A stretch of 64,000 nt of DNA, taken from an uncultured bacterium (GTDB taxonomy: Bacteria > Omnitrophota > Omnitrophia > Omnitrophales > Aquincolibacteriaceae). The notes beneath the pieces are model-generated. The model saw only the letters and a program-made list of their open reading frames with translations, ran no database searches and had not been told where the DNA came from. This document shows positions 1 to 64,000 of the stretch, one piece after another (within the stretch, counting starts at the first letter, position 1; every line of letters begins with the position of its first letter). A program made the position numbers and the translations under genes. Location: the NCBI GenBank assembly GCA_964482725.1, contig CAYZYT010000008.1, positions 3,255 through 67,254 on the forward strand, in the 5' to 3' direction.

Positions 1-52
1 GATCTACAACGAGGCTCAATTCGATAATTCCATAAAGCCCGGTTACCAGATC

Positions 53-3000
53 ATGGATGCGGTCGACAGGTTGTCCGGCGTCGGAGAGGCGACAAAAAAA
101 GAGATCTTCGCATTCTTGAAACAGTGGGGGAGATTCTCAGGGATCTATCAAGAACCCGATGCTGCAAAAGAACCGGTTCTGGAGCCCAAGACGGAGGACT
201 CCGGCGCCGCTCGCTCGGAAATTCGCAGTGCGGGCAAGGTGACAGGGATATCACGTTCGGAATTGCAAACTTCCGTGTTAGCTCAGGGGGGTCCGAAAGA
301 GACAACAACCCGCCAAGAATTGATGGCCGGAGTAATGGAATTCGCGGGGAACATGGCTGCTGACGGAATGGGACGGAGGGTGTCATTTGCGGAAAAATTT
401 CTCAGGCAAAAGGTTGAAAAAACTAAAGGCGAGAATTTTTATGTGGATGTCACCAAAATCCCGATTGATGGGACCGATACGGTGCTTTGGGTCTGTCAAC
501 CTCCCTACGGCGGAAATTTTATGCTTGTCGAATATGGAGTGCTGCAGAGGACTTACACCCTCATCGACACGGGACTCGGATCTTACTATCGGGATACGCT
601 AGGATGGCTTCGCGGCCAGGGTGTTGATCCCAGTGCGATTGAGCAAATTGTCATGTTGCATGCCCATCCGGACCATAACGGTGCTGTAGGGTACTGGCAG
701 GAGGAATTTCCGCATATACGGATCGTTGCCCATCCCCAATGGGAAAGCATTTTTGAGGCCTCGGATCCTTTGCGGGGCGAGACCTTAAGATTTCTTGCCG
801 CCCTGTCGGAAGCCAAAAAACCAAATAAAGTTTTTGCATTCGATGCCTCGGCTCTTTCTGAGACGCACATCGGATCCAAGGTTTTTAATGTTGTCGGGAG
901 GATCACCGTTGGGGCGCTTGAATTTCAGGCGATTTCGTTTCCGGCCCATACGCCGGACAGTGTTCTTTTAGTGGATTTTTCCGAGAAACTCATCATGGCG
1001 GGGGAACCCTTGGTGAGTCCAGACCTTGTCATTGATAAGGATCGATTTGAATTTATTCTGGAGACCGTTCGTCTTTATTGGGAATACGGCGTGCATTCCT
1101 TAGGTGATATGGCTTTTGCAAGGGACAATCTCCGCTTAAAACGGCAGTCGACCCATCGGACCGAAATTTATGGCCATGGAGGGCCTCAGCATCGTAACAA
1201 GAAAGGTGTTTTTGGGCTTATGCCCCAAGTACGTGTTCGGAGAGGAGAAAATTTTTTAAATGGGCGTAATCTCGGTGCTTATTTTTCGGCGGAGGATGTG
1301 GCCGTCGAAGCATTGAAAACTGAGGTTGCTTCTCGAGTGGAAACTCGCAAAGCCGTTCCCGTCCGTGCGGAAGTTCGCGAAAGTAGTGAAAAAGATTTGA
1401 AATACGCTCAGTCTTTTATGGCGGCGGAGGCCCTCGGAAAAGAGCCCTTACGGAGTTTTCCGGCTTCGTTGTCTGGGAAACTGATCCCCTTGCATGCCTG
1501 GGAAAGCGGGGGATCGTTCCGGAACTTTTCGGAAAATCCCGAGGTCCGGTACCGCGCCCATTATGCCGGATTTGAGCATTTTGTGACCCTCAGTCCCGGC
1601 GAGGCCGCTTTCCTGGTTCTTGACGATGGCGAAAAAGGAGCGATCGTTTCCCTTGGGCATCATGAATGTCTTTCCTTGTCAGTCCGTGCCAAGTCCGGTT
1701 CCCGGCACGTGGTCGGACTTTTCCATATTCGGCCGGAGCTTAATTCCGGAAAACCTCAGGACGGCCTATTGCAATTCCGCTCGGCTCTGGATTATGTGAA
1801 GCAACAGGCCGGATGGACGGAGGTTCGGATCGCGATCGCGGAAAATGACCGGTTTGAAGGGTTTCCGGCCAGCACCACGATCCTGGATCTTGAAAAGGAA
1901 GCCGTCGCCCGGGGGATCGGTGTGGAATCTTCCGAGGTTTGGGCCTACGAAAAAGATACCTGGGTTGATACGGTGGTGACCTCTGAAGAAATGGCGATTC
2001 GTTTGCGGCGCTTGTCCGATAAAGTCGAGTTCCGTTCGATCCCGTGGAGCGGACGGTCGCCCAGCGGTATTGACAGGCTTTCTCTCTTCGTGTTTGGAAA
2101 AGGAGAGAATCTTGGCGGGGAAGAGTTGAAAACCGTGATGGCCGAGGTTGGGAAGAATATTTATATTTTTAACGCCCAGGTCTCCGGAAACAATTTGAAA
2201 TTCGGGATCGGCCAGCAGATCAACCGGCAAGGCACGGAAGTGCATCACATGCAGCTTGTTCCTCAACGCGGGCCGGGGAATATCTCGGGATGGATCGGCA
2301 AGGACTCGATGATGATCTTCCAGTATGACCCGAATTTTTCAAAGAACACCGCTGCGGATCTGAACAATCTCCGGGAAGACATGGTTCGCGTGGCACGGTT
2401 CCTGATCGAACAGGGACTCTCGCCGTCGATCAAGCTCGACCCGCAATCCTCAGAGAATTTCAAGTGGTTGACGCAATGGGGCGAGCAATTTGAATATGAG
2501 CAAATAAAGCTCCGGAGCCTTGGTGACCTTGCCCGCCAGCCAATCCAACCTGCCAGGTCGACCTGGCAGGTTGGATTGGCTCAAAGTGACGCAGCCGTGC
2601 GATCTGAAGCACGTTCCTTAACCCAATCCACCTCGGCGGAGGGTGGATCGGTGCGGTATGACCGGGATTGGTTTAAGAAAACGCTGATTCTTTATGATAG
2701 CTCGAATAAGGCTCTTCGAGAGGCTTTGGATCGGATCCTCGGGGAAGGATCCCGTATTTTAACGCCGGCACAAAAAGAAATTATTTCTCAATGGGCCGTC
2801 GGAGGTCTGAGCCTTGGCGCTATTGCACGTCTCAAAGGGATCCATAAATCGGGTGTTGCCGCAAAATTCACAGATGCGCTGAAGCGTATCCACAAAACGC
2901 TTATGGAGGCCGGCCTCGTTCAATACAACATGGGTGCAGATCTTCAAATGTTTCGGCTCGGCCGGGAGGGAAAAATAGGGGGCCCGCAACTCTCGGAGAT

Positions 3001-5854
3001 ACGTCAAATTCCGTCCGGCCGGACGGAATTGCCAACGGTCCGCTCTGAGGCTTCAGGGAAAGGCATAACCGCTTTTAAGTCGTCGCTGGATGCGACGATC
3101 CGTGCGTATGTGTTGCCTTCCGAAAAGGAGGCGCTCCTTCGAGAGTTTCGCGGGCTATTGGTTGAGTGGGTCAGGAAAGCCGTGAGAGAGGCGCTCGGTG
3201 ATCGCCGCTTTAGCAATGATATTGAAGCGATCCTTCCCAAGGGATCTTCAACGCGCGAGACGATGACGGTGCAAGATGCGGACAGGATTGATTTCGATGT
3301 CTGGGCTGTTGTGAAATCCCAGGTAACGGAAAGGAGCTTGAAGGCATTACAGAATCGGTCGGGGAAAGTGATTGAGAGTGTCTATGGTGCTGTGACTGAA
3401 GATATGGAACAGCGCGGGGTTTCCTACCAGTTCCTCAAGGCGTTTTTCAGGACAACCGACGAGGCTCTGAAGCTTGTTCCGAGGGAGAACACGATCTATG
3501 TTGAAGGGGCAACCTTGAAGCCGTTCCAGTGGATTGATTTCTCTTTTGCCCGTCCCAAGCCCTTTGGGAGCAAGGCCGAATATACGCAGGCGTTCTTGCA
3601 GCAACTGGGGGAAAAGGATCCGACGCTTGATGCCCGAAAATGGTCCCGGGCCCAAATTGTTATGATGAAAGATATTACTAAGAAGCTTGGAATCTATTAC
3701 CGCGCAACAGGGGGGCTGCGGAGCGTCGGAGCTGAGCAGCTGATCCTGAGGCTGGGCGGTTTTGATGGGGCTATGGAAAAACTTTATGATCAGGGCATTT
3801 ACGATGATAAGGGATCCTCTTTTTCCATCCGGAGCCAGGACGCGGTGGCTTCGCGGTTGCTTGTTGAAAATCCCGTTTACGACAAGACTGAGCTTTTCTT
3901 CAATGTCCTGAACTTTTTTGATCGCAACAATATGGAAAGCGCTCGGACCGGCAACCAAAACTGGAAGACTTTTATGACTTTGGTCTGGCGATATCATCAG
4001 ATGAAAGAAAAGAACGAGATCTTTAACATTGAACGGCTTGTGAAAGATACCGCCGCCCATCTTAGGACTTTCCGCCGCTCCGAGGCCCGAGCGGATTACA
4101 GAGCGGTTTATGCGTCGTTCGTGGCGGCGCTTCGGGATGTGCCGTTCGAAGAAACTCCCTTGGTGAAATGGTATGGGCCGCTGGCGATCATGAAGATCAT
4201 CCGTAAGGAGGAGGTTCTCTCGCAATCTCTTCTTTCGATCGGCGTCATGAATGATAACGCGGGAGACTGGAACGAGGGACTTGGGATCGCATTCGGCGGT
4301 CGTGTCCAGTATATGATCATGCCGGACGGAAGAGCGGTGAGCTATCCTCGCAATCAGGAGGCTATGGCCGATGATACCTTTAATCTTGCGGTTGAAACGC
4401 TTAAAGCCGCTTTCCGGGACAAGGCTAAAGGCATTTCGAATCAGACGGAGATTGATTTTCTGAGCAAGAAGCAACAAGAAGGCGCTCGGGCGGCGGCAGA
4501 GGCGGAAAAAGCGCGGCTGGATAAAGAGCCCGTCCTTTCCGCGGAAACGATCGCGCGGTTAAAGTCTCTTACGGATGAAGGTCTTGTGCTCGAAGGAAAA
4601 CGGCATTTCATCGAGATCAAATCAAAGTGGGTCGCTCAATCGGACTGGGTGAGACAACTCCTCAGCCGAAAGAATGCTGTCGCTCTCTTGCGCGGCATGA
4701 CGGAAGATTCTCTGGAAGTGGCTGCGACGCGGAGCGATGTTGAGATCTATGAAGAGGGGATCAAGCTTGTCACGCGCGTCCTGGAATTTGCCGCGCCGGA
4801 ACAAAAAACGGGTCTTGAGACCTTGCTCAGGACGCATCAGTTTCGTCTGAATAAGCTGCTCGGCATACCGAACACTCCTTTCAATGCCACGGGAAAAGGG
4901 ACGGTTCTCGGAAAAGGGAGAACCGTCCCTGTCACCCGTTCCGAAACTCGCTTACAGCAGCCTTATACGGGAGTGCTCGATGCGGTGTTGAGGGATAAGC
5001 CGGCGACGGATAATGTGGTTCGCCAATTCACGGAGGAAGTGCAGACGACCGGGGTGGAGCCGGTGACCCGGGGACTTTGGACCACTTTCAATAATATCTT
5101 CCTGCCGGACGCGATGGCGGCCATGGCGACTCGCAGTGATACGAAGGTTCAAGTGGCGACTTTTGATGCTCTTGAAAAGGCTCTGAACCAGAACAAGCTG
5201 AGTCGTGAGGCTTTGGACAGGATCGCAGAACAGCTGTTCACAAAGGAACTCGGGAAGCTTGCCGAGGCGATCGAAAAACATGAGATCGGCGGTATGGCAC
5301 CGGTGGTCTTTTATTCGCCGGAGATGAAGGCCCGGCTTCTCAAATTTATCGATACGGTCCAGACGAGTTTTGGTGCGGCGGGCGATGAAACGGGCAAAGA
5401 GTACCGGATCACACTCGTTTCGGAGAATAAGGCGGAACTTCTGAAATTTAAGACGGAGCTTTCCTCGCGGGGAATGCTCCGCGGCCTTCATTTTATCGGA
5501 GATAAGCGTTCCGGAAATATTTCCGGGGAACTGGCGTCTTCCGTCCTCCGCCATCCCGTCTTTGGCGCGAAGTTCGGTGTTTTCTTTCCCGACAGTGATC
5601 TCGGGCAGAATGTTGCCTGGCAGCGCGTGGTCCGTTCCGAGATCCCTAAAGAGTATGCCATGATCCTTCTCCCTGCTTTGAGTCGGTATTTTGCCACCGT
5701 ATCAACCTCTCAAATTAACGCGACGACTCTACGGCAAGCCTTGCCTGATCTGTTCGCCTCGGCCGGTTTTCGGGTTGGGCGGGGCATTGCCATCGTCGCG
5801 GAATTCCTCGAGCACATCGCCGCTGCGGAACGGCAGCTCTCGGCTTCGGCGTAA
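53..5854 (+). CDS. giant multidomain protein of at least 1933 aa; N-terminal metallo-beta-lactamase fold, internal LuxR/sigma70-region-4-like HTH; function unknown; 5' end probably lies upstream of window
   Basis: Single uninterrupted ORF. The frame is also open from position 2 to 52, so the true start may be outside the window. MBL signature HAHPDHNG (HxHxDH) after a LIDTG motif, and a second His motif AHTPDS. Residues about 880-930 (LTPAQKEIISQWAVGGLSLGAIARLKGIHKSGVAAKFTDALKRI) fit a LuxR/sigma-70 region-4 HTH pattern. No P-loop seen. Confidence 0.6.
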   Translation: MDAVDRLSGVGEATKKEIFAFLKQWGRFSGIYQEPDAAKEPVLEPKTEDSGAARSEIRSAGKVTGISRSELQTSVLAQGGPKETTTRQELMAGVMEFAGNMAADGMGRRVSFAEKFLRQKVEKTKGENFYVDVTKIPIDGTDTVLWVCQPPYGGNFMLVEYGVLQRTYTLIDTGLGSYYRDTLGWLRGQGVDPSAIEQIVMLHAHPDHNGAVGYWQEEFPHIRIVAHPQWESIFEASDPLRGETLRFLAALSEAKKPNKVFAFDASALSETHIGSKVFNVVGRITVGALEFQAISFPAHTPDSVLLVDFSEKLIMAGEPLVSPDLVIDKDRFEFILETVRLYWEYGVHSLGDMAFARDNLRLKRQSTHRTEIYGHGGPQHRNKKGVFGLMPQVRVRRGENFLNGRNLGAYFSAEDVAVEALKTEVASRVETRKAVPVRAEVRESSEKDLKYAQSFMAAEALGKEPLRSFPASLSGKLIPLHAWESGGSFRNFSENPEVRYRAHYAGFEHFVTLSPGEAAFLVLDDGEKGAIVSLGHHECLSLSVRAKSGSRHVVGLFHIRPELNSGKPQDGLLQFRSALDYVKQQAGWTEVRIAIAENDRFEGFPASTTILDLEKEAVARGIGVESSEVWAYEKDTWVDTVVTSEEMAIRLRRLSDKVEFRSIPWSGRSPSGIDRLSLFVFGKGENLGGEELKTVMAEVGKNIYIFNAQVSGNNLKFGIGQQINRQGTEVHHMQLVPQRGPGNISGWIGKDSMMIFQYDPNFSKNTAADLNNLREDMVRVARFLIEQGLSPSIKLDPQSSENFKWLTQWGEQFEYEQIKLRSLGDLARQPIQPARSTWQVGLAQSDAAVRSEARSLTQSTSAEGGSVRYDRDWFKKTLILYDSSNKALREALDRILGEGSRILTPAQKEIISQWAVGGLSLGAIARLKGIHKSGVAAKFTDALKRIHKTLMEAGLVQYNMGADLQMFRLGREGKIGGPQLSEIRQIPSGRTELPTVRSEASGKGITAFKSSLDATIRAYVLPSEKEALLREFRGLLVEWVRKAVREALGDRRFSNDIEAILPKGSSTRETMTVQDADRIDFDVWAVVKSQVTERSLKALQNRSGKVIESVYGAVTEDMEQRGVSYQFLKAFFRTTDEALKLVPRENTIYVEGATLKPFQWIDFSFARPKPFGSKAEYTQAFLQQLGEKDPTLDARKWSRAQIVMMKDITKKLGIYYRATGGLRSVGAEQLILRLGGFDGAMEKLYDQGIYDDKGSSFSIRSQDAVASRLLVENPVYDKTELFFNVLNFFDRNNMESARTGNQNWKTFMTLVWRYHQMKEKNEIFNIERLVKDTAAHLRTFRRSEARADYRAVYASFVAALRDVPFEETPLVKWYGPLAIMKIIRKEEVLSQSLLSIGVMNDNAGDWNEGLGIAFGGRVQYMIMPDGRAVSYPRNQEAMADDTFNLAVETLKAAFRDKAKGISNQTEIDFLSKKQQEGARAAAEAEKARLDKEPVLSAETIARLKSLTDEGLVLEGKRHFIEIKSKWVAQSDWVRQLLSRKNAVALLRGMTEDSLEVAATRSDVEIYEEGIKLVTRVLEFAAPEQKTGLETLLRTHQFRLNKLLGIPNTPFNATGKGTVLGKGRTVPVTRSETRLQQPYTGVLDAVLRDKPATDNVVRQFTEEVQTTGVEPVTRGLWTTFNNIFLPDAMAAMATRSDTKVQVATFDALEKALNQNKLSREALDRIAEQLFTKELGKLAEAIEKHEIGGMAPVVFYSPEMKARLLKFIDTVQTSFGAAGDETGKEYRITLVSENKAELLKFKTELSSRGMLRGLHFIGDKRSGNISGELASSVLRHPVFGAKFGVFFPDSDLGQNVAWQRVVRSEIPKEYAMILLPALSRYFATVSTSQINATTLRQALPDLFASAGFRVGRGIAIVAEFLEHIAAAERQLSASA

Positions 5855-5860
5855 GTTGCC

Positions 5861-5950
5861 GGGAACGGTGAGCGGGTAACGCTTTGTTCTGCGCTTCCCG
5901 AGATTTCCTGCAAGATTTTTTTGTTCTCCGTTTCCCGTTCCCCGTTTCCC
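5861..5950. promoter_or_regulatory. imperfect inverted repeat (GGGAACGGTGAGCGGGTAACG ... CGTTTCCCGTTCCCCGTTTCCC) in the giant-ORF/metH intergenic region, with triplicated CCGTTTCCC words; possible terminator/attenuator or operator
   Basis: Arms 5861-5881 and 5929-5950 are about 17/21 complementary. A TTAATAT -10-like box lies just downstream, before the metH ATG at 5970. Confidence 0.3.
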
Positions 5951-5969
5951 GTGTTAATATATCCGCTCT

Positions 5970-8900
5970 ATGACTCATCCACTCCTTAAAAAACTTAATG
6001 AGAAGGTCCTTGTGTTCGACGGGGCGCTGGGGACGAATCTCCAGACGCTCAATCTCACGAGCCAGGACTTCGGCGGCAAAGACGGCTGCAATGAATATCT
6101 GGTGATCACCAAGCCCGACGCCATCCGGAGCGTCCACGAAAGTTTCCTCAAGGCCGGCTGTGACGTGATCGAGACCGATACGTTCGGCTCCAATCGCATT
6201 GTCCTTTCCGAATACGGTCTCCAGGACCGCGTTGTGGAACTGAATGAAAAGGCCGCGCGCCTTGCCAAAGAACTCGCCCAGAAATATTCCACGCCCGATC
6301 ATCCTCGGTTTGTCATGGGCTCGGTCGGCCCCGGGACGAAGCTTCCGTCGCTCGGGCATATCGGTTTCGAAGAACTCAAGGAATCCTACAAAGAACAATA
6401 CAAGGGGCTCATGGCCGGCGGGGTGGACGGCCTTCTGATCGAGACCTGCCAGGACCTGCTTCAGACCAAGATCGCCATCATTGCCGCAGTGGAATACTTC
6501 AAGGAGGTCGGCCGTCGGCTGCCGCTCATGGCGCAGGTGACTTTGGAACCGACCGGAACGATGCTCCTTGGTACCGATATTCAGGCCGTGATCGCGACAC
6601 TTGAGATGTTCCCGGTGGATGTGATCGGGATGAATTGCGCGACCGGGCCTGCCGAAATGGCCGAGCATGTTCGAACGCTTTGTGAGAGTTCCATCAAGCA
6701 TATCTCCGTGCTGCCGAATGCCGGGCTTCCGGAGAATGTCGGCGGCGTGGCCCATTATCACCTGACGCCCAAGGAGCTCGCGGATTACCACGAGCGCTTT
6801 GTCAAAGAATTCGGAGTCTCGATCGTGGGCGGCTGCTGTGGCACGACGCCCGAGCATTTGAAAGCGGTTGTGGAGCGCGTCGGAAAATGTGTTCCCAAAA
6901 AGCGGACGCCCAAGCATGAACCGGCCTGCGCAAGTCTCTACGGTATCTCGACCTACGCCCAGAAGCCCGCGCCGCTTCTCGTGGGCGAACAGACCAACGC
7001 GAACGGCAGCAAGAAATTCAAGCAGCTCCTGGAACGTGAAGATTATGATGCGATCGTGGGCGTGGCGCGCGAAGCCGTGAAAGAGGGCGCGCATCTTGTA
7101 GATCTTTGTGTGGCCTATGTCGGGAGAGATGAGAAAAGGGATATGATCGAATCCATCAGCCGCTTCAACCAGCAGGTGACGGTGCCGGTGATGATCGATT
7201 CGACGGAGTACGCCGTGATCGAAGAGGCGCTGAAGCATATCGCGGGAAAGCCCATCATCAACTCGATTAATCTCGAGGACGGAGGCGAACGGCTGCGCAA
7301 GATCTGCCCCATGGCGAAAAAATACGGGGCAGCGCTCGTGGCCCTTACGATTGATGAAAAGGGGATGGCGAAGACGCGCGAAGAAAAGCTCCGCGTCGCC
7401 AAGCGCATCTATCAGATCGTCACCCAGCAATACGGCATCCGGCCGGAAGATATTTTCTTTGATCTGCTGACCTTTACGCTCGGGAGCGGCGCCGAAGAGT
7501 TCCGCAATGCTGCGCCCGAGACGATCGGGGCCATTCGGCGGCTCAAGAAAGATCTGCCCGGCGTTCAAACCATTCTCGGAGTCAGCAATATCTCGTTTGG
7601 CCTTGCGCCGCATGCCCGGCAGGTTTTGAACAGTGTTTTTCTTCATGAATGTCTGGAGGCGGGACTCGATGCCGCGATCGTGCATGCCAAGAAGATCGTG
7701 CCGCTTTTCAAGATCGCGGCCGATGATCTGGAGGCGGCGAAGAGACTTTTGCATAACAAATGGATCGACGGGAAAGATCCTCTTCAGGAATATATTGCGC
7801 ATTTTTCGAAGAAACAGGGAACGGTCGAGGGACCCCGCGAGCGGGCGGGAACGGTCGAGGACCGGGTGAAGAACCATATTCTTGACGGGAATTCGGACGG
7901 CCTTGTCGAGGATCTGGAGGAGGCTCTTAAAAAATACAAGCCGCTTGAGATCATCAATGAATTCCTCCTGGGCGGCATGAAAGTGGTCGGGGAGCTTTTC
8001 GGTGCGGGGAAGATGCAGCTTCCGTTCGTGCTTCAGTCGGCGGAGGTCATGAAAAAGGCCGTCGCGCATCTTGAAAAATTCATGGAGAAAAAAGACGGCC
8101 AGGATCGAGGCCGGATCGTGCTGGCGACCGTCAAAGGCGACGTCCATGACATCGGGAAAAATTTAGTCGACATCATTCTGACCAACAACGGTTACAAGGT
8201 TTTCAATATCGGGATCAAGCAGCCGGTCGAGGCGATCATCAAAGCGGCGATCGAGAACAAAGCGGACGCGATAGGGCTTTCCGGATTGCTCGTGAAGTCG
8301 ACCCTGATCATGAAAGAAGATCTTGAGGAGATGCACCGGCGCGGGATCAAGATCCCGGTGATCTGCGGGGGTGCCGCGCTTACGGAACGCTTCGTGGAGC
8401 GTGATCTCACGCAGGCCTATCAGGGCCCGGTTCATTACGGGCGCGATGCCTTTTCAGGTCTCAAGATCATGGAAAGTCTTAAAAGTCCTGTTGTGGTATC
8501 TTCCAAAGAATTGCCGAAAGTCGTTGAGAAGATCGTCCCCGTGCCTTCGGTTGCGGCAAAACCTGCCCCGGTCGCTCCTCCAGTTCAGCCCGCTCCGCCT
8601 GTCTCCACACCGCGGCGAGTGGACGGAGTTCCGCATAGTGAGCCGAGGCCGCGAGGCCCTTCATTCCATGTCCACCGGGATAATCCGATCCCTCAGCCGC
8701 CGTTCTTTGGCTACCGGATCCTCAAGAGTCTCCGGATGCTGGATATTTTCCCATGGACCAACAAGATCGCACTTTACCGGGCGCAGTGGCAGTTCAAGCA
8801 GGGGGACAGGACGCCGAGGGAATTTGAACTTTATCTTCAGGAGAATGTCGAACCCATTTTTGAGCGGTTCAAGGCCCAGACGATCCGTGAAAAGATCCTG

Positions 8901-9476
8901 GAGCCGAAGATCATCTATGGCTATTACAAATGCTATTCCGATAAGAATGATCTTGTTGTGCTCGATGCCTCCGGCCAAAATGAGCTCAGCCGCTTTACGT
9001 TTCCCCGGCAATCACGCGAGCCTTTCCAATGCATCGCAGACTTTTTCAGGCCGAAGGGCGGCGAGTTGGATGTCGTGGCGCTTCATGCCGTGACTCTGGG
9101 CAAGAGGGCCAGCGAAGTTGAGCAGAAGCTTTTCAAGACGAATAAATACACGGAATATCTTTATCTGCACGGTCTTTCCGTGGAGGCCACCGAGGCTCTT
9201 GCCGAGTACGCGCATCTTTTGATCCGCCGGGATCTGGGGATCGACAAGCAGGATAAGCGTTCAAGAGAGGAGATCTTCCGGCAGGGGTATCAGGGTTCGC
9301 GTTACAGCTTCGGGTATCCGGCCTGCCCGGATCTTGAGGAACAGAAAAAACTTTTCTATCTTCTTCCGGCGGAGAAGATCGGGATCACTCTAAGCGAAAC
9401 CTTCCAGATGCATCCCGAGCAATCCACGTCCGCCATCATCGTCCATCACCCTCAGGCGAAGTACTTTTCCGTTTAA
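5970..9476 (+). CDS. metH: cobalamin-dependent methionine synthase
   Basis: 1168 aa. N-terminal homocysteine S-methyltransferase region (GALGTNLQ), pterin-binding domain, B12-binding motif DVHDIGKNLV, and a C-terminal SAM-dependent reactivation domain. Confidence 0.95.
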   Translation: MTHPLLKKLNEKVLVFDGALGTNLQTLNLTSQDFGGKDGCNEYLVITKPDAIRSVHESFLKAGCDVIETDTFGSNRIVLSEYGLQDRVVELNEKAARLAKELAQKYSTPDHPRFVMGSVGPGTKLPSLGHIGFEELKESYKEQYKGLMAGGVDGLLIETCQDLLQTKIAIIAAVEYFKEVGRRLPLMAQVTLEPTGTMLLGTDIQAVIATLEMFPVDVIGMNCATGPAEMAEHVRTLCESSIKHISVLPNAGLPENVGGVAHYHLTPKELADYHERFVKEFGVSIVGGCCGTTPEHLKAVVERVGKCVPKKRTPKHEPACASLYGISTYAQKPAPLLVGEQTNANGSKKFKQLLEREDYDAIVGVAREAVKEGAHLVDLCVAYVGRDEKRDMIESISRFNQQVTVPVMIDSTEYAVIEEALKHIAGKPIINSINLEDGGERLRKICPMAKKYGAALVALTIDEKGMAKTREEKLRVAKRIYQIVTQQYGIRPEDIFFDLLTFTLGSGAEEFRNAAPETIGAIRRLKKDLPGVQTILGVSNISFGLAPHARQVLNSVFLHECLEAGLDAAIVHAKKIVPLFKIAADDLEAAKRLLHNKWIDGKDPLQEYIAHFSKKQGTVEGPRERAGTVEDRVKNHILDGNSDGLVEDLEEALKKYKPLEIINEFLLGGMKVVGELFGAGKMQLPFVLQSAEVMKKAVAHLEKFMEKKDGQDRGRIVLATVKGDVHDIGKNLVDIILTNNGYKVFNIGIKQPVEAIIKAAIENKADAIGLSGLLVKSTLIMKEDLEEMHRRGIKIPVICGGAALTERFVERDLTQAYQGPVHYGRDAFSGLKIMESLKSPVVVSSKELPKVVEKIVPVPSVAAKPAPVAPPVQPAPPVSTPRRVDGVPHSEPRPRGPSFHVHRDNPIPQPPFFGYRILKSLRMLDIFPWTNKIALYRAQWQFKQGDRTPREFELYLQENVEPIFERFKAQTIREKILEPKIIYGYYKCYSDKNDLVVLDASGQNELSRFTFPRQSREPFQCIADFFRPKGGELDVVALHAVTLGKRASEVEQKLFKTNKYTEYLYLHGLSVEATEALAEYAHLLIRRDLGIDKQDKRSREEIFRQGYQGSRYSFGYPACPDLEEQKKLFYLLPAEKIGITLSETFQMHPEQSTSAIIVHHPQAKYFSV

Positions 9477-9580
9477 GAAATCTACGCTTTTTAAAACGGA
9501 GCTCATAGCCTCTCGCCCCTAGCTTAAAATTCAAAAAAGAAATTTGTCTTTACGCCAAGGGAGCCGGCATTTCTTCGCAG

Positions 9581-9621
9581 AAAAAAAAGGACGGTTCTCT
9601 TTTGGAGAACCGTCCCTTTTG
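9581..9621. terminator. bidirectional Rho-independent terminator between convergent metH and pckG
   Basis: A-run, then perfect hairpin GGACGGTTCTC-TTTT-GGAGAACCGTCC, then a T-run. Confidence 0.65.
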
Positions 9622-9643
9622 ACTACGAGTTATCGGCTCGGGG

Positions 9644-11431
9644 CTATTTTTTTGCCGCAGCCGCGAGTTTATCCGCAAGCGTTCGGTATTCCTGCCAGAT
9701 CGCCTCGGGCATATGGGAGCCGAACTGCTCAAGGTATTTCTCGATCTCCTTGAGTTCGTCGGCCCATTCCGAAGGGTTCACGGAAAAAAGCTGCTCGATC
9801 TTATCCTGCGGGATGTTGAGCCCCGAGAGATCGAAGTCCTGGGTCTCCGGGATGATCCCGATCGGTGTTTCTTTGGCGCCTCCCTTGCCGTCAATGCGGT
9901 CGATGATCCACTTCATGACGCGGATATTATCCCCGAAGCCCGGCCAAATGAATTTGCCGTTCTCGTCGGTGCGGAACCAGTTGATGGAGTAGATCTTGGG
10001 CGCGTGCTTGAGCTTTTTCCCGAAATTGAGCCAGTGCGCGAAATAGTCGCCCATGTTGTAACCGCAGAAGGGAAGCATCGCCATGGGATCGCGGCGCGTG
10101 GCGCCGACCGTAAGCGCCGAAGCGGCGGCAGTGATCTCCGAGCCCATGCGGGTTCCGATAAAAACACCCTGCTGCCAGTTCAGGGCTTCAGCGACGAGCG
10201 GGACGAGTTTCGCGCGCTTTCCGCCAAAAAGGATCGCCGAGATGGGAACCCCTTGCGGGTTGTCGACTTCTTTGGAAAGGCTGGGGCAGTTATACATGGA
10301 GACCGTGAACCGGGAATTGGGATGTGCGGCCTTGGTTCCTTTGGAAGCGTCCCAAGGATCCCCTTTCCAATCCTCGACATTTTTTGGGACGGCGCCGTCG
10401 AGTCCTTCCCACCAAGGTTCGTTCGTGTCCTTATCGATCGCGGTGTTCGTGAAAAGCGTCGGGAAGAATTTGTTATTCTTGAGAGTTTCCACCATTTTTG
10501 GATTTGTCTTAAGCGATGTCCCCGGAGCGACCCCGAAGAATCCGGCCTCGGGATTGATCGCGTAGAGCCGTCCATCCGGACCGATGTTGAGCCAGGCGAT
10601 ATCATCGCCGACGGTCCAGACCTTGTAACCCGGGAGCGCGGACTGCATGAGCGCCAGATTCGTTTTCCCGCAAGCTGAGGGGAGTGCTGCTGCGATATAA
10701 GTGACTTTGCCCTTGGGGTCTTCGATCCCCATGATGAGCATGTGCTCGGCGAGCCAGCCTTCTTTTTGTCCGAGGCAGGACGCGATGCGAAGCGCAAAGC
10801 ATTTCTTCCCGAGAAGCGCGTTTCCGCCGTAGCCGGAGCCGAAGCTTTGAACAAGGTTCTCTTGGGGATAATGCATGATGAAACGGCGTTCAGGATTGAG
10901 ATCGCCGATCGAGTGGAGACCGCGCACGAAATTTTCGGTGTTCCCGATACGCTCAAGCGCTTCGTTGCCCATGCGGGTCATGATGCGCATGCTGACGGCG
11001 ACGTAGCAGTTGTCCGTCAACTGGACACAGGCTTTGGCGTAAGGGGATTTCGGATGTCCCATCATGTAAGGCATGACATACATCGTGCGGCCTTTCATGC
11101 AGCCGTCGAAGAGGCCGGCCATTTTGGCCTTGGCTTCTTTCGGGTCCATCCAGTTGTTGTTGGGTCCCGCCATTTCTTTGTCGGGATGGCAGATAAAAGT
11201 CAGCTGCTCTGTTCGCGCGACGTCATTGGGATGAGAATGATGATAATAAGCATTCGGCCAGGTCTTGTCGTTCAACTTTTCGAAAATGGGTTTTCCATTG
11301 AGTCGCTCTTCCTTGATGCCGACCTCGATCAGTCTCTTGGCTTCGGCTTCCGTGCCGTCGCACCAGTAGATCTTGGAAGGCTTGGTCAGTTTGGCTTGTT
11401 CTTCTACCCATTTTTCAAGCGGCGTCGTCAT
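9644..11431 (-). CDS. pckG: phosphoenolpyruvate carboxykinase (GTP)
   Basis: Motifs GSGYGGNALLGKKC and PSACGKTNLAM typical of GTP-PEPCK. Start placed at MTTPLEKW, preceded by GGAG, rather than at the longer ORF start at 11635. Confidence 0.9.
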   Translation of the reverse strand: MTTPLEKWVEEQAKLTKPSKIYWCDGTEAEAKRLIEVGIKEERLNGKPIFEKLNDKTWPNAYYHHSHPNDVARTEQLTFICHPDKEMAGPNNNWMDPKEAKAKMAGLFDGCMKGRTMYVMPYMMGHPKSPYAKACVQLTDNCYVAVSMRIMTRMGNEALERIGNTENFVRGLHSIGDLNPERRFIMHYPQENLVQSFGSGYGGNALLGKKCFALRIASCLGQKEGWLAEHMLIMGIEDPKGKVTYIAAALPSACGKTNLALMQSALPGYKVWTVGDDIAWLNIGPDGRLYAINPEAGFFGVAPGTSLKTNPKMVETLKNNKFFPTLFTNTAIDKDTNEPWWEGLDGAVPKNVEDWKGDPWDASKGTKAAHPNSRFTVSMYNCPSLSKEVDNPQGVPISAILFGGKRAKLVPLVAEALNWQQGVFIGTRMGSEITAAASALTVGATRRDPMAMLPFCGYNMGDYFAHWLNFGKKLKHAPKIYSINWFRTDENGKFIWPGFGDNIRVMKWIIDRIDGKGGAKETPIGIIPETQDFDLSGLNIPQDKIEQLFSVNPSEWADELKEIEKYLEQFGSHMPEAIWQEYRTLADKLAAAAKK

Positions 11432-11440
11432 TTTAAAGCT

Positions 11441-11570
11441 CCTTTTAGAGGGAATTGGACCTTGGACGCGGTCCCAATACCAATCCATCGAAGGGAAACT
11501 GAGATTGGGGCCGTCCCAATTATCATTTAGAAAACGAAATGTGAAATTTGGACGGATGAAGTCTACCGAT
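11441..11570. repeat. intergenic repeat element (GCGGTCCCAATACC core plus hairpin), copy R3, in the pckG 5' region
   Basis: Shares GCGGTCCCAATACCAATC, ATTGGGGCCGTCCCAA and TTGGACGG words with the copies at 26690-26763, 34246-34372 and 41180-41235. Confidence 0.55.
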
Positions 11571-11618
11571 GTAGAGTGATTTTGCAAGCGGTTTTTAACA
11601 AGAAGTGAGTTTGTGAGA

Positions 11619-12395
11619 TCAACCGTTTTCTTCAAGAAAACGTGTTACCCGGATCACCAGCCTTCGGGGGAATAAACGGACCAGGATCACCGTCAGTTTG
11701 TTCATAAATCCCGGGATGACAAGCCGTTTGCCTTTCATCAATCCGCGATAAGCTGCTGCGACTGCAGGCGCGGCTTCCATCGCAAAAGCATTTTCCCGGA
11801 TGTTCTCGGTGTTCGACTGCTTCTGGAATTGTGTCCGGGTGGGCCCGGGGCAAAAAGCCGTGACCGTGACGCCGGTTCCCGCGAGCTCTTCCGCAAGGGC
11901 TTCGGTGAAGGAAAGGACATACGCCTTGGAGGCAAAGTAGCAGGCCATGAAGGGGCCGGGTTGGAAGGCCGCCGTCGACGCGACGTTTAGGATCATGCCC
12001 CGGCCTTTCTGGAGCATCTCAGGAAGAAAGAGGCGTGTCAAATGGGTCACAGTCATTATGTTGAGTCTGAGCATGTCTTCGGTGGTTTTCCAGTCGGTCT
12101 CGGGGAAAAATCCGTGAACGCCAAAGCCGGCATTGTTCACCAGGATCTCGATAGCGATCTTTTGCTCATCCATCGCGGCTCGGAGTTCCGCCGCAGCCGC
12201 GGGAAGACTCAGGTCTTTAAAGATCGTTCTTACGTCGACGCCTCCCGCCGAACTTAATTCTTGGGCGAGTGCGCCTAAACGGGGTTCATTGCGGTCGACG
12301 AGAACGACGGGATATCCGTCTCGGACAAAAAGCCGGGCGAATTCCCGGCCCAAGCCCTCGGCGGCCCCGGTGATGAGCGCGTATTCTTTTTTCAT
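11619..12395 (-). CDS. short-chain dehydrogenase/reductase with hydrophobic C-terminal tail; candidate 3-ketodihydrosphingosine reductase (by context)
   Basis: TGAAEGLG Rossmann motif and YFASKAY (YxxxK). Start at MKKEY (12395), 25 nt downstream of the Spt-like gene stop. C-terminal LVIPGFMNKLTVILVRLFPRRLVI is hydrophobic. Confidence 0.75.
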   Translation of the reverse strand: MKKEYALITGAAEGLGREFARLFVRDGYPVVLVDRNEPRLGALAQELSSAGGVDVRTIFKDLSLPAAAAELRAAMDEQKIAIEILVNNAGFGVHGFFPETDWKTTEDMLRLNIMTVTHLTRLFLPEMLQKGRGMILNVASTAAFQPGPFMACYFASKAYVLSFTEALAEELAGTGVTVTAFCPGPTRTQFQKQSNTENIRENAFAMEAAPAVAAAYRGLMKGKRLVIPGFMNKLTVILVRLFPRRLVIRVTRFLEENG

Positions 12396-12420
12396 GATCG
12401 TTTCCCGGAGGGTTCTCAGA

Positions 12421-13647
12421 TCAGGAGCGTATAACGCCGAGCGATTTCGCGATCCTTGCAAAAACGTTGATGGCGCGTTCGATCTCTTGCAAAGAATGGC
12501 CCGCGGTCACGGTGGTGCGGATCCGGGTGGTGTTGGGCTGGACGGCGGGGGGAAGAATCGGCACAATGAAAATTCCCTCCTGTCTTGCGATGCGGGTCAT
12601 CTCCAAAGCTTTTGCATCGTTGCCGATGATGATCGGGACAATGGGGCTTTGGCTTTTTAAAGTGTCAAAGCCGTTTGCGTGGAGCGTTTTGATGAAGTAG
12701 TGCATGTTTTCATGAAGCTTTTTTACGCGCCATGTTTCTTCCTCAATGACCTCAAAAGAGGCCTTGGCGGCCGCGGCGGAGGCCGGAGGCAGGGAGGCGG
12801 AAAAAATAAAGGGACGGATCGAATGGCGCAGATAGTTGATGAGTTTGGAATTCCCGGCGATATAACCGCCGATCGAAGGGATCGTTTTGCTCAAGGTTCC
12901 CATTTTGATATCGATGAGGCCTTCCGCCGGATCGATCCCGAAATGTTCCTCGATGCCGGTGCCTTTTTTCCCGAGAACGCCCAGCGAATGAGCTTCATCG
13001 ATCATGAGAAGGGCTTTGTATTTCCGGCAAAGGCGGATCACTTCCGGGAGGTTGATGATATCGCCGTCCATGCTGAAGACGGCATCGGCCACCACGAGTT
13101 TGGCCCCTTTCTTGGGGGCCTCGCTGAGGGTCTTTTCAAGGGATTCCATATCATTGTGCTCAAACCTCAGAAAATGAGCCCTTGAGAGGATGCAGCCGTC
13201 CACGATGCTCGCATGGTTGACCTTGTCAGAAATAACCACATCGTTACGACCGAGAAGAGCGGAGATCGTCCCGGAATTGGCGCCGTAACCCGTCGAAAGA
13301 GCGATCGCCTCCTCGGTTTTCTTGAAAGAAGCGATCTTTTTTTCGAGTTCCAGATGAATGCGGGTGGTTCCCGTCAGGAACCGGACCCCGTGAGTGCCGG
13401 TCCCGAATTCTTCAATGGCTTTTTTGGCGGCGGCATTGATCTTCGGATGTCCCAAAAGATCTAGATAAGAATAGGATGAAAATTGAAGCAGGGGGCGGCC
13501 CTGGATCGTGATGTGAACGCCGTCCACGGCGTCTGAAGAATGCATGTAGGGATACACATCCTGTTCCTTAGCTTTCCGAATGCGGGTGTTCAGCATCTCG
13601 ATCCGGGCGAGGAAAGTTCTTTGACCAAAATTTTCGGATTTATTCAT
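12421..13647 (-). CDS. alpha-oxoamine synthase family PLP enzyme, most similar to serine palmitoyltransferase (Kbl/BioF alternatives not excluded)
   Basis: FSSYSYL, TLSKTIPSIGGY (PLP lysine) and RPFIFSASLPPA resemble Sphingomonas Spt (RPYIFTASLPPS, TFSKSVG). The C-terminus also resembles Kbl. 408 aa with an N-terminal extension of about 45 aa. Confidence 0.8.
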   Translation of the reverse strand: MNKSENFGQRTFLARIEMLNTRIRKAKEQDVYPYMHSSDAVDGVHITIQGRPLLQFSSYSYLDLLGHPKINAAAKKAIEEFGTGTHGVRFLTGTTRIHLELEKKIASFKKTEEAIALSTGYGANSGTISALLGRNDVVISDKVNHASIVDGCILSRAHFLRFEHNDMESLEKTLSEAPKKGAKLVVADAVFSMDGDIINLPEVIRLCRKYKALLMIDEAHSLGVLGKKGTGIEEHFGIDPAEGLIDIKMGTLSKTIPSIGGYIAGNSKLINYLRHSIRPFIFSASLPPASAAAAKASFEVIEEETWRVKKLHENMHYFIKTLHANGFDTLKSQSPIVPIIIGNDAKALEMTRIARQEGIFIVPILPPAVQPNTTRIRTTVTAGHSLQEIERAINVFARIAKSLGVIRS

Positions 13648-13652
13648 GAGAT

Positions 13653-14210
13653 TTATTCCTTCACTAAGAAAAGTTGACTGTTGTGAACTTTATAGAACAT
13701 GGGCGCGACTTTAACTTTAGGGTAACGAAGACGAAGCCGCTTCACCTCGCTTAAGACGAAATCCGTTTCATTGCCGATCTCGAAGAGGTGGGAAGAGATC
13801 CTGAAATGTTCTTCAGCGTCCTTTTTCTTCCAACCACCTTTTTTGACGAGCCCTTTGATGAACAGGTCTTTGCGCGCGGGGAGGTTGACCATCCCGCAGT
13901 GGTCGTGGGTGATCAGCGCGATATGAGAAACACCGCCAACCGCGATCGCATAAGAGACTTTGAACTCGCTGTAACGGAGATTCGCACCGCCCGTTCGCAG
14001 CACGAAAGCGAAATTGTCGGGGATATGCAGAAGCTTGCGGCTGTCCATGCACATGCCGATGAGCAGTTGCGCTTGAGAATAGGGCTTGAAAGGGCGGCCA
14101 AGATTCTGGTATTCCAGGAGACGTCCGATCGGAGTGTTCCTGTATTTGGTCGGGATGTCCGAGATTTTTTGGATCGAAATAAGACGGCGCATGTATTTCC
14201 AATAATCCAT
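13653..14210 (-). CDS. beta-class carbonic anhydrase-like protein
   Basis: CMDSR (CxDSR) and HDHCGM (HxxCG) zinc-ligand motifs. Stop lies 5 nt before the Spt-like start, so it is probably co-transcribed. Confidence 0.65.
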   Translation of the reverse strand: MDYWKYMRRLISIQKISDIPTKYRNTPIGRLLEYQNLGRPFKPYSQAQLLIGMCMDSRKLLHIPDNFAFVLRTGGANLRYSEFKVSYAIAVGGVSHIALITHDHCGMVNLPARKDLFIKGLVKKGGWKKKDAEEHFRISSHLFEIGNETDFVLSEVKRLRLRYPKVKVAPMFYKVHNSQLFLVKE

Positions 14211-14516
14211 TCTTGAACCGCTGCAAAAAAACGAGTGAGAAAATCGAGCCCCTGACCCCTAATCGCCGCAATCAGGCTCTTGAGTTCGACAAAGTTTATC
14301 CATCTTTGACCGAGATGTCCATAAAATCTAAGGGTTTGTCCGGCCCAAGAAGTTTTTTACAACAGCGGGTGTAGAAAAGCATAGATAGCTGCTTGGGGGT
14401 TGGGGGAGGTAGAATGGGTTTGTGAGAAAAAGGACAAAGGTGGGAAGGTCGTTTTCGTTTTTTTCCTTCTCCAACAGAAGGATTTAAGATAGACTTTTGC
14501 GCGAAAGTGGCCTTGA

Positions 14517-15974
14517 ATGACGGAGAGAAATGTCGTGAGCGAAAGAACTTCTGTTCCTGTGGATGTCAACGCGATCATGGAAAAAGCGGCCTGTGCGGCG
14601 GCCGTTTTTAGCCAGTTGGACCAAGCGCACACTGACCGGATCGTCCGGGCGGTGTATGAAGCGGGCTTTAATAATCGCGTTCGATTGGCCAAGCATGCCG
14701 TGGAAGAGACGGGGGTCGGGAACTGGCAGGACAAGGTTCTTAAAAACGTAGTGGCCACCCAGCTTGTCTACGATGATATCAAGGATCATAAAACCGTCGG
14801 GATCATTTCCGAGGACAAGGAGCGCGGGATCACGGAGATCGCCCAGCCGCTCGGCCCCATTTTTGCGGTGATCCCGGTGACGAACCCGACCTCGACGGTG
14901 ATGTTCAAGATCCTGATCGCGCTGAAGACGAGAAACCCCATTATTATTCATCCTCACTCGCGTGCCCTGCAATGTTCCCAAGAGGCCGCCCGTATTTGCT
15001 ATAACGCGGCGCTTGCGGAAGATGCTCCGGAAGATTGCATCCAGTGGCTGGATAAAACGTCGCGCGAAGAAACCCATAAGCTGATGCAGCATCCCAAGCT
15101 GGCGCTGATCCTGGCGACCGGCGGCGGAAGCCTTGTCAATGCCGCCTACAGCTCGGGAACGCCGGCGCTCGGAGTCGGTGCCGGGAACGTGCCGGTCTTT
15201 ATTGAAAGAAGCGCGGACATCTCCTTCGCCGTAGAACAGATCCTCATTTCAAAAACATTCGACAACGGGACGGTCTGCGCCAGCGAGCAAGCCCTTGTTG
15301 TGGAGCGGCCGCTTGCCGAAAAAGTGATCGAGGAATTCAAGAAAAGAAACGCCCGCGTGCTTTCCGATGACGAGGTCCGGCGCCTTGAAAAAATAGCGTA
15401 TGACCCGGAGCGCATGATCATGACCATGGCCGTGGTGGGAAAAACGGCGCCGGAGATTGCAAAGCTTGCGGGGATCGATGTCCCGCCCCAAACAACACTT
15501 CTCATTGCGCCGCTTGAGGGGATCGGAAGGGCCCATCCTCTTTCGGCGGAGATCCTGGCGCCTATTCTTGCGTTCTATGTCGCCGAAGATTTCGAGCATG
15601 CGGTCAACCTGTGCATCGACCTCAACTATTTTGGCGGGATCGGGCATACGGTGAGCTTGTTTTCCAATGACGAGGCGAAGATCAAAAAATTTGCCTCGGT
15701 CATGAACGCGGGCCGCGTGGTCGTGAATTTGCCTTCATCCCAGGGAGCGGTCGGCGGGATCTATAACACGCTTCACCCGTCATTTACGCTGGGCTGCGGC
15801 ACCGGCGGCAAGAACATCACGACAGACAACATCACGACGAAGCATCTGCTGAATATCCAGCGTATCAGCCGGCGCCGTGTGAACCGGCGCCTCGAGAGCT
15901 TCGACAAAGCGCATTATCTGGATGAATCCCTGGATGCCAAAGCCATTGAAAAGGAATTTAACCGGAACTTCTGA
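14517..15974 (+). CDS. CoA-acylating aldehyde dehydrogenase (EutE/PduP/AdhE-N family)
   Basis: 485 aa. Catalytic-Cys motif FDNGTVCASEQ and overall ALDH-fold pattern. Confidence 0.85.
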   Translation: MTERNVVSERTSVPVDVNAIMEKAACAAAVFSQLDQAHTDRIVRAVYEAGFNNRVRLAKHAVEETGVGNWQDKVLKNVVATQLVYDDIKDHKTVGIISEDKERGITEIAQPLGPIFAVIPVTNPTSTVMFKILIALKTRNPIIIHPHSRALQCSQEAARICYNAALAEDAPEDCIQWLDKTSREETHKLMQHPKLALILATGGGSLVNAAYSSGTPALGVGAGNVPVFIERSADISFAVEQILISKTFDNGTVCASEQALVVERPLAEKVIEEFKKRNARVLSDDEVRRLEKIAYDPERMIMTMAVVGKTAPEIAKLAGIDVPPQTTLLIAPLEGIGRAHPLSAEILAPILAFYVAEDFEHAVNLCIDLNYFGGIGHTVSLFSNDEAKIKKFASVMNAGRVVVNLPSSQGAVGGIYNTLHPSFTLGCGTGGKNITTDNITTKHLLNIQRISRRRVNRRLESFDKAHYLDESLDAKAIEKEFNRNF

Positions 15975-16043
15975 AAGCCTCTAACGAAATGCGTCATGCT
16001 GTTCGGCGCTCGAGGCGCATTGCCAACGGAACGGGAGGAATGC

Positions 16044-16337
16044 ATGGTCAACTACATCGACGGGACGGAGAAGCTCATCTGCTGCTTTGAAGACCGGATG
16101 GATACGGTCCAATGCCTGGCCGTCGAAAAAGAGATCTTTGAGAAGATCCAGGGCGTGGGGATTCCCGTTGTTTTTGATCTCGAGAAAGTCGTTTATATCG
16201 CATCTTCGTTCTTGCGTATTTGCATCCGGGCCTGCAAAACGGTCGGTGCGGAAAGATTTTCATTGGTCCATGTGTGCCCCGAGATCAAAAAGGTTTTTAA
16301 AATCGCGGGTTTCGACAGGCAGATCAATATTCAGTGA
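16044..16337 (+). CDS. STAS-domain anti-sigma-factor antagonist (RsbV/SpoIIAA-like) 1
   Basis: About 97 aa. VVFDLEKVVYIASSFL segment with the conserved Ser. GGAGG RBS before the ATG at 16044. Confidence 0.7.
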   Translation: MVNYIDGTEKLICCFEDRMDTVQCLAVEKEIFEKIQGVGIPVVFDLEKVVYIASSFLRICIRACKTVGAERFSLVHVCPEIKKVFKIAGFDRQINIQ

Positions 16338-16391
16338 TCGCACCGTTAATCTTTCCGGAAATGAGACCGGTTTAAACAAAGGAGGAATTCC

Positions 16392-16787
16392 ATGGCATTC
16401 AGCGTTAAGATCGAGAACCGTGAAGCAGGCACGTGCGTGATGGCTCTTGAGGGCCGGCTGGACGCCACGACGTACCTTTCCCTTGAAGAAAAGATGAATA
16501 CTCTCCCGGGAACCAAAATCAAGGCGTTGGTACTGGACTTGGGGAAACTGGCTTATATTTCGAGCGCCGGCGTGCGCGTGATCCTGAAAGCCCGGAAAAT
16601 GATGGCAGCCGTCAGCGGCACCCTTCTGATGACGAACCCCCAGCCGCAGATCCGGAAAGTTTTCGAGATCGTCAATGCGCTTCCCGATACGCCGATCTTT
16701 GAAAGTGTCGAGGAGGCCGATCAGTATCTCGATACCATGCAGAGGGAAGAAATTGAAAAGCAAAGGCGTCTTTCGGATCCGCAATAG
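16392..16787 (+). CDS. STAS-domain anti-sigma-factor antagonist (RsbV/SpoIIAA-like) 2
   Basis: LVLDLGKLAYISSAGVRVIL with a phosphorylatable Ser. AAAGGAGG RBS. Confidence 0.8.
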   Translation: MAFSVKIENREAGTCVMALEGRLDATTYLSLEEKMNTLPGTKIKALVLDLGKLAYISSAGVRVILKARKMMAAVSGTLLMTNPQPQIRKVFEIVNALPDTPIFESVEEADQYLDTMQREEIEKQRRLSDPQ

Positions 16788-16797
16788 ACCTTCCTTG

Positions 16798-17820
16798 ATG
16801 CCTCCGACCCACCGGGGTTCTTTAACGAAGCTTCTTACGGCCTTTTTTTTTGTCGCCGTCCTTCTGTCCTTCGTCCCCCCCTCACTTTTTGCCGAGGAGA
16901 ACGTTTCTCTTAAAAAAGTAACCTTCATGACCTTGTGGCTTCCTCAGGCGCAATTCGCCGGTTTCTATGCCGCGCAGAAGAAGGGGATCTATAAGAAATA
17001 CGGTCTTGATGTCACGATCCTTCACGGGGGGCCGAGCCGGTCTCCGTACGATTTTCTTGAGAAGGGCAGGGTCTCTCTGGCGATGCTGTGGCTGGCCACC
17101 GGGATCGAGAAACGCGCACAGGGAGCGAAGATCGTCAATGTCGCCCAGTTGTCACAAAAAGCGGCGTTGATGCTCGTCGCTAAAAAAGAGAGCGGGATCA
17201 AAGAACCCAAGGATCTTGAGGGGAAGAAGGTCGGGCTTTGGGACGAGATCTACCAGGTCCAGCCGCGCGCGTTCTTCGAGAAATTCGGACTTCACGTGAA
17301 AGTGGTTCCGCAGTCCTATTCCGTCAACATGTTCCTGCGGGGTGGCGTTGACGTGGCTTCTGCGATGTGGTTCAACGAATATCACACGATCCTGGCGTCG
17401 GGCGTGGACCCGGAAGAGCTCACGACGATCTTTTTTTCTGAGCATAGTCTGAACTTTCCTGAAGACGGGCTTTACGTCCTGGAAGCGACGCTGGCAAAAG
17501 ATCCCGAGCGCGTCGCCGCGTTCGTGAAGGCGTCCCTGGAAGGATGGCAGTATGCGTTCGACCACCCGGAGGAAGTGCTGGTCCTGGTGATGCGGAACAT
17601 GAAAGAAGCGCATGTCCCCGCGAGTCTCGCGCATCAGAAATGGATGCTCGCGCGGATGAAGGACCTTATGCAGCCGGCCGGAGGAAAGCGCCTGCCGGGA
17701 ACGCTTGCCGAGGAAGATTTTAAGCGGACGGGCGAGGCCTTGAAAAAGAGCGGACTGATCGCCACGGTTCCGCGCTTCGAGGAATTCTACAAGTTCGGGG
17801 GGATCCGGGATGAAGGATAA
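16798..17820 (+). CDS. periplasmic substrate-binding protein, NMT1/THI5 (NitT/TauT) family
   Basis: Signal peptide LLTAFFFVAVLLSFVPPSLFA followed by an NMT1-like fold pattern (LPQAQFAGFYAAQKKG...). Start at the internal ATG is uncertain. Confidence 0.7.
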   Translation: MPPTHRGSLTKLLTAFFFVAVLLSFVPPSLFAEENVSLKKVTFMTLWLPQAQFAGFYAAQKKGIYKKYGLDVTILHGGPSRSPYDFLEKGRVSLAMLWLATGIEKRAQGAKIVNVAQLSQKAALMLVAKKESGIKEPKDLEGKKVGLWDEIYQVQPRAFFEKFGLHVKVVPQSYSVNMFLRGGVDVASAMWFNEYHTILASGVDPEELTTIFFSEHSLNFPEDGLYVLEATLAKDPERVAAFVKASLEGWQYAFDHPEEVLVLVMRNMKEAHVPASLAHQKWMLARMKDLMQPAGGKRLPGTLAEEDFKRTGEALKKSGLIATVPRFEEFYKFGGIRDEG

Positions 17821-20173
17821 AAGCATTGCCTTCAAGCTCAGCTTTTTCGTTCTGACCTTTACGGGCCTTATTTTTGCCGGTATTTTCGGATACAACTATT
17901 TTGTTTCTCGCCAGATGATCCTGAAGAACATCGAGGAGAACGCGCGAAACCTTTCGGTTGCGACCGCCCAGCGCATTGAGACGGTCCTGCGTTCTGTCCA
18001 GGAAGTTCCGGAAACTGTCGCCGAAGTGTTGCAGGAGATCTCTTACGACAAGGCGGTCCTGAACCGGCTTTTAAGCACGGCGGTCGAGAATAATCCCGCG
18101 ATTTACGGCTCCACGGCGGCGTTCGAGCCGGGTTCTTTCGAAAAAGGCGCGCAGTTCTTTGCGCCGTACTTTTATAAAAGCGGCGGCGGGATCCAATTTA
18201 CCCATCTCGGAGGGAATGACTACCGGTATTTTTTCTTTGACTGGTATCAGATTCCCAAAGAGCTCGGTCGCCCGTCGTGGACGGAGCCCTATTACGACGA
18301 AGGCGGCGGCAATGTCATTATGTCCACGTATTCGGCCCCTTTTTACCGGCGCGAAGGGGGAGAAAGAAAATTCGCGGGCGTGGTGACGGCGGACGTGTCC
18401 CTCGGATGGCTTCAGAAAATGGTCTCCGAGATCAGGATCGCCAAAACCGGCTACGCCTTTCTTATCTCCCGGAACGGGACGTTCGTGACGCATCCCCATA
18501 AATCGCTGATCATGAACGAAACCCTTTTTAGCACGGCAGAGGTCCGGGGAGACCGGCATTTGCGGGAGGTCGGAAGAGATATGATCCGAGGTCACTCCGG
18601 GTTTGTTCCGTTCACCTCCCTTGTTTCGGGCCAGGCGTGCTGGATGGGGTATGCGCCGGTCCCGTCCACGGGATGGTCGGTCGGCGTTATTTTTCCCAAG
18701 GACGAACTTTTGGCGGATGTTCAGCGTTTGGGCCGGATCGATCTTGCCTTAGCGTTCTGCGGGTTTCTGATCCTTTTTTCGGTCATCGTTCTGATCTCGG
18801 GTTCCATCACGCGTCCTTTGAGAGCCCTCGCGGATGCGGCGAAGGCTCTTGCAAAAGGGAATTGGGAGATCGAGCTTCCTCCCGCGAGATCAAAAGATGA
18901 AGTCGGGACCCTCTCCGCTTCCTTCCTATATATGAAGGAAGCCCTGAAAAAATACATCCGGGAACTCACGGAAACGACGGCGGCCAAGGAGCGCATGGAA
19001 GGTGAGCTCAAGGTCGCTCACGAGATCCAGATGAGCCTCGTCCCAAAAGTTTTCCCGCCTTTTCCGAAAAGACCGGAGCTGGATATTTATGCCGTGCTGG
19101 AGCCCGCCCGAGAAGTGGGCGGGGATCTTTATGATTTTTTCTTTATCGACGAGAACCGGCTTTGCTTCGTGATCGGTGATGTCTCCGGGAAGGGGGTTCC
19201 CGCCGCTCTTTTCATGGCGATGACCAAAACGCTGATCAAGACGAACGCCAAAATGTGTACGAGCCCGGAGGAGATCCTGGAGAAGGTCAATGTCGAGATC
19301 TCGGAGGGCAACGATGCGTGCATGTTTGTCACGGTGTTCTGCGGCATCCTGGACACCCGGACAGGAGAGGTTTGCTATTCGAACGGCGGCCACAATCCCC
19401 CGTTTATTCTCCGGAAAGGGCAGGCGCCCGAATTTTTGCGCGGCGGCCACAGTCCGGCTGTCGGCGTCCTGGAAGACGCTGTGTTTGAAAAGGCCGGTCT
19501 CAAGATGGAGCCGGGAGATGCCCTTTATCTTTATACCGACGGAGTGACAGAAGCGTGCGATGATCAAGACGAGCTTTTTTCCGAAGAGCGATTGCAGGAG
19601 ATGCTTTCCGGGCCGGTCCCGGGATCTCTCAAGGGACTCGTGGAAAAAACGCTTCAAGAGGTTCGTTCCTTTTCGGGCGCGATGCCTCAAGCCGATGATA
19701 TTACTCTCCTGGTGTTGAGATATTATGGCGCTCGCGGAGAAGAAAAAGAGGGGGGCAAAATGAAATTGATGCTTGAGAATAAACTCACCGAGCTTTCGAA
19801 ACTTCAGGGAGCGCTCGCAGAGTTCTCGGGAAAAGTCGGTCTGTCCCAAGAAGTCCTTCATGACCTGCAGCTGGTTTTGGAAGAGATCGTGGTCAATGTC
19901 ATTTCCTATGCCTATGCGGACACCGCGAGGCATGAGATCGTCGTCTCTCTTGAAAAAGAGGGGAGTGAGCTCGCCGTCCGGGTGCAGGACGAAGGCCGGG
20001 CATTCGACCCGCTCAAGGTTCCCGAACCGGACCTGGACGTGCCTGTGGAAGAGAGGCCCATCGGAGGTCTCGGGATGCACCTGGTCCGCAATCTGGCGCG
20101 GGAAGTGAACTATGAAAGAGTCCAGGGCAAGAATATTCTCACCTTGAAGATCTCTCTTCCCACTGCTTCCTGA
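17810..20173 (+). CDS. membrane sensor-HAMP-PP2C phosphatase (RsbU/SpoIIE-like) fused to RsbW-like anti-sigma serine kinase (HATPase)
   Basis: N-terminal TM, periplasmic region of about 280 aa, second TM and a HAMP domain. PP2C motifs GGDLYDFF and IGDVSGKGVPAALFMA. C-terminal HATPase_c_2-like region (EEIVVNVISYAYAD...GGLGMHLVRNLA). Confidence 0.85.
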   Translation: MKDKSIAFKLSFFVLTFTGLIFAGIFGYNYFVSRQMILKNIEENARNLSVATAQRIETVLRSVQEVPETVAEVLQEISYDKAVLNRLLSTAVENNPAIYGSTAAFEPGSFEKGAQFFAPYFYKSGGGIQFTHLGGNDYRYFFFDWYQIPKELGRPSWTEPYYDEGGGNVIMSTYSAPFYRREGGERKFAGVVTADVSLGWLQKMVSEIRIAKTGYAFLISRNGTFVTHPHKSLIMNETLFSTAEVRGDRHLREVGRDMIRGHSGFVPFTSLVSGQACWMGYAPVPSTGWSVGVIFPKDELLADVQRLGRIDLALAFCGFLILFSVIVLISGSITRPLRALADAAKALAKGNWEIELPPARSKDEVGTLSASFLYMKEALKKYIRELTETTAAKERMEGELKVAHEIQMSLVPKVFPPFPKRPELDIYAVLEPAREVGGDLYDFFFIDENRLCFVIGDVSGKGVPAALFMAMTKTLIKTNAKMCTSPEEILEKVNVEISEGNDACMFVTVFCGILDTRTGEVCYSNGGHNPPFILRKGQAPEFLRGGHSPAVGVLEDAVFEKAGLKMEPGDALYLYTDGVTEACDDQDELFSEERLQEMLSGPVPGSLKGLVEKTLQEVRSFSGAMPQADDITLLVLRYYGARGEEKEGGKMKLMLENKLTELSKLQGALAEFSGKVGLSQEVLHDLQLVLEEIVVNVISYAYADTARHEIVVSLEKEGSELAVRVQDEGRAFDPLKVPEPDLDVPVEERPIGGLGMHLVRNLAREVNYERVQGKNILTLKISLPTAS

Positions 20174-20396
20174 TCTTTTTTAAACGAAGCGCGGAAAACG
20201 GCGGTGATCGCCGAGCGTTCTGAGGGCCCAGTCTTTAGTTTCTTTTTATAAAGGACGATGCATCTTCCGTGCTCTGAAGGGTTCCTCGAAAACAGGGGCC
20301 TTTAGCATCCTTCCGGCGCTGGCGCTCATTGAAGCATTGTTGTTTTCAGGGGGCCGGATTTTCAGCAGGGCTCCAGAAGCATTGAGGTGTGGAAAA

Positions 20397-22031
20397 ATGA
20401 AAAAAAGAAATCGGACGCTAATTAAATCAGGGGCGGTGGCCACCGTCGTTTTTTTCTTTTTTTTATCGACGGCAACGGCTTCGGTCGAATTGATCGGCCC
20501 CGAAGGAAAGCTGAAGCGTCCTGAAAACAAAGATTTTACCGTGACGACCGACGGGTATTGGGCGACCGATTTTGTGGCGTCCAAGAACACCGTCGATCTT
20601 GACAGCAAGCAGAAGAAAGATAAATACGGCTACATCGGTATGGCCTATCGCCTCAACGTGGACGCGACTTATAAAGACGACGTTGAGGTTTTTTTAGGCT
20701 TTGAGCGCAATGGACCGTATGGCTATGACGTGCCCGTTCTGGGGCGGAAGTCCCTGCCCTCCATTTATGGCGATTTGGAGCATTATCGCAACCGGGAGTT
20801 TCTCCCGGAGCTCAAGGAATGGTTTTTGGACGTCAAATCCCCTTGGACGGAGGCCTATCCCGTTCGTGCGAAGGTCGGTCTTTTTCCGCTCGAGATCGGG
20901 AACGGCTTTGCGGTCACCGGCCTCTACCAAAATTATGGGGTCCAGCTCTATCATCCCGGGGAAATTCTCGCCTGGCATTTCAATTACATTAAACCGAACT
21001 GGAGTAATTACGCCATTTTGGGTCCGACCCTCCCGCAGGAGAAATTTCTGGGACGCGGGTATTTCCACACCCAGGCCGACCTTTTTTCGCTCGACGCGGT
21101 TTATCATTGGAAAAAGCCCGAAGGCGCGTCCTGGATCATTCCGGGAGGCTCGCTCCAGCCCTATGTCAGTTTTCTCTCGGACCGGACGGGGGACCTGAAG
21201 CGCAAGAACCTTTTTGAGACTCAGACGCATCAGGATCTTTTGGGAACTCTGGGGGCGGACCTGAATCTGGAGTTCGGTCGGCTTTCGCTCGGCTTTGAAG
21301 CCGCAAGAAATTTCGGAAGGGCCAAAGCCACTGAGGGGGATGCCCCGTTTGACCCCGCGACCGGGGCGTCCATCGCCGGTGATAAGGACGTTATCCACAA
21401 AGGGTATCTTCTCTATGCGGACGCCGCGTTCGATCTGAAAGAATATTGGCTCACGCCGCGCACCAAGGTGATCGTGACCTCAGGGAATAAAAACAATGAT
21501 TCCTCCGACGGCCTTCTTCACGGCTCCACGAACCGGGCCTTCAGTGTTTTCTCGCCGATGAACACCCATTTGTCGTACAGTGTTTATCCTCCTCAAAAAT
21601 TAGCCCCGCTCCTTTTTATGGGAAATGCGTTGGGGAATAACTACGGGGTTCTCCGGCCGGGGACTTTTAATGATCCGGTTCTTTTCGAGAACATCATCAC
21701 GCCTAATGTCGGTGTGAACATCACGCCCCATCCCAAGGTCATCCTCACGATCGATTGGTGGTATTTTTCATCGTTCGAGCAGGGCGTGGGGTCCTGGGAC
21801 GGGGTCTCCAAAAAACTTTCGAGAGATCTTGGGAACGAGTTTGATTTTGGCGCGACGATCGACGCGACGAAATGGCTGACCCTGAATTTCGGCCTAGGCT
21901 ATTTCATCCCCGGGGATTATTACCGGGCAGAGCGGAATGACGATGGGACCGTTTTCAGCCCCCGCGCCAACACAGACGGAGTTGCGAACAAAGCCATTTA
22001 TTTCGAGAACCGAATCACGGTAAAGTTTTAA
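20397..22031 (+). CDS. outer-membrane beta-barrel protein, unknown family
   Basis: Signal peptide after MKKRNRT with GAGGTG RBS. Alternating amphipathic pattern and a C-terminal ...ITVKF ending in an aromatic residue. Confidence 0.55.
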   Translation: MKKRNRTLIKSGAVATVVFFFFLSTATASVELIGPEGKLKRPENKDFTVTTDGYWATDFVASKNTVDLDSKQKKDKYGYIGMAYRLNVDATYKDDVEVFLGFERNGPYGYDVPVLGRKSLPSIYGDLEHYRNREFLPELKEWFLDVKSPWTEAYPVRAKVGLFPLEIGNGFAVTGLYQNYGVQLYHPGEILAWHFNYIKPNWSNYAILGPTLPQEKFLGRGYFHTQADLFSLDAVYHWKKPEGASWIIPGGSLQPYVSFLSDRTGDLKRKNLFETQTHQDLLGTLGADLNLEFGRLSLGFEAARNFGRAKATEGDAPFDPATGASIAGDKDVIHKGYLLYADAAFDLKEYWLTPRTKVIVTSGNKNNDSSDGLLHGSTNRAFSVFSPMNTHLSYSVYPPQKLAPLLFMGNALGNNYGVLRPGTFNDPVLFENIITPNVGVNITPHPKVILTIDWWYFSSFEQGVGSWDGVSKKLSRDLGNEFDFGATIDATKWLTLNFGLGYFIPGDYYRAERNDDGTVFSPRANTDGVANKAIYFENRITVKF

Positions 22032-22084
22032 AACCGAAAACCAGAACCCGACGCCGTCCGGTAACGGGTAACGTCAAATTAAAA

Positions 22085-22118
22085 AAAAGCCACCGATATC
22101 CCTATCGATGGCTTTGAG
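22085..22118 (-). terminator. Rho-independent terminator on minus strand, just downstream (minus sense) of repeat C1
   Basis: GCCATCGATAGGGATATCGGTGGC hairpin followed by T8 when read on the minus strand. Confidence 0.5.
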
Positions 22119-22126
22119 TGTTAACT

Positions 22127-22244
22127 GGGGCGGTCGACGGGAATTGGCGCCCTGCGCGGGACTTCGTCTCCGCTGCGGGTCGGCCACCCGCCCCGCCGTA
22201 CAATGCTCCGAAGGTCGCATTGGCGGGGCTCCCTTCAATTCCCT
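22127..22244 (-). repeat. C element copy 1: tRNA-His 3'-terminal 19 nt fused to a roughly 100-nt GC-rich hairpin domain
   Basis: Near-identical to the copies at 25033-25150 and 25204-25320. Begins GGGCGGTCGACGGGAATTG, matching the tRNA-His 3' end. GGGAATTG...CAATTCCC closes a hairpin containing GCCCCGCC/GGCGGGGC and CAATGC/GCATTG stems. Confidence 0.8.
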
Positions 22245-22296
22245 AAATCTTCGAATCAACTTTCTCTTTGAACGGGTGGTCCAAAAAGAAAGTTGG

Positions 22297-22335
22297 GGCG
22301 GTCGACGGGAATTGAACCCGCGACCCCAAGATTCG
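22297..22335 (-). repeat. 38-nt partial copy of the tRNA-His 3' part (acceptor 3' strand through anticodon-stem 3' strand); att-like direct repeat
   Basis: GGGCGGTCGACGGGAATTGAACCCGCGACCCCAAGAT is identical to 25374-25411 of the intact tRNA gene and diverges immediately after. Confidence 0.8.
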
Positions 22336-22745
22336 CAATTATGTCCCCAAGATTGACCATGTTTATCCATCCTTATCCACCCAAAGCGCTATCAAGTCGT
22401 GCTATCACCGAGGAAGGGGGGCCTATAGCCTGGAAATGACGGCACCCACTGATTCTGAATCTGGTCGAAAGAAAATTTAATTCAAAAATTAAAAGGGACC
22501 CTCTCTCTGGTAGCGGCCCTGCATTGCCCAAAGATTGCCCCGTACGGCTCTCCATGGCGGCTGGAACCTCTGACATAGCCACGGTTAGCGTCACGGGCGT
22601 CATGCTGTCATTGGATCGATTATCTGCTTTGAAACTTGCATAGCCAAGTCCATACCAGCGGAGGTATAATTATCTGTCTTTAAACCATGCCCCAAAAGCT
22701 CGGACGATATGCACCTTCGCATGAGTCGGTAGTAGGGAGCGCTGA

Positions 22746-24221
22746 ATGAATCTCAATAAATTCCCTCAAAGCATTCGCCGGTTTTGGTCGCTTTGGCTTG
22801 TCATTGCCGCTTCAACGCTCGTCACCATCGGCTTCGTCATCGCCTGCTTCGCCTCCGGCTTTTTCATCATTGTTCAAAATCTCTTTTACATTCCCATTAT
22901 CCTCGCCTGCCTCTATTACACAAAACGTGGGTTCGTATTCTCTCTGGCCATTGCAGGCATCTATGTTTTTCTCACCTTCGCCTTTACACATGAACATACG
23001 GTAATCCTGCAGGCTTTTGTCCGGGCCGGCATCTTCGTGCTCATTGCAGGTATCATTACCACCCTGTCATTAGAGCGTAAGCGGGCCGAGGAGTCGCTGC
23101 GGGAGAGTGAGAACAGGTATCGAAATATCTTTCAGTCGTCTCGTGATGCCATTATGACGATCGAGCCGCCGTCCTGGAGATTCACTTCCGGAAACCCGGC
23201 AACCATAAAAATGTTTAAGGCGAAGGATGAAGCGGAGTTTTTGGCCTGCGTCCCCTGGCAATTATCTCCCGAACGGCAGCCGGATGGGAGACCCTCGGAT
23301 GAGAAGTCGAAAGAGATGATAGAAACGGCTATGCGTGAAGGCTCCAATTTCTTTGAGTGGACGCACAAACGGACGAGTGGCGAGGTCTTCCCTGCAGAGG
23401 TGTTGTTGTCGAAAATGGAACTGGACGGAAACGTATTTCTTCATGCAGTTGTCCGGGATATCACCGAGCGCAAGACAGCCGAGGCGGAGATCATGAAGGC
23501 GGAGCTTCTCAGGACCCATGCGGAGATCAAATCCAAGTTCGCTTCAATGGTTTCGCATGAACTCCGGAGCCCGCTGGCTATTATCCAGGGGAGCGTCTCT
23601 CTCGTTAAAGACGGTTTGGTAGGGCCGGTCAATGAGGAGCAAAAAGGGATTCTGGGGACGGGGCTCAAGGGCGTCGAGCGACTGGGGCGCTTGATCAATA
23701 ATGTTTTAGATTTCCAGAAGATCGAGTCTGGGAAAATGGAGTACGACATGCGTGAGAATGATATCAAGGAAACAGTTCTTGAGGCCTCTCAAGGCTTGCG
23801 GTTTCTATCGGAACCCAAGGGCCTGGATCTCCGGGTGCAGCCCCGGGATATCTTGCCCAGGATAAAATTTGACAAGGATAAGATCATCCAGGTGCTTATT
23901 AACTTGATCAGCAATGCCATAAAATTTACCTCCCAAGGGAGTGTCACGATCAACATTCAACGGGAAAATAATACGGCGCATGTGGAGATCCGGGATACCG
24001 GGCCGGGGATCAAGGCCGAAGATATCCCCAGGCTTTTTCAGCCCTTTGAACAGCTCGACAAAGGAAGAGGCAGGGCTAAGGGCGGTACGGGCTTAGGGTT
24101 AGCTATTTCAAAAGAGATCGTTCTCGCTCATGGCGGAAAGATATGGGCCGAGTCAGAGATCGGCAAAGGAAGCGCTTTTCACTTTACACTGCCTGTTCTG
24201 GAAAACAGGAGACCGGTATGA
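22746..24221 (+). CDS. membrane sensor histidine kinase (4-TM, PAS, HisKA, HATPase)
   Basis: H-box SHELRSPL and G2 box [14 protein letters not shown]. Paralogous, at about 60% identity in the kinase core, to the HK at 43049-46090. Confidence 0.85.
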
Positions 24222-24580
24222 CAAAGAAGATCCTGGTGGCCGATGACGAACCCGAGTTGCTTGAACTGACTTTGCTCCGGCTGAAAAAGACGGGTTATGA
24301 TGTATTCGGGTCGGCGGACGGCCGGGAGGTCCTGGAGCTGGTTCGCCAACAAATGCCCGATCTGATTATCCTGGATGTCTACCTTCCGGTAATCGACGGC
24401 GATGAGATCGCCAAGCTATTCAAGAAAGATGAAAAGATGAAACACATTCCGGTCATTCTGATTTCGGCGACCACCCAGACCCTCGAAGAGAGGGCCAAAG
24501 AATGCGGCGCGGTCGGTTATTTTTCAAAGCCGTTCGACCCTGGAGACCTGGTCACTATGGTCAAGAAGCATATTGGCTAA
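24218..24580 (+). CDS. single-domain response regulator (CheY-like receiver)
   Basis: DDEPELLEL...[10 protein letters not shown]...K. About 65% identical to the RR at 46103-46468. Confidence 0.85.
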
Positions 24581-25032
24581 CAAAGATGTGAGTGGTTTTT
24601 AAAGAAACAGCCAGAGAATGGAGCCATTGAGCGGAAAAGAAAACGGGCCGGGGTTGTGGAATGAGTGAAGCCGCGCCTTAGAATTGCTGGGAGTTCGCAA
24701 GCTCTTTTAAAGGAAAAGGCTGCGCCAAGGCGCAGGAGGCAGATGGTTTTCGGTACTGCATAAGGGAATGCGCTTGGTTTCAGAAGTTAAACCCAGAATA
24801 TTACGGCAACGACGGAAACCTCAAGCCGTTCTGAAACCAAACCCCAAGCCAATAGAGTGTTTCATGCGTAATTAACGGCTATCCAAAGTGCTATCACCCC
24901 TATAAAACCCACCCGAAATAAAAAAGAGCAAGTACCGTAGACGACGGCTGTTCAAAAGCCGTCACGGGATAGTGCTTGGCCATAAAGGCCAAGCCAATCA
25001 GCGCAAGTGCCGACTGCTCTTTGAGATAAAGA

Positions 25033-25150
25033 AGGGCGGTCGACGGGAATTGGCGCCCTGCGCGGGACTTCGTCTCCGCTGCGGGTCGGCCACCCGCCCC
25101 GCCGTACAATGCTCCGAAGGTCGCATTGGCGGGGCTCCCTTCAATTCCCT
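25033..25150 (-). repeat. C element copy 2
   Basis: Identical architecture to C1; see 22127-22244. Confidence 0.8.
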
Positions 25151-25154
25151 TGAG

Positions 25155-25198
25155 CCATCAACAAAAAATCCCTTTCCGGAATAAATCCGAAAAGGGAT
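25155..25198. terminator. bidirectional terminator hairpin AAAAAATCCCTTTCCGGA-ATAAA-TCCGAAAAGGGATTTT
   Basis: Perfect 14-bp stem flanked by A and T runs. The identical copy is at 25325-25368. Confidence 0.6.
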
Positions 25199-25203
25199 TT
25201 TAA

Positions 25204-25320
25204 GGGCGGTCGACGGGAATTGGCGCCCTGCGCGGGACTTCGTCTCCGCTGCGGGTCGGCCACCCGCCCCGCCGTACAATGCTCCGAAGGTCGCATTGGC
25301 GGGGCTCCCTTCAATTCCCT
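25204..25320 (-). repeat. C element copy 3
   Basis: As above. Tandem with C2, separated by an identical 53-nt terminator-containing spacer. Confidence 0.8.
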
Positions 25321-25324
25321 TGAG

Positions 25325-25368
25325 CCATCAACAAAAAATCCCTTTCCGGAATAAATCCGAAAAGGGAT
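25325..25368. terminator. second copy of the bidirectional terminator hairpin, immediately 3' of tRNA-His
   Basis: Same sequence as 25155-25198. Confidence 0.6.
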
Positions 25369-25373
25369 TTTAA

Positions 25374-25449
25374 GGGCGGTCGACGGGAATTGAACCCGCG
25401 ACCCCAAGATCCACAATCTTGTGCTCTAACCAACTGAGCTACGACCGCC
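25374..25449 (-). tRNA. tRNA-His (anticodon GTG) with genomically encoded G-1 and C73; CCA not fully encoded
   Basis: Reverse complement folds as G-1 + GCGGTCG / TA / GCTC-AGTTGGTTA-GAGC / A / CAAGA-TTGTGGA-TCTTG / GGGTC / GCGGG-TTCAATT-CCCGT / CGACCGC / C. Confidence 0.9.
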
Positions 25450-25552
25450 ATGATACTTTTCAATGCCAGAACGTTGCGATCTTACAATCTTTCCAACTGT
25501 ATCAAACCCCCATGGTTTGATATGGCTTCGGCAGGCACTGGATGTGCCTGTC

Positions 25553-25575
25553 CGATCCAAGCTACGACCGCCACG
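25553..25575. repeat. duplicate of the tRNA-His 5'-end region (AGCTACGACCGCCAYGATA), about 115 nt upstream of the tRNA on its own strand
   Basis: Near-identical 20-mer to 25436-25455. Confidence 0.5.
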
Positions 25576-25689
25576 ATATTTGTGAATGAAACAGGCTCGC
25601 ATTATAACGAAAAAAGTGTTTTAGGGAAGGATAAAGCATATAATAACAGCCTCTACGATGAAGTTCCGCGAACTTTTTGGGAGGTGCTC

Positions 25690-25902
25690 ATGAAAGAATT
25701 TCTGGCGGGAGTGTTGGTGGTCGTGATGGCACTGGTTCTTTCCGGGATCGGGGTTCTTTTGCTGCCTCTATTGCTTGTGCTGGGCATTTTCCTTCGTCTG
25801 GCTATCGGGCTGATCGTTCTGATTCTTGCGATATGGCTGATCGGGAAGGTAACGCTTTTTCTGTTCGACCTTCTCAAGAAGAAGGAAAATAATCAAGTCT
25901 GA
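25690..25902 (+). CDS. small (70 aa) membrane protein, hypothetical
   Basis: GGGAGG RBS and an entirely hydrophobic two-helix sequence. Confidence 0.4.
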   Translation: MKEFLAGVLVVVMALVLSGIGVLLLPLLLVLGIFLRLAIGLIVLILAIWLIGKVTLFLFDLLKKKENNQV

Positions 25903-25912
25903 AGGAGCGATC

Positions 25913-26164
25913 ATGGAACGGTTGATGACAGCGAAACAGGTCAGCGAATTGATCGAGGTGAAGCCTTCCACGGTTTATCAATGGGTGCACCTCGGGCTTA
26001 TTCCCTACGTGAAGCTCGGCAAATGCGTACGTTTCAAGAAGGTGGAGCTTTTTCGCTGGATCGACAAGAATTTTCGCAAGGAACGCATTTCCTTCCGATC
26101 GGCTGAGAAGACGCTTGCCAAACTTCCCTCCGCGAAGCAAAAGGATTTCTTTTCGTTGGAATGA
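25913..26164 (+). CDS. excisionase/AlpA-like HTH DNA-binding protein
   Basis: MTAKQVSELIEVKPSTVYQWVHLGLIPYVKLGKCVRFKKVELFRWI matches the excisionase/MerR-type HTH pattern. GAAGGAG RBS. Confidence 0.6.
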   Translation: MERLMTAKQVSELIEVKPSTVYQWVHLGLIPYVKLGKCVRFKKVELFRWIDKNFRKERISFRSAEKTLAKLPSAKQKDFFSLE

Positions 26165-26215
26165 TTCCTGCGCAACGCGCAACGAAATAATCCTGTTTCT
26201 TACGTTGCGCGAAGT
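26165..26215. repeat. iteron-like GCGCAACG direct/inverted repeats (set 1)
   Basis: GCGCAACGCGCAACG ... CGTTGCGCG. Confidence 0.5.
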
Positions 26216-26349
26216 ATTGATTTCTACCTTCAGGGGGTCTAGACTAAAGCCGTAGATAGAAGTGGCCGAAGGTTCGGTCTCGTTGGTTTGCACCCTAGGG
26301 CCTGATTTATCATTTAAGATTGATTGGGACGGCAACTCGGAGGTGTGCT

Positions 26350-26538
26350 ATGACAGAGCCCCAGAGACATAAGCTGGTCGCCGGCGGCGCCTTAGCGGTG
26401 ACTGTCTGCTTGATCCTTTATTTGATCGTCTTCGGATTCCATGCTTTTGATCCGAAGAGCCTGATCCTTTTTGTCGGATTTTTTGCGGTGGCCGCAAAGC
26501 TTTCTACGGTCAAGCATAAACACAATCCGATGGTTTGA
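26350..26538 (+). CDS. small (62 aa) membrane protein, hypothetical
   Basis: GGAGGTG RBS and two hydrophobic helices. Confidence 0.35.
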   Translation: MTEPQRHKLVAGGALAVTVCLILYLIVFGFHAFDPKSLILFVGFFAVAAKLSTVKHKHNPMV

Positions 26539-26605
26539 GCGCAACGCACAACGCGCAACGATTTGTTTTTTTTGCGTGGAGCGTTGAGCTTTGCGCGTTG
26601 CGAGC
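26538..26605. repeat. iteron-like GCGCAACG direct/inverted repeats (set 2)
   Basis: GCGCAACGCACAACGCGCAACG ... GCGTGGAGCGTTGAGCTTTGCGCGTTGCGAGCG. Confidence 0.5.
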
Positions 26606-26644
26606 GTTCTCCCTTGTAAATCCCCACCTCATTCAGTAGACTAC

Positions 26645-26763
26645 GCAACCATCCCAACTTTATATTTTCCATATGAAGGGTAGTTGGGATGGCCCCAATC
26701 ACAGCAAAGCTGTGATTGATCGGTATTGGGATCGCTTCGTTTAAATTGATAGGTATTTGGGAC
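26645..26763. repeat. intergenic repeat element copy R1 (inverted orientation relative to R2), directly upstream of prfB
   Basis: The reverse complement aligns with 34246-34328 over the GGTCCCAATACC core and the CAATCACAGC-loop-GCTGTGATTG hairpin. Also has a 10-bp CATCCCAACT/AGTTGGGATG hairpin. Confidence 0.6.
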
Positions 26764-26764
26764 C

Positions 26765-27875
26765 ATGAAAGAAGAAATTGCCGCGATCAAGGACCGCATT
26801 ACGGATCTCAAGGAAAAACTCCGAGAGATAAGGGGGTATCTTTGACCTGGAGGCTCAGGAGCGCGAGATCTCGAACATCAACATAAAGATGACCGCGGCG
26901 GATTTCTGGGATCGTCCGCAGGATGCCCAGGCCACGGTCGAGCGTCTGAAAGTCCTCAAGAAAGTCGTGGATCCCTGGCACAAAGCCCATCAAACTTCCG
27001 TCGATCTTCTGGAACTCATCGGGATGATGGATGAAAATCAGGGGGAATCCCTGAAGGAATTTCAGGACGACGTAGCGAAACTTTCCCGGGAAGTCGAACT
27101 GCTGGAATTCCAGAGGCTTTTGTCGGGTCCCTTTGATCCAAACAATGCGATCGTAAGTATTAACTCCGGCGCCGGCGGGACTGAGGCCTGTGACTGGGCT
27201 CAGATGCTCTATCGCATGTACACGCGCTGGGCCGAGCAACATGGTTATGCGGTGCAGATGGTCGATCTGATGCAGGGGGAGGAGGCGGGGATCAAAAGTG
27301 CGACTTTTATCGTGCAGGGCGCTTATGCGTATGGTTATTTAAAAGCGGAATCAGGGGTGCACCGGCTCGTGAGGATCTCGCCTTTTGACGCAAATAAACG
27401 CCGCCATACATCTTTCGCGTCCATGGATGTGATCGCGGAAGTGGATGATATCCCGGAGATCGAGATCAAAGATGACGATATCCGGATCGATGCCTTCCGG
27501 GCCGGCGGTGCGGGAGGTCAGCATGTGAACAAAACCTCGAGCGCGATCCGTATCACGCATCTTGCAACCGGGATCGTTACTCAGTGCCAGAATGAGCGTT
27601 CTCAGACTCAGAACAAACAGGTGGCGATGAAGGTTTTGAAGGCGCGGCTTTATGAAAGGCTGCTGCAGGAAAAAGAAGCGGCGCTTGCGACGCAATATGG
27701 GCCCAAAAAAAAGATCGAGTGGGGTTCTCAGATCCGCTCTTATGTTTTTCATCCCTATACGATGGTGAAGGACCACCGCACGGATTTCGAGACCTCGAAC
27801 GGGGATGCGGTGATGGACGGCAAGTTAGATGAATTTATCGAAGCTTATTTGAAACAGAATGTAACGAAAAGCTAG
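26765..27875 (+). CDS. prfB: peptide chain release factor 2, with programmed +1 ribosomal frameshift at codon 26/27 (CUU UGA C, 26840-26846)
   Basis: Frame 0 reads MKEEIAAIKDRITDLKEKLREIRGYL then UGA. The shift site has the canonical SD-like AGGGGG, a 3-nt spacer, then CTT TGA C. The +1 frame continues DLEAQERE... into the RF2 body (GGQHVNKTSSAIRITH, SPF). Confidence 0.9.
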
Positions 27876-27950
27876 GATAGAGGATAGCGGATGGAGGATG
27901 GCGAGAAACTTGATTTGCGCCTTCCGCCCTCCTCCCTCCGATATCCGGAA
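27876..27950. repeat. GGAGG-rich imperfect palindrome (E1) between prfB and the SPFH gene
   Basis: GGATAGCGGATGGAGG ... CCTCCCTCCGATATCC. Shares CCCTCCTCCCTCCGATATCCG with E2. Confidence 0.5.
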
Positions 27951-27968
27951 TAGTTTAAGGAGATTAAA

Positions 27969-28772
27969 ATGAAAAAGTTTGCGCAACTCTTTATGGTTGT
28001 CGTCGCGTGTTGCATGCTTTCCGGCTGCGTCGTGCAGGTTGAGGACGGTCAGGTCGGTGTGAAGAATGATTTTGGGCACATCCACGATGAAGTGCTGAAC
28101 GCCGGATGGCATTTCTTTGTGCCGGCGATCACTCAGATCGAATTATGGAACGTCAAGTTGCAGGAGCTCAAAGAAACCGCCGAAGTCCCTTCCTCGGAAG
28201 GGTTGATCTCGCAGCTGGATATTTCGATCATGTACCATGTGCCGGCCGACAAGGCGAGCTTTGTCCGCAAAAAGATCGGTCCTTATTACGTCTCGGTGGT
28301 CCTGGAGCCTTATGTCCGGGAGTCGATCCGGAACGTGGCGAGTGGTTACGCGGTGAAAGCCCTTTATAGCGAGGCGGGGCGTAAGGAGATCGGCAAGAAT
28401 ATCCTTTCCTTTCTTCAGGGAAAACTGGATGAGAAGGGGATCATGATCCAGGATGTGCTTTTGCGGGATGTGAAGCTTCCCCCCTCGTTCTCACAGAGCA
28501 TTGAATTGAAATTGAAGGCCGAACAGGAAGCCCTTCAGAAAGAATTTGAATTGCTGAAGGCCAAGAAAGATGCCGAGATCGAAGTGGCGAAGGCGGAAGG
28601 GGTCGCCAAAGCCAACCAGATCATCGGAGATTCTCTGAAAAGCAATGACTCCTATTTAAAGTATCTATGGATCCGGGGTCTTAAGGATACCAAGGGCCAG
28701 GTCATTTATGTGCCCACCGAAGCCGGGCTTCCGATCCTTGAAGCCTCGAGGAATCAAACCAAATCAACATAG
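27969..28772 (+). CDS. SPFH/band-7 (prohibitin/HflC-like) lipoprotein
   Basis: Lipobox LSGC, SPFH-domain pattern, and a coiled-coil C-terminal region. Confidence 0.75.
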   Translation: MKKFAQLFMVVVACCMLSGCVVQVEDGQVGVKNDFGHIHDEVLNAGWHFFVPAITQIELWNVKLQELKETAEVPSSEGLISQLDISIMYHVPADKASFVRKKIGPYYVSVVLEPYVRESIRNVASGYAVKALYSEAGRKEIGKNILSFLQGKLDEKGIMIQDVLLRDVKLPPSFSQSIELKLKAEQEALQKEFELLKAKKDAEIEVAKAEGVAKANQIIGDSLKSNDSYLKYLWIRGLKDTKGQVIYVPTEAGLPILEASRNQTKST

Positions 28773-28845
28773 GATGGCGGAAGGCGGAGGGAGGATGGCA
28801 GCAGCGTTGCGCCATCCACCCTCCTCCCTCCGAGATCCGATAGGG
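28773..28845. repeat. GGAGG-rich imperfect palindrome (E2) between the SPFH gene and secA
   Basis: GGAGGGAGGATGGC ... GCCATCCACCCTCCTCCCTCCGAGATCCG. Confidence 0.5.
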
Positions 28846-28849
28846 AAAT

Positions 28850-31531
28850 ATGCTCAACTTTATCTTAAAAAAGATCTTTGGAACTCAGAACACCCGAACC
28901 TTGAAACTGCTATGGCCGGTCGTGGCCCAGGTGAATGCTCTGGAGCCTGACATTCAAAAACTAACGGATGCGGAGCTTCGGGCCAAGACCGATGAGTTCC
29001 GGAAACGACTCGCGGAAGGGGCCACGCTCGATGATATCCTCCCGGAAGCTTTCGCGGTGGTACGCGAAGCCTCGAAGCGGACGACTAAAATGCGTCATTT
29101 TGATGTCCAGATCCTCGGCGGGCTCGTGCTTCATAAGGGAAAGATTGCTGAAATGTCCACTGGTGAAGGAAAGACCCTTGTGGCCACGCTTCCGGTCTAT
29201 CTCAATGCGCTCGAAGGCAAAGGCGTGCATCTTGTGACCGTGAACGATTACCTGGCTCGCCGCGACCGGAACTGGATGGGGCCGATCTATGAATTTCTCG
29301 GACTCACGGTAGGCGTGATCCAACATGATATCCCGCAGGAAGAACGTCAACAAGCCTATGCTTCGGACATCACATTCGGCACGAACAACGAATTTGGGTT
29401 TGATTATCTGCGTGACAACATGGTCACCCAGATCGAAATGCGCGTTCAGCGGCCGCTTCATTACGCGATCGTCGACGAAGTGGATTCGATCCTGATCGAT
29501 GAGGCTCGCACCCCGCTCATCATCTCCGGTCCCGCGGAAGATTCGACGGATAAATACTATAAAGCTCAGCGCGCGGCGCTTGCGCTCAAGGAGCACAGGA
29601 TCGTAAAGGAAGAGGTTGACCCCGAGTGGAAGGCTAAGCTTGAAGAGATCAAAAAGACGGTGGATTACATTGCCGATGAAAAGGCCAAGACGATCCGTAT
29701 GACGGAGCAGGGGGAAACCAAGGCCGCGAAGCTTATGGGTGTGAACAACATGCATGATTCGGATACGGTTGCGGAGCGGCATCACATCATGACCGCCTTG
29801 CGGGCCAAAGAGTTTTTTGAGAAGGACGTGGATTATGTGATCAAGGATGACGAGATCCTGATCGTCGATGAATTCACGGGCCGCCTCATGCCGGGCCGTC
29901 GTTTTTCAGACGGGTTGCATCAGGCGCTTGAAGCCAAAGAGGGCGTGGAGATCCGCCGCGAGAACCAGACGCTTGCGACCGTGACGTTCCAGAATTATTT
30001 CCGTATGTACAAAAAACTAGGCGGGATGACCGGGACCGCCGCGACCGAGGCGCTCGAGTTCGATAAGATCTATAAACTGGATGTGGTGGTGATGCCGCCG
30101 AACCGTCCGTGCGTGCGCATCGATTCGGCGGATTGTATTTACAGGACCGAGAAAGAAAAATTCGATGCGGTCGTGCGCGAAGTTGCGGAAGAACATAAAA
30201 AAGGAAGGCCGGTGCTGGTCGGGACGATCTCGATCGAAAAGTCCGAACGCCTGAGCCGCATGCTGCAGAAGATCAATCTTCCGCATGTTGTCTTGAATGC
30301 CAAGTATCACGAAAAAGAAGCCGAGATCGTGGCGCAGGCCGGACAGCCGGCCGTGGTGACGATCGCGACGAATATGGCGGGTCGCGGAACGGATATCGTG
30401 CTCGGGCCTGGGGTGGCGGATAAGGGCGGGCTGACGGTGATCGGGACCCAACGACATGAGGCCCGGCGTATCGATAATCAGTTGCGGGGCCGGTGCGGAC
30501 GCCAGGGCGATCCAGGCTCTTCGAAATTCTTTATCTCGATGGAAGATGAACTGATGCGTCTTTTTGGGTCGGACCGGATCTCGTCTATGATGCAGCGCCT
30601 CGGGATGCAGGAAGGCGACGAGATCCAGCATCCGCTCGTGAGCCGGGCCATGGAAACGGCGCAAAAGCGCGTGGAGGCGCACAACTTCGAGATCCGCAAA
30701 CACTTGCTTGAGTATGATGACGTGATGAACCGTCAGCGCGAACTGATCTATGGCGAGCGCGATCTGGTCTTGAAGGGTTCTCCGGAAGAACTGAAGAAGC
30801 ATGTTCTTTTGATGGTCGAGAATGTGGTGGAGAGCCTGGTGTTGACCTATGTCAATCCGGATATTCGGGAAGAGGACAAGAATCCCGAAGGCCTGATCTC
30901 GGCATTGAGTGAAAAATTCGGTGCGGGTTTCCGCGAAGTCGTAGAAAAGAATCTGGACGATATGGACGGGCTGCTCGAGGCCTTGGAGGAAAAAGTGGGT
31001 GAGCAGCTGAATCGCCGGGAACAGGAGTTCGGGCCGGAACGCATGCAATATCTGGTGCGGTACATCCTTCTTCAGGTGATCGACACGAAATGGAAGGAAC
31101 ATCTCTATGGGCTCGACAATCTTCGCGAGGGGATCGGGCTTAGGGCCTATGGACAGCGCGACCCGCTTGTGGAATACAAGCGCGAAGCTTTTGATATGTT
31201 CGATCAAATGACAGACCGTGTGAAGGAAGAAGCCGTCGAACTTCTTTTTCGGGTCCAGCAGGTCCATGAGACCAAGCTTGCGAACCCGATCGAGGATTCC
31301 AAGGCCCAGTATCTGCATCCCGAAGCGGGATTGTCAGAAAGCAAAGGGCCGTCTTCCTCAAAATTGCCCCGGGGCATGGGCGCTCCGTCGCCTTTTTCTC
31401 CGCGCAATGAGGCTCCGGACGATCAAGCGCCGGCTCCCATCAAGCGGGTTCATGATAAAGTCGGTCGCAACGATCCTTGTCCCTGCGGCAGCGGCCAAAA
31501 ATATAAAAAGTGCTGCGGAATTAACGAATAG
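28850..31531 (+). CDS. secA: preprotein translocase ATPase SecA
   Basis: 893 aa with Walker/DEAD-like motifs and a C-terminal zinc-binding tail [14 protein letters not shown]. Confidence 0.95.
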
Positions 31532-31612
31532 AGACAAAGATGCATAGACGCACAGAAGCAAAGAATTTTAGAGTTCTAAGGTTCTCTGTTTCTTGTTTCT
31601 TGGCTTCTGCAG
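31532..31612. repeat. AGAAGCAAAGA-rich imperfect palindrome upstream of lnt
   Basis: CAGAAGCAAAGAA ... TTCTTGGCTTCTG. Related words recur at 33170-33360. Confidence 0.45.
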
Positions 31613-31616
31613 TTTC

Positions 31617-33212
31617 ATGAAGCCTTCTGCCGAACGAAGTGTCCCGTATTCCTTTCTTCGCACGCCCTATCTCTATCAAATCGTTTCCGGTCTGCTCCTG
31701 GCGCTCTGCTATCCCTCCACGGGCTGGGGGTTCCTGGCCTGGTTTGCTCTCGTGCCGCTTCTTGCCTCCCTGCATCATGCTCAGAATCATTCTCAGGCCC
31801 TGGGTTTTGGGCTGATCACCGGGATCGTCTTCTTTGTTTTCTCTATTCATTGGCTGACTTATGTGTCGACCGTGGGCTGGCTCCTCGTGGTGCTGATGGA
31901 ATCGGTTTATCTCATGGCGTTCTCGTGGCTCGCGTATCTGGGGATCCGGTCCCCAAAATCCGTCCCCTTCAAGATCTTATGGATCGCGCTTGCGTGGACG
32001 GTGATGGAGATCCTTCGCTCCGAAATGCCGGTGTTCGGCTTCGGATGGAATCTGCTGGCCTATGCCCAGTCTCCTTATGTTTCTCTCATCCAGTTCGCCA
32101 ATGTTCTGGGTTCTTATGGCCTTGGTTTCTTGATCGTGTGTGTGAACGCATCCCTGATGTACGCCTGGTTCAGGCGCAAAGACTGGGGGGTGGCACTGAG
32201 TTTGGTCGCGGTCATTGTTTTGATTTTTGGCGGGCTTTGGAGCTACGGAACTACAGTTCTTGCAAAACCGGCGGCGCCTATGGAATATTTACGTGTCTCC
32301 GTGGTGCAGGGGAATATCCCGCAGTCCGTGAAATGGGAAATCATGGCCAAGGAGAAGATCCTTGAGATTTACGAGAAACTCACCCAGCTCGCGGCGCTTG
32401 AACAGCCGGACTTGATCCTTTGGCCGGAGGCTGCTTTCCCGGGTTATTTCAACCGGGACCTCCAGGCGGAACGGATCTCCCGGCTCGCGCAAGAGATCCA
32501 AACGCCGCTTTTGCTCGGCGGGCTTGAATGGGAAAGTGAAAGAGAATCCTATAACAGTGCTTATTTTCTAAAAAAAGATGGCGCCTCCGGACAGCGTTAC
32601 GACAAGCTTCGGCTGGTTCCCTTCGGAGAATACATTCCGCTCAAAGCTGTTTTTGGATGGCTGACACCGATTGCCGACGCGTTCGGGATCAGTGATTTTA
32701 ACGCCGGGAAAGATCCCGTGGTCTTCCGCTGGGCGCGCGAGGCCTGGCCCTTCGGGGTCCTGATCTGTTTCGAGGACGTCTTTCCGGATCTTGCGCGGGA
32801 GCTTGCGGATCGCGATGCGAAATTCCTTGTTGTGATCACGAATGATGCCTGGTTCGGGAAGACCGGCGCGCCTTTCCAGCATCTTCAGGCCTCGATCTTC
32901 CGTGCGGTGGAAAATGGCGTGGCGGTCATCCGGGCGGCCAATACCGGCGTTTCGGGGTTCATCTCTCATCAAGGGCGCGTCCTTGCAACTCTGAAAGATC
33001 CCAAAGGCGAAGCGACTTTTGTGATGGGGCAGAAGACGCTCGACTTGCCGCTGATCGCGGAGCGGACGCTTTTCCGGCAAGGCGGATTTTTATTTCCGTA
33101 TTTTGCGGTGGCTCTCTTTTTGATCATGGGGTTATTCTTATTCAGAAAAAGGCTCGCTAATGAGAAGCAGAGAATCAAAGAGACAGAGATGCCGAGAGAC
33201 AGAGACGCATAG
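31617..33212 (+). CDS. lnt: apolipoprotein N-acyltransferase
   Basis: N-terminal multi-TM region followed by a CN-hydrolase domain (EAAFPGY, ICFED, NDAWFG). Start could be 31593 or 31617. Confidence 0.85.
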   Translation: MKPSAERSVPYSFLRTPYLYQIVSGLLLALCYPSTGWGFLAWFALVPLLASLHHAQNHSQALGFGLITGIVFFVFSIHWLTYVSTVGWLLVVLMESVYLMAFSWLAYLGIRSPKSVPFKILWIALAWTVMEILRSEMPVFGFGWNLLAYAQSPYVSLIQFANVLGSYGLGFLIVCVNASLMYAWFRRKDWGVALSLVAVIVLIFGGLWSYGTTVLAKPAAPMEYLRVSVVQGNIPQSVKWEIMAKEKILEIYEKLTQLAALEQPDLILWPEAAFPGYFNRDLQAERISRLAQEIQTPLLLGGLEWESERESYNSAYFLKKDGASGQRYDKLRLVPFGEYIPLKAVFGWLTPIADAFGISDFNAGKDPVVFRWAREAWPFGVLICFEDVFPDLARELADRDAKFLVVITNDAWFGKTGAPFQHLQASIFRAVENGVAVIRAANTGVSGFISHQGRVLATLKDPKGEATFVMGQKTLDLPLIAERTLFRQGGFLFPYFAVALFLIMGLFLFRKRLANEKQRIKETEMPRDRDA

Positions 33213-33360
33213 AAACAAAGAAGCCAAGGGGCGTAGAGGTGAAGATGCATAGAAACAAAGAAGCAAAGAGGCATAGAAGCATAGAAAGGAGCAGGATTTT
33301 CTTCTGCTTTTTCTTGAGTCTCTGCTTCTCTGCGTCTTGTGTGTTTTCCGGTTGCGTCCG
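33170..33360. repeat. AGAAGCAAAGA / CATAGAAACAAAGAAGC low-complexity direct and inverted repeats downstream of lnt
   Basis: GCATAGAAACAAAGAAGC occurs three times, with complementary TTCTGCTTTTTCTTG and CTGCTTCTCTGCGTCT arms. Confidence 0.45.
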
Positions 33361-33486
33361 CGTCGGCGCAGGGGCCGGCTATTGGCATACCCACCCGGAC
33401 GGCGGTACGACCGTGAAACAGGCAGGCTTCGACACGGCCCATTTGATTCCCGGGGATTCGACGGCAGGAAAAATTACGGTTTAAAG

Positions 33487-34245
33487 CTAGATCAGGGAAA
33501 GGCCACCGTCGGCAATCACTGTTTGGCCGACGATCCATGAGGATTCGGGGGAGCAGAGGAATGCCACGACGCGCGCAAGGTCTTCGGGCTTTCCGATCCT
33601 GCCGCCCGGAGTTCTTTTTAGCACCTCCGCTTTGAAATCGTCAAAAAACGGGAACATTTTCAACGCGTCCGTATCCACCAACCCGCCTGAGACGCAATTC
33701 ACGCGGATCCCTTTAGGCATCAATTCTACGGCCAAGTAGCGCATCGTGGCTTCGATCGCGGCTTTGGAGATGCCGATGGCGCCGTAATTGGGAATAAAAT
33801 GGTGTGCGCCCAAACTTGAGAGGGCGATGATGATGCCTTCTTTTTTGGCCTCCATGATCGGAAGGGCCTTTTGCGCAAGGGCGAGGAACGCTTTGGCATT
33901 GATGTTCATCGAAAGGTCCCAGTGGTTCATCTTGAGCCGGTGGACGGCTTTGAATGCGCCCAGGGCGGCATTGTGGATCAGGATATCGAGGGTTCCAAAG
34001 GTTTTGAGGATGTCTTCAAAGAGAGCTTTGTGCGAATCGAGGTCTCCGACATTCGCCTGGAATGCGGCAGCTTTCACGCCTTTGGCGAGGAGTTCGTCGA
34101 CCGTTTTCCGGGCAGCGTCTTCATTTTGGAGATAATTGACCGCGATATGGACGCCATCGTCGGCTAAACGGAGGGCGATGGCCCGTCCGATCCCTCGGGA
34201 AGCTCCGGTGATGAGTGCAACTTTGCCTTTCATAGAATTTAGCAT
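33487..34245 (-). CDS. fabL: enoyl-ACP reductase, FabL (ENR III) type SDR
   Basis: Strong similarity to B. subtilis FabL: TGASRGIGRA, WDLSMNINAKAF, and SSLGAHHFIPNYGAIGISKAA (Tyr-x6-Lys) ... YLAVELMPKGIRVNCVSGGLVDTDALKMFP. Confidence 0.8.
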   Translation of the reverse strand: MLNSMKGKVALITGASRGIGRAIALRLADDGVHIAVNYLQNEDAARKTVDELLAKGVKAAAFQANVGDLDSHKALFEDILKTFGTLDILIHNAALGAFKAVHRLKMNHWDLSMNINAKAFLALAQKALPIMEAKKEGIIIALSSLGAHHFIPNYGAIGISKAAIEATMRYLAVELMPKGIRVNCVSGGLVDTDALKMFPFFDDFKAEVLKRTPGGRIGKPEDLARVVAFLCSPESSWIVGQTVIADGGLSLI

Positions 34246-34372
34246 AGTCCCAATACCTTTCAATTTTAACGAAGCGGTCCCAATACCAATCAATCACAGC
34301 TTTCTGTGATTGGCGCCGTCCAAGTCGCCGTCCCAAAAAATAAAGACTTGGACGGAAATTGGGGCAATCCCG
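34246..34372. repeat. intergenic repeat element copy R2 (GCGGTCCCAATACC core, CAATCACAGC/GCTGTGATTG hairpin, GTCCAAGTC/GACTTGGAC hairpin)
   Basis: Aligns with R1 (inverted), R3 and R4. Overlaps the first codons of fabL. Confidence 0.6.
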
Positions 34373-34517
34373 GCAGCCATTGATGATATGAAAATAAATA
34401 CAAGATGGGCGATAAGATAACAGATAATAGAGCAAATCCAAAAGAAAAAAAGATTCTTGGGGCTCCTCGAAGGGCTATGCTATAATTTCCCGCTCAAAAA
34501 CCACAACGAACGAGATC

Positions 34518-35138
34518 GTGAATTCTATCAAGAATTATCTGCAGGTCTTTCAGCGCCGGGTACTGGACGGGATCGTCAAACATTTCGCCCACGGCGCGCT
34601 TGAGGCTCGGGCGGAAAAGATCGTTCAGCTTTTTGAAAATCAGATCCCGAGGGGAAGCCGGATCCTGGATTTGGGAGGCGGGTGGGGTTTTTACGCAGAG
34701 CCTCTCAAAAAGAGAGGGCACGAGCATCTCGTTTTGGACGTCGTGAACCCGGGCTATCAGAAGGCCCCTGTGGTGCTGTATGACGGCCTGAAGATCCCGT
34801 TCCCGGATCAAAGTTTTGATGTCACGATCCTCATGACCATGTTGCACCACGTGCCGGACCCGCAGGCGCTTTTTAAAGAAGTGCTCAGGGTGACGCGCCA
34901 CAAGGTCGTAGTCGTCGAGGATCTCTATTGCCACGCAGCGGGGCGGTTCTGGACCATTTGTAGAGATCGTTTTTTAAATGTAGAGTTCACAACTCATCCG
35001 CACCAGTTCCGTTCGGATGGTGGCTGGCGGGATTTTTTTAAAGCTTCGGGTTTTGAGGTCAGCTCTTTTAAAAGTTTTTATACTTGGCTTTCAGGATTTC
35101 GCATCCTGAATGGTGTTTACGTTTTGGAGAAATCGTAA
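34518..35138 (+). CDS. class I SAM-dependent methyltransferase
   Basis: Motif I ILDLGGGWGFY and post-I acidic residue. GTG start. A TATAAT box lies at about 34477. Confidence 0.75.
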   Translation: MNSIKNYLQVFQRRVLDGIVKHFAHGALEARAEKIVQLFENQIPRGSRILDLGGGWGFYAEPLKKRGHEHLVLDVVNPGYQKAPVVLYDGLKIPFPDQSFDVTILMTMLHHVPDPQALFKEVLRVTRHKVVVVEDLYCHAAGRFWTICRDRFLNVEFTTHPHQFRSDGGWRDFFKASGFEVSSFKSFYTWLSGFRILNGVYVLEKS

Positions 35139-35170
35139 CCAAATGTCATCCCCGCTGGAAGCATTCAGGG

Positions 35171-35602
35171 ATGACAAAGGGAAGATATCGAACGATGACA
35201 CGGCTTGCGATCGAAAAGATACTCTGGATCAAAGAAGGTGAGGGCATTACGGCCTGTGGCCGTATCCCAGAGGATTCCGAATTTTTTAAGGACCATTTCC
35301 CGGGGTTCCCCGTGTTGCCGGGGGTGTTGGCGCTTGAGATGCTTAAGCAGACTGCGGAGCGGTATCTGGCGTCCCTTCCGAGCGGTGAAGGACAGCATTA
35401 TTTCTTGAAGCAGATCCGAGCGACCCGGTTTACGAAATATCTCAGGCCCGGCGATGAATGGGAAAGTCGTCTCATGCTCACGCAAAGCGAGGGAGAGGAA
35501 ACGACCTGGGACGCTAAATTGTTTTATCACGGCGATGTCGCCGTATCGGCCAAGTTGACGTTGGCCAAAGTTAAGAACCCGCAATCATCAGCAGTGTCAT
35601 AG
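35171..35602 (+). CDS. FabA/FabZ-like hotdog 3-hydroxyacyl-ACP dehydratase (DH1)
   Basis: FPGFPVLPGVLALEMLKQ active-site region. Confidence 0.75.
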   Translation: MTKGRYRTMTRLAIEKILWIKEGEGITACGRIPEDSEFFKDHFPGFPVLPGVLALEMLKQTAERYLASLPSGEGQHYFLKQIRATRFTKYLRPGDEWESRLMLTQSEGEETTWDAKLFYHGDVAVSAKLTLAKVKNPQSSAVS

Positions 35603-35624
35603 ACAACTTAGGAAGGACGATAGA

Positions 35625-36038
35625 ATGATCATGGAGAAAGAACTCTTTACGAAAGTTCAGCAAACACTTGCCGGCGCCCTCGGCGTCGATGAGGCGGATA
35701 TCGTGCCGGAAGCTTCCTTGAAGCGGGATCTTGGCGCAGAGTCCATCGATTTCATTGATATCGTTTTCCGTCTTGAGAAGGCGTTTGATCTCAAGATCCC
35801 GGCCGGAGATCTTTTTCCGAGCCATCTTCTGAACGATGAGCGCTTCGTGAAGGAAGGCATGGTCACGCCGGAGGGGCTCGCGGAGCTTCGTACAAAGCTG
35901 CCTTACCTCGAACTCGAAGAATTCACCAAAGATCCTCAGATCACAAAGCTGGCGGATTGTTTTACGGTGAAGATGCTGCTTCGTTATCTGAACGACCGCT
36001 TGGGCAAGAGTTCCTGCGACGATCAATGCTGCTCGTAA
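35625..36038 (+). CDS. acyl carrier protein with unusual C-terminal extension of about 50 aa (ends ...SSCDDQCCS)
   Basis: Phosphopantetheine-site context DLGAESIDFIDIVFRLEKAF. GGAAGGA RBS. 137 aa versus about 80 aa for a typical ACP. Confidence 0.75.
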   Translation: MIMEKELFTKVQQTLAGALGVDEADIVPEASLKRDLGAESIDFIDIVFRLEKAFDLKIPAGDLFPSHLLNDERFVKEGMVTPEGLAELRTKLPYLELEEFTKDPQITKLADCFTVKMLLRYLNDRLGKSSCDDQCCS

Positions 36039-36607
36039 AACAAAAAACCGCCAGCTCAAAACACAGAGCGAGGCTCGCCCCAGCTTCCAATTACAGTCGA
36101 GGGGCGGCCACGCTGTGCGGCGTGGGTGTGGATCTGGTGTCCTGCCACCGCGTGAGGCAATTTCTTTCGCGCCACCGGGATTATGTTCGCGAACGTTTCC
36201 TGAATCCCTCGGAGCGTCGGTCCTTCAAACGTCTTTCCCTCCAAGCCTTTGCGGAACTTTTTACGGCCAAGGAAGCCTTTTTCAAGGCGTGCGGCGAGTC
36301 GTGGATGGGGCTCGAAGGGTTCCAGGGCATGCGGATGAAACGATGCGAGGGTGATCATTTTGAGATGGAATGGCGGACCGGGCGCACCCAGAAGCTCTAT
36401 CGCGGGGAAGGGCATTTTTTCCGAAGCGGGGACCTGGTAGGCGCGCAGGCCATGATCTGGAGATGGAGCCCCACGGCTTTACGATCGCGGTCCCCACATG
36501 TTTTAGCGACATCCCGCCGCCGAAGTATCCACGCCAAAATGCGGCGGGATTATCCCGCGTCTTCATTGCCGGCTTTACAGCCGGTGCCTTCGGCGAAGGC
36601 GGGATAA
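36017..36607 (+). CDS. acpS: holo-ACP synthase (AcpS-type 4'-phosphopantetheinyl transferase); start uncertain (ATG 36017 overlapping the ACP stop, or GTG about 36122)
   Basis: GVGVDLV ... FLNPSERRSF ... FTAKEAFFKACG aligns with the AcpS motifs GIGxDI and FAAKEAxxKAxG. C-terminal extension of about 40 aa is non-conserved. Confidence 0.65.
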   Translation, partial: RRSMLLVKQKTASSKHRARLAPASNYSRGAATLCGVGVDLVSCHRVRQFLSRHRDYVRERFLNPSERRSFKRLSLQAFAELFTAKEAFFKACGESWMGLEGFQGMRMKRCEGDHFEMEWRTGRTQKLYRGEGHFFRSGDLVGAQAMIWRWSPTALRSRSPHVLATSRRRSIHAKMRRDYPASSLPALQPVPSAKAG

Positions 36608-36608
36608 C

Positions 36609-37076
36609 ATGCGCTGGCTTCTTCTTGAAAAAGTCCATTCGATCCACAAGGGAAAAAAGGCCGTTGCTTCTGCGAAGGTTCCCCAAGCTCCTTACAGTTC
36701 GGAAGTTCTTTTTATTGAAATGATGGCGCAGACCGGCGGTCTTTTGGTCGGTGCGGAAAGCGATTACCAAAAAGATCTCATCTTCGCGAAGATCGAATGC
36801 GCGACCATCTCAAAGGTTCCGAAGTCCGGCACCGCGATTCAAATCGAGGCTTGGTCCGAAAGTCTCGGGACCGAAGGAGGTTGGCTTGAGGCGACGATCA
36901 CTTGTGCCGAAGGATTGGTCGCGAGCGCGAAGCTCCTGCTGATGGCCGTGAGCGGACTTTCCGCGGAACAGACGAAGTCCATCACATTCCACGAGGCTTT
37001 CATGAATCATTTTAACGTCCGCGAGAAGATCCTTCCATCCCTGCCTGGCGGGGAGCCCGGCGCAACGCAGGGCTGA
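36609..37076 (+). CDS. second FabZ-like hotdog dehydratase (DH2); possible heterodimer partner of DH1 (ApeI/ApeP-like arrangement)
   Basis: EVLFIEMMAQTGGLL hotdog active-site-like region. 155 aa. Confidence 0.6.
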   Translation: MRWLLLEKVHSIHKGKKAVASAKVPQAPYSSEVLFIEMMAQTGGLLVGAESDYQKDLIFAKIECATISKVPKSGTAIQIEAWSESLGTEGGWLEATITCAEGLVASAKLLLMAVSGLSAEQTKSITFHEAFMNHFNVREKILPSLPGGEPGATQG

Positions 37077-37081
37077 TCTTC

Positions 37082-38368
37082 ATGACCGAAAAACGCCGTG
37101 TTGTGATCACAGGTTTTGGGGTTATCACGCCGTGCGGGAACGGCTGGGAACCTTATTGGGAGGCCGCTCTTCACGGGCGGTCCGCGATCCGAAGTGCCGA
37201 TCCCCTCAAGATGAATTGCCCCTCTTTTAAATATGCCGGGATGCTGTCCGGGTTCGAACCGAAAGAATTTATTGAGAACCGGAAATCCATCAAGTTGATG
37301 TCCCGCGAGATCCAGATGGCGGTTGCGGCAAGTCGTCTGGCGCTTCAGGACGCCAAACTTTCTCCGGAGCATTATGACCCCACGCGGGTTGGCGTCACGC
37401 TCGGCACCGGGATCATCAATAACGATCTCGATGAGATCGGCATGGGCTTTAGGAACGGGCTGGATGAGAACGGGCATTTTTCCATGACCAAGTTCGGGCA
37501 AGAGGGCGTTCGCTCGCTTTTTCCTCTTTGGTTCCTGAAGTATCTTCCGAACATGCCGGCCTGTCATGTCTCCGTTGCGAATCATCTTCGGGGCCCGAAC
37601 AATACCATCACGACGTCCTCCGCGGCGAGCACCCAGGCGATCGGGGAAGCCTACCGTGTGATCGAGCGTGGAGATGCGGATATTATGTTGGCGGGCGGCA
37701 CGGACTCGAAACTTAATGCGATGGGGATCTCACGTTTCCAGCTCCTCGGGCTTCTTTCAACAAGAGAAGCCTCTCCCGAGAAGGTTTACTGTCCTTTTGA
37801 CAAAAAACATGACGGAATAGTCCTGGGCGAAGGTTCGGGGATCCTGGTGCTGGAATCCCTCGCGAGTGCAAAAAAACGCGGGGCCTCGATCTACGCGGAG
37901 ATCGCCGGCTACGGATCTTCCTCTGATTTTAATTATGATCCGCGGGATCCGGATGATTTTACGGGCAAGCGCGTGGCGATTCGCCGGGCGCTTGAAGATG
38001 CCGCGATCGAGCCCGCGGATGTCGATGTTCTTGTGGCGAATGGCAGCGGTATTCCCCAAGAAGATGCTCAGGAGTCGCTCGCGGTCCATTCCTTTTATGC
38101 GTCGACTTTCAAAAAACTTCACGTCACTGCCGTGAAACCTGTGACGGGGAATCTGGTTTACGGGACCGGAAGTATCGAGGCGGTGGTTGCAGCCTTGACC
38201 ACGAAAAAAGGACAAGTGCCGCCGGTCACGAATCTTGAAAATCCGGATCCGGAGTGCTCGCTTCCGTTCGTCAAAGATAAAGCGAAATCTTGCCAAGTCA
38301 ACGTGGCCGTCCTGAACACCTTCGGGCTGGGCGGCCAAAACGCATCCCTGGTGTTTAAAAAATGCTAA
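37082..38368 (+). CDS. ketosynthase-like chain-length-factor (CLF) paralog lacking the catalytic triad
   Basis: KAS fold with TTSSAAS in place of TACxSG (Cys to Ser), ANGSG in place of AHGTS (His to Asn) and TGN in place of GH (His to Asn). Confidence 0.8.
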   Translation: MTEKRRVVITGFGVITPCGNGWEPYWEAALHGRSAIRSADPLKMNCPSFKYAGMLSGFEPKEFIENRKSIKLMSREIQMAVAASRLALQDAKLSPEHYDPTRVGVTLGTGIINNDLDEIGMGFRNGLDENGHFSMTKFGQEGVRSLFPLWFLKYLPNMPACHVSVANHLRGPNNTITTSSAASTQAIGEAYRVIERGDADIMLAGGTDSKLNAMGISRFQLLGLLSTREASPEKVYCPFDKKHDGIVLGEGSGILVLESLASAKKRGASIYAEIAGYGSSSDFNYDPRDPDDFTGKRVAIRRALEDAAIEPADVDVLVANGSGIPQEDAQESLAVHSFYASTFKKLHVTAVKPVTGNLVYGTGSIEAVVAALTTKKGQVPPVTNLENPDPECSLPFVKDKAKSCQVNVAVLNTFGLGGQNASLVFKKC

Positions 38369-39660
38369 AACGTAGAGTGGTCGTCACAGGGATGGGCGCC
38401 GTGACGCCTCTTGGAAATTCCGTGCGTGATACCTGGCTTCGTTTGACGCAGGGGAAGTCGGGGATCGGGCCCATCACGCTCTTTGATGCGAGCCGTTTTC
38501 CGACGCGCATTGCGGCTGAGGTGAAAGGGTTCCAATTCGAGAAATGGCTTGAGCGCAATCCACCGCTTAGTTGCGCGGGCCGGAGCACTTTTTTTGCGCT
38601 TCAGGCCGCAGCGGAAGCCTACAAGGGCGCGAGGCTCGAGCCTCTTGCCGTGAATCCGAATCGCTTTGGTATTTATTTTGGAGCGGGTGACAGCGGGATC
38701 GATTTTGCTCCCTTTATCAAGACCATGGTCGCGTCTTTTACGAAGGAAGGCACGGAGATTGTGGATAAAGGAAAATACCTCCAACATGCCGCCGAGAATA
38801 TGAGCGCTTTGCGAGAGCTTGAAAACCAGCCCTTCATGACCGTGACACATCTGACGCGTCTTTTTGATATACGCGGGCCGGTTTCGAATTGTTTGACGGC
38901 GTGCGCGGCGTCGTCCCAGGCGATCGGGGAGGCTTTTGAATGGATACGGCGCGGGGATGCCGATGTGATGATGGCCGGTGGTTCCCACTCCATGATCTAT
39001 CCGATGGGGGTCGCCGGGTTCAGCTTATTGACGGCTCTTTCCACTCGAAACGATGATCCTGAAAAAGCCTCGAGGCCGTTCGATAAAAAACGGGACGGAT
39101 TTGTGATCGGCGAAGGCGCCGGGGTGCTCATCCTTGAAGATCTGGAACACGCGAGGAAGCGCAAGGCGCCGATCCATGGCGAAGTCGTGGGATATGGCTC
39201 GACCGCGGACGCGTATCGCCTCACGGATATGGACCCGGAAGGCCGTGGCGCGGCGCGCGCTATGGAGATTGCGATGGAAAAAGCTTGCGTTGGGCCTCAA
39301 AATATTGATTATATCAATGCGCACGGCACTTCCACCGCAGTGAATGACTCGCTGGAAACCCTCGTCATCAAAAAAGTGATGGGCGATTGTGCTCCGAAGA
39401 TCCCGGTCAGCTCGACCAAATCCATGCTCGGGCATATGATCGCGGCGGCCGGCGGGGTTGAAGCAATTATTTGTTTGATGGCCATGCGCGATTCGATGAT
39501 CCCGCCGACGATCAATTATGAAGAACCGGATCCTGAGTGCGATCTGGATTATGTGCCGAACACGGCGCGGCGCTCGGGCGTGAATTTGGCGCTTTCGAAC
39601 TCGTTCGGGTTCGGGGGGCAGAACATTTGTTTAGCTTTAAGGAGATATGATGGCGCATAA
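38362..39660 (+). CDS. beta-ketoacyl-ACP synthase (FabF-like KS) with intact Cys-His-His triad
   Basis: CLTACAASSQAIGEA, YINAHGTSTAVND and SSTKSMLGHMIAAAG. Overlaps the CLF gene by 7 nt. Confidence 0.85.
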   Translation: MLKRRVVVTGMGAVTPLGNSVRDTWLRLTQGKSGIGPITLFDASRFPTRIAAEVKGFQFEKWLERNPPLSCAGRSTFFALQAAAEAYKGARLEPLAVNPNRFGIYFGAGDSGIDFAPFIKTMVASFTKEGTEIVDKGKYLQHAAENMSALRELENQPFMTVTHLTRLFDIRGPVSNCLTACAASSQAIGEAFEWIRRGDADVMMAGGSHSMIYPMGVAGFSLLTALSTRNDDPEKASRPFDKKRDGFVIGEGAGVLILEDLEHARKRKAPIHGEVVGYGSTADAYRLTDMDPEGRGAARAMEIAMEKACVGPQNIDYINAHGTSTAVNDSLETLVIKKVMGDCAPKIPVSSTKSMLGHMIAAAGGVEAIICLMAMRDSMIPPTINYEEPDPECDLDYVPNTARRSGVNLALSNSFGFGGQNICLALRRYDGA

Positions 39661-40744
39661 CTTGATTTTTATGACCGGTGCGACCGGTGTGTTGGGGCAG
39701 GACCTTGTGAAGGAATTGCTCCGGACCACGAACGCAGAAATTGCGCTCCTGGCCCGTGCGAAAAACCGCGCCACCCATTCGGACCGGGTCAAAAAGATCC
39801 TTACTTCGATTGGTATCGATTCTCATCTGGGTTCCCGCGTCCATGTGATCGAAGGGGATGTGACGCATCATAAATTCGGCATCAAAAAAGCCGACCTCGA
39901 AACTCTGGAGCGTGAGTGCAAGGTGTTCTATCACATCGCAGCGCTTACGGCTTTGAACGGGACGGAGAAGGAATGCCAGCAGATCAATGTGGGAGGCACC
40001 GAGCACGCTTTGGAGCTGGCCTGGGACCTTCGTAAAAAAGGAAAACTCGAGCGGTTCATCTATTTCAGCACGGCGTTCGTCGCCGGAAGCGTGTGGGACC
40101 ATTGTTCTAAGGAAGATGAGCTTCCGGCCAAGCCTGTGTTTGCGAACTATTACGAGTCGAGCAAATACAAGGCCGAGACCAAAGTTCGCGAGGCGATGGC
40201 CAAGGGACTTCCGGTCACGATCATTCGTCCGAGCATCGTGGTGGGGCATTCGGAGACCGGCGTGGTCTCGGATTTCAATGTGATCTACCCTTTCATCAAG
40301 CTCTTCGCTCACGGAGTGCTTTCCAAGATCCCCACGCATCGTGAGAACACGTTCAATATTGTGCCCATTGATTTTGTGATCCAGGCGACCTGCGCGATCG
40401 TCAAGGACCCGCGGAGCATCAATAAGGCTTTTCATGTGGTAGCGCCCAAACCGCCTTCGATCGGCATGCTCCTTAGGGTGGGGGAAGAGGAATATTCGGC
40501 CATCCCTCCGATCGAGGTGATCGATCCCCTGCACTTCAAAAAAAACAAGATGGGCGCGCAGGAGCAAATGGTCTTCGCGATGCTGGAGCCTTATCTGGGA
40601 TATTTGAACGGGCGCCTCACCTTCGATACTTCCAATACGCGTGAGATCCTACGCGGCACCGGGATCCCGATGCCAAAAACCGATCATGCTTTTCTCAAGA
40701 CCCTGATCCGTTATGCCGTTAAGGTCGGGTACCTAGCCATTTAA
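39647..40744 (+). CDS. stand-alone thioester reductase / fatty-acyl reductase (NAD_binding_4, 'male sterility' family)
   Basis: FMTGATGVLGQDL Rossmann motif and YYESSKYKAE (YxxxK). 365 aa. Overlaps the KS gene stop. Confidence 0.75.
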   Translation: MMAHNLIFMTGATGVLGQDLVKELLRTTNAEIALLARAKNRATHSDRVKKILTSIGIDSHLGSRVHVIEGDVTHHKFGIKKADLETLERECKVFYHIAALTALNGTEKECQQINVGGTEHALELAWDLRKKGKLERFIYFSTAFVAGSVWDHCSKEDELPAKPVFANYYESSKYKAETKVREAMAKGLPVTIIRPSIVVGHSETGVVSDFNVIYPFIKLFAHGVLSKIPTHRENTFNIVPIDFVIQATCAIVKDPRSINKAFHVVAPKPPSIGMLLRVGEEEYSAIPPIEVIDPLHFKKNKMGAQEQMVFAMLEPYLGYLNGRLTFDTSNTREILRGTGIPMPKTDHAFLKTLIRYAVKVGYLAI

Positions 40745-40785
40745 AATTGTTGTTATCGTCATTCAACTATCCAAGGGGTCCCACA

Positions 40786-41115
40786 ATGAAAAGAGCTATA
40801 GCTTCGATCTTGATTTTGGCAGTGCTGAGTTTCTGGATCCCTTGCGCGTGCGCGGAGATCTCTCAGGATCTGGATCCGATGGTGCCTGTGGATGCGCAAG
40901 CGACTGTGGTGGAAGAAGCCTCGATGAATGGTGCCTCGACCGGCCAGGTCAGTAACGTGGTGAGCACCGCGGATGCAACGGTTGGCGAGAAGAAAAAAGT
41001 AGAAGAGACGAAGCATGCGAAGTCGAAAAAGTCCTCAAAAAAGAAATCTTCCGAAAAGAAAAACAAGAAGTCTGGTCCCCAGAAGTCCAAGGCGAGCAAG
41101 AAAAGCTCTAGTTAA
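40786..41115 (+). CDS. small secreted Lys/Ser-rich protein, hypothetical
   Basis: Signal peptide MKRAIASILILAVLSFWIPCACA, then a KKSSKKKSSEKKNKK low-complexity tail. AAGGGG RBS. Confidence 0.5.
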   Translation: MKRAIASILILAVLSFWIPCACAEISQDLDPMVPVDAQATVVEEASMNGASTGQVSNVVSTADATVGEKKKVEETKHAKSKKSSKKKSSEKKNKKSGPQKSKASKKSSS

Positions 41116-41179
41116 AGATCTCTGACAGAATGAAGCTTACCCTCCCCACAAAAGCAGGGATCCGGGGAGTGGATTCCCG

Positions 41180-41235
41180 ACCGGTCCGAAGCGCGGTATT
41201 GGGAATGGCGTTTTGTTGGAAATTCTAGGAACCGT
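41180..41235. repeat. degenerate copy R4 of the GCGGTCCCAATACC repeat family (inverted)
   Basis: GGTCCGAAGCGCGGTATTGGGAATGGCG. Its reverse complement matches the CGAAGCGGTCCCAATACC core region. Confidence 0.4.
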
Positions 41236-41319
41236 TTGCTTTCATAAAGCGTTGCTTTGGGTTCGTCCCCGGGGTAACGCTTTATTTATTAAAACGATCG
41301 GTGACTGTCTCTATTGCTT

Positions 41320-42486
41320 TTATCGCCAGTGGGTCTGGCGCCTGAAGCAGGCCATTTGAAAGGCGTCGAAAAGAATGGCTGTGAAGATGAGCGCCGCGAG
41401 CGGGTGCAGGAGCGCGTAACGTTTCCTGGATTTGACGATCCCATAGGCCGTGAACGCAGTAGCGAAAATGATCCCAAGGATCAAGAAACAAAGAAACAGC
41501 GAAAGATTTGATTGGCCCGGGAGCATGATCAAGACCGCGAACGGGAAGACGGAAAAGAAGAAAACGCTCAGAGCGCATTTCAGGATCGGCGCCGGTCTTT
41601 GATCGAAAGCGTGAAGGTAGATCCGACGCCAACCCCGCCAAAGGGCGTCAAAAGAATCGTACATCCGCGTGCCGTAGACGTCCATGCCAAATGCGGACAT
41701 GCTTCGCGCGCCGATTTCCTTCGTTTTTTTCATCAACGCAAAGTCCTCGAGGAATGCTTCCTTTACGGCATCGTGCCCGCCGATCTTCCGGTAATGGTCC
41801 GCGCGCAGCAACAGGTATTGTCCGTTCCCGAAATAGACCTTCGACTTTGGATCATTGATCTTTCGGATGGGGAACCACAGCCCCATATAGCTCATGGCGC
41901 AGGGCTGAATAAGAAGTTCCCAAAAACCGTGGGCGAGACAGCGGGGCAGGAGCGTTAAAAGATCAAGTTTGTTCGCCTCCGCGAAGGTCAAGGAGGCATC
42001 CACGCTGCCGGGTTCGTGGCGAGTATCCGCATCCGTGAAGAGAAGCCAGTCGCCCGAGGCGTGCTCGATCCCGAGATGGAGCGCGAAATTCTTACCGGTC
42101 CATCCTTTCGGGGTAGGGGGTGTGTTGAGGTATCCGAAAAAAGGAGTAGGCAGGTTTTCCCTCAAAGCCAACCTTTCCTCTTTAATTTCCATGGCGCCTA
42201 GTTCCTTTAAAATCGCCTCAGTGCGGTCCGTGGAACAATTATTGATGACGATGATCTCGTCACCGTTTCGGAGCTGGGTGAGGAACGGCCTGACGCAATC
42301 CGCGATGTTTTTCTCTTCATTCTTGGCGGGAATGAGGATCGAGACTTTGCCTTGGCGGGAGACAGGTGCTGTGAGCTTCAACGTGGGGGCTTGTTTGATT
42401 TCGGATAACGAACGCCAACTGCGATAAATCCAGCCGGCCAGCAGAAATACGAGAATTAAGAAAACAATAGGGGCAGGGATCTCCAT
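41320..42486 (-). CDS. membrane-embedded family-2 glycosyltransferase (N-terminal TM, GT-A domain, C-terminal TM bundle)
   Basis: ILIPAKNEE, LFTDADT (DxD) and a C-terminal hydrophobic region. Architecture resembles lipid-directed GT2/GT21 enzymes. Confidence 0.75.
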   Translation of the reverse strand: MEIPAPIVFLILVFLLAGWIYRSWRSLSEIKQAPTLKLTAPVSRQGKVSILIPAKNEEKNIADCVRPFLTQLRNGDEIIVINNCSTDRTEAILKELGAMEIKEERLALRENLPTPFFGYLNTPPTPKGWTGKNFALHLGIEHASGDWLLFTDADTRHEPGSVDASLTFAEANKLDLLTLLPRCLAHGFWELLIQPCAMSYMGLWFPIRKINDPKSKVYFGNGQYLLLRADHYRKIGGHDAVKEAFLEDFALMKKTKEIGARSMSAFGMDVYGTRMYDSFDALWRGWRRIYLHAFDQRPAPILKCALSVFFFSVFPFAVLIMLPGQSNLSLFLCFLILGIIFATAFTAYGIVKSRKRYALLHPLAALIFTAILFDAFQMACFRRQTHWR

Positions 42487-42630
42487 AGGCGTGGAATCAT
42501 AACAAATGCCCCGTCCCAGTCAACTTTTAAAAGGGGAGCGTGACGGCGCCGGGGAGGTGGAGACTCTGCTTGTCTGTAGCCTTGAGAGGAGTAGACTATA
42601 GACGAGAAGCGTGACGAAAGGGGGTGTCCC

Positions 42631-43008
42631 TTGCAAGAAGAAACGCAGCTAGTATCCCAGGTAAGAATGCTCCTGGTGGATGATGACCCCGACTTCGCGA
42701 GGATCTTCCAGACCTCCTTACGGGCCGATAAGAGGGTTTCATCTGAGGGCGAAAACGCCAGCACGCTTGAGTCCGCTTTAAAGATTCTCCAAGAAAAAAC
42801 CTTCCAGTTGATCCTTAAGCTGTCATTTTTAGATCCCCTGTCCCAGCTGCTTAATCGCCGCAGACTCCAGCGCATGGTCTCCCGGGAGCTTGAGATCTCC
42901 GGCCGCGGGGGTGCGAATCTTTCCGTGATCCTTCTGGACCTGGATAATTTCAAACCGATCAATGATACCTTCGGCCACGCGGTCGGGGATCCATGGATTC
43001 CCGCTTGA
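42631..43008 (+). pseudogene. truncated response-regulator/GGDEF (diguanylate cyclase) remnant
   Basis: Degenerate receiver-like N-terminus, then the GGDEF domain start DPLSQLLNRRRLQ...LSVILLDLDNFKPINDTFGHAVGD. It terminates before the GGDEF active site and abuts the HK gene. Confidence 0.6.
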
Positions 43009-43048
43009 AGCACGCGGGAATGACATGGGGGAGTTAAGAGGAGCAGTC

Positions 43049-46000
43049 ATGAGTTCCATTAAGCCAGAAAAGACGAACCCCGGAAATGGTGTCTCGTTCG
43101 TTTGGGGTTCGAAACCCAGAGGGATATTGTCGTTCTTCCTGATCGCTCTCGTGCTGATCTTTGCGGGGTTTTATTTCTACATGACCGAAGCGGAGCAAGT
43201 TTTGCGCGTAAAGGCCTCCGAGTTGAGTTCTATCGGAAAAATGAAGGTGGATCAGATCCTCCGATGGCACAAGGAACGGAGCGATGATGCGGTGAGACTG
43301 GCGGATTCTGTGATGATTGAAAAGTCCGTAGGAGAGTGGCTTCGTGATCCGGACCGGCTCCTCCATAAAGAAGACTTGATCGAGCGCTTGAGGCTTGAAC
43401 AGGATCTCGGAGTTTATTTTCAAGCGCTTTTGGTGAGCCCGGATCAAAAGATCCTTCTCTCGGCGACTTCCTCGCCCGCTGAGATGGAGACCGACAGCTG
43501 GGCGGCGGTGAAGAAGGCTTTGACGGAGCCTGAGCCTGTCTTTAGCCAATTGCATTACACGCCCTCCGGGAAGGTCCATGTCGATATCGCGAAGGCCATT
43601 CGGGATGACGCAGGTCAAGTGATGGCCGTTCTTGTGCTGACCACGAATGCGAACGAATTTCTTTTTCCCATGATCCGTGTTTGGCCGACGTCCAGCCCGA
43701 GCGGGGAGTCCATTCTGGTACGCCGTCAGGGCGACGAAGTTCTTTTTATGAACATGCTCCGGCACCGGGAAGACACGGCCCTTAGGATGCATCTTCCTAT
43801 CTCAAGGCCTCTATTCCCGGCCGCTCAGGCGGTGCAGGGGAGGACCGGGATCGTCTTTGGCGTGGATTATTCCGGGACAAAGGTTGTCGCCGATTTGCGG
43901 CCCATTCCAGACACAGACTGGTTCCTGGAGACCAAGCAAAATGAATCGGAGGTCGAAGGAGAAGTGCGTCTTCGTGCCCTCGTGGCTTTCGTCGTGGTAT
44001 TGCTGTTAGTGCTAGGCATCGCGGGCGGGATGGCCATCCGTTACCAGTCTTGGCAGATTAAGGAAAGTAAGAAAATGGAGGCGGCAACCGCTTTGAGCGC
44101 CCATCGCACGCAAGCGCTGCTTAAGCTGAACCAGATGACCGAGGCCTCACTGAAGGAAATTACAGATTTTGCCCTGGAGGAGGCCGTACGGTTGACCCAA
44201 AGTAAGATCGGCTATCTGGCGTTCCTCAACGAAGATGAAAGCGTGCTCACCATGCACTCGTGGTCGAAAAGTGCCATGGCGGAGTGCGCCATTAGCCAGA
44301 AACCGATCGTGTATCCAGTCGAGACTACCGGACTTTGGGGCGAGGCGGTTCGGCAGCGCCGAGCCGTTATTACTAACAATTATGCTGCTGCCAACCCGCT
44401 CAAAAAAGGCTGCCCCAAGGGGCATGTGGCTGTGAAACGTCACATGAATACTCCCGTGTTCGATGGCTCCAGAATCGTTATCGTTGCGGGCGTAGGCAAT
44501 AAAGAAGAAGAGTACAATCAAAGTGATGTTGAGCAGTTAACGCTGCTTATGGAAGGTATGTGGAGGCTGCTCGAACGTAAGCGCTTGGAAGAGGAATTAG
44601 TGAAGTCGAAGGAGATGCAGTTCAAAACGCTTATCGAGACACTGCCTTCTAAGGTGTTTCTCAAGGATAAGAACTCTGTCTATATTTCCTGTAATGAGAG
44701 TTTTGCCAGCGACTTGGGGATCAAGGTAAAGGAGATCATCGGGAAAACGGACTATGATCTTTTCCCCACGCCTTTAGCTGAAAAGAGGAGGGAAGAAGAT
44801 AAGCGGATCATGGAATCAGGGAAAGCCGAAAGCCGGGAAGAAGAATACCATCTGATTAATGATTATCTCAAGGGTTCTCAGACGTCTTATGTCGATATCG
44901 TCAAAGCTCCTGTTCGGGACAACGAGGGCAACGTAACGGGAATCCTCGGTATTTTTTGGGACATTACCGAACGCAAGGAAGCAGAGAATGCGCTGCGAAG
45001 AAATCGAGAGCTGCTCTTTGAAATGACATCGCAGGTTCCGGGTGTTGTCTATCAGTTCTATGCCAGGCCGAACGGGGAAAGAGGTCTTTATTTTGTGAGT
45101 CCAAAGGCGGAACAGATCTTCGGCCTAAAATCGGATCAGGAGGATTTTTTCGAAAAGTTTACCGCCTTGGTGGCCCCCGAGAACAGGGAAGACTTTTTGA
45201 ATTCCATAGAGAAATCTGTGCGGGAGGTGAGCGAATGGAAATTTGAGGGAATGATCGAGAAGCCTTCGGGAGAAAAAATCTGGTTTTCCGGAAACTCGAT
45301 TCCGTTTTTAGGTAAAAATGAAATTATTTTTAATGGAATATTGTTAGACATCACCGAGTGGAAAAAAGCGGAAGTGGAAAAAAAGCGCGTGGAGGTTCTG
45401 GCGTCTACCGCGGAGACAAAATCCAGGTTTGCTTCGATGGTCTCCCACGAGCTCCGTAGCCCGATGGCGGTGATCAAGGAAGCACTGGATATTGTTTTGG
45501 AGGGGATGGTCGGAAGTATCAATGACGAGCAAAAGAATGTTCTGGATATGGCCAAAACCAATATCACCCGGTTGGGGCGTTTGATTAATAATGTGCTGGA
45601 TTTTCAGAAAGTCGAATCGGGAAAAATGGAGTTCGATATCCAGGAAAACGACCTCAAGGAAGTGATGAGGGAAGTCCATGAGAGCATGAGCGTCCTGGCG
45701 AAAAGGGCGGGTTTGAACCTAGCGATGGAGTTGGACGAGGGGCTGCCGATCCTAAAGTTCGATAGGGACAGGATCATCCAGGTTCTTACGAATCTGGTAA
45801 GTAATGCCGTTAAAAATACCGAAAAAGGGGGCGTTACGATCGCCGCAAAAAAGGAAGCGGATGTCGTGCATTTGAGTGTGCAGGATGCGGGCAGAGGCAT
45901 TCCGGCTCAGGATATTGGAAAGCTCTTTCATGCGTTTGAGCAGGTGGACAGCCTTCGGAGCAAACCCAAAGGCGGCACGGGTTTGGGCCTGGCGATCTCC

Positions 46001-46090
46001 AAGGAGATCGTTCTCGCGCATCACGGAAAGATCTGGGCCGAGTCCGAAGTGGGCAAGGGCAGTACCTTTCATGTCACATTACCTCTATAA
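43049..46090 (+). CDS. large sensor histidine kinase (periplasmic sensor, GAF, PAS x2, HisKA, HATPase)
   Basis: TTAAGAGGAG RBS. H-box SHELRSPM and [22 protein letters not shown]. Paralog of the HK at 22746-24221. Confidence 0.85.
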   Translation: MSSIKPEKTNPGNGVSFVWGSKPRGILSFFLIALVLIFAGFYFYMTEAEQVLRVKASELSSIGKMKVDQILRWHKERSDDAVRLADSVMIEKSVGEWLRDPDRLLHKEDLIERLRLEQDLGVYFQALLVSPDQKILLSATSSPAEMETDSWAAVKKALTEPEPVFSQLHYTPSGKVHVDIAKAIRDDAGQVMAVLVLTTNANEFLFPMIRVWPTSSPSGESILVRRQGDEVLFMNMLRHREDTALRMHLPISRPLFPAAQAVQGRTGIVFGVDYSGTKVVADLRPIPDTDWFLETKQNESEVEGEVRLRALVAFVVVLLLVLGIAGGMAIRYQSWQIKESKKMEAATALSAHRTQALLKLNQMTEASLKEITDFALEEAVRLTQSKIGYLAFLNEDESVLTMHSWSKSAMAECAISQKPIVYPVETTGLWGEAVRQRRAVITNNYAAANPLKKGCPKGHVAVKRHMNTPVFDGSRIVIVAGVGNKEEEYNQSDVEQLTLLMEGMWRLLERKRLEEELVKSKEMQFKTLIETLPSKVFLKDKNSVYISCNESFASDLGIKVKEIIGKTDYDLFPTPLAEKRREEDKRIMESGKAESREEEYHLINDYLKGSQTSYVDIVKAPVRDNEGNVTGILGIFWDITERKEAENALRRNRELLFEMTSQVPGVVYQFYARPNGERGLYFVSPKAEQIFGLKSDQEDFFEKFTALVAPENREDFLNSIEKSVREVSEWKFEGMIEKPSGEKIWFSGNSIPFLGKNEIIFNGILLDITEWKKAEVEKKRVEVLASTAETKSRFASMVSHELRSPMAVIKEALDIVLEGMVGSINDEQKNVLDMAKTNITRLGRLINNVLDFQKVESGKMEFDIQENDLKEVMREVHESMSVLAKRAGLNLAMELDEGLPILKFDRDRIIQVLTNLVSNAVKNTEKGGVTIAAKKEADVVHLSVQDAGRGIPAQDIGKLFHAFEQVDSLRSKPKGGTGLGLAISKEIVLAHHGKIWAESEVGKGSTFHVTLPL

Positions 46091-46102
46091 GGCGGGTGAA
46101 CG

Positions 46103-46468
46103 ATGACAAAGAAGATCTTGTTTGTGGATGATGAGCCGGACCTTCTAAGGGTTTCGTCGATCCGGCTCAAGAAAACAGGCTATGAGGTTTTTGAGGCGAT
46201 CGACGGTCAAACGGCCCTGGAACAGGCGCGCTCAAAAATGCCCGATCTGATCGTGCTCGATGTCTTTCTTCCGGTGATGAATGGCGATGAGGTTGCCAAG
46301 ATATTGAAAAGGGATGAGAAGCTGAAAAGCATTCCTATCATTCTGATCTCGGCCGATGCCAAGACTCTTGAGGAAAGAGCCAAGACGAGTGGTGCTGACG
46401 ACTATCTTGCCAAGGTATTTGATTCAGGAGCCTTGGTTTCCATGGTGAAAAAGTACGCCCCCCTTTGA
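46103..46468 (+). CDS. single-domain response regulator (receiver only)
   Basis: MTKKILFVDDEPDLL...DLIVLDVFLP. Paralog of the RR at 24218-24580. Confidence 0.85.
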   Translation: MTKKILFVDDEPDLLRVSSIRLKKTGYEVFEAIDGQTALEQARSKMPDLIVLDVFLPVMNGDEVAKILKRDEKLKSIPIILISADAKTLEERAKTSGADDYLAKVFDSGALVSMVKKYAPL

Positions 46469-46567
46469 TCCCCTTGGACGTTGATTGACCCTGCCTGAAA
46501 ACTAACATATAATAACCGCCTGAAACGTCTTAAATCATTCTGCATCAAGGAATAAGGACTATTCTTC

Positions 46568-47965
46568 ATGAGCACATCGGATTACGGGCATAGGTTTCTT
46601 CCCAAGGATTCTCTGGAGGAGATTCGCGCGAACTTCAAAGAGGGGCGAAGGGTGCGCGTGGCAGGGCGTCTCATGACGCGCCGGGATATGGGGAAGAGCG
46701 CGTTCGCGGACCTGAAGGACGAAGGTGCTCGTATGCAGATCTACGCGAAGAAGGATATCCTGGGAGAAGAAAATTATAAGTTCTTCACGGGGCTGTCTCT
46801 TGGGGACATTATCGGGCTTGAAGGAGAACTTTTTAATTCCAAAACCGGAGAGCCTACGATCAAGGTTGAGAAATTCGAGCGGCTCTCCAAGATCGTTCGC
46901 ACGCTTCCCGAAAAATGGCATGGGTTGAAAGATGTCGAGACCCGTTATCGCCACCGCTATGTGGATCTGATCTCTAACGACGAAGTGCGCGCGACCTTCA
47001 AGGCGCGAAGCCGGATCATCCGCGAGATCCGCGCATTCCTGGACCAGAGGGATTTTATGGAAGTGGAGACGCCGATGATGCAACCTTTGGCCGGTGGCGC
47101 CCGGGCGAAACCTTTCGTGACGCACCACCACACGCTCCACACCGATCTTTTTCTTCGCGTGGCGCCGGAGCTTTACCTCAAGCGACTTCTTGTCGGCGGT
47201 TTTGAAAAAGTTTATGAGATTAATCGTAATTTCCGTAATGAGGGAATTTCTGTTCGCCATAATCCGGAATTTACGATGATGGAGCTTTATCAGTCGTATG
47301 CGGATTATGAAGATATGATGAATATTACAGAAGAACTGACGCATCACCTCGTGACGATGCTCTATGGAAAAGATGAGATCCCCTATGGCGACAAAACCTT
47401 GAACTTCAAGCGACCCTGGAAGCGTATTTCTTTTTATGGTGCGCTTGAAGCGGCGACGGGCATGGATTTCCGGAAGGTGGATGTGCGTGAAGCCGCGAAG
47501 AAGCTACACGTGGAGATCTCAGAAAAAATGGAAGATATCGATATCTTAAACGAGATCTTCGGTGAGAAGGTCGAGAAGGACTTCTGGGATCCTGTTTTTG
47601 TGATCGACTATCCCACGGTCATGACGCCTTTGGCAAAGGCCAAGACCGAAGATCCGGAACTCGTTTATCGCTTCGAACTCTTTGTGGCCAAGATGGAGAT
47701 CGCCAACGCTTTTTCGGAGCTGAACGATCCTACGATCCAGCGGGAGCGTCTTATGGAACAAAAAGAGCTTATCGGAGAGTCCAAAGAGGTCGATGAAGAT
47801 TTCTTGATGGCACTCGAGTATGGGATGCCGCCGGCAGGGGGCTTGGGGATCGGCATTGATCGCCTGGTCATGCTTCTGACGAATCAGGCGTCCATAAGGG
47901 ATGTGATCTTATTCCCTCAGCTCAAGCCGGAACGAAAGGCTGAAGAGGCTGAAAAGGCAGAATAG
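46568..47965 (+). CDS. lysS: lysyl-tRNA synthetase (class II)
   Basis: N-terminal OB anticodon-binding domain plus class II motifs (FMEVETPMMQ, GGLGIGIDRLVMLLT). Confidence 0.95.
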   Translation: MSTSDYGHRFLPKDSLEEIRANFKEGRRVRVAGRLMTRRDMGKSAFADLKDEGARMQIYAKKDILGEENYKFFTGLSLGDIIGLEGELFNSKTGEPTIKVEKFERLSKIVRTLPEKWHGLKDVETRYRHRYVDLISNDEVRATFKARSRIIREIRAFLDQRDFMEVETPMMQPLAGGARAKPFVTHHHTLHTDLFLRVAPELYLKRLLVGGFEKVYEINRNFRNEGISVRHNPEFTMMELYQSYADYEDMMNITEELTHHLVTMLYGKDEIPYGDKTLNFKRPWKRISFYGALEAATGMDFRKVDVREAAKKLHVEISEKMEDIDILNEIFGEKVEKDFWDPVFVIDYPTVMTPLAKAKTEDPELVYRFELFVAKMEIANAFSELNDPTIQRERLMEQKELIGESKEVDEDFLMALEYGMPPAGGLGIGIDRLVMLLTNQASIRDVILFPQLKPERKAEEAEKAE

Positions 47966-47973
47966 GCTAAAAA

Positions 47974-48063
47974 GGCAACGGTCACGAAGCCCGTATCGGT
48001 TAGGGCGACGGTGACGTGGCCGAATGACGAAACGGGCATCGTAACCGTGACCGAAAACGGTGG
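47974..48063 (+). ncRNA. candidate structured cis-regulatory RNA motif, copy A (5' leader of lolE)
   Basis: About 90 nt sharing GGCAACGGTNNCGAANNCCGTATCG...ACGRRACGGGCATCGTWACCG...CCGAA with 51087-51195. Helix CGGTCACG/CGTGACCG here versus CGGTTGCG/CGCAGCCG in copy B (compensatory changes). Second helix GCCCGT/ACGGGC. Confidence 0.45.
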
Positions 48064-48082
48064 TACAAAGGGAGCATCTCTC

Positions 48083-49390
48083 ATGGGATTTGAAACTTTT
48101 ATTGCTGGAAGACATCTGACGCGGCGTCGCAAAACCGGGTTCATTTCACTCATCTCTATGATCTCAGTGGGTGGCGTGGCGATCGGAGTGATGGCCCTGA
48201 TCGTCGTGCTTGCGGTGATGAGCGGTTTTGACCGTGAGTTGAAAAATAAGATCGTAGGTGTTCAGCCGCATCTGAGGATCGAAAAGGTAGATGGGATCGA
48301 GGATGCGGAGCGTGATCTTGCCTCGATCCGCCGGCATAACATCCCCGGGCTTGTTTCCGCGTCAAGGTTTATCGAAGGACAAGCGATCCTTCGCAGCACC
48401 AAGAACGCCACAGGGGTCGTGGTCAAGGGGATCGATCCCCAAACCGAAGACCTTAGTATCTTTGAAAAGAATATGGTTTCCGGGACTTTGAATTTCAAGG
48501 ATTCCGTTCAGGTGGAGCGCAAACGGTTTCTTTTGTTTTTCAAACACAAGATCGAGACGATTCGCGGCAGCGTTTTTATTGGGGAGAATTTGGCGGCTTC
48601 TCTGGGCGCCCAAGTGGGGGATGTGATCTACATGATCACGCCGATCCCGGAGCCTGAGAATCCGTTCGTGCCGCTTCCGATGCACGTCCGGACGTGGCCC
48701 TTCCTGGTGCGCGGGATCTATCGCGTGGGGATGAACGATTTTGACACATCCCTCGCACTCGTGACGATCGATCAGGCGCAGAAGGTCTATCAAATGGGGT
48801 CCAAAGTTTCCGGGATCAGTATGCGCTTTAAGAATGTGGATGATGCTGAGAAATGGAAATGGGTGATCGCCGGGGATTTTTCGAATCAATATTATTTCCG
48901 TTCCTGGTATGACATGAACCAGAATTTCTTTCAAGCGCTCAAGGTCGAAAAAAGCGTGATGACGATCCTTTTGGCGCTGATCATCCTGGTGGCGTCGTTC
49001 AATATCATTTCGACCCTGACCATGGTCGTGATGGAAAAGACCAAAGATATCGGGATCCTGCGGGCGCTGGGCGCGACACGCATGAGTATTCGCAAGATCT
49101 TTGTAATGGAGGGGTTCAGCATCGGATTTCTTGGAATAGTGCTAGGGGCGGTGGCGGGGCTTGCGCTTGCGTACAATCTGAATCCCGTCGCGGATTTCCT
49201 GAAAAAAACCACAGGCCTTGATGTGTTCCCCAGTGATATTTATCTTTTTGATAAGATTCCGTCCGAAGTCCATATGCCGGATGTTGTGACCATCGTCGGG
49301 TTTGCGCTGGTGGTGGCGGTGGTGGCCGGTTTTTACCCCGCGCATCGGGCGGCGAACCTGAATCCTGTGGAGGCGCTCCGCTATGAGTAA
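48083..49390 (+). CDS. lolE: lipoprotein-releasing system permease (LolC/LolE, FtsX-MacB fold)
   Basis: N-terminal TM, periplasmic domain and 3 C-terminal TMs, ending ...[19 protein letters not shown]. Confidence 0.85.
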   Translation: MGFETFIAGRHLTRRRKTGFISLISMISVGGVAIGVMALIVVLAVMSGFDRELKNKIVGVQPHLRIEKVDGIEDAERDLASIRRHNIPGLVSASRFIEGQAILRSTKNATGVVVKGIDPQTEDLSIFEKNMVSGTLNFKDSVQVERKRFLLFFKHKIETIRGSVFIGENLAASLGAQVGDVIYMITPIPEPENPFVPLPMHVRTWPFLVRGIYRVGMNDFDTSLALVTIDQAQKVYQMGSKVSGISMRFKNVDDAEKWKWVIAGDFSNQYYFRSWYDMNQNFFQALKVEKSVMTILLALIILVASFNIISTLTMVVMEKTKDIGILRALGATRMSIRKIFVMEGFSIGFLGIVLGAVAGLALAYNLNPVADFLKKTTGLDVFPSDIYLFDKIPSEVHMPDVVTIVGFALVVAVVAGFYPAHRAANLNPVEALRYE

Positions 49391-50117
49391 TGTTGTCGAA
49401 GCTCCGCTTCTTAGCGCGTTCGATGTTCGGAAGGAATATGAAACACCCGCCGGGACCCTGGAGATCTTACGGTCGGTCCAGCTGATCGTCCGCAAGGGGG
49501 AAATGGTCTTTATCACGGGGAAGTCCGGCTGCGGGAAATCAACACTGCTTCATATCCTGGGCGGCCTGGACCGGGCAACGGACGGGAAGATCTTTTTTGA
49601 GGGTAAGGACATGGTCGAGATGTCGGAGAAGGAACTGGCGCGTTTACGCAGCCATCAGGTGGGCTTCGTATTTCAGTTCTATCATTTACTCCCGGAATTG
49701 ACCGCTTATGAAAATGTGCTTCTGCCGACCCTGATCGCGGGAAAGGCCAACAAGCCCTGGGTCAAAGAAGTGCTGAAGCGCGTGCGTCTTTGGAACCGGA
49801 GAACTCATTATCCGTCCGAGCTTTCCGGCGGAGAGCAGCAGCGTGTGGCGATCGCGCGAGCGCTTGTGAACCATCCGGCCGTGGTGCTTTGTGATGAGCC
49901 CACCGGGAATCTGGATCCTGAGACCGCGGGTTCGGTGATGACTCTCTTGAACGAACTGAATCAACAGGAAGGTCAGGCGTTCTTGGTCGTGACGCATGAT
50001 GAGGAAATGGCGTCGCGTTATGCGCGCTCGTACCGTTTGCAAGACGGAGTTCTTTTGCCCGGGCAGTCGAAGGTCCCGGCTCCGGAGACGATCATTAACC
50101 ATAAACCGGTTTTATAA
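49383..50117 (+). CDS. lolD: lipoprotein-releasing system ATP-binding protein
   Basis: Walker [10 protein letters not shown], signature [15 protein letters not shown], and Walker [11 protein letters not shown]. Confidence 0.9.
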
Positions 50118-51046
50118 TGGCAAGAACTCAGGAGAAAAAAATGGAACTGCAGATCTATCTTGATGGCAAATGGTATCCGAAAAGTGAAGCCAAGATCTCG
50201 ATCTTTGATCACGGACTTTTGTATGGCGATGGTGTCTTTGAAGGGATCCGCGCGTACAGCGGCTTGGTCTTCAAATTGGACGAACATCTGAAACGTCTTT
50301 GGGAATCGGCGCATACCCTGATGCTCACGATCCCCATGGATGTGAAGGCGATGAAAGCGGCTATCATCGAAACCCTCAAAAGAAACAAGCTGACGGATGC
50401 TTATATTCGTGTGGTGGTGACGCGTGGAGTGGGGGATCTGGGTCTTTCGCCCTGGCTTTGCAAAAAAGCCACAGTGTTCATTATTACGGACAAGATCACG
50501 CTCTACCCCAAGAGCCTTTATCAAAAGGGTCTGGAGATCATTACGGTTCCGACGGTGCGGAATCTTCCGGAGGCCGTCAATCCTTCGATCAAGAGTCTGA
50601 ACTATCTTAACAATATCATGGCGAAGATCGAAGCCAAGAACGGCGGATGCATGGAAGCGCTCATGCTCAATCATCAAGGGTATGTGGCGGAATGTACCGG
50701 TGATAACGTGTTTATGATCAAGAAGACCGGCAAGGGTCAGACGGTGAAAGATTATATCCTGCTCACGCCGCCCACTTATCTGGGGGCTCTCAAGGGCATC
50801 ACCCGCCAAGCGATCATCGAGATCGCGGAAACGATCAAGCTGCCTTTTGAGGAGCGCATCATCACCCGCCACGACCTTTTTAATGCGAACGAGGTCTTTC
50901 TGACCGGCACGGCGGCGGAAGTCATCCCCGTCGTGAAGATCGATGGCCGCGGGATTGGCGAGGGGAGCCCCGGGAAGATCACGAACCTGCTTCTCAAGAA
51001 TTTTCAGGCTCTGACCCACAAGGATGGCGTGAGATATACCCTCTAA
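50117..51046 (+). CDS. ilvE: branched-chain-amino-acid aminotransferase (fold-type IV PLP)
   Basis: KISIFDHGLLYGDGVFEGIRAY and class IV aminotransferase pattern. Confidence 0.85.
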   Translation: MARTQEKKMELQIYLDGKWYPKSEAKISIFDHGLLYGDGVFEGIRAYSGLVFKLDEHLKRLWESAHTLMLTIPMDVKAMKAAIIETLKRNKLTDAYIRVVVTRGVGDLGLSPWLCKKATVFIITDKITLYPKSLYQKGLEIITVPTVRNLPEAVNPSIKSLNYLNNIMAKIEAKNGGCMEALMLNHQGYVAECTGDNVFMIKKTGKGQTVKDYILLTPPTYLGALKGITRQAIIEIAETIKLPFEERIITRHDLFNANEVFLTGTAAEVIPVVKIDGRGIGEGSPGKITNLLLKNFQALTHKDGVRYTL

Positions 51047-51086
51047 AGCAATCTGAAATTCGAAACAATCCATAAAATTCAGTAAT

Positions 51087-51195
51087 GGCAACGGTTGCGA
51101 AATCCGTATCGATAGGTGATGGTAACGTCCAGACAATGGACGAAGGCCGTAACCGTAAGACGAGACGGGCATCGTTACCGCAGCCGAACGACAGG
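51087..51195 (+). ncRNA. candidate structured cis-regulatory RNA motif, copy B (5' leader of mcsA)
   Basis: See copy A. Contains an extra internal hairpin GTCCA-GACAA-TGGAC. Confidence 0.45.
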
Positions 51196-51203
51196 ATTTC
51201 AAG

Positions 51204-51725
51204 GTGATCTGTAACGTCTGCGGGACCAAAGAGGCGACCATCCATCTGACCGAGATCGTCAACGGCAAGATGGCCGAGGTCCATATCTGCGAAGCCTGTG
51301 CCGAAGAAAAAGGGACGGAGTTCAAGACCTATTTTAATTTCGGGGATCTTCTCTCGGGCGCGACGGGCCTTGAAAAGGCTCTGGGGGCCTCTGGCAAGAA
51401 AACGCCTCTTGTGTGCAAGGATTGCGGCATGAATTATGAGGATTTTGCGAAGAACGGGCGCCTCGGTTGCGCGGGATGCTATGTCTCTTTCCAAAAACCG
51501 CTTGCGACCGTGATCAAATCTGTCCAGCGCTCGGGCTCTCATGTCGGTAAAAAACCTTCCCGTATCCCCAAGGAAACGCGCAGCGTTCATGATCTTCGCC
51601 AGCTCCAAGAAAAACTTCGCAAGAGCATTCAAGAGGAAGCTTTCGAGGAAGCGGCGCACTTGCGGGATGAGATCAAACAGGCTTTGGACAAGCTGAAAAA
51701 AACAAAGAGGCCGAAAAATGGGTGA
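51204..51725 (+). CDS. mcsA: McsA-like zinc-finger/UVR-domain activator of protein arginine kinase
   Basis: MICNVCGTKEATIHLTEIVNGKMAEVHICEACA closely parallels the B. subtilis McsA N-terminus. Four CxxC pairs and a C-terminal UVR-like helix. GTG start. Confidence 0.8.
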   Translation: MICNVCGTKEATIHLTEIVNGKMAEVHICEACAEEKGTEFKTYFNFGDLLSGATGLEKALGASGKKTPLVCKDCGMNYEDFAKNGRLGCAGCYVSFQKPLATVIKSVQRSGSHVGKKPSRIPKETRSVHDLRQLQEKLRKSIQEEAFEEAAHLRDEIKQALDKLKKTKRPKNG

Positions 51726-52782
51726 GATCGACCGTTTTATCGACCAGCCGGTGAATTGGCTCCGGGCGACCGGTCCCGAGAGCGATGTGGTCATCAGTTC
51801 GCGTCTGCGCATGGCGCGTAACCTTGCGACGTATCCTTTTTTGAGCCGCCTTGCGCCTGCCCAGCGGGATGCGATCATCCAAGAGGTTGGGGAAGCGGTC
51901 AAGAACTCGAATTTTCTTAAAAGTGCTTATTTTATAGCGTCGACGGAACTTCCTGAACTCGACCGACAATTCCTTCTAGAACGCCATCTGGTCAGCCGGG
52001 AACTTTTTCTCGAGGAAGGCAAGAGCGCGGTGGTGATCACCCCGGATGAAATGGTGAGTTTGATGGTGATCGAAGAAGACCATTTGCGGCTTCAAGTGTT
52101 CCAGTCAGGCCTCAATCTCGTCGAGACCTGGCGCATTGCCGATGAGATCGACAGTGAACTTGAAAAGGACCTGGATTACGCGTTTGACGGGACGCTGGGG
52201 TATCTGACGGCGTGTCCCACGAATGTCGGGACGGGCATCCGGGCCTCGTGCATGTTGCATCTCCCGAGTCTTGTGCTGACCAAGCAGGTCCACAAAGTCT
52301 TGCAGGCGCTTTCCAAGCTTAACCTTGCGGTGCGCGGACTTTACGGCGAAGGGACCCAGGCGAGCGGGAATTTTTTCCAATTTTCCAATCAGATCACTTT
52401 GGGCCAGCCGGAAGAGGAGATCATCTCGAACCTTGAGGGAGTGATCCGGCAGGTGATCACGCATGAACGTGAGGCTCGGGAGTATCTGAAGAAAAAACGT
52501 AAAGCCAAGATGGAAGATCAGATCTGGCGCGCTCTGGCGGCACTCAAGGCCGCGCGCATGATGTCTTCTTCAGAGGCCGTCCAGCTTTTGTCGCTTGTCC
52601 AGGTGGGGATCGATGTCGGGGTTCTGGAAGGACAAGTGACCCATACCGATCTGAATCAGCTGTTCCTTTTGATCCAGCCGGCGCATCTCCAGAAGATGAC
52701 CGGCAAGGAGCTCAGCACGACGGAGCGTGATGCCCGCCGCGCCTTGCGTATTCGCGATTATTTTTCAAAGGTCATCCTTTAA
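51718..52782 (+). CDS. mcsB: protein arginine kinase (ATP:guanido phosphotransferase)
   Basis: Phosphagen-kinase signature CPTNVGTGIRASCMLHLPSL. Confidence 0.9.
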   Translation: MGEIDRFIDQPVNWLRATGPESDVVISSRLRMARNLATYPFLSRLAPAQRDAIIQEVGEAVKNSNFLKSAYFIASTELPELDRQFLLERHLVSRELFLEEGKSAVVITPDEMVSLMVIEEDHLRLQVFQSGLNLVETWRIADEIDSELEKDLDYAFDGTLGYLTACPTNVGTGIRASCMLHLPSLVLTKQVHKVLQALSKLNLAVRGLYGEGTQASGNFFQFSNQITLGQPEEEIISNLEGVIRQVITHEREAREYLKKKRKAKMEDQIWRALAALKAARMMSSSEAVQLLSLVQVGIDVGVLEGQVTHTDLNQLFLLIQPAHLQKMTGKELSTTERDARRALRIRDYFSKVIL

Positions 52783-52795
52783 CGGAGGAAAGAAC

Positions 52796-54490
52796 ATGAA
52801 AAAAATATTTTGGGTCATCAGTTTTATGCTTTTGGCGAGCAGCCCGATTTTTGCTTCAGATGTCAAGGCCCTCTCTCATATCAGCGAAGTGACGGTCTAT
52901 GCCTCAAGCGCTTTTGTGACCCGGTCTGCCCCGGTGGAATTGAAGACGGGGGACACGAAGGTGACTTTTTCCGATATTCTTCCTGAAATCGATGAAGATT
53001 CGATAAGGGTTAAAGGCAAGGGGACCGCGGAAGTTAAGATCCTTGGAGCTCAAATGAAACGGGAGTATACCGAAGACGCTCCTGTGGCGCGGGTCGAGCA
53101 GCTGGAGGCAGAGATCCAGGCGATCGGGGACCAGAATGCAAGATCGGAAAATGAAAAAAGAGTCCTTGCGGAAGAAAAGCAATATTTGGATTCGATCCGG
53201 CTCTTCGCCAATCAGAAGATCCCTGAAGAGCTTGTGACTAAGATGCCGTCCGCTCAGGATCTGGAGGCGACGCTTGTTTTTCTGGACACGAAATTGAAGG
53301 CGAATTTCGCGCGCGTTCAGGAACTTGATATCGCCGTTCGCGAAAGCCAAAAAAAGCTGGAGGTGTTGCGCCGCGAGCTTGGGGAGATCTCGGGGGCGGG
53401 CCGTAAGCTCAAGCGTTCGGTCGTCGTGGAGATCGAAGTTGTGAAAGACGGATCTCTCATGCTGGATCTTTCCTATAGTGTGAATGGCGCCTCCTGGAAT
53501 GCGGTCTATGATGCGCGTGCCGATTTTGAAAAGTCCGAAGTCGAATTGGTTTCCTACGCGGTCGTGCGCCAGAATTCCGGGGAGAGCTGGGAGGATGTGG
53601 ACATGACGCTTTCCACGGCTCAGGTGACTTCCGGCGGGAATATGCCGGAGGCGAATTCCTGGTTCATTCGTCCTGAACAGCCACGGATGGCGATGCAGAT
53701 GGCCGCAGGGCCCAGGGCTGCTAAACGGGCCGAAATGCGTATGAGGGAGATGAATGATTCTCTCGGGGGGGGGCCGGCCGATGGGGTGATGATGCAGGCG
53801 GCGGCTCCAACGATGATGGTGGCGGAGAATGCCTATGCTCAGGCGGAGGCGAAGGGCGTTTCCGTGGCTTACAAACTATCCCGTAAAGCGACGGTCAAGA
53901 CCGATGGCTCGGATTATAAACTTCCGATCACATCGCAAGCGCTGGCGTCGAGTTTTGAGTATTCGGCTTATCCTCGCGTTGCCGCGATGGCGTATCTCAA
54001 GAGCCTTGTGACGAACGCCAAAGACCTGCAGCTATTGGGCGGGCGCGTGAATGTGTTCTTCGACGGGGATTTTGTCGGGACCTCCAGTTTTGAAAGCATC
54101 GCTCCGGGCCAGGAATTCGATCTCTATATGGGGGCGGATGAGAATGTGAAGGTCAAGCGCGAGCTCCTGGAGAAGAAATCCGATGACGTGTTCTTGGGCG
54201 GGATTCCTTCCCCCACAAAGAAAATGATTTATAAATACAAACTATCGGTCGAAAATTACAAGACAAAAGTCAGCAAGGTAAACCTCTTCGACGCGATCCC
54301 TGTTTCGGAGGACGAGCGTATCAAGGTGAAGGTTTCGGGGCTCAGCGTGGAGCCGAAACAAAAGGATTGGAAAGATCGCAAAGGGATCTGGCTTTGGGCG
54401 CTTGAACTGGAACCCAAGGGAAAGCAGGAGATCTTTTACACATGCACCGTGGAGTTTCCGCGCGACATGCGTGTCGAGGGGCTTGATTAA
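52796..54490 (+). CDS. secreted DUF4139/DUF4140-like protein inserted between mcsB and clpC
   Basis: Signal peptide MKKIFWVISFMLLASSPIFA. Long coiled-coil-prone middle region and a beta-rich C-terminus. ACGGAGGAAAG RBS. Family assignment is tentative. Confidence 0.5.
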   Translation: MKKIFWVISFMLLASSPIFASDVKALSHISEVTVYASSAFVTRSAPVELKTGDTKVTFSDILPEIDEDSIRVKGKGTAEVKILGAQMKREYTEDAPVARVEQLEAEIQAIGDQNARSENEKRVLAEEKQYLDSIRLFANQKIPEELVTKMPSAQDLEATLVFLDTKLKANFARVQELDIAVRESQKKLEVLRRELGEISGAGRKLKRSVVVEIEVVKDGSLMLDLSYSVNGASWNAVYDARADFEKSEVELVSYAVVRQNSGESWEDVDMTLSTAQVTSGGNMPEANSWFIRPEQPRMAMQMAAGPRAAKRAEMRMREMNDSLGGGPADGVMMQAAAPTMMVAENAYAQAEAKGVSVAYKLSRKATVKTDGSDYKLPITSQALASSFEYSAYPRVAAMAYLKSLVTNAKDLQLLGGRVNVFFDGDFVGTSSFESIAPGQEFDLYMGADENVKVKRELLEKKSDDVFLGGIPSPTKKMIYKYKLSVENYKTKVSKVNLFDAIPVSEDERIKVKVSGLSVEPKQKDWKDRKGIWLWALELEPKGKQEIFYTCTVEFPRDMRVEGLD

Positions 54491-54530
54491 ATAAACCATT
54501 CATTGTCATTGTTTTAATCCGGAGGTCACT

Positions 54531-56999
54531 ATGTTCGATCGTTTTACGGAAAGAGCTCGCAAAGTCATTATTCTTGCCAAGGAAGAAGCCAAGCGATTCA
54601 ATCACGATTACATCGGGACGGAGCATATTTTGCTCGGGCTTATCAAAGAAGGGGAAAGTGTCGCGGCGGCCGTGCTTCAGAACCTCGGCCTGTCGCTGGA
54701 TACGATCCGCCTGGAAGTCGAGAAGCTTGTCCAGTTCGGGCCGAGCACCGTAGTCTCCGGAGACATCCCGTTCACACCCAAAGCCAAGAAAGTGATCGAG
54801 CTTGCAATGGATGAAGCGCGCCGTCTCGGGCATAACTATATCGGGACGGAACATTTGCTTTTGGGGCTCATTAAGGAAGGCGAAGGCGTGGCAAGCCATG
54901 TGCTCATGAACGTGGGCCTTGATCTCAATAAGGTGCGCTCTGAGGTGATCAAACTTTTGGGTTCTACGACGCCGAATACGGAACCTGGCGCTCCGTCATC
55001 GCCCACGATGGGCGGTCCCGGAGGTGGAGTCGGTGGGAAGTCGAAGACAAAAACACCGGCGCTGGATGCGTTCGGGCGCGATCTTTCGCAGCTTGCGCGT
55101 GATGGAAAGCTGGACCCGGTCGTCGGACGGGCGGATGAGATCCAGCGCGTGATCCAGATCCTTGCACGCCGCACGAAGAATAACCCTGTCCTTTTGGGAG
55201 AAGCGGGAGTGGGAAAGACTGCGATCGTGGAAGGTCTTGCTCAGATGATCATCGCCGGGGATGTGCCGGAGATCCTGGCGGACAAGCGCATCGTGGTGCT
55301 TGATCTGGCGCTCATGGTGGCGGGAACGAAATACCGCGGCCAATTTGAAGAGCGTATCAAAGCCGTGATGGACGAGATCCGTCGCACGGAAAATGTCATG
55401 ATCTTCATTGATGAGTTGCATACTTTGGTCGGTGCCGGGGGTGCGGAAGGAGCGATCGATGCGTCGAATATCCTGAAGCCGTCTCTGTCTCGCGGCGAGA
55501 TCCAGTGTATCGGAGCCACGACGCTTGACGAATACCGCAAATACATCGAAAAAGACGCGGCGCTCGCCCGTCGTTTTCAAACCGTGGTTGTGGAACCTCC
55601 GTCCGTGGACGATACGATCCAGATCCTGAAAGGATTGCGCGACAAATACGAGGCCCATCACCGGGTGAAGATCCTGGACGAGGCTCTTGAGGCTGCGGCC
55701 AAACTTTCCGATCGTTACATCTCGGGACGGTTTCTCCCGGACAAAGCGATCGATATCATCGATGAGGCGGCTTCTCGCGCGAGGTTATCGGTGACGACCA
55801 TGCCCAAGGATCTGAAGAAGGTTGAGACCGAGATCGAGTCCCTTCGTCGTGAGAAAGAGTCTTCGATCAAGGCCCAGGATTTCGAGAAGGCCGCGAAGAT
55901 GCGCGATGACGAGCGTAAGGCCAAAGAAGAACTCCAAAAAATGAAAAAGAGCTGGAAAGAATCCAAGTCCGAGGTCGAGGTTCAGGTGACGGAGGAGGAT
56001 ATCGCGTTTGTGGTCTCCAAATGGACCGGCGTGCCGCTTGCGCGTCTCGAAGAAAAAGAGACGGCGAGACTTCTTAAGATGGAAGAATCCCTTCATAAAA
56101 GGATCATTGGCCAGGACGAGGCGATCCGCGCGATCTCTCACGCGGTGCGCCGTTCCCGTTCCGGTCTCCGAAACCCGCGTCGTCCGATAGGTTCTTTCAT
56201 CTTTTTGGGACCCACCGGGGTTGGGAAAACGCTTCTTGCTCGTGCGCTTGCAGATTTCATGTTCGGCAATGAGGATTCCGTGATCGTGGTGGATTGCTCC
56301 GAGTATGGCGAGAAATTCAACGTTTCCCGTCTTGTGGGGGCGCCTCCGGGCTACGTGGGCTATGAGGAAGGCGGGCAGCTTACCGAGAAAGTACGCCGTC
56401 GTCCGTATTCTGTGGTGCTCTTGGATGAGATCGAAAAAGCGCATCCGGATGTCTTCAATATCCTCCTCCAACTTATGGAAGAGGGGCGTTTGACGGATTC
56501 TTTCGGACGCAAGGTGGATTTCCGCAACACGGTCGTGATCATGACTTCCAATGTCGGAGCGGATCTTGTCCGGAAGCAAGGCGATCTTGGCTTTGCACCT
56601 AAAAAAGACGAGATGAATTATGAGGGGCTGAAGCAGAAACTCCTGGATGAAACGAAAAGAGTTTTCCGTCCTGAATTTTTGAATCGGGTTGATGACACCA
56701 TCGTCTTCCATCCGCTGACGCGCCAGGACCTGGAGCAGATCATCCACATTGAGCTGAAGGAAGTGCACGACCGCCTCAAAGACAAGAAGATTGAGCTGAT
56801 CCTTTCGGAGGAGGTCCTGAAGTTCCTGATCGACCAGGGGTATGATCCTGTTTTTGGTGCCCGGCCGCTCAAGCGGACGATCCAGCGTTATATCGAGAAT
56901 GTCCTGGCCGAAGAGATCCTTGAGGGGAAGTTTTTGGAAGGGGACAAGATCAGGGCGGAGATCCGGGGGGAACGGATCTCTTTTGAAAAAGCGACCTAG
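54531..56999 (+). CDS. clpC: ATP-dependent Clp protease ATP-binding subunit ClpC
   Basis: Two Clp_N repeats, two AAA+ modules ([17 protein letters not shown]), a UVR-like linker, and ClpB/C C-terminal signatures. Confidence 0.95.
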
Positions 57000-57017
57000 C
57001 GCGAGAGACCCGCGCGC

Positions 57018-58943
57018 ATGCGCCCTTTTCTAAAGGCCGTTCTTTTTTTTATTGCGATCACGTTGGGGGTCGGCGCTCTCCTTTTTAATTTCCTGCTGAA
57101 CCGTATCGCACATTCCGAGGATTTTAAGCGCTTTGCCGAGCAAAAGGTCGGCGAATATCTTAAGGCCACGGTCCATATCGGTGAGATACGGCCTTACCAT
57201 TTGAACCAGCTTGCCCTAGAAAAGATCCTTATTGAAACCCCTTCCTCAGAGGGGGGCTCTCAATTGATCCGTGCCGACCGCCTTCTTTTCCGCTACGACC
57301 TGGAGCAGCTCTGGAACCGGAAGTTCAATGCTCCTGCCGGTGTGGTGTTAAAGAATCCCGCGATCCTGATCGAACAGGATCAATTTCCTTATCGATATTT
57401 TGCGAATACTTCCGGGGGATCGGCCGGTCTTTCGATGCCATCCCTCGATTTCAAGGGAGGCGAGATCCGTTATCTCCTGTCGTCGCTCGGGAAGGAAGTC
57501 CTGCTCAAAGACGTGGAGGGCAAGATCCAGCCGTCGGTTGATAAAAAAGTCCTGGTGGATGTGCGCGCTCGCGCGACCGGGATCGTGGACGGTCGTGTCC
57601 ATATCTATGGCACGGTGGATCCTTCCAAAAGCACGCATGATCTTTGGCTCGAATTGGATTCCATGAATCTCTCACAGGATATCCCTCTGCCGTTCAAAGC
57701 GCTGGAGGGAAAGGTCCATTGGGTAGGAAGCGATCTTTTTTTTGAAGGGATCCAGGGGATTTTGTATGGATGGCAAGCCGAACTCTCCGGTTCTTTTTTG
57801 AATCGTGAGGGGCAGCCGGAGGTCAACGCGCATGTTCAAATCGGGAAGGGTCCCCCCGGCATGAAACTGGATTTTGCGTTGAGCCTTCCGCACCAGACGC
57901 TCGAGGGAGCTTTTCAGCTCATGGAGGGTCGGGTTTTTGATTTTCGCGGAAAAGTCCATCAGGATCGGAAGCGTTTCGTGATGGATTCTCTGGCTCTGTC
58001 TTCAGGACATCAGGGGCGCGGAGAATTTGATTTTGCCAGCGGAAATTATGAACTTAGTTTTGAAAAAGGCTCGAAACGGATGGCGATTCACTCCAATCTC
58101 CGGGGGCTGGACTTTGTGCTGAATTTTCATCTGGATCACGTGAAAGCTTTTGGAATGGATCTCGTGACGCAGGGGAAACTTTTTCTTCATTCTGTCTCGC
58201 CTCGTTGGAAAGGCCGCGATCTTTTCTTTAAGGGGGAATTTGAGACGGATTATTTTATTTTGGACCGCCAGCCGTTCGAGGACTTGAAAGGGGTTTTCGA
58301 ATTAAGCCCTGCGGGGATCACGGGGATCCGGAGCGCGTGGGGGAATAAATTCCAAATGACGGGACAAGCGACACGGCCCGGGAAAAACCCGCATTTAAAA
58401 CTTCTACTCCGCGTGGCGGACTTTGATCTTGCAACGGTGCACCAGTTCGCGGCAAGACCTTTGCCTAAGGCGCTCGGGGGGCGCCTCGAGGGGACGCTTT
58501 CCGTGGAGGGGGATTTCTCCAAGCCCGAGGTCTCGGGGGTTTTCAATATTCATGACGGAAAATGGGGGCAACTTGATTACGACCGTGGTATCATTCAACT
58601 TCGTGGATTTCTTCCATATCTGCCGTTAAAGGATTCCAAGATCTGGAAAGGCCGGACGGTTTTTTCCTTGAACGGGGCTCTGGATCTGAAGCTGGACAAT
58701 ATATTCGCAGGAATAAAAATACAGACCCCGGACAATTTGGTGATCTGGAAGGGTGTCGAAGCGATCCTCCATGAAAAGGACGGTAGCCTGGAGCTGAACA
58801 CCTCAAAGCTCGGCCAGTGGGGAGAATTTTCGGTATTGGAAGCGAAATCGCCTGAGACGATGAGGGGACAGAGGGCGCTCGAGGTTCCAGATGACGAAGA
58901 AGATGAAACAACGGTTAAGTTCGGTCCCAAGTTGAAGTTCTGA
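57018..58943 (+). CDS. AsmA/TamB-like membrane-anchored envelope protein (tentative)
   Basis: N-terminal TM anchor and a long beta-rich periplasmic region. Positioned immediately upstream of mlaEFD. Confidence 0.45.
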   Translation: MRPFLKAVLFFIAITLGVGALLFNFLLNRIAHSEDFKRFAEQKVGEYLKATVHIGEIRPYHLNQLALEKILIETPSSEGGSQLIRADRLLFRYDLEQLWNRKFNAPAGVVLKNPAILIEQDQFPYRYFANTSGGSAGLSMPSLDFKGGEIRYLLSSLGKEVLLKDVEGKIQPSVDKKVLVDVRARATGIVDGRVHIYGTVDPSKSTHDLWLELDSMNLSQDIPLPFKALEGKVHWVGSDLFFEGIQGILYGWQAELSGSFLNREGQPEVNAHVQIGKGPPGMKLDFALSLPHQTLEGAFQLMEGRVFDFRGKVHQDRKRFVMDSLALSSGHQGRGEFDFASGNYELSFEKGSKRMAIHSNLRGLDFVLNFHLDHVKAFGMDLVTQGKLFLHSVSPRWKGRDLFFKGEFETDYFILDRQPFEDLKGVFELSPAGITGIRSAWGNKFQMTGQATRPGKNPHLKLLLRVADFDLATVHQFAARPLPKALGGRLEGTLSVEGDFSKPEVSGVFNIHDGKWGQLDYDRGIIQLRGFLPYLPLKDSKIWKGRTVFSLNGALDLKLDNIFAGIKIQTPDNLVIWKGVEAILHEKDGSLELNTSKLGQWGEFSVLEAKSPETMRGQRALEVPDDEEDETTVKFGPKLKF

Positions 58944-58964
58944 TGGTTTGCGAAGGGGAGATTT

Positions 58965-59777
58965 ATGTCGGATTGGAATGATCTGAAACGGACTGTGTCG
59001 GTGCGGTCATGGCTGAAAGATTTCGGGACCGGTTGCCTGGACATCTTTCAAGGCGCTGGCGGCATTGCGCTTCTTTTTAGGGACGCCTGTGTTTTATTGA
59101 CCTCCAAAAAGATCCGTTGGAAGGCGACGCTCGACCAGATGAATAAGATCGGCGTCCAGTCGCTCCCCCTGGTTTTCCTTACGGCGTTCTTTACGGGCAT
59201 GGTCCTGGCCTTACAATCGGCTTATCAGTTAAAACTTTTTTCTGCGGAGAAATTTACGGCCGATCTGATCTCGGTTTCGCTTTGCCGTGAGCTCGGCCCG
59301 GTGCTGACGGCTATGGTGGTGGCGGGTCGGGTGGGGGCTTCCATTGCTGCGGAGCTTGGGACTATGAAGGTGACCGAGCAGATTGATGCTCTGAAGTCGC
59401 TTGCCATGAATCCTGTTCAATATCTTGTGGTTCCGAGGTTTATCGCGGCGTTGTTTATGCTTTTTTTGCTGACGATCTATGCGGATGTGATCGGAATGTT
59501 CGGGGGGTATCTGATCTCTGTTTTCAAGCTTGGGATGAGTTCTCATATGTACATCAAACGAGGGATCGATGCGTTGGTGGTCAAGGATGTCGTGACCGGT
59601 CTCATCAAGGCTTTTTTCTTTGGGGGGATCATTTCGGTCGTGGGATGTTATTTCGGGTTTACGGCTCGCGGAGGAGCCGAAGGCGTGGGGCGAGCCACCA
59701 CGCTCGCGGTCGTGGTTTCTCTTATCATGGTCATTGCTTCAGACGCTCTTTTTTCTGCGATCTTTTATTTTTTCTAA
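58965..59777 (+). CDS. mlaE: phospholipid ABC transporter permease MlaE
   Basis: MlaE-family multi-TM pattern. Confidence 0.8.
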   Translation: MSDWNDLKRTVSVRSWLKDFGTGCLDIFQGAGGIALLFRDACVLLTSKKIRWKATLDQMNKIGVQSLPLVFLTAFFTGMVLALQSAYQLKLFSAEKFTADLISVSLCRELGPVLTAMVVAGRVGASIAAELGTMKVTEQIDALKSLAMNPVQYLVVPRFIAALFMLFLLTIYADVIGMFGGYLISVFKLGMSSHMYIKRGIDALVVKDVVTGLIKAFFFGGIISVVGCYFGFTARGGAEGVGRATTLAVVVSLIMVIASDALFSAIFYFF

Positions 59778-59795
59778 ACGAAAGAACGGTACTTT

Positions 59796-60566
59796 GTGAT
59801 CAAGATCCAAGGCATTCACAAGTGGTTCGGACCGCATCATGTCTTGCGGGGGGTCGACCTGACCATCAAGGAAGGGGAGACGATCGTGATCATCGGTCGT
59901 TCGGGATGCGGGAAGAGCGTCCTTTTGAAACATATTATGGCGATTCTGGAGCCTGATGAAGGGGATATCCAGATCGACGGACGCTCCATGTTCTCCATGC
60001 TTCCGGACGAGCAGGATCAGTGCCGGTTGCAACTCGGGATGCTTTTTCAGGGGGCGGCTCTTTTTGATTCTCTGACGGTCCTGGAGAATGTCGGCTTTTC
60101 GCTTTTTGAACACACCCGTCTTACCGAAGAAGTGATCAGTCAAAAAGTTTTTGAGAAACTGCGCATGGTGGGGCTCGAAGGGATCGAGGATCTGATGCCG
60201 GCCAGCCTTTCAGGGGGCATGAAAAAAAGAGTGGGTTTGGCGCGGGCGATTTGCAATGAGCCGAAGATCATTCTTTACGATGAACCCACGACGGGCCTTG
60301 ATCCGATCAACGCGGATGTTATTAACGAGCTTATCTTGAGAATGCAGAAGCAACTCAAAGTGGTTTCGATCGTGGTGACCCACGACATGACAAGCGCGTA
60401 CAAAGTGGCGGACCGGATCGCCATGCTTTACGAAGGGCGGATCATTGGTATCGGAACACCCGAGGAGATCAGGAATTCCCCCGATCCGGTCATTCAGCAA
60501 TTCATTACCGGATCGGCGCGGGGCCCGATCACGGATAAGCAGCAAAAGGAGACGGAGTCATTATGA
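59796..60566 (+). CDS. mlaF: phospholipid ABC transporter ATP-binding protein MlaF
   Basis: Walker A GRSGCGKS, signature LSGGMKKRVGLARA, and Walker B ILYDEPTTGLD. Confidence 0.85.
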   Translation: MIKIQGIHKWFGPHHVLRGVDLTIKEGETIVIIGRSGCGKSVLLKHIMAILEPDEGDIQIDGRSMFSMLPDEQDQCRLQLGMLFQGAALFDSLTVLENVGFSLFEHTRLTEEVISQKVFEKLRMVGLEGIEDLMPASLSGGMKKRVGLARAICNEPKIILYDEPTTGLDPINADVINELILRMQKQLKVVSIVVTHDMTSAYKVADRIAMLYEGRIIGIGTPEEIRNSPDPVIQQFITGSARGPITDKQQKETESL

Positions 60567-61294
60567 AAAAGAAAAGTAATGAAGTTTCGGTGGGGGTTTT
60601 TGTAATCGTCGGATTCATCTTTTTGACGTTGGTGCTTTTTTTTGTCAGCGGGGTTTATTTGTTCCGTTCGGGATATGCCGTCGATGTGATGTTTAACTAT
60701 GTCAGCATTCTCAACAAGGGGGCGCCGGTACGTATGGCGGGGGTCCGGATCGGGGAAGTAAGCCAAGTGGACATTGTTTATGACGAAGTGAAGCAGAACA
60801 ATCGCGTGAAGGTCAAACTTTTCATTGAAAAGGGTGCGGAAATCAGAGAAAATTACGATTTCACGATACGGGGAACCCATGTTTTGAGCGAACCCCATGT
60901 GGAGATCTCGCCGAAACCCGGGACTTTTCCTCTGCTCCATAAAGGTGCCTTGGTGGAAGGCGTGCCTTTGGTTGCGGTGGAAGAACTGATCGACCGGGCC
61001 CATGAGGTCCTGAACAATCTTTCGTCTCTGACCGGTGAGTTGAATACTTCTTTCAAGACTTCGGACGGAGATTTGCATCAAAGTCTCAAGAATATCGAGG
61101 CCTCAAGCGCTTCCTTGAGCAATATTCTTGGGAAAGTCGAAAAAGGGGACGGGACGCTCGGAAAGCTTTTGGTGGAGGACGACCTTTACGAGGAGATGAA
61201 TGCGTTCGCGAAGGATGTCCGGGAGCATCCCTGGAAGCTTATCCGTAAGAGTTCTCAACATAAGAGGAAGTGGTACTTTCTCTATCTAGCATAA
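60563..61294 (+). CDS. mlaD: MCE-domain periplasmic protein MlaD
   Basis: N-terminal TM followed by an MCE domain. Start overlaps the mlaF stop. Confidence 0.8.
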   Translation: MKKKSNEVSVGVFVIVGFIFLTLVLFFVSGVYLFRSGYAVDVMFNYVSILNKGAPVRMAGVRIGEVSQVDIVYDEVKQNNRVKVKLFIEKGAEIRENYDFTIRGTHVLSEPHVEISPKPGTFPLLHKGALVEGVPLVAVEELIDRAHEVLNNLSSLTGELNTSFKTSDGDLHQSLKNIEASSASLSNILGKVEKGDGTLGKLLVEDDLYEEMNAFAKDVREHPWKLIRKSSQHKRKWYFLYLA

Positions 61295-61366
61295 CTGATT
61301 CATAAAAACCAGCGAAGGCTGTCCTTCCTTGGATTAACTTTTCATACCAGTATTACCAAAGGAGCT

Positions 61367-62536
61367 TTGATCATGATAATTTTTATACGGTTTCTTTTTC
61401 TTCTCGGGTGCGCCGCATTTGGCTACTTCGCTCCATTTCAGTCTCTGGTGGAACTTCCCATTGCGCACAGCGATTGGATCTCTGCCGTGGTCTGGGTTTT
61501 GGGAGGTGCGGTCATCATTCTGCTCGACATCTTTTTCAAGCAGCACACGGTTCGGAACATTCTCGCAGTGATCCTCGGATTGGCACTGGGACTTGTGACC
61601 CACAAGCTTTTTATGACGGTGGTGGGCTACGCACATTTTTCCGCGGATTTGAGTAATAAATTCGGCGTTCTCACGGCGATCATTTTTTCCTACCTTGGCA
61701 TCATTACGATCCTTCGAGGACAAGACGAATTCAGTTTGATGATCCCGTTCGTGCATCTGGATTCCAAAGGTCCGGGTGAGGAAATGATCCTTTTGGATAC
61801 AAGTGTGATCATTGATGGCCGCATCGCAGATATCGCTAATACGCATTTCCTCTCCAGTAAGCTGATCCTTCCGCGCTTTGTTTTAAAGGAGCTGCAGTTG
61901 ATCGCCGATTCGTCGGATCCGCTGAAGCGTGCTCGCGGACGTCGCGGCCTTGATGTCCTGAACGCGATCCAGTCCAATCCGAATATCACGGTCAAGATCC
62001 ATGAGCTGGATTTTCCGGAATTCAACACCGTAGATGCGAAGCTGGTCAAAATGGGCCAGGTGCTTCAGGCCAAGGTTTTTACGAATGATTACAACCTGAA
62101 TAAGGTTGCCGAATTGCAGGGAGTGAAAGTTCTTAATATCAATGATCTCGCGAATGCTCTCAAACCCGTTGTCATGCCGGGGGAAGAGATGGAGATCAAG
62201 ATCCTCAAAGAAGGCAAGGAGCATGAGCAAGGCGTGGCGTATCTCGACGACGGGACGATGGTTGTCGTGGATAACGGCAAACGACGTTTGGGCCATTCGG
62301 TGAAGGTCACGATCACCAGCGTGCTTCAGACCCAGGCCGGGCGCATGATCTTTGCAAAACTTTCTGATGATAATGGTCACCATCCGGATCGCGGTGCAGA
62401 GCGCTGGCGTGATAGCCGGGGTGGTCAAGGAGCTGATGCCCGCCGTCCGAGGAACGGGCATGACCGGCCGATCCATCAGGCTTATCAGAATCCACCGAAC
62501 CCGCATAGCTCCCAGATGCACGAGGGAGGGAGATAG
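61367..62536 (+). CDS. yacL: membrane-anchored PIN plus TRAM domain protein (YacL-like)
   Basis: Four N-terminal TMs, a PIN domain ([12 protein letters not shown]...FVLKELQ) and a TRAM domain ([23 protein letters not shown]). Sits upstream of ispDF as in Bacillus. Confidence 0.75.
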
Positions 62537-62559
62537 GGCCTGCCCCGCTAGAAATTCCA

Positions 62560-63804
62560 ATGCGAGTCTCCCTCATCATTCCAGCCGCCGGGCTCGGTAG
62601 CCGTTTTCAACAAAGCCTGATTCGTTCTGACAAGGCGGTCGCACTGGGCCGTCTTGGGAACCCGGCGAGCCACGCCGGATTACACGTGGGCCATTCCAAG
62701 CTTTTCTATCAGCTGAATGGAGAGCCTGTGCTTCTCAGGACACTGCGGGCGTTCAACGAGATTCCCGAGATCTGTGAGACGATCGTCGCTCTCAGTCCTG
62801 AAATGCGGCCGGAAGTCAAGGGGTGGAAGTGCTTACTCAAAGGATCGAAGGTCCGCTGGATTTTAGGCGGCATGACCCGTGCCGAGTCGGTATGGAACGC
62901 ACTAAAAAAAACTTCCCCGCGCTCCGACTGGATTATGGTGCATGACGGTGCGAGGCCGCTTGTTACGTCTCAGGCGGTTCGACAGGTTCTGAAAGCCAGT
63001 CAAGGTTGGGATGGCGTGATCCTGGCCCGTAAAGTGGTGCCGACCATCAAGCGTGTGTTAACGGGGGATGGGCATGTTCGTGAGACTGTGGATCGCAGCT
63101 CTCTTTATGAGGCCGAGACGCCGCAGCTTGTGAGGCGTGAGGTGCTTTTAAAGGCCTATCGGCAGAATCCCAAAGCGTTTGAGGCGACCGACGAAGCCGG
63201 TCTTTTGGAAGCGATCGGCGCTCGCGTGCGCGTGGTGTCACACGAGGGTTGGAACCCGAAACTCACCATCATGACAGATCTGAATCTTGCTAAAGCTATG
63301 ACGGAAAAGAACAGCGCTCCCGAAACGCGTGTGGGCATCGGCTTTGACACGCACCGGCTGGTCAAGGATCGTAAACTCTATCTCGGCGGCATCGTGATCC
63401 CCTCACCGAAGGGCTCTCTCGGGCACTCCGATGGGGATGCCCTCCTGCATGCCATTACGGATGCGATCCTGGGGGCGATCGGGGCTGGGGATATCGGCGA
63501 ATGGTTTTCGGATCGCGATCCAAAATTTAAAAATATCCGCAGCCCAAAGATCCTTGGGGCCATTCTCTCTGAAGCGAAGCGGCAAGGTTGGCAACCTTAT
63601 CACGCGGATACGAACATTATTCTGGAATCCCCGAAGCTCTACGCTTATAAAGCCAAGATCCGCAAGAGTGTCGCAAAATGTCTCGAACTTCCTGAAAAGG
63701 ACGTTTCCATCAAGGCTCGCACCCGGGAAGGGCTTGGCCCTGAAGGCGAAGGTCTGGCCGTGACCTGCCAGGCTGTGGTCAGTATGAGAAAAGTGAATTT
63801 GTGA
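62560..63804 (+). CDS. ispDF: bifunctional MEP cytidylyltransferase / MEcPP synthase IspDF
   Basis: IspD N-terminal half ([11 protein letters not shown]) and IspF C-terminal half (GIGFDTHRL...[18 protein letters not shown]). Confidence 0.9.
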
Positions 63805-64000
63805 TCCAATTCCATAACACCCTTTCGGGAAAACTCGAAGAATTCAAACCCCTTAACGCCGGCGACGTGACGTTCTACGCCTGCGGTCCTACGGTCTATC
63901 ATTACGCTCATATCGGCAATTTCAGGACCTTTGTGTTCGAGGATCTCTTGCGCAGGTTCCTGGAGTACAAAGGTTTCAAGGTCCGGCACGTGATGAATAT
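63801..64000 (+). CDS. cysS: cysteinyl-tRNA synthetase, 5' portion (continues beyond window)
   Basis: GTG start overlapping the ispDF stop (GTGA). Translation [46 protein letters not shown] shows the class I HIGH motif (HIGN). Confidence 0.8.

Follow-up and report, generated by a model that had tools for sequence, protein, structure and literature searches.

The giant open reading frame (ORF) that enters the 5' edge of the window (the whole 64,000-nucleotide stretch of DNA that was analyzed) is the 3' part of a gene from a rare and undescribed family, apparently of Omnitrophota, in which a conserved head and a conserved tail enclose a series of unrelated proteins bounded by a strict five-residue motif, RSExR (Arg-Ser-Glu-x-Arg). 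The part within the window comprises about seven such cassettes with RSExR between them (Table 1). It is an even call, in our judgment, whether these proteins are exported polyproteins cut at RSExR as candidate sites, perhaps by their own head; they would then resemble the MARTX toxins in logic and not in sequence.

The ORF is real, as the preliminary description had held, and runs for 1,950 codons to a stop codon at 5852-5854. Upstream of the ATG at position 53 there is no in-frame stop and the frame is open as far as the window edge, so the gene is 5'-truncated and its true start lies upstream of the window; residues are numbered here from window nucleotide 2. Codon-position GC was that of typical coding sequence, and homologous giant ORFs were present at four related loci (L001-L004). 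The gene is followed by metH in the window and at L001, L002, and L003, and in relatives it is preceded by uvrC (outside the window for this gene), giving the synteny uvrC, giant gene, metH. No promoter or terminator consensus was found between the giant gene and metH, and a search of the window with Rfam returned only a tRNA-His, with no riboswitch ahead of metH. No secretion system adjoins the giant gene.

Table 1. Features of the giant gene and its downstream neighbor (res, residues of the window protein)
Feature	Window position	Strand	Basis or remark
Giant gene, 3' part (1,950 codons + stop)	2..5854	+	frame open to window edge
End of upstream cassette, res 1-70	2..211	+	common to P0001 res 465-530 and P0002 res 5377-5452
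RSEIR inter-cassette motif, res 71-75, followed by 14-aa 'empty cassette'	212..226	+	
MBL cassette, res 85-454 (MBL core res 169-394)	254..1363	+	Pfam/NCBIfam profiles, motifs, P0002 alignment
Degenerate motif copies RVETR (res 445) and RAEVR (res 455), end of MBL cassette	1334..1378	+	
Cassette, res 455-866	1364..2599	+	C-terminal sub-domain recurs in relatives
Small HTH cassette, res 867-1013, opens with RSEAR	2600..3040	+	sub-threshold profile matches
Sigma-70 region 4 / LuxR-like HTH, res 899-968 (LTPAQKE at 920)	2696..2905	+	weak profiles
Cassette, res 1014-1358, possible Pol-beta-type nucleotidyltransferase, opens with near-motif RSEAS	3041..4075	+	
Cassette, res 1359-1645, opens with RSEAR	4076..4936	+	
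Family-defining tail, res 1646-1950 (305 aa), opens with RSETR	4937..5851	+	exhaustive HMMER search
Heptamer tandem repeat GTTCCCC x4.3	5923..5952	.	in the 115-bp spacer between giant gene and metH
metH (cobalamin-dependent methionine synthase)	5970..9476	+	downstream of giant gene

The window protein carries at its extreme C-terminus the tail of about 300 aa that marks the family. An exhaustive HMMER search of 1.84 billion proteins with this tail recovered 35 proteins (best E = 3.9e-124), 28 of them at E ≤ 1e-10, with almost all matches ending at the protein C-terminus, and the tail-bearing proteins are giants of up to 6,573 aa. The tail holds the conserved sequence WQRVVRSEIPKEY and ends in ...LSASA. 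In an index of 5.8 billion proteins, searched through a word-based candidate step of limited reach, the tail alone gave only five fragments and the full-length protein gave no match; no relatives of the tail were present in phage, plasmid, and IMG/VR collections. Its AF2 model (mean pLDDT 65) has a Rossmann-like core, and Foldseek returned nothing significant for this model against the PDB. That the tail might be a protease or other enzyme was considered and rejected, as 24 tails contained no invariant residues of catalytic type.

The motif, observed in the form R-S-E-[A/M/V/L/I/S/T]-R, is far above chance in the window protein and sits at its cassette boundaries, which is the second mark of the family. 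Four perfect, two near, and two degenerate copies were found in the 1,950 aa, where 0.06 would be expected, and not one RSExR in the 26,084 aa of the other window ORFs. The giant ORFs of L001 and L002 have 5 and 10 copies (shuffled sequences for these and the window protein gave 0.06-0.11), that of L003 has 12, one of which is within the tail, and further relatives carry 15 (P0002), 14 (P0028), and 10 (P0017). This recurrence was overlooked in the preliminary description, which reported no obvious repeats. A literature search for the motif string produced nothing relevant. Alignments of the MBL cassette and of the tail to relatives begin exactly at the motif, and of the 158 tail alignments, 25 have a motif within 10 aa of their start in each of the two partners, compared with 0.28 expected. 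Across 125 motif sites, conservation is limited to the 5-mer; the flanks are slightly more disorder-prone, a modest signal, and motif regions had pLDDT values below 50 in both models. The motif is encoded by different codons at its various sites, which points to selection at the protein level. A role as a DNA-level site, for recombination or recoding, was ruled out by the same variation.

The codon variation also bears on the possibility that these ORFs are artefacts, either separate genes fused by mis-assembly or frameshift, or pseudogenes. Every contig with the gene breaks inside it, and in the L004 copy the head is frameshifted at a heptamer repeat, but four independent assemblies contain uninterrupted ORFs of 1,950, 2,311, 3,624, and 3,322 codons, other assemblies encode proteins of up to 6,573 aa, and the amino-acid sequences of tail and motif are conserved while their codons vary. 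We regard an artefact as extremely improbable.

Within the window protein, residues 85-454 belong to the metallo-beta-lactamase (MBL) superfamily, having both a profile match above threshold and all five metal-site motifs. PF00753 matched residues 169-335 (E = 1e-7, 32.5 bits where the cut-off is 22.7), an NCBIfam class-B core profile matched at E = 3.7e-6, and the motifs are readable as LIDTG (187), HAHPDH (220), AHTPD (315), MAGEP (332, with Glu in place of the usual Asp), and YGHGG (390). The fold and metal site proposed from the first reading of the DNA are thereby confirmed, but not their N-terminal position: the window edge truncates the ORF, and P0002, the closest full-length relative (6,089 aa), has the same cassette, 71% identical, at residues 4721-5053. 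In the window protein the cassette starts at a decayed motif, RSELQ, which aligns to RSEMR of P0002. The suggestion of a beta-CASP nuclease did not hold, since MBL motifs IV and V (residues 332-390) are only about 55 residues apart, leaving no insert, and neither Pfam nor NCBIfam output for the window protein included a beta-CASP family.

The rest of the protein is otherwise unrecognizable, as initially described, with almost no match beyond the MBL cassette in Pfam, NCBIfam, PADLOC, PHROGs, or PDB sequences. An HTH near residue 900 was weakly confirmed, by a PHROGs match to phrog_11138 on residues 913-967 (E = 5e-4) and by NCBIfam matches far below their cut-offs (sigma-70 region 4 TIGR03001, E = 0.045, and TIGR02937, E = 0.076; YlxM, E = 0.052). 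The cassette that follows may be a nucleotidyltransferase (NTase): its match to PF18144 (SMODS) was below the cut-off (E = 0.067, 13.8 bits against 26.5), a pattern of the NTase type G[GS]...[DE]x[DE]...[DE] can be read as KGSS (1080), DRIDFD (1094), and WIDFS (1177), and no match to it was found among PDB sequences. The C-terminal sub-domain (about residues 700-860) of the cassette at residues 455-866 recurs twice in P0010 and once in P0032, with phmmer iE values of 9.6e-10 to P0032 residues 561-725 and of 2.1e-5 and 1.7e-4 to P0010. At the other end, residues 1-58 had been read by eye as an RpoA alpha-CTD-like helix-hairpin-helix, and this reading found no support in Pfam or the PDB.

Comparison with relatives largely refutes the idea of one protein organized around an N-terminal hydrolase and an embedded regulator, whether a signaling scaffold, a regulator, or a nucleic-acid-processing enzyme. 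An MBL and an HTH are indeed present, with a possible NTase nearby, but they are independent, exchangeable cassettes, each bounded by RSExR. What the window protein has in common with its relatives is limited to the MBL cassette, the 305-aa tail, and two short stretches, and the order of cassettes differs. In P0002 a different HTH cassette, of XRE type, comes after the MBL cassette, and in no other relative examined could a counterpart of the window MBL or HTH cassette be detected. The conserved parts are the head and the tail and not the MBL or HTH, a beta-CASP domain is missing, and nothing was found to support a scaffold. Such a reading is very improbable. The preliminary description was thus partly confirmed in what it observed and partly supported in its interpretation; no clear match to a characterized family emerged, the family found being itself uncharacterized, and its listing of a secreted effector among the options was judged correct.

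Across the family, the relatives encode 2.8-9.6 thousand aa, and cassette content and order vary while the head, the tail, and the position between uvrC and metH are constant. Inter-motif lengths resemble those of ordinary proteins (median about 265-300 aa), usually with one catalytic domain per cassette. Single Pfam domains of patatin, histidine phosphatase, methyltransferase, HAD, GNAT, and SNF2 types were each located within single cassettes of relatives, and a MarC membrane protein begins seven residues past a motif. The region between head and tail is occupied by enzymes unrelated to one another, by HTH proteins, and even by multi-pass membrane proteins, each of them bounded by RSExR. Cysteine makes up 0.10% of the window protein, compared with 0.78% in neighboring genes (p = 3e-5), and also 0.10% of the family as a whole. 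Several of these cassette types are frequent in defense systems (the SMODS-like NTase of the window protein and, in relatives, patatin and SNF2 with methyltransferase), and their rapid turnover would also suit an island of anti-phage or conflict genes fused into one cytoplasmic chain, with head and tail as sensor or scaffold. This seems improbable: PADLOC gave no family at E ≤ 1 for the window protein, members of the family have signal peptides and avoid cysteine to an extreme degree, the locus is a fixed housekeeping position and not a variable island, and HAD, GNAT, histidine phosphatase, MarC, and GT2-like cassettes are not typical of defense.

An uncut giant, either a multi-enzyme or a surface protein in which RSExR is a linker signature or short linear motif, is a more substantial alternative, though we consider it unlikely. 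The motif could then, for example, dock a chaperone, secretion ATPase, or kinase, or serve as a phospho-acceptor on its invariant Ser, and an invariant Ser flanked by Arg and Glu would suit a modification or binding site. Several members have very long motif-free stretches, and giant uncleaved proteins are common in Omnitrophota (10.1101/2023.11.21.568195). Against this, the cassettes are complete, unrelated enzymes and even multi-pass membrane proteins with no shared theme, which is hard to reconcile with a single machine; they are freely swapped and reordered between relatives; and the empty inter-motif segments of 14-40 aa are more easily explained as scars of cassettes lost from a polyprotein.

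The head lies outside the window, so that all data on it come from relatives. The preliminary description reported no signal peptide, for a protein whose N-terminus is cut off by the window edge. Each of the nine relatives with a complete N-terminus opens with a Sec-type signal peptide and a conserved head of about 600 aa, the signal peptides that were read having A-x-A sites; fragments of head-bearing relatives carry the label Candidatus Omnitrophota. Ten heads share D117-x-H119, E147, and then an R and GGFH with H527. E147 lies 28 residues after the His, which is the spacing of His85/Glu113 in Bcr135 and His3902/Glu3930 in RRSP (PMC6254334). The heads therefore contain the 2His/2Glu catalytic pattern of the TIKI superfamily in conserved spacing, with Asp replacing the first Glu, and a helical insert of about 330 aa between the two halves. 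Matches by search were weak, being sub-threshold to Pfam ChaN/Tiki (E = 0.014) and at E = 0.15-0.33 in Foldseek, where the only enzyme folds were Bcr135 and EreC; sequence-profile searches of the PDB with the whole head, and with the head minus its helical insert, found nothing.

According to the polyprotein model, the chain would be exported and then cut at RSExR into separate proteins. The products predicted for the window are an MBL hydrolase, an unknown protein of 412 aa, an HTH protein of 147 aa, an NTase-like protein, a second unknown of 287 aa, and the tail. As protease the head would be the most likely candidate; its His/Glu pattern is that of the TIKI-superfamily hydrolases, among which there are site-specific endopeptidases. 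The cargo may plausibly be effectors used on other cells, making the whole a MARTX-like multi-effector polyprotein built from unrelated parts. Some features count against the model. SNF2 ATPases, methyltransferases, and HTH proteins need cytoplasm and fit Sec export poorly unless delivered into another cell. Members with few motifs (one in P0029, two in P0019, and none between residues 840 and 3039 of L004), the modest disorder of the flanks, the sub-threshold matches behind the TIKI assignment of the head, a tail with neither invariant catalytic residues nor a recognizable fold, and the absence of an adjoining secretion system point the same way.

More tentatively, and at less than even chances, a changeable set of ordinary, unrelated genes may be carried as in-frame cassettes of one chromosomal polyprotein and released at RSExR by an in-chain protease of TIKI type, with head and tail as a fixed frame for processing and targeting. 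If true, such an arrangement would do at the level of protein what an operon or an integron cassette array does for genes, and would parallel in cells the way in which viruses express polyproteins. Confirmation of cleavage would mean that polyprotein expression is a cellular strategy and not only one of viruses or toxins, and would provide a rule for splitting unannotated giants into tractable proteins. It would also bring to light a set of cargo proteins in rapid exchange, on which the host-dependent or predatory life of Omnitrophota may rest, and might yield a new pair of site-specific protease and tag.

Among known systems, the closest in logic are the MARTX toxins of Vibrio and relatives, which are also giants with conserved N- and C-terminal regions and a strain-variable central array of unrelated effector domains, changed by cassette exchange. 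Processing between MARTX effectors is by a protease of the same chain, whereas here cleavage and delivery are proposed. No sequence relationship was found, and the ends differ: the present family opens with a Sec signal peptide and a TIKI-like head and closes with an unrelated tail. Pfam searches of the window protein, of the giant ORFs at L001 and L002, and of P0017, P0024, P0028, and P0033 showed neither RTX or glycine-rich repeats nor a cysteine protease domain. MARTX junctions are loosely defined Leu sites and not a strict 5-mer, integral membrane protein cassettes are a feature of the present family and not of MARTX, and the host belongs to a free-living or host-dependent environmental phylum rather than being a pathogen. 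A TIKI-fold endopeptidase, RRSP, does occur in MARTX (PMC6254334).

Viral polyproteins of the picorna-, flavi-, and potyvirus type similarly combine unrelated proteins, including membrane proteins, in one chain with short junction motifs. These are recognized by a protease encoded in the chain, for which the head is the candidate here. A TIKI-like fold is not known from the proteases of viral polyproteins, and the present gene differs in being bacterial and chromosomal, between uvrC and metH, with no viral or plasmid relatives found. The head itself resembles members of the TIKI/TraB/PrgY/ChaN/erythromycin-esterase superfamily in that D-x-H, Glu at +28, and GGFH reproduce the 2His/2Glu pattern of Bcr135 and RRSP, and departs from them in its large helical insert, in having Asp as the first acidic residue, and in that no search was significant. 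Polymorphic toxins (Rhs, CDI, and MafB types) likewise have a conserved frame with exchangeable modules, and their relatives diversify quickly, but they have a single variable C-terminal toxin tip after a conserved body, plus immunity genes, while the present family strings many cassettes one after another between two conserved ends and showed no small ORFs of immunity type.

Giant proteins of more than 30,000 aa have been described from Omnitrophota by West-Roberts et al., with C39 or S8 peptidase, dockerin, or SecA-like domains and periodic folds; those authors asked whether they are cleaved into several products and stated that no cleavage points were known (10.1101/2023.11.21.568195). To this question of whole or cut, the family presented here offers an explicit and testable answer, by way of a strict five-residue junction motif, a candidate in-chain protease, and cassette boundaries that can be read from sequence. 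The two groups come apparently from the same phylum and share N-terminal signal peptides and largely unannotated sequence, but the members of the present family are smaller, have a different head and tail, and carry explicit candidate cutting sites.

At the left edge of the window lies the last part of a mosaic protein built of cassettes. It belongs to a rare family, not described before, whose modules meet at an explicit junction motif, the peptide RSExR (Arg-Ser-Glu-x-Arg). Members consist of a conserved head, protein-sized cassettes and a C-terminal tail, and the window holds the 3' part of one of them. The first ATG lies at nt 53 with no in-frame stop upstream of it, so the giant gene extends past the window edge, as the preliminary description had held for this huge uninterrupted ORF (residues here count from nt 2; subtracting 17 gives the numbering of that description). 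That the gene is an artefact is extremely improbable, long intact ORFs in several independent assemblies excluding it. Third-codon-position GC is 0.58 in the giant gene (2-5851) and 0.68 in metH, its codon use differing from that of this housekeeping neighbour. Two long antisense ORFs, which overlap metH and the giant gene, look like by-products of coding-strand base composition, not genes.

The metallo-beta-lactamase (MBL) fold noticed earlier was confirmed by Pfam (PF00753, E=1e-7, residues 169-335), by NCBIfam (class-B core, E=3.7e-6) and by the readable metal-site motifs, all five of which are present, with Glu in motif IV where Asp is usual; weak PDB matches were to methyl parathion hydrolase and lactonases. 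Only ~55 residues separate motifs IV and V, so there is no beta-CASP insert, the nuclease feature that it had been proposed to seek after the MBL core. Of the supposed LuxR-like helix-turn-helix (HTH), sigma-70 region 4-type matches were recovered at residues 899-968, but all are sub-threshold. A PDB search gave no support for a possible nucleotidyltransferase (NTase) region. Beyond these three, nothing was recognised by Pfam, NCBIfam, PADLOC, PHROGs or PDB sequences, in line with the earlier view of the remainder as unrecognisable.

Features of the window, its giant protein and related proteins (nt, window nucleotides; res, residues)
Feature	Location	Strand	Remarks
Giant gene, 3' part	nt 2-5854	+	unbroken frame, 1,950 codons; stop at 5852-5854
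RSExR, perfect copies	res 71, 867, 1359, 1646		
RSExR, near copies	res 85, 1014		RSELQ, RSEAS
RSExR, decayed copies	res 445, 455		RVETR, RAEVR
Possible Pol-beta-type NTase	res 1059-1180	+	weak SMODS match, E=0.067; GS...DxD...D pattern readable
MBL segment shared with L001	res 85-417		L001 res 943-1275; 71% identity
C-terminal segment shared with L001	res 1645-1950		L001 res 2007-2311; 60% identity
First segment shared with L001	res 1-75		L001 res 1599-1673; 51% identity
Patatin	P0033 res 643-833		Pfam; within cassette 618-955
Histidine phosphatase	P0017 res 2200-2370		Pfam; within cassette 2155-2405
Methyltransferase, HAD, GNAT	P0028		Pfam
SNF2 and XRE-type HTHs	P0024		Pfam
metH	nt 5970-9473		
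Antisense ORFs	nt 5715-8147, 3347-4477	-	810 and 376 aa
Heptamer tandem repeat	nt 5923-5952		GTTCCCC x4.3
Other short arrays	nt 27874-27903, 33163-33286, 47935-47977		AGGATAG; 8-mer x15; 9-mer
170-bp tandem repeat	nt 25032-25392		2.1 copies, 100% identity
tRNA-His	nt 25374-25448	-	
Clp/Hsp100-type ATPase gene	nt 54531-56999		
641-aa ORF	nt 57018-58943		no Pfam match at E<=1e-5

RSExR marks the cassette junctions at the level of the peptide. Sequence shuffles predict 0.06 copies in the window protein, and there is no copy in the 26,084 aa of the window's other long ORFs. Nearly every long family member is massively enriched, for example P0002 (15 copies vs 0.19 expected), P0028 (14 vs 0.11) and P0017 (10 vs 0.08). 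Because codon choice varies from copy to copy in the window gene, what is constrained is the peptide, not the DNA or RNA. Across 125 sites, conservation was confined to the 5-mer, position 4 being A, M, V, L, I, S or T and position -1 tending to be small, while the 25 residues on either side were somewhat above average in disorder propensity. The median motif-to-motif distance is ~265-300 aa, i.e. ordinary protein size, and in 25 of 158 tail alignments between members a motif lies no more than 10 residues from the alignment start in each of the two proteins (expected, 0.28). A full-text literature search for the motif string returned nothing relevant.

Scanning of species-representative genomes gave a sole match, locus L001 of a metagenome-assembled genome; there, too, the giant ORF runs off the contig, and metH follows. 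The two proteins share only pieces, which are arranged differently. Alignments of the MBL and C-terminal modules start exactly at RSExR in L001; with both proteins cut at motifs, each alignment starts at the first residue of its module. Metagenomes added two loci, L002 and L003, whose ORFs span at least 3,624 and at least 3,322 codons and include the window's C-terminal module, with metH downstream and 10 and 12 RSExR copies, one of those in L003 lying inside the tail; the L002 ORF had no Pfam matches. An exhaustive search with the last 305 residues against 1.84 billion representative proteins returned 35 matches (28 with E<=1e-10), including P0002, the L001 protein in full-length form, and giants of up to 6,089 and 6,573 aa, the module standing at the extreme C-terminus in almost all. 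Their names at source are no more than 'hypothetical protein', with one fragment entered as 'MarC family protein, partial'.

The cassettes are protein-sized, unrelated to one another and freely exchanged. Where Pfam recognised parts of relatives, one domain lay within one cassette, and some cassettes are multi-pass membrane proteins, the MarC-family module of P0039 starting 7 residues past RSELR. Apart from the tail, those of the window are mostly unique, only the MBL cassette, residues 1-66 and a sub-domain (residues 700-860) recurring. A scaffold or regulator organised around MBL plus HTH, as first pictured, is very improbable: these are independent, exchangeable cassettes and not one hydrolase-HTH fusion, and the MBL cassette is common only to the closest relative. 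Adjacent motifs also enclose 'empty cassettes', 14 aa long in the window (nt 212-268) and 28, 40 and 38 aa long in the L002 ORF (residues 2862-2889, 3046-3085 and 3322-3359), apparently scars from cassettes lost or exchanged. That of the window has a perfect RSEIR followed by a decayed RSELQ, the copy that aligns with the relative's motif.

All nine relatives with an intact N-terminus open with a hydrophobic segment after Lys/Arg, followed in the N-termini read by an A-x-A-type site; by the -3/-1 rule these are read as Sec signal peptides. The ~600-aa head comes next, and it, perhaps with the whole chain, is probably exported by Sec. Invariant in all ten heads are D117-x-H119, E147, R481 and G-G-F-H527 (P0002 numbering). 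An acid-x-His, a Glu 28 residues past the His and a second His make up the 2His/2Glu pattern of the TIKI superfamily, and the same spacing occurs in Bcr135 (His85/Glu113) and in the site-specific endopeptidase RRSP (Glu3900, His3902, Glu3930, His4030) (PMC6254334). By analogy with TIKI-fold endopeptidases, the head is a tentative candidate for the processing enzyme. Three head-bearing fragments are labelled 'Candidatus Omnitrophota/Omnitrophica bacterium' at NCBI, from which we infer that the window, too, probably comes from Omnitrophota. In a further related locus, the head-coding part (L004:10255-11498) contains five clusters of the tandem heptamer GTACGGA on both strands (14 matches vs 0.21 expected), translated as RSTEYG[VA][KR] insertions. 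Shortly after one cluster, a frameshift divides that gene into ORFs of 460 and 9,158 aa; either slipped-strand phase variation or a mistake in assembly could account for it.

Comparison of 24 tails revealed no invariant residue of catalytic type; every tail ends in Ser/Thr/Ala-Ala. AF2 predicts a Rossmann-like core for it with confidence, but models the last 48 residues, the most conserved, with low confidence; fold comparison gave no significant matches, and no tail relatives were found in phage, plasmid and IMG/VR collections. The strongly kept WQRVVRSEIPKEY within it (window 5624-5662) resembles the motif, having RSE and then Pro in place of Arg at position +4, and could be a pseudo-substrate or a coincidence. 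A small relative, the NCBI protein P0048 (1,158 aa), has a signal peptide and the head, then a hydrophobic stretch, and closes with a C-terminal part whose last residues are ...VMVSA, with no RSExR copies. It may be a cargo-less minimal form of the family, in which case the motif would be tied to cargo insertion and not to folding of head or tail.

Head, tail and locus are conserved across the family, which avoids cysteine and begins with signal peptides. Of all residues, 0.10% are cysteine in the window protein (2/1,950) and likewise in the whole family (65/65,241 aa), vs 0.78% in 18 neighbouring genes (p=3e-5). In two contigs the 5' side reads ComEC, a TPR/YfiO protein, lptE, holA, rpsT, murJ and uvrC, then the giant gene, and metH lies 3' in the window and three related loci; since these flanks recur, the locus is a fixed housekeeping position. 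A fused defence island is improbable, PADLOC being negative and the signal peptides and fixed locus speaking against it. No secretion system lies beside the locus. Three small ORFs separate giant gene and metH in L003 (10027-11658), one with weak MarR and Pol-beta nucleotidyltransferase matches, so this junction can accept insertions; in the window the spacer holds a heptamer repeat. The remaining window is ordinary diderm-bacterium chromosome (metH, GTP-dependent PEPCK, secA, lnt, a release factor with PCRF/RF-1 domains, a MacB/FtsX-type permease and a Clp/Hsp100-type ATPase, directly followed by a 641-aa ORF). Other short arrays lie at or near gene ends, and a perfect 170-bp repeat overlapping the end of tRNA-His is perhaps a duplication that some integration event left behind.

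For the giant chain we predict a polyprotein cut at RSExR, a reading to which we give about an even chance. Cutting of the window part would release an MBL hydrolase (~370 aa), a 412-aa product without recognised domain, a 147-aa HTH protein, a 345-aa NTase-like protein and a 287-aa product without recognised domain, plus the tail. It is rather unlikely that the protein stays uncleaved, with RSExR as a docking or modification site, a reading hard to square with a series of unrelated complete enzymes and membrane proteins or with empty inter-motif segments of 14-40 aa. The cargo may act on other cells, which would fit the host-dependent lifestyle proposed for Omnitrophota (PMC10066038). A more radical reading, cellular polyprotein expression of exchangeable gene cassettes, we hold to be doubtful.

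We class the family with known multi-module architectures, of the polyprotein or toxin type. The Omnitrophota giants described before are different, being longer than 30,000 aa and having C39 or S8 peptidases; according to their authors, cleavage points in them are not known (10.1101/2023.11.21.568195). Viral polyproteins, like the family, have short junction motifs and membrane-protein products (here predicted), but the giant gene is chromosomal. MARTX repeats, the cysteine protease domain and detectable sequence similarity to MARTX toxins are all lacking, yet these toxins are closest in logic: their ends are conserved, the effectors between them form a mosaic array, and the chain includes its own protease, which in the present family is predicted.

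Follow-up and report, generated by a model that had tools for sequence, protein, structure and literature searches.

The window (the whole 64,000-nucleotide stretch of DNA analysed here, probably of Omnitrophota origin) carries a five-gene operon on the forward strand (14517–20173) that encodes, in order, an aldehyde dehydrogenase, two STAS proteins, a periplasmic solute-binding protein (SBP), and a 787-a.a fusion protein. The genes, the domains of the fusion, and one downstream element are as follows.

14517..15974, + strand: acylating acetaldehyde dehydrogenase (ALDH), like the AdhE N-terminal half or EutE; operon gene 1
16044..16337, + strand: STAS1, 97-a.a RsbV-like STAS protein of the ALDH-linked 'S1' subfamily
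16392..16787, + strand: STAS2, STAS protein of the canonical anti-sigma-factor-antagonist type (Pfam STAS 62.5 bits, STAS_2 38 bits)
16798..17820, + strand: orphan periplasmic SBP (NMT1/THI5 class, ThiY-like) carrying an N-terminal signal peptide; putative co-sensor
17810..20173, + strand: membrane sensor-phosphatase-kinase, 787 a.a (Pfam, alignment A1, PDB matches)
17915..18730, + strand: periplasmic double-Cache (dCache_1) sensor domain, a.a 36–307 (Pfam, PDB)
18791..18949, + strand: HAMP domain, a.a 328–380 (Pfam HAMP 47.9 bits)
18995..19723, + strand: PP2C/PPM (SpoIIE/RsbU-type) serine phosphatase domain, a.a 396–638 (Pfam, A1, PDB)
19775..20149, + strand: RsbW/SpoIIAB-type GHKL serine kinase domain, a.a 656–780 (Pfam, RsbW alignment)
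20220..20248, + strand: terminator-like hairpin and T-run, 47 nt 3′ of the fusion stop; possible operon end

The first four genes are 69, 54, and 10 nt apart, the SBP and fusion genes share 11 nt at the stop and start, and ribosome-binding sites were found; this layout fits a single transcription unit at 14517–20173. The hairpin at 20220..20248 has weak support as a terminator, with 16 terminator-like sites observed in the region against 9.4 expected from shuffles. The STAS1 start, placed at 15996 in an earlier note on this DNA, is most likely 16044, given the GGGAGGA ribosome-binding site before the ATG, the 97-a.a length of family members, and the gene caller. For the SBP, the start of the open reading frame at 16675 was considered unlikely; the methionine ahead of the signal peptide, whose hydrophobic leader (...FFFVAVLLSFVPPSLFA/EE) was read from the translation, lies at 16798, 10 nt past the STAS2 stop, and is most likely the true start. 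We did note that the upstream ALDH gene (14517..15974) fell outside the span of the earlier note, yet is a conserved 5′ neighbour of STAS1-type genes. The STAS1 subfamily is tied to this gene, and the operon start was therefore set at 14517.

The 787-a.a protein comprises a first transmembrane segment, the dCache domain, a second transmembrane segment, HAMP, a helical linker, PP2C, and the RsbW-like kinase, an architecture whose outline was proposed in the earlier note and is borne out here by Pfam and by the hydrophobic segments read directly from the translation (~a.a 6–32 and ~a.a 311–333), which bracket the ~280-a.a dCache region. Two Pfam models cover a.a 36–293 of the latter, dCache_1 at 75 bits and MCP-like_PDC_1 at 107 bits, and PDB entries 3li8 (a dCache-type sensor), 3lib, and 3lic also match it (E 1e-22 to 1e-25). 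The linker after HAMP (a.a ~381–410, ELTETTAAKERMEGELKVAHEIQ) is conserved in alignment A1. In the PP2C domain (Pfam SpoIIE 177 bits, E 4e-52, a.a 447–638), residues D439, D457, D577, D629, and D630 are invariant in A1, and the RssB PP2C (PDB 3es2/3eq2) matches the protein, with the 3es2 alignment spanning a.a 396–636. A C-terminus without support for a kinase domain had been named as grounds for rejecting this reading; the domain search supports the kinase (Pfam HATPase_c_2 86.6 bits, E 2e-24, three times the Pfam cutoff), and alignment to Bacillus subtilis RsbW (6m36) found the N-box E..N, DEG..FD, and GGLG motifs kept. The PP2C and kinase structure of Rv1364c (3ke6) matches a.a 427–719.

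Were one of these opposing catalytic domains inactive, the module would be futile or degenerate, and the protein a phosphatase only or a scaffold only. The NCBIfam RsbW match of the kinase domain (40.8 bits) falls below the model cutoff, and 9/33 relatives (among the matches listed) have no kinase near the SBP-sensor pair; however, the metal-binding aspartates of PP2C and the N, G1, and G2 motifs of the kinase are all kept in the 787-a.a protein and its fused relatives, the HATPase_c_2 score is threefold the cutoff, and we regard such decay as very improbable. The earlier note had also called the RsbU-RsbW fusion unusual, which did not hold: of the top 120 listed homologues, the majority share this architecture at full length, and fused and split forms alternate among close relatives, the kinase of the same module being either a fused domain or a separate small gene. 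Fusions of this type are known from experiment in HsbR/CrsR (PMC6482189) and SypE (PMC3610818), and Rv1364c (PDB 3ke6) is a further studied precedent.

The gene between the STAS genes and the fusion is indeed of the NMT1/THI5 type, as first read (Pfam NMT1 137 bits). A Foldseek search with its AlphaFold2 model (pLDDT 90.3) returned ThiY (3ix1) and a thiamin-bound relative (4nmy) at TM 0.7–0.8, with an identity of only 21–22%. Co-occurrence of such SBP genes with RsbU homologues, a check suggested in the earlier note, was pronounced, with the counts from our metagenome and genome scans being samples, not censuses, from among the 600 pattern matches listed. Among the matches listed, an SBP gene lies directly 5′ of the sensor gene in 33/46 homologous-sensor loci (26/39 using independent species genomes alone) versus 0/33 other-sensor loci. 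The spacing ranges from −65 to +67 nt, with an overlap of 4–17 nt in most pairs, and the pairing spans ~10 phyla and several gene-order rearrangements among the matches listed; it was seen in Omnitrophota, Desulfobacterota, Ignavibacteria, Bacteroidales, Verrucomicrobia, Acidobacteriota, Rhodopseudomonas, Methylovulum, and Thiocapsa, as well as elsewhere. In degree of conservation the SBP equals the sensor (52–60% identity between phyla). Such tight and ancient linkage is what a co-sensor role predicts and, judged from the genomes, the link between SBP and sensor is real and old.

Alternatively, the SBP may be an ordinary transport part, co-regulated only, that serves an ABC transporter encoded elsewhere, while the dCache domain binds its ligand without a partner. 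Public annotations do read 'ABC transporter substrate-binding protein' or 'NitT/TauT family', small ligands are usually bound directly by dCache domains (many of the PDB matches are chemoreceptors), and the SBP is absent from 13/46 homologous-sensor loci (among the matches listed), such that the dCache may sense ligand unaided. We nonetheless consider this explanation improbable, given an adjacency that is mostly overlapping and persists across phyla despite rearrangements, while other sensor types are never accompanied by an SBP. Neither the window nor 27/33 SBP-sensor loci have an NMT1-type permease or ATPase close by; any ABC ATPase lies within 8 kb in only 6/33 (among the matches listed), and in the five of those six inspected (L013 left out) it is part of another transporter, one that has an ABC_sub_bind binding domain itself. 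The earlier note was right that no ABC permease or ATPase adjoins the operon (the nearest ABC ATPases in the window lie at 49383 and 59796 and are components of FtsX/MacB-type and Mla-type systems), and the SBP of relatives, rather than sitting in a conserved transporter operon as that note had allowed, is almost always without an ABC transporter.

The two STAS genes just upstream each encode a predicted phosphorylatable serine, as had been claimed (Pfam, alignments), although they do not form the simple paralogue pair first supposed, with 24% identity and STAS1 falling in the S1 subfamily. STAS1 scores barely above the Pfam STAS cutoff (23.2 bits, cutoff 22.6; TIGR00377 37.9 bits), and S54 (codon 16203–16205), F56, and L57 are invariant in family alignment A3. 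On its AlphaFold2 model (pLDDT 92.6), STAS1 has the RsbV fold, the Foldseek match being RsbV in the RsbV/RsbW complex 6m36 (6m36_B; TM 0.90, rmsd 1.3 Å). STAS2, which has a charged C-terminal tail, aligns to SpoIIAA (1h4y/1th8) with S58 (codon 16563–16565) opposite the phosphorylated serine of the DSSG motif, and its orthologues lie 5′ of the SBP gene in all Omnitrophota-type loci examined, travelling with the SBP-sensor pair. Together, the PP2C, the RsbW-like kinase, and STAS proteins with a phospho-site serine support a partner-switching-type module, as far as sequence can tell.

The first gene of the operon encodes a protein with a Pfam Aldedh match (103 bits) and the catalytic-cysteine motif FDNGTVCASEQ. 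Two NCBIfam models also match it, AdhE with 588 bits over model positions 10–467 of 872 and TIGR02518 (acetylating ACDH) with 488 bits, neither score reaching its equivalog cutoff, and PDB matches are 3k9d, 5j78, and AdhE (E 1e-110 to 1e-117). Among the matches listed, an ALDH gene lies directly 5′ of S1-type STAS in 62/69 loci (median gap ~19 nt). An RsbW-like kinase follows immediately 3′ in 14/68 S1-ALDH pairs, and dCache-HAMP-PP2C genes also recur beside such pairs; in L099 and L106, S1 is the sole STAS neighbour of a fused 787–788-a.a protein. The scores of the window's kinase domain against S1-adjacent kinases (up to 135 bits) match those against kinases of STAS2/SBP modules. In just two loci (L135, L167), an S1-type STAS domain and acetyl-CoA synthetase are joined in one protein. 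The adjacency of ALDH and STAS1 could reflect mere co-expression.

The output may instead be a canonical anti-sigma switch, in which the kinase domain holds an unlinked sigma factor until it is displaced by STAS2, and perhaps by STAS1, in dephosphorylated form; the ALDH would then be co-transcribed only. STAS2 is of the canonical antagonist type, RsbW and SpoIIAB both align with the kinase domain, and CrsR/HsbR with the same PP2C-kinase order bind RpoS encoded elsewhere (PMC6482189). Against it, and in agreement with the earlier note, neither the scanned ORFs of the window nor the called gene neighbours of eight homologues include a sigma factor gene, and it leaves the S1-ALDH tie and the acetyl-CoA synthetase fusions unexplained. 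Membrane tethering would be compatible with this model, which we hold to be possible but doubtful. STAS proteins acting on non-sigma partners have precedent in HsbA, which binds the cyclase HsbD (PMC6482189), and in SypA (PMC8256260). From gene content and order, the phospho-switch probably acts on acetyl-CoA/acetaldehyde metabolism rather than on a sigma factor. The whole reading, a partner-switching-type path from SBP-assisted periplasmic input through STAS phosphorylation to this metabolism, we give about an even chance.

Under this metabolic reading, the secreted SBP would bind a small molecule and dock on the dCache domain, as LuxP does on LuxQ, or else modulate direct ligand sensing by the dCache. 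The signal would pass via the second transmembrane segment, HAMP, and the helical linker to switch a dimeric PP2C on or off, following the RsbU/RssB linker mechanism (PMC12143880). The C-terminal kinase would phosphorylate S58 of STAS2 and S54 of STAS1, and the PP2C on the same chain would dephosphorylate them; with both activities acting on both proteins, the sensor would thus set their phospho-state. The STAS proteins, unphosphorylated or phosphorylated, would then bind their targets, which for STAS1, given the conserved gene order and the domain fusions, would most likely be the co-encoded ALDH or, more broadly, the acetyl-CoA node. If true, an external cue would be coupled to fermentative carbon and redox flow.

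Among known systems, HsbR-HsbA of Pseudomonas aeruginosa and CrsR-CrsA of Shewanella oneidensis likewise place PP2C before an RsbW-like kinase/anti-sigma domain in one polypeptide, and both domains act on a neighbouring single-domain STAS protein, which chooses its partners, the non-sigma enzyme HsbD among them, according to its phospho-state (PMC6482189). Their input, however, is a cytoplasmic receiver domain served by a phosphorelay, in contrast to the dCache-HAMP sensor here, which spans the membrane and has a periplasmic SBP dedicated to it, and the operon here holds two STAS genes of different subfamilies and an ALDH gene; sigma binding is a feature of HsbR/CrsR and, for the 787-a.a protein, a prediction of the anti-sigma reading. 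SypE-SypA of Vibrio fischeri resembles the module in that a STAS protein with a non-sigma target is controlled by one protein that is both serine kinase and phosphatase (PMC3610818, PMC8256260), but SypE has the order kinase, REC, PP2C, without a membrane sensor or SBP, and its output is biofilm polysaccharide. Mycobacterium tuberculosis Rv1364c (3ke6) also joins PP2C and an RsbW-like kinase in a single chain, yet is cytoplasmic, takes PAS input, carries its STAS domain on that chain as well, and has no SBP.

The chlamydial RsbU-RsbV1/RsbV2-RsbW system, to which the earlier note had likened the module, shares a membrane-spanning RsbU that has a periplasmic ligand-binding domain, two RsbV-type STAS proteins, and a non-classical target that is under debate (PMC11619594; Soules et al. 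2020, cited in PMC8256260). The analogy proved loose: RsbW is separate there, with no SBP, no ALDH linkage, and RsbVs with no known membership of an enzyme-linked subfamily. A parallel is offered by LuxP-LuxQ and further receptors that depend on an SBP, in which the SBP gene sits beside that of a membrane-spanning receptor whose periplasmic domain is double PAS/Cache-like, the SBP serving as ligand-binding co-sensor (PMC8050422). The outputs known for such receptors comprise histidine kinases, chemoreceptors, GGDEF/EAL proteins, and Ser/Thr kinases, and no PP2C, SpoIIE, or RsbU receptor is named in that review (PMC8050422); the SBP of the window belongs to the NMT1/ThiY class, and its contact with the sensor is a prediction. 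The ThiY and thiamin-binding SBPs (3ix1, 4nmy), its nearest relatives in fold and sequence, serve ABC importers, whereas the SBP of the window is an orphan and distant from them in sequence. Set beside these systems, the phosphatase-kinase fusion appears ordinary, while the conserved SBP-sensor link and the STAS1-enzyme link appear to be newly described here.

The partner-switching genes lie within a run of five genes arranged head to tail on the + strand:

14517-15974, + strand, probable acylating acetaldehyde dehydrogenase (ALDH), the first gene
ORF from 15996, probable start at 16044, end at 16337, + strand, STAS1
16392-16787, + strand, STAS2
ORF from 16675, probable start at 16798, end at 17820, + strand, NMT1/THI5-type periplasmic solute-binding protein (SBP)
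17810-20173, + strand, 787-aa sensor-PP2C-kinase

Intergenic gaps along the operon measure 69, 54, and 10 nt from 5′ to 3′, the last two genes overlap by 11 nt, and the start codons of STAS1 and STAS2 are each preceded by a good ribosome-binding site. A terminator-like hairpin occurs 47 nt past the stop codon of the 787-aa protein (the terminator scan was weakly informative), and the promoter scan was uninformative, giving 3 sites against 3.3 expected and no + strand site 5′ of the operon. Because STAS1 is linked to the ALDH gene, the functional unit begins at 14517 rather than at 15996.

The porin-like gene downstream (20337-22031), whose product has a weak Alginate_exp match (23.7 bits, under cutoff), was rejected as a member of the module, given that its only recurrence is on the contig of the window itself. 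Genes for a PAS histidine kinase (22746-24221) and for a response regulator of a single domain (24143-24580) come next; the linkage of these genes (20337-24580) to the module is not kept in relatives. On the 5′ side, two metagenome loci that are unrelated to each other have a DUF6062 gene directly before the ALDH-STAS1-kinase cluster (L113, 3785-4444; L138, 5640-6290); in the window, this position is taken by another gene, unannotated and encoding 185 aa (13653-14210, minus strand), with a weak, sub-threshold Pro_CA match. Elsewhere in the window, a 1933-aa ORF (53-5854) has a metallo-beta-lactamase domain as its sole Pfam match (aa 152-318, 32.5 bits), leaving ~1600 aa unannotated. A lipid or polyketide-like cluster (35084-40744) comprises a FabA-like dehydratase, a 4′-phosphopantetheinyl transferase, two beta-ketoacyl synthases, and a NAD_binding_4 ("male sterility") fatty-acyl reductase, with a GT2 glycosyltransferase nearby (41320-42486, minus strand). 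Finally, three consecutive genes (51718-56999) encode a McsB-like protein arginine kinase (ATP:guanido phosphotransferase), a protein with DUF4140/DUF4139, and an AAA+ chaperone of the ClpC/ClpB type, an arrangement resembling a McsB-ClpC-type set for protein quality control into which a DUF gene has been inserted.

The 787-aa protein had been read in the earlier note as a transmembrane segment, a periplasmic region, a second transmembrane segment, a HAMP domain, a PP2C phosphatase, and an RsbW-type kinase on one polypeptide, and the Pfam matches agree:

aa 36-293, dCache_1/MCP-like_PDC_1
aa 328-380, HAMP
aa 447-638, SpoIIE PP2C, 177 bits
aa 656-780, HATPase_c_2, 86.6 bits

In the translation, the dCache region is flanked by hydrophobic segments (aa ~6-32 and ~311-333). 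No REC or PAS input domain was matched by Pfam in the protein, the input consisting of TM-dCache-TM-HAMP. The PP2C domain is alignable to the RssB and SpoIIE phosphatase structures, and when it is aligned with 13 homologues, D439, D457, D577, D629, and D630 do not vary. The C-terminal kinase assignment is backed by the conserved RsbW motifs as well as by the HATPase_c_2 match, with the N-box (E..N), DEG..FD, and GGLG motifs of Bacillus subtilis RsbW (6m36) all kept. At the level of sequence, the catalytic parts of both the phosphatase and the kinase are intact.

The earlier note considered the RsbU-RsbW fusion unusual, a view that is not supported: fused regulators have been studied in other systems, and among the best 120 homologues listed, the majority match the window protein in architecture over their full length, with names mostly from Omnitrophota. 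Kinase-less forms (~645 aa) among the homologues listed are 57–59% identical across the shared part. The gene contexts, together with a species-genome scan, revealed four gene orders of one module (brackets enclose a single polypeptide):

Order 1, STAS - SBP - [sensor-PP2C-kinase]
Order 2, STAS - kinase - SBP - [sensor-PP2C]
Order 3, SBP - [sensor-PP2C] - kinase - STAS
Order 4, SBP - [sensor-PP2C-kinase] - STAS

Since Ignavibacteria (L010 against L011) and Bacteroidales (L023, L024, and L049 against L026, L032, and L047) each contain both fused and split forms, fusion or fission has occurred more than once, and both arrangements should work equivalently.

The SBP gene lies between the STAS genes and the fusion, as the earlier note had it, and its product matches NMT1 (PF09084) at 137 bits against a cutoff of 20.5. 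Its AlphaFold2 model (pLDDT 90.3) shows a class II periplasmic-binding fold closest to ThiY (3ix1, TM 0.71/0.80) and the thiamin-bound 4nmy, with TM scores of 0.7–0.8 at an identity of only 21–22%. Among the top 120 matches, the SBP is always a single-domain protein of ~330 aa, and identity within the family is 52–60% across phyla.

Using domain-wise HMMs built from the window proteins and searched against 87 loci, with a homologous sensor domain taken as one scoring at least 150 bits, we found that the pairing of an NMT1-type SBP with an RsbU-type protein suggested in the earlier note recurs in relatives. Of 46 loci with a homologous sensor, 33 have the SBP gene as the immediate upstream neighbor on the same strand (26/39 when limited to independent species genomes), compared to none of the 33 loci whose PP2C protein has a different N-terminal sensor. 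These counts are samples, drawn from 600 pattern matches per scan. The gap between the two genes ranges from -65 to +67 nt, with mostly 4–17 nt overlaps, and the adjacency survives all four gene orders. The locus belongs to a widespread, unstudied module, which occurs in Omnitrophota, Desulfobacterota, Bacteroidales, and Ignavibacteria and reaches as far as Rhodopseudomonas palustris, where the cultured strain JSC-3b carries the SBP-sensor pair; this pair is also present in Verrucomicrobia, Acidobacteriota, Bacteriovoracaceae, Methylovulum, and Thiocapsa.

The claim that no ABC permease or ATPase accompanies the SBP was likewise upheld, as no cognate NMT1-type permease or ATPase adjoins the SBP gene in the window or in the relatives examined. 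An ABC ATPase was absent within 8 kb in 27 of the 33 SBP-linked loci and present in six. In the five of these six that were inspected (all but L013), it is part of an ABC_sub_bind/BPD_transp_2 system that brings binding domains of its own, and the ABC genes near some relatives were rejected as the SBP transporter on the grounds that they belong to this cluster. Judged from gene neighborhoods, the SBP is a conserved partner of the homologous sensor, and because it is not part of a transporter operon in relatives, its putative role as a co-sensor is supported by comparative evidence, though it might also serve a transporter encoded at a distance. The window's only other Cache-type sensor is a 1042-aa histidine kinase (42962-46090) with GAF and PAS domains and a weak dCache-like N-terminus (27.5 bits, under cutoff); no SBP gene adjoins it. 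A 2021 review of SBP-dependent signalling makes no mention of PP2C, SpoIIE, RsbU, or NMT1, and uses "phosphatase" only once, within a general list of receptor types (PMC8050422). We found no description of an SBP paired with RsbU/PP2C, or of NMT1 with SpoIIE, in the open-access literature.

The two STAS proteins, noted earlier as each carrying a conserved phosphorylatable serine, do have a serine at the predicted phospho-site: S58 of STAS2 aligns opposite the phosphorylated serine of SpoIIAA, and S54 of STAS1, at the equivalent position, is invariant across the STAS1 family. STAS2 is a strong Pfam STAS match (62.5 bits). STAS1 barely passes (23.2 bits against a cutoff of 22.6), and its AlphaFold2 model (pLDDT 92.6) superposes on RsbV of the RsbV/RsbW complex (6m36) with a TM score of 0.90 and an rmsd of 1.3 Å. 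The two were previously described as RsbV paralogs; however, they share only 24% identity and have different genomic partners, on which grounds we rejected a recent paralogous origin. STAS1 is instead 59% identical to a STAS protein of locus L003 whose gene follows the ALDH gene ~7.5 kb off the module. On sequence and gene order, the description of STAS1 as a switch protein linked to ALDH is more apt than that as a STAS2 paralogue.

Homologues of STAS1, here termed the S1 subfamily, are 97 aa in length, share the motif Y-I/V-A/S-S-S/A-F-L-R-I/V-C, and occur in Omnitrophota, Cloacimonetes, Margulisiibacteriota, and Lentisphaerae (~794 representative clusters at E <= 1e-10). Two distant members likewise follow an ALDH gene directly and have a dCache-HAMP-PP2C gene as a neighbor; a separate kinase accompanies one of them, and the NMT1 SBP the other. 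A metagenome scan for S1-type STAS genes gave 80 further loci, the linkage counts being samples from 600 pattern matches per scan. An ALDH gene is upstream of S1 in 62 of 69 assessable loci (5–248 nt, median ~19 nt), and a small RsbW-like kinase is directly 3′ of it in 14/68. Where at least 4 kb was available on each side, a kinase or PP2C gene lies within 5 kb in 11 of 15 loci, and the dCache type is present in seven. Two loci (L099 and L106) encode the fused 787–788-aa sensor-PP2C-kinase divergently from ALDH-STAS1, with no other STAS nearby. The kinase domain in the window scores up to 135 bits against S1-adjacent kinases, as high as against kinases of STAS2/SBP modules, a comparison to which taxonomic closeness may contribute.

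In two loci, an S1-type STAS domain forms the N-terminus of an acetyl-CoA synthetase (ACS):

L135, 2685-4991, STAS-ACS fusion with ACAS_N, AMP-binding, and AMP-binding_C
L167, 7377-10199, STAS-ACS fusion with a probable start at M193 and ACAS_N, AMP-binding, and AMP-binding_C

Downstream of the L135 fusion gene lie two genes for acylating ALDHs and one for a free S1 STAS. No description of the STAS-ACS architecture was found in the literature, and no paper linking ALDH or ACS to a STAS protein was found in the open-access literature. The ALDH of the window is probably of the AdhE-N-terminal/EutE acylating type by profile and structure matches (PDB 3k9d and 5j78, E ~1e-116), with the catalytic cysteine motif FDNGTVCASEQ present. 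Its score against the AdhE model, 588 bits, is under the cutoff of 951 because the protein comprises just the ALDH half; against TIGR02518 (cutoff 620), it reaches 488 bits.

Proteins of 395–420 aa with an N-terminal STAS domain and ~300 aa lacking any Pfam match are encoded near PP2C/kinase modules in several relatives (L003, 13380-14642; L005, 10016-11233; also L004, L008, L021, L023, L053, L059, L072, and L076), in L003, L004, and L005 inside the ABC_sub_bind/BPD_transp_2/ABC_tran cluster. These may be further switch substrates or outputs; none is encoded in the window.

Partner switching is a textbook means of sigma-factor control, and to our knowledge few outputs other than sigma factors have been described for it, with little understanding of how these work. 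In keeping with the earlier note, which saw no sigma factor adjacent, Pfam found no sigma-factor domain in ~46 window ORFs (nearly all non-overlapping ORFs of at least 150 aa), and no sigma factor or anti-sigma partner was found either among these ORFs or among the genes called around eight homologues. The main alternative, by analogy with CrsR and HsbR, is that the kinase would have an anti-sigma function toward a sigma factor encoded elsewhere. We consider that the output is probably other than this typical one, i.e., via the ALDH-linked STAS protein. That STAS proteins can have an enzyme as their target has been seen before, in the binding of HsbA to the cyclase HsbD (PMC6482189).

In such an ALDH-linked scheme, a small molecule would be bound by the SBP, which would then dock on the dCache domain in the manner of LuxP on LuxQ. 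The signal would cross the membrane through the HAMP domain and a helical linker to switch the PP2C dimer, a linker mechanism of the kind put forward for RsbU, RssB, and PPM phosphatases linked to HAMP domains (PMC12143880). The tethered kinase would phosphorylate the STAS proteins, the sensor thereby setting their phospho-state, and the STAS proteins would act on their targets, the best candidate for STAS1 being ALDH or the acetyl-CoA node. Taken as a whole, it is possible, if doubtful, that S1 proteins are phospho-regulated subunits for acetyl-CoA-node enzymes (ALDH, and ACS where fused), through which a partner-switching kinase and phosphatase control fermentative metabolism post-translationally and not via a sigma factor, driven here by an extracellular cue through an orphan ThiY-like SBP docked on the dCache sensor.

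The fusion itself is already known, and of more interest are two conserved, apparently undescribed linkages, SBP-sensor and ALDH-STAS1. If the first reflects function, the SBP would be a co-sensor for a PP2C phosphatase, a receptor class absent from the current review of SBP signalling (PMC8050422), and the sensor would be the first SBP-dependent PP2C receptor. If the second does, gene order and domain fusion would connect a STAS subfamily with acetyl-CoA/acetaldehyde enzymes, suggesting direct phospho-control of fermentation flux. Should neither the SBP co-sensor nor the metabolic STAS hold, the locus would be a further member of a common signalling architecture.

Among known systems, the locus shares with the RsbU/RsbV/RsbW type a PP2C domain with metal-binding aspartates, a GHKL serine kinase with the N-box, G1, and G2 motifs for ATP binding, and STAS proteins with a predicted phospho-site serine, whereas the sigma factor encoded with such modules is not found among the ORFs scanned here. 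The likeness to chlamydial Rsb systems drawn in the earlier note extends to a membrane RsbU and a pair of STAS proteins but not to the kinase, which is fused here and separate in Chlamydia. Known fused PP2C-kinase regulators of STAS proteins are HsbR, CrsR, SypE, and Rv1364c, and here too PP2C and kinase share one polypeptide, next to a gene for a putative STAS substrate; HsbR and CrsR are REC-PP2C-kinase proteins acting on the STAS proteins HsbA and CrsA (PMC6482189), SypE acts on SypA (PMC3610818, PMC8256260), and the PP2C-kinase structure of Rv1364c (3ke6) matches aa 427-719 of the window protein, across both domains. Their input is cytoplasmic (REC or PAS), in contrast to the TM-dCache-TM-HAMP input seen here. 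As in the LuxPQ type, the SBP gene is next to the receptor gene, without an adjacent ABC permease or ATPase. The locus is of the broad partner-switching kind and of its fused PP2C-kinase sub-kind, differing in its input, a dCache-HAMP sensor with an orphan SBP.

What the first reader, a model, noticed from the sequence alone, without database searches (positions are those of the whole stretch)
33487..42486. Type II FAS/PKS-like lipid cluster with a triad-less chain-length-factor KS and a terminal thioester reductase
Ten co-oriented, overlapping genes encode a dedicated carrier-protein pathway. On the + strand these are a SAM methyltransferase, hotdog DH1, a long ACP, an AcpS-type PPTase, hotdog DH2, a CLF and a KS. 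A divergent FabL-type enoyl reductase sits on one side. A stand-alone thioester reductase, a Lys-rich secreted peptide and a membrane GT2 sit on the other. The CLF has lost all three catalytic residues, which I read directly from the translation, while the adjacent KS is intact. That pairing is the hallmark of KS/CLF heterodimers that set chain length. The gene families overlap those of aryl-polyene (Ape) clusters: paired DHs, KS+CLF, ACP, a methyltransferase and a GT. The differences are the enoyl reductase, which implies a saturated chain; the reductive release enzyme, which implies an aldehyde or alcohol product; a dedicated PPTase; and the absence of the Ape exporter and LolA-like genes. 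A fatty-alcohol glycoside, loosely analogous to heterocyst glycolipids but made by a type II system, is one hypothesis. I do not recognise this exact architecture as a described pathway.
Basis: partly seen in the sequence, partly recalled or inferred. Interest (0 to 1): 0.8.

Follow-up and report, generated by a model that had tools for sequence, protein, structure and literature searches.

The report
Omnitrophota lipid cluster with reductive release
This is a real, tightly packed gene cluster, conserved across the uncultured phylum Omnitrophota, that looks like a dedicated fatty-acid-type assembly line ending in a reductase and a membrane sugar-transferase; it probably makes an undescribed envelope lipid, but no product has been shown.

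Summary
Window 33487-42486 encodes a FabL-type enoyl reductase (-), then on the + strand a methyltransferase, a FabZ/ApeI-like dehydratase, a 137-aa ACP, an AcpS-type PPTase, a His-less hotdog protein, a FabF paralogue with Ser/Asn/Asn in place of Cys/His/His, an intact FabF-like KS, a stand-alone thioester reductase and a small secreted protein, followed by a convergent membrane GT2.

The window comes from Candidatus Omnitrophota. In 19 species-level genomes the same block recurs: MT 16/16, ACP 16/16, FabL 15/16, GT2 14/15. Outside the window's own clade an MMPL/HAE3 exporter follows the GT2.

A core of FabL, GT2, DH, the long ACP, the degenerate-His DH (class B has substitutions or keeps the His; only class A deletes the segment), the inactive KS and the KS also occurs in other Omnitrophota and in Planctomycetota, including cultured Kolteria novifilia. 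There it carries different tailoring genes.

The best reading is a dedicated type II FAS-like module with a KS/inactive-KS pair. Its acyl-ACP is released reductively as an aldehyde or alcohol, then probably glycosylated and exported. This matches heterocyte glycolipid synthesis in function but not in architecture.

The product is unproven. The cluster is a new variant of a known kind; the closest precedents are the anammox amxFabF heterodimer and aryl-polyene clusters. I found no characterisation of it.

The parts
33487..34245 (-). FabL-type enoyl-ACP reductase (SDR), divergent from the operon
   Evidence: Best match is NCBIfam FabL NF005975, 315.5 bits (cut-off 328); the next family scores 212 bits. 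The Tyr-x6-Lys motif NYGAIGISK is read from the translation. The gene was called as 252 aa on the identical contig L001. It is adjacent in 15/16 class A loci, and in class B it lies beside the GT2, where a separate FabG-like KR also exists.
34518..35138 (+). Class I SAM methyltransferase, first gene of the operon; substrate unknown
   Evidence: Methyltransf_11 E 4e-14. There are only weak hits to named families: DVU_1556 at 43 bits against a cut-off of 155, and BioC at E 2.8e-5. It is present in 16/16 class A loci and absent from class B.
35195..35602 (+). DH1: FabZ/ApeI-like 3-hydroxyacyl-ACP dehydratase with catalytic His and Glu
   Evidence: PF07977 E 1.8e-11 and FabZ NF000582 E 1.7e-17. 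Precomputed Pfam hits on orthologues include ApeI-like PF22818. The His/Glu pair is kept in 30/33 homologues.
35625..36038 (+). Dedicated 137-aa ACP with a conserved insertion of about 48 residues before helix IV
   Evidence: The PP-binding domain covers residues 10-64 only. PDB ACPs align to residues 3-65. The insertion is conserved across Omnitrophota and Planctomycetota. An AF2 model (pLDDT 85.7) shows the ACP core plus extra elements.
36026..36607 (+). AcpS-type 4'-phosphopantetheinyl transferase. The conserved core runs from about 36116; the C-terminal tail of about 47 aa is absent from most relatives
   Evidence: PF01648 E 8e-14. Gene call on L001. Relatives align to the first ~116 residues only. 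Present in 15/16 class A loci.
36609..37076 (+). DH2: hotdog-fold partner that lacks the catalytic His segment but keeps the Glu
   Evidence: No Pfam hit; weak FabZ hit at E 2.5e-7. The AF2 model matches FabZ structures (TMt ~0.70) and also ApeI:P 6qsr_B. An 11-residue deletion removes the HFPG motif in class A, while the Glu is retained.
37082..38368 (+). Inactive FabF paralogue (CLF-like): Ser180/Asn320/Asn357 in place of Cys/His/His
   Evidence: Alignment with E. coli FabF. Its best solved relatives are true FabFs (279 bits), not actinorhodin KS-beta (166 bits). Orthologues show S/A-N-K-H/N. The most conserved segment (LKYLPNMP region, residues ~112-162) lies in the dimer-interface helix-loop-helix region.
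38362..39660 (+). Active FabF-type ketosynthase, overlapping the CLF gene by 7 nt
   Evidence: Cys/His/Lys/His are intact. TIGR03150 fabF scores 493.4 bits against a cut-off of 493.75. It forms one clade with the KS partners of all class A/B loci, and its topology parallels the CLF clade.
39647..40744 (+). Stand-alone thioester reductase, overlapping the KS gene by 14 nt
   Evidence: PF07993 E 2.5e-56; TIGR01746 173 bits (cut-off 213); PRK07201 E 4.4e-46. The best solved relative is the myxalamid terminal reductase MxaA 4u7w, E 2.5e-30. The motifs GATGVLG and YESSK are read from the translation. It follows the KS in 19 of 34 loci that have the core.
40747..41115 (+). Small secreted Lys/Ser-rich protein (a likelier start is ATG 40786); probably not a core component
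   Evidence: No family hit. A signal-peptide-like N-terminus is visible in the translation. It is found only in L005, L006, L009 and L010, at 37-63% identity.
41320..42486 (-). Membrane GT2 glycosyltransferase (HpnB/CruG/GT21-like), convergent with the operon
   Evidence: PF00535 E 2.7e-20 and PF13506 (the ceramide glucosyltransferase family) E 3.3e-9. HpnB scores 137 bits and CruG 119 bits, both far below their cut-offs. It lies downstream in 14/15 class A loci and next to FabL in class B.

Best explanation
The cluster is a dedicated type II fatty-acid-synthase-like module that is vertically conserved in Omnitrophota.

Proposed mechanism:
1. A private ACP carrying a ~48-residue insertion is activated by its own AcpS-type PPTase.
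2. Chains are extended by a heterodimer of the intact FabF-type KS and the inactive FabF paralogue. The inactive subunit shapes the acyl tunnel and so sets chain length. By analogy with anammox amxFabFhet, the pair may self-prime by decarboxylating malonyl-ACP.
3. Dehydration is done by an asymmetric FabZ-type pair: DH1 supplies the His and DH2 supplies only the Glu.
4. The FabL-type enzyme reduces the enoyl intermediate, so the chain is largely saturated.
5. The ketoreductase and the malonyl transferase are borrowed from the housekeeping FAS.
6. The finished acyl-ACP is not hydrolysed. The stand-alone thioester reductase releases it as a fatty aldehyde or alcohol.
7. The membrane GT2 then most likely glycosylates this lipid alcohol. 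In most Omnitrophota an adjacent MMPL/HAE3 transporter exports the product to the envelope.
8. The methyltransferase modifies the primer, the chain or the head group; which one is unknown.

Shown here: the domain identities, the loss of catalytic residues, the gene order and the co-conservation. Inferred: the heterodimers, the use of trans-acting KR and MAT, the reductive release, the glycosylation and the envelope destination.
For: - Domain identities.
- Triad loss in the first KS and an intact second KS.
- Overlapping CLF/KS and KS/TR genes.
- DH2 has a hotdog fold, lacks the His and keeps the Glu.
- ACP insertion conserved in two phyla.
- Co-conservation in 19 Omnitrophota species genomes (MT 16/16, ACP 16/16, FabL 15/16, PPTase 15/16, GT2 14/15).
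- MMPL/HAE3 next to the GT2 in 10 loci.
- An aldo-keto reductase upstream in about half of the distant loci, which would fit aldehyde-to-alcohol reduction.
- In the class B variant a separate FabG-like KR coexists with the FabL-like SDR. The SDR is therefore the ER, and the GT2 and FabL travel with the core.
- The KS and CLF clades have parallel topologies.
- The closest solved TR is MxaA, an alcohol-forming terminal reductase.
- Precedents: amxFabF2/amxFabFmut form a KS/CLF-like heterodimer that decarboxylates malonyl-ACP (bioRxiv 10.64898/2026.05.19.726425). The hgl island combines KS, CLF, ACP, KR, DH, ER, thioester reductase, PPTase, GT and an exporter to make fatty-alcohol glycosides (PMC11804610).
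- FabH, FabD and FabG KOs are listed for Omnitrophota nodes in Seymour et al. supplementary data (PMC10066038).
Against: - No product, expression data or biochemistry exists for this cluster.
- No KR, MAT or initiating KS is present in the cluster, so it cannot work alone.
- The GT2 is far below the cut-offs of every named family (HpnB 137/379, CruG 119/600), and its acceptor is unknown. It sits on the opposite strand and could serve another pathway.
- In the window's own clade the exporter and the aldo-keto reductase are not adjacent.
- One class A locus (L011) has neither FabL nor GT2 nearby.
- The PPTase is AcpS-type, the KS scores at the FabF equivalog threshold, and FabL is a primary-metabolism ER. 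This is what a housekeeping FAS would look like.
- Whether the TR stops at the aldehyde or goes on to the alcohol cannot be read from the sequence.
Confidence: 0.5

Rival explanations
1. The block is the organism's housekeeping FAS II elongation module (FabF, FabZ, FabL, ACP, AcpS), in which the elongating KS happens to be heterodimeric. It would feed phospholipid, lipid A and lipoprotein acylation, and the TR would be only a side branch.
For: - The KS scores 493.4 against the 493.75 cut-off of the fabF equivalog, the SDR is nearest FabL, and the PPTase is AcpS-type.
- The locus is fixed next to RF2-SecA-Lnt across the phylum.
- No second fab locus is seen in the 64 kb window.
Against: - The ACP, DH1 and AcpS all score below their equivalog cut-offs, and the ACP carries a 48-residue insertion.
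- DH2 and the CLF are degenerate.
- The TR overlaps the KS and is present in all class A loci.
- No fabD, fabG, fabH or plsX lies nearby.
- Homologous cores in Planctomycetota (class B, e.g. Kolteria novifilia Pan216). I did not look for a canonical FabF in that genome. From the literature, the planctomycete Rhodopirellula baltica carries several fabB/F paralogues alongside Cys-less ones (PMC2649909).
- amxACP-dependent enzymes in anammox bacteria do not use the canonical ACP (PMC10139942).
Confidence: 0.15
2. The module makes fatty aldehyde or alcohol as a precursor of alkyl (ether) glycerolipids or wax-type lipids, in the way ElbD does in myxobacteria. On this reading the neighbouring GT2 makes a head group or is unrelated.
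For: - A stand-alone TR follows the KS.
- ElbD-homologue hits were reported in 93/267 Black Sea Omnitrophota MAGs (PMC11868695). These could be this TR.
- A fatty-acid desaturase-family gene follows the TR in L004, L012 and L014.
Against: - No alkyl-DHAP synthase, acyltransferase or glycerol-phosphate enzyme is in the cluster or in its conserved flanks.
- ElbD's ligase, ACP and AGPAT domains are absent.
- The GT2 and MMPL are the conserved neighbours.
Confidence: 0.2
3. It is a true aryl-polyene or flexirubin-type pigment cluster: an APE family member that makes a conjugated polyene anchored in the outer membrane.
For: - The gene families overlap: MT, a DH pair with ApeI-like Pfam hits, a KS plus inactive KS, ACP, GT2, and MMPL in relatives.
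- The DH2 model also matches ApeI:P 6qsr_B.
- The GT2 resembles the carotenoid glycosyltransferase CruG.
Against: - There is no aryl-activating AMP ligase, thioesterase, LPLAT or LolA-like gene.
- A conserved enoyl reductase would destroy conjugation.
- Release is reductive rather than by acyl transfer.
- The CLF and KS are closer to FabF than to any solved PKS KS.
- The DH2 model ranks FabZ structures well above ApeI:P.
Confidence: 0.05
4. It is a ladderane-type cluster, as antiSMASH-style rules may label it.
For: - The order of inactive FabF immediately upstream of active FabF, with a private ACP and a FabZ, mirrors anammox Cluster I.
- 'Ladderane' BGCs were reported in Omnitrophota MAGs (PMC9902471).
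Against: - No B12-radical SAM enzyme or phytoene-dehydrogenase homologue is in the cluster or among the window ORFs scanned.
- The CLF is closer to canonical FabFs (279 bits) than to chains 9s5h_B/C (219 and 175 bits). I take 9s5h to be the anammox heterodimer, but I did not verify that entry.
- Ladderanes are known only from anammox bacteria.
Confidence: 0.01

Closest known systems
Anammox 'Cluster I' amxFabF2/amxFabFmut with amxACP and amxFabZ (Kuenenia KustE3603-3608)
   Same: Both come from the PVC superphylum. In both, an inactive FabF paralogue is encoded immediately upstream of an active one, alongside a private ACP with an unusual structural element and a FabZ-type dehydratase. The amx heterodimer has been shown experimentally to behave as a KS/CLF pair and to decarboxylate malonyl-ACP (bioRxiv 10.64898/2026.05.19.726425).
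   Different: - The substitutions differ: Val/Thr with Asn/Glu/Cys in anammox, against Ser/Ala with Asn and His/Asn here.
- This cluster has no radical-SAM or phytoene-dehydrogenase genes.
- This cluster has a second His-less DH, its own PPTase, FabL, MT, TR and GT2.
- The window CLF scores higher against canonical FabFs than against 9s5h chains, so it is not an orthologue.
Aryl polyene (Ape) clusters of Gram-negative bacteria
   Same: Both use discrete type II proteins: a KS/CLF pair (ApeO/ApeC), a dehydratase heteropair (ApeI/ApeP), an ACP, a methyltransferase, a GT2 and an MMPL exporter (the exporter in Omnitrophota relatives only).
   Different: This cluster has no aryl-AMP ligase, in-cluster KR, thioesterase, acyltransferases or LolA-like protein. 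It adds an enoyl reductase, a PPTase and a thioester reductase. Its product is therefore expected to be saturated and reductively released, not a conjugated acyl pigment.
Heterocyte glycolipid (hgl) island of cyanobacteria
   Same: The functional inventory is the same: KS, CLF, ACP, DH, ER, thioester reductase, PPTase, glycosyltransferase and a dedicated exporter. The hgl products are fatty-alcohol glycosides deposited in the envelope (PMC11804610).
   Different: The hgl enzymes are large multidomain type I/PUFA-like synthases with in-cluster AT and KR, the exporter is ABC/DevBCA-type, and the phylum is different. No sequence-level orthology was tested or is implied. The resemblance is one of logic only.
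Class B variant of the same core in Omnitrophota and Planctomycetota (e.g. Kolteria novifilia Pan216, NZ_CP036279 6.25-6.27 Mb)
   Same: These loci hold homologous FabL-like SDR, GT2, DH1, the insertion-bearing ACP, DH2, the inactive KS and the KS, in the same order.
   Different: They have a dedicated KR and a hexapeptide transferase, and no MT or TR. Downstream lie HAD, a class-III aminotransferase, an AMP-binding protein and an LPG_synthase_TM protein, or an alpha/beta hydrolase and GH3 in Kolteria. The CLF residues are A-S/C/A-K-F or E-T-K-Q. This variant is also uncharacterised.

Membership tests
Type II aromatic PKS KS-alpha/KS-beta (CLF) | The CLF carries Gln at the active-site Cys position, for malonyl decarboxylation | tested here: not met
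   The position is Ser180 here, and Ser/Ala/Thr in orthologues.
Type II aromatic PKS KS-alpha/KS-beta (CLF) | Closest sequence relatives are PKS KS/CLF proteins | tested here: not met
   The best solved matches are FabFs (279 bits). Actinorhodin KS-alpha scores 190, KS-beta 166 and Iga11 173.
KS/CLF-type heterodimer in general | A catalytically dead KS paralogue is encoded adjacent to, and co-evolves with, an intact KS | tested here: met
   The genes overlap by 7 nt. The triads are S/N/N against C/H/H. The pairing is kept in 34 loci, and the two clades have parallel topologies.
KS/CLF-type heterodimer in general | A physical heterodimer that controls chain length | not testable with these tools
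   This needs co-purification, a structure or product analysis. It is supported only by analogy with amxFabFhet.
Aryl polyene (Ape) cluster | Aryl-carboxylate activating ligase (ApeH) and thioesterase/acyltransferases | tested here: not met
   None of the eleven cluster genes has an AMP-binding, thioesterase or LPLAT domain, and none is found in conserved class A flanks.
Aryl polyene (Ape) cluster | ApeI/ApeP-type dehydratase heteropair | tested here: inconclusive
   DH1 orthologues carry precomputed ApeI-like PF22818 hits. The DH2 model matches ApeI:P 6qsr_B, but only at rank 48, behind the FabZ structures.
Aryl polyene (Ape) cluster | No enoyl reduction, so that a conjugated polyene is kept | tested here: not met
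   A FabL-type ER is conserved with the cluster in 15/16 class A loci and in class B.
Anammox ladderane-candidate Cluster I | B12-dependent radical SAM enzyme and phytoene-dehydrogenase homologue in the cluster | tested here: not met
   No such domains occur in the cluster or in the window ORFs scanned.
Anammox ladderane-candidate Cluster I | An inactive FabF immediately upstream of an active FabF, with a private ACP and FabZ | tested here: met
   Gene order, compared with the paper's description.
Thioester reductase (PF07993 / TIGR01746) | NAD(P)-binding Rossmann motif, a Ser/Thr-Tyr-Lys triad and a family score above threshold | tested here: met
   PF07993 scores 191 bits against a cut-off of 20.1. 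The motifs GATGVLG and YESSK are present. TIGR01746 scores 173 bits, below its 213 cut-off. The best solved match is MxaA.
FabL enoyl-ACP reductase | Equivalog score and the Tyr-x6-Lys catalytic spacing | tested here: inconclusive
   The score of 315.5 bits is just below the 328 cut-off, but it is 100 bits above any other family. The Tyr-x6-Lys motif is present.
Housekeeping FAS II operon | Canonical ~78-aa AcpP with neighbouring fabD, fabG, fabH or plsX | tested here: not met
   The ACP is 137 aa with an insertion and scores below its equivalog cut-offs. No fabD/G/H or plsX is found in the window or in class A flanks.
Heterocyte glycolipid (hgl) island | Multidomain HglE/HglB-type synthases and the HglT glycosyltransferase | not tested
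   Only the functional inventory was compared, using PMC11804610. No sequence comparison with the Hgl proteins was run.

The most novel reading that the evidence does not exclude
The cluster may make a signature envelope lipid of Omnitrophota: a reductively released, methyl-modified long-chain alcohol or aldehyde, probably glycosylated and exported by an HAE3 transporter. Together with its class B relatives it may also define a PVC-wide lineage of heterodimeric fatty-acid synthases. That lineage would combine an active and a dead FabF, an active and a His-less FabZ, and an insertion-bearing ACP, and would be distinct from both APE and anammox systems. If so, the product would be a candidate environmental biomarker for a widespread uncultured phylum. 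The core would also be genetically testable in cultured Kolteria novifilia.
Probability: 0.3. Interest if true: 0.75.

Novelty: new variant of a known kind. Interest (0 to 1): 0.6.

Why it matters
Omnitrophota are widespread, mostly ultra-small and uncultured, and their lipids are unknown. This cluster sits at a fixed housekeeping locus (RF2-SecA-Lnt) and is kept across species that share only about 45-60% identity in its proteins. It is therefore more likely to make a core envelope component than a sporadic secondary metabolite.

It extends the recent finding that fatty-acid-type synthases can use a chain-length-factor-like dead subunit from anammox bacteria to two further PVC lineages. It adds two parallel features: a His-less dehydratase partner, and an ACP family with a conserved insertion.

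It also gives a concrete candidate for the 'ladderane' and 'ElbD-like' hits that automated surveys have reported in Omnitrophota MAGs. A related core in the cultured planctomycete Kolteria novifilia makes the question experimentally approachable.

Tried and rejected
- **DH2 homologue search.** It returned only close Omnitrophota relatives because of the word-index limit, so it said nothing about distribution outside the phylum.
- **Cluster-member look-up for distant CLF representatives.** It gave no taxonomy.
- **ACP homologue search.** It found 3903 hits, but the 120 listed are all Omnitrophota.
- **PDB sequence searches for the GT2 and the MT.** They gave only generic GT-A and SAM-motif matches, with no functional clue.
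- **Literature searches.** Searches for an Omnitrophota lipid or FAS cluster, for KS/CLF with a thioester reductase, and for a planctomycete CLF found no characterisation.
- **Supplement searches.** They showed only that FabH, FabD, FabG, AcpP and AcpS KOs are listed for Omnitrophota nodes. They could not show whether a second canonical FabF or ACP exists.
- **BioC-like priming by the MT.** I considered this, but the BioC hit is only 24 bits against a cut-off of 185. It is kept as speculation.
- **TR as HpnA or CerR.** Rejected: the HpnA hit is 64 bits against a cut-off of 368, whereas the PF07993/TIGR01746 hits are strong.
- **Promoter and terminator scan.** It gave nothing above shuffle expectation that was worth using.

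Full report
**What is there**

ORF listing and Pfam/NCBIfam scans confirm eleven genes between 33487 and 42486.

| Coordinates | Strand | Product | Main evidence |
|---|---|---|---|
| 33487-34245 | - | FabL-type SDR | NF005975 315.5 bits, cut-off 328; next family 212 bits; Tyr-x6-Lys motif NYGAIGISK |
| 34518-35138 | + | Class I SAM methyltransferase | Methyltransf_11 |
| 35195-35602 | + | DH1, FabZ/ApeI-like dehydratase | His and Glu present |
| 35625-36038 | + | ACP, 137 aa | PP-binding, GAESID |
| ~36026-36607 | + | AcpS-type PPTase | PF01648 |
| 36609-37076 | + | DH2, 155 aa | No Pfam hit; weak FabZ hit only |
| 37082-38368 | + | KS-like protein | ketoacyl-synt N and C |
| 38362-39660 | + | FabF-like KS | TIGR03150 493.4 bits against cut-off 493.75 |
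| 39647-40744 | + | Stand-alone thioester reductase | PF07993 E 2.5e-56; best solved relative MxaA, |
| 40747-41115 | + | Small secreted Lys-rich protein | No family hit |
| 41320-42486 | - | Membrane GT2 | PF00535 and PF13506; weak HpnB/CruG similarity |

CLF/KS overlap by 7 nt and KS/TR by 14 nt. The other junctions are 1-56 nt apart. This is one operon flanked by a divergent and a convergent gene.

**The inactive ketosynthase**

Aligned with E. coli FabF, the first KS-like protein has Ser180, Asn320 and Asn357 at the Cys, His and His positions; the Lys is kept. The second KS has all four residues.

Among the 118 close orthologues aligned of the 120 listed, the patterns are S-N-K-H (71), S-N-K-N (27) and A-N-K-H (14). 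Loss of Cys and of the first His is therefore universal. Loss of the second His is specific to the window's own clade.

The protein is not a Gln-type CLF. Its best solved relatives are true FabFs (279 bits), not actinorhodin KS-beta (166 bits).

Its most conserved segment is residues ~112-162, which include the LKYLPNMP motif used for the genome scan. This segment carries an insertion relative to E. coli FabF. It falls in the helix-loop-helix region that, in the anammox amxFabFmut subunit, lines the acyl tunnel of the active partner.

**The second dehydratase and the ACP**

An AlphaFold model of DH2 (pLDDT 81.7) has a hotdog fold. It matches FabZ structures at TM about 0.70 and, lower in the list, the ApeI:P heterocomplex. 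In class A orthologues an 11-residue deletion removes the HFPG His motif, while the Glu of the central helix is kept. DH1 keeps both residues. FabZ active sites are built from the His of one subunit and the Glu of the other (established knowledge). A DH1:DH2 heterodimer with a single active site is therefore the natural reading.

The ACP aligns to canonical ACPs only over residues 3-65. It then carries a ~48-residue insertion before helix IV. The insertion is conserved in sequence across Omnitrophota and Planctomycetota and is modelled with confidence (pLDDT 85.7).

**Source and conservation**

Homologues are named Candidatus Omnitrophota.

Context look-ups were run for orthologues with 57-60% identity. 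A scan of one genome per GTDB species used a CLF alignment. I then ran tblastn with all window proteins against the 84 loci. These steps separate three classes of locus.

- **Class A** (19 Omnitrophota species genomes). The order is RF2-SecA-Lnt-(aldo-keto reductase)-FabL(-)-MT-DH1-ACP-PPTase-DH2-CLF-KS-TR-(desaturase)-GT2(-)-MMPL. The counts are MT 16/16, ACP 16/16, FabL 15/16, PPTase 15/16 and GT2 14/15. An MMPL/HAE3 transporter lies next to the GT2 in 10 loci. These are all the lineages outside the window's own clade that have enough flanking sequence.
- **Class B** (other Omnitrophota and Planctomycetota, including the complete genome of Kolteria novifilia Pan216). It keeps FabL, GT2, DH1, the long ACP, DH2, a degenerate KS (A-S/C/A-K-F or E-T-K-Q) and the KS. 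It has its own FabG-like KR and a hexapeptide transferase, and no MT or TR. Downstream are a HAD protein, a class-III aminotransferase, an AMP-binding protein and an LPG_synthase_TM protein.
- **Class C.** FabF-like proteins of Planctomycetia with Glu or Asp at the Cys position, mostly without an adjacent KS.

A neighbour-joining tree places all the active partners in one clade and all the degenerate partners in another, with parallel topologies. The tree has no bootstrap support and only an E. coli outgroup. It suggests an old duplication and co-evolution of the pair.

**How it most likely works**

The steps below are inferred unless stated otherwise.

1. The private ACP is activated by the cluster PPTase.
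2. The KS/dead-KS heterodimer extends the chain. It may self-prime, as shown for amxFabFhet, which decarboxylates malonyl-ACP to give acetyl- and acetoacetyl-ACP.
3. DH1:DH2 dehydrates the intermediate and FabL reduces it. In class B a separate KR sits beside the FabL-like SDR, which argues that the SDR is the ER.
4. The KR and the MAT act in trans. FabG, FabD and FabH KOs are listed for Omnitrophota nodes in Seymour et al. supplementary data.
5. The TR overlaps the KS and has intact GATGVLG and YESSK motifs. It releases the chain as an aldehyde or alcohol. An aldo-keto reductase in about half of the distant loci would fit a two-step reduction.
6. The GT2 belongs to the membrane lipid-glycosylating group (GT21/HpnB/CruG-like, but below every cut-off). 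With the HAE3 transporter, it suggests a glycosylated lipid alcohol that is exported to the envelope.

The hgl island of cyanobacteria provides a proven precedent for exactly this inventory: KS, CLF, ACP, KR, DH, ER, thioester reductase, PPTase, GT and exporter. It makes fatty-alcohol glycosides (PMC11804610). Its enzymes are multidomain and I claim no orthology.

**Rivals**

- **Housekeeping FAS module.** This reading is favoured by the FabF-like score, the AcpS-type PPTase, FabL and the fixed locus. It is disfavoured by the atypical ACP, the degenerate partners, the obligatory TR and the absence of fabD/G/H nearby. It was not excluded, because I could not scan whole Omnitrophota genomes.
- **Ether-lipid or wax precursor pathway.** ElbD-like hits were reported in 93/267 Omnitrophota MAGs (PMC11868695). 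However, no glycerol-lipid enzymes are conserved nearby.
- **True APE pigment cluster.** It fails on the aryl ligase, the thioesterase and acyltransferases, and the conserved ER.
- **Ladderane cluster.** It fails on the radical SAM and phytoene-dehydrogenase genes.

**Novelty**

I found no characterisation of this cluster.

Related facts are known. Cys-less FabF paralogues were noted in Kuenenia and Rhodopirellula in 2009 (PMC2649909). The anammox pair was shown to be a KS/CLF-like heterodimer in 2026. antiSMASH 'ladderane' BGCs were reported as present and expressed in Omnitrophota MAGs, with unknown function (PMC9902471). It is plausible, but unverified, that those are this locus.

I therefore rate it a new variant of a known kind. 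The principle (a type II synthase with a dead KS partner) is established. The combination with a His-less DH partner, an insertion-bearing ACP, reductive release, a GT2 and an HAE3 exporter is not described. Neither is its phylum-wide conservation in Omnitrophota.

Noticed in passing
window 11619-13647 (-): An alpha-oxoamine synthase at 12421-13647 has serine palmitoyltransferase (CFB type) as its best NCBIfam hit: 447 bits against a cut-off of 640. BioF scores 407/426 and Kbl 400/460. It is directly followed by an SDR at 11619-12461. This could be a serine palmitoyltransferase plus 3-ketosphinganine reductase pair, or an ordinary Kbl/BioF.
   Followed up: partly
L039-L084 (Planctomycetia loci): A large family of FabF-like proteins has Glu or Asp at the active-site Cys position (mostly E-H-K-N). 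Most have no adjacent intact KS. They form a sister group to the cluster's CLF clade. R. baltica RB3714 and RB4527 of this kind were noted in PMC2649909.
   Followed up: partly
L023, L024, L027-L030, L032, L033, L035 (class B loci); L034 = Kolteria novifilia Pan216: A variant of the same core has a hexapeptide transferase, a dedicated KR, a HAD phosphatase, a class-III aminotransferase, an AMP-binding protein and an LPG_synthase_TM protein in place of MT and TR. This suggests a different, possibly amino-modified, lipid from a homologous synthase.
   Followed up: partly
window 33239-33484 (+): An 81-aa ORF with a lipobox-like VFSGC lies between Lnt and the FabL gene. Weakly similar small ORFs sit at the same position in L002, L004 and L010.
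   Followed up: no
window ~36464-36607 (+): The PPTase ORF carries a C-terminal extension of about 47 residues, rich in Arg, Ser and Pro. Most relatives lack it and align only to the first ~116 residues. It could be real or a frame artefact.
   Followed up: no
window 53-5854 (+): A 1933-aa protein has only a weak metallo-beta-lactamase-fold hit. It is typical of the giant ORFs reported for Omnitrophota.
   Followed up: no
L004 13656-16337; L012, L014: A fatty-acid desaturase-family gene (and, in L004, a 516-aa protein with no family hit) is inserted between the TR and the GT2 in three Omnitrophota lineages. This implies lineage-specific desaturation or hydroxylation of the product.
   Followed up: no
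window 58965-61294 (+): MlaE, MlaF-like ABC ATPase and MlaD genes, together with Lnt at 31593-33212, indicate a diderm envelope with lipid trafficking. This is relevant to where an exported lipid would go.
   Followed up: no
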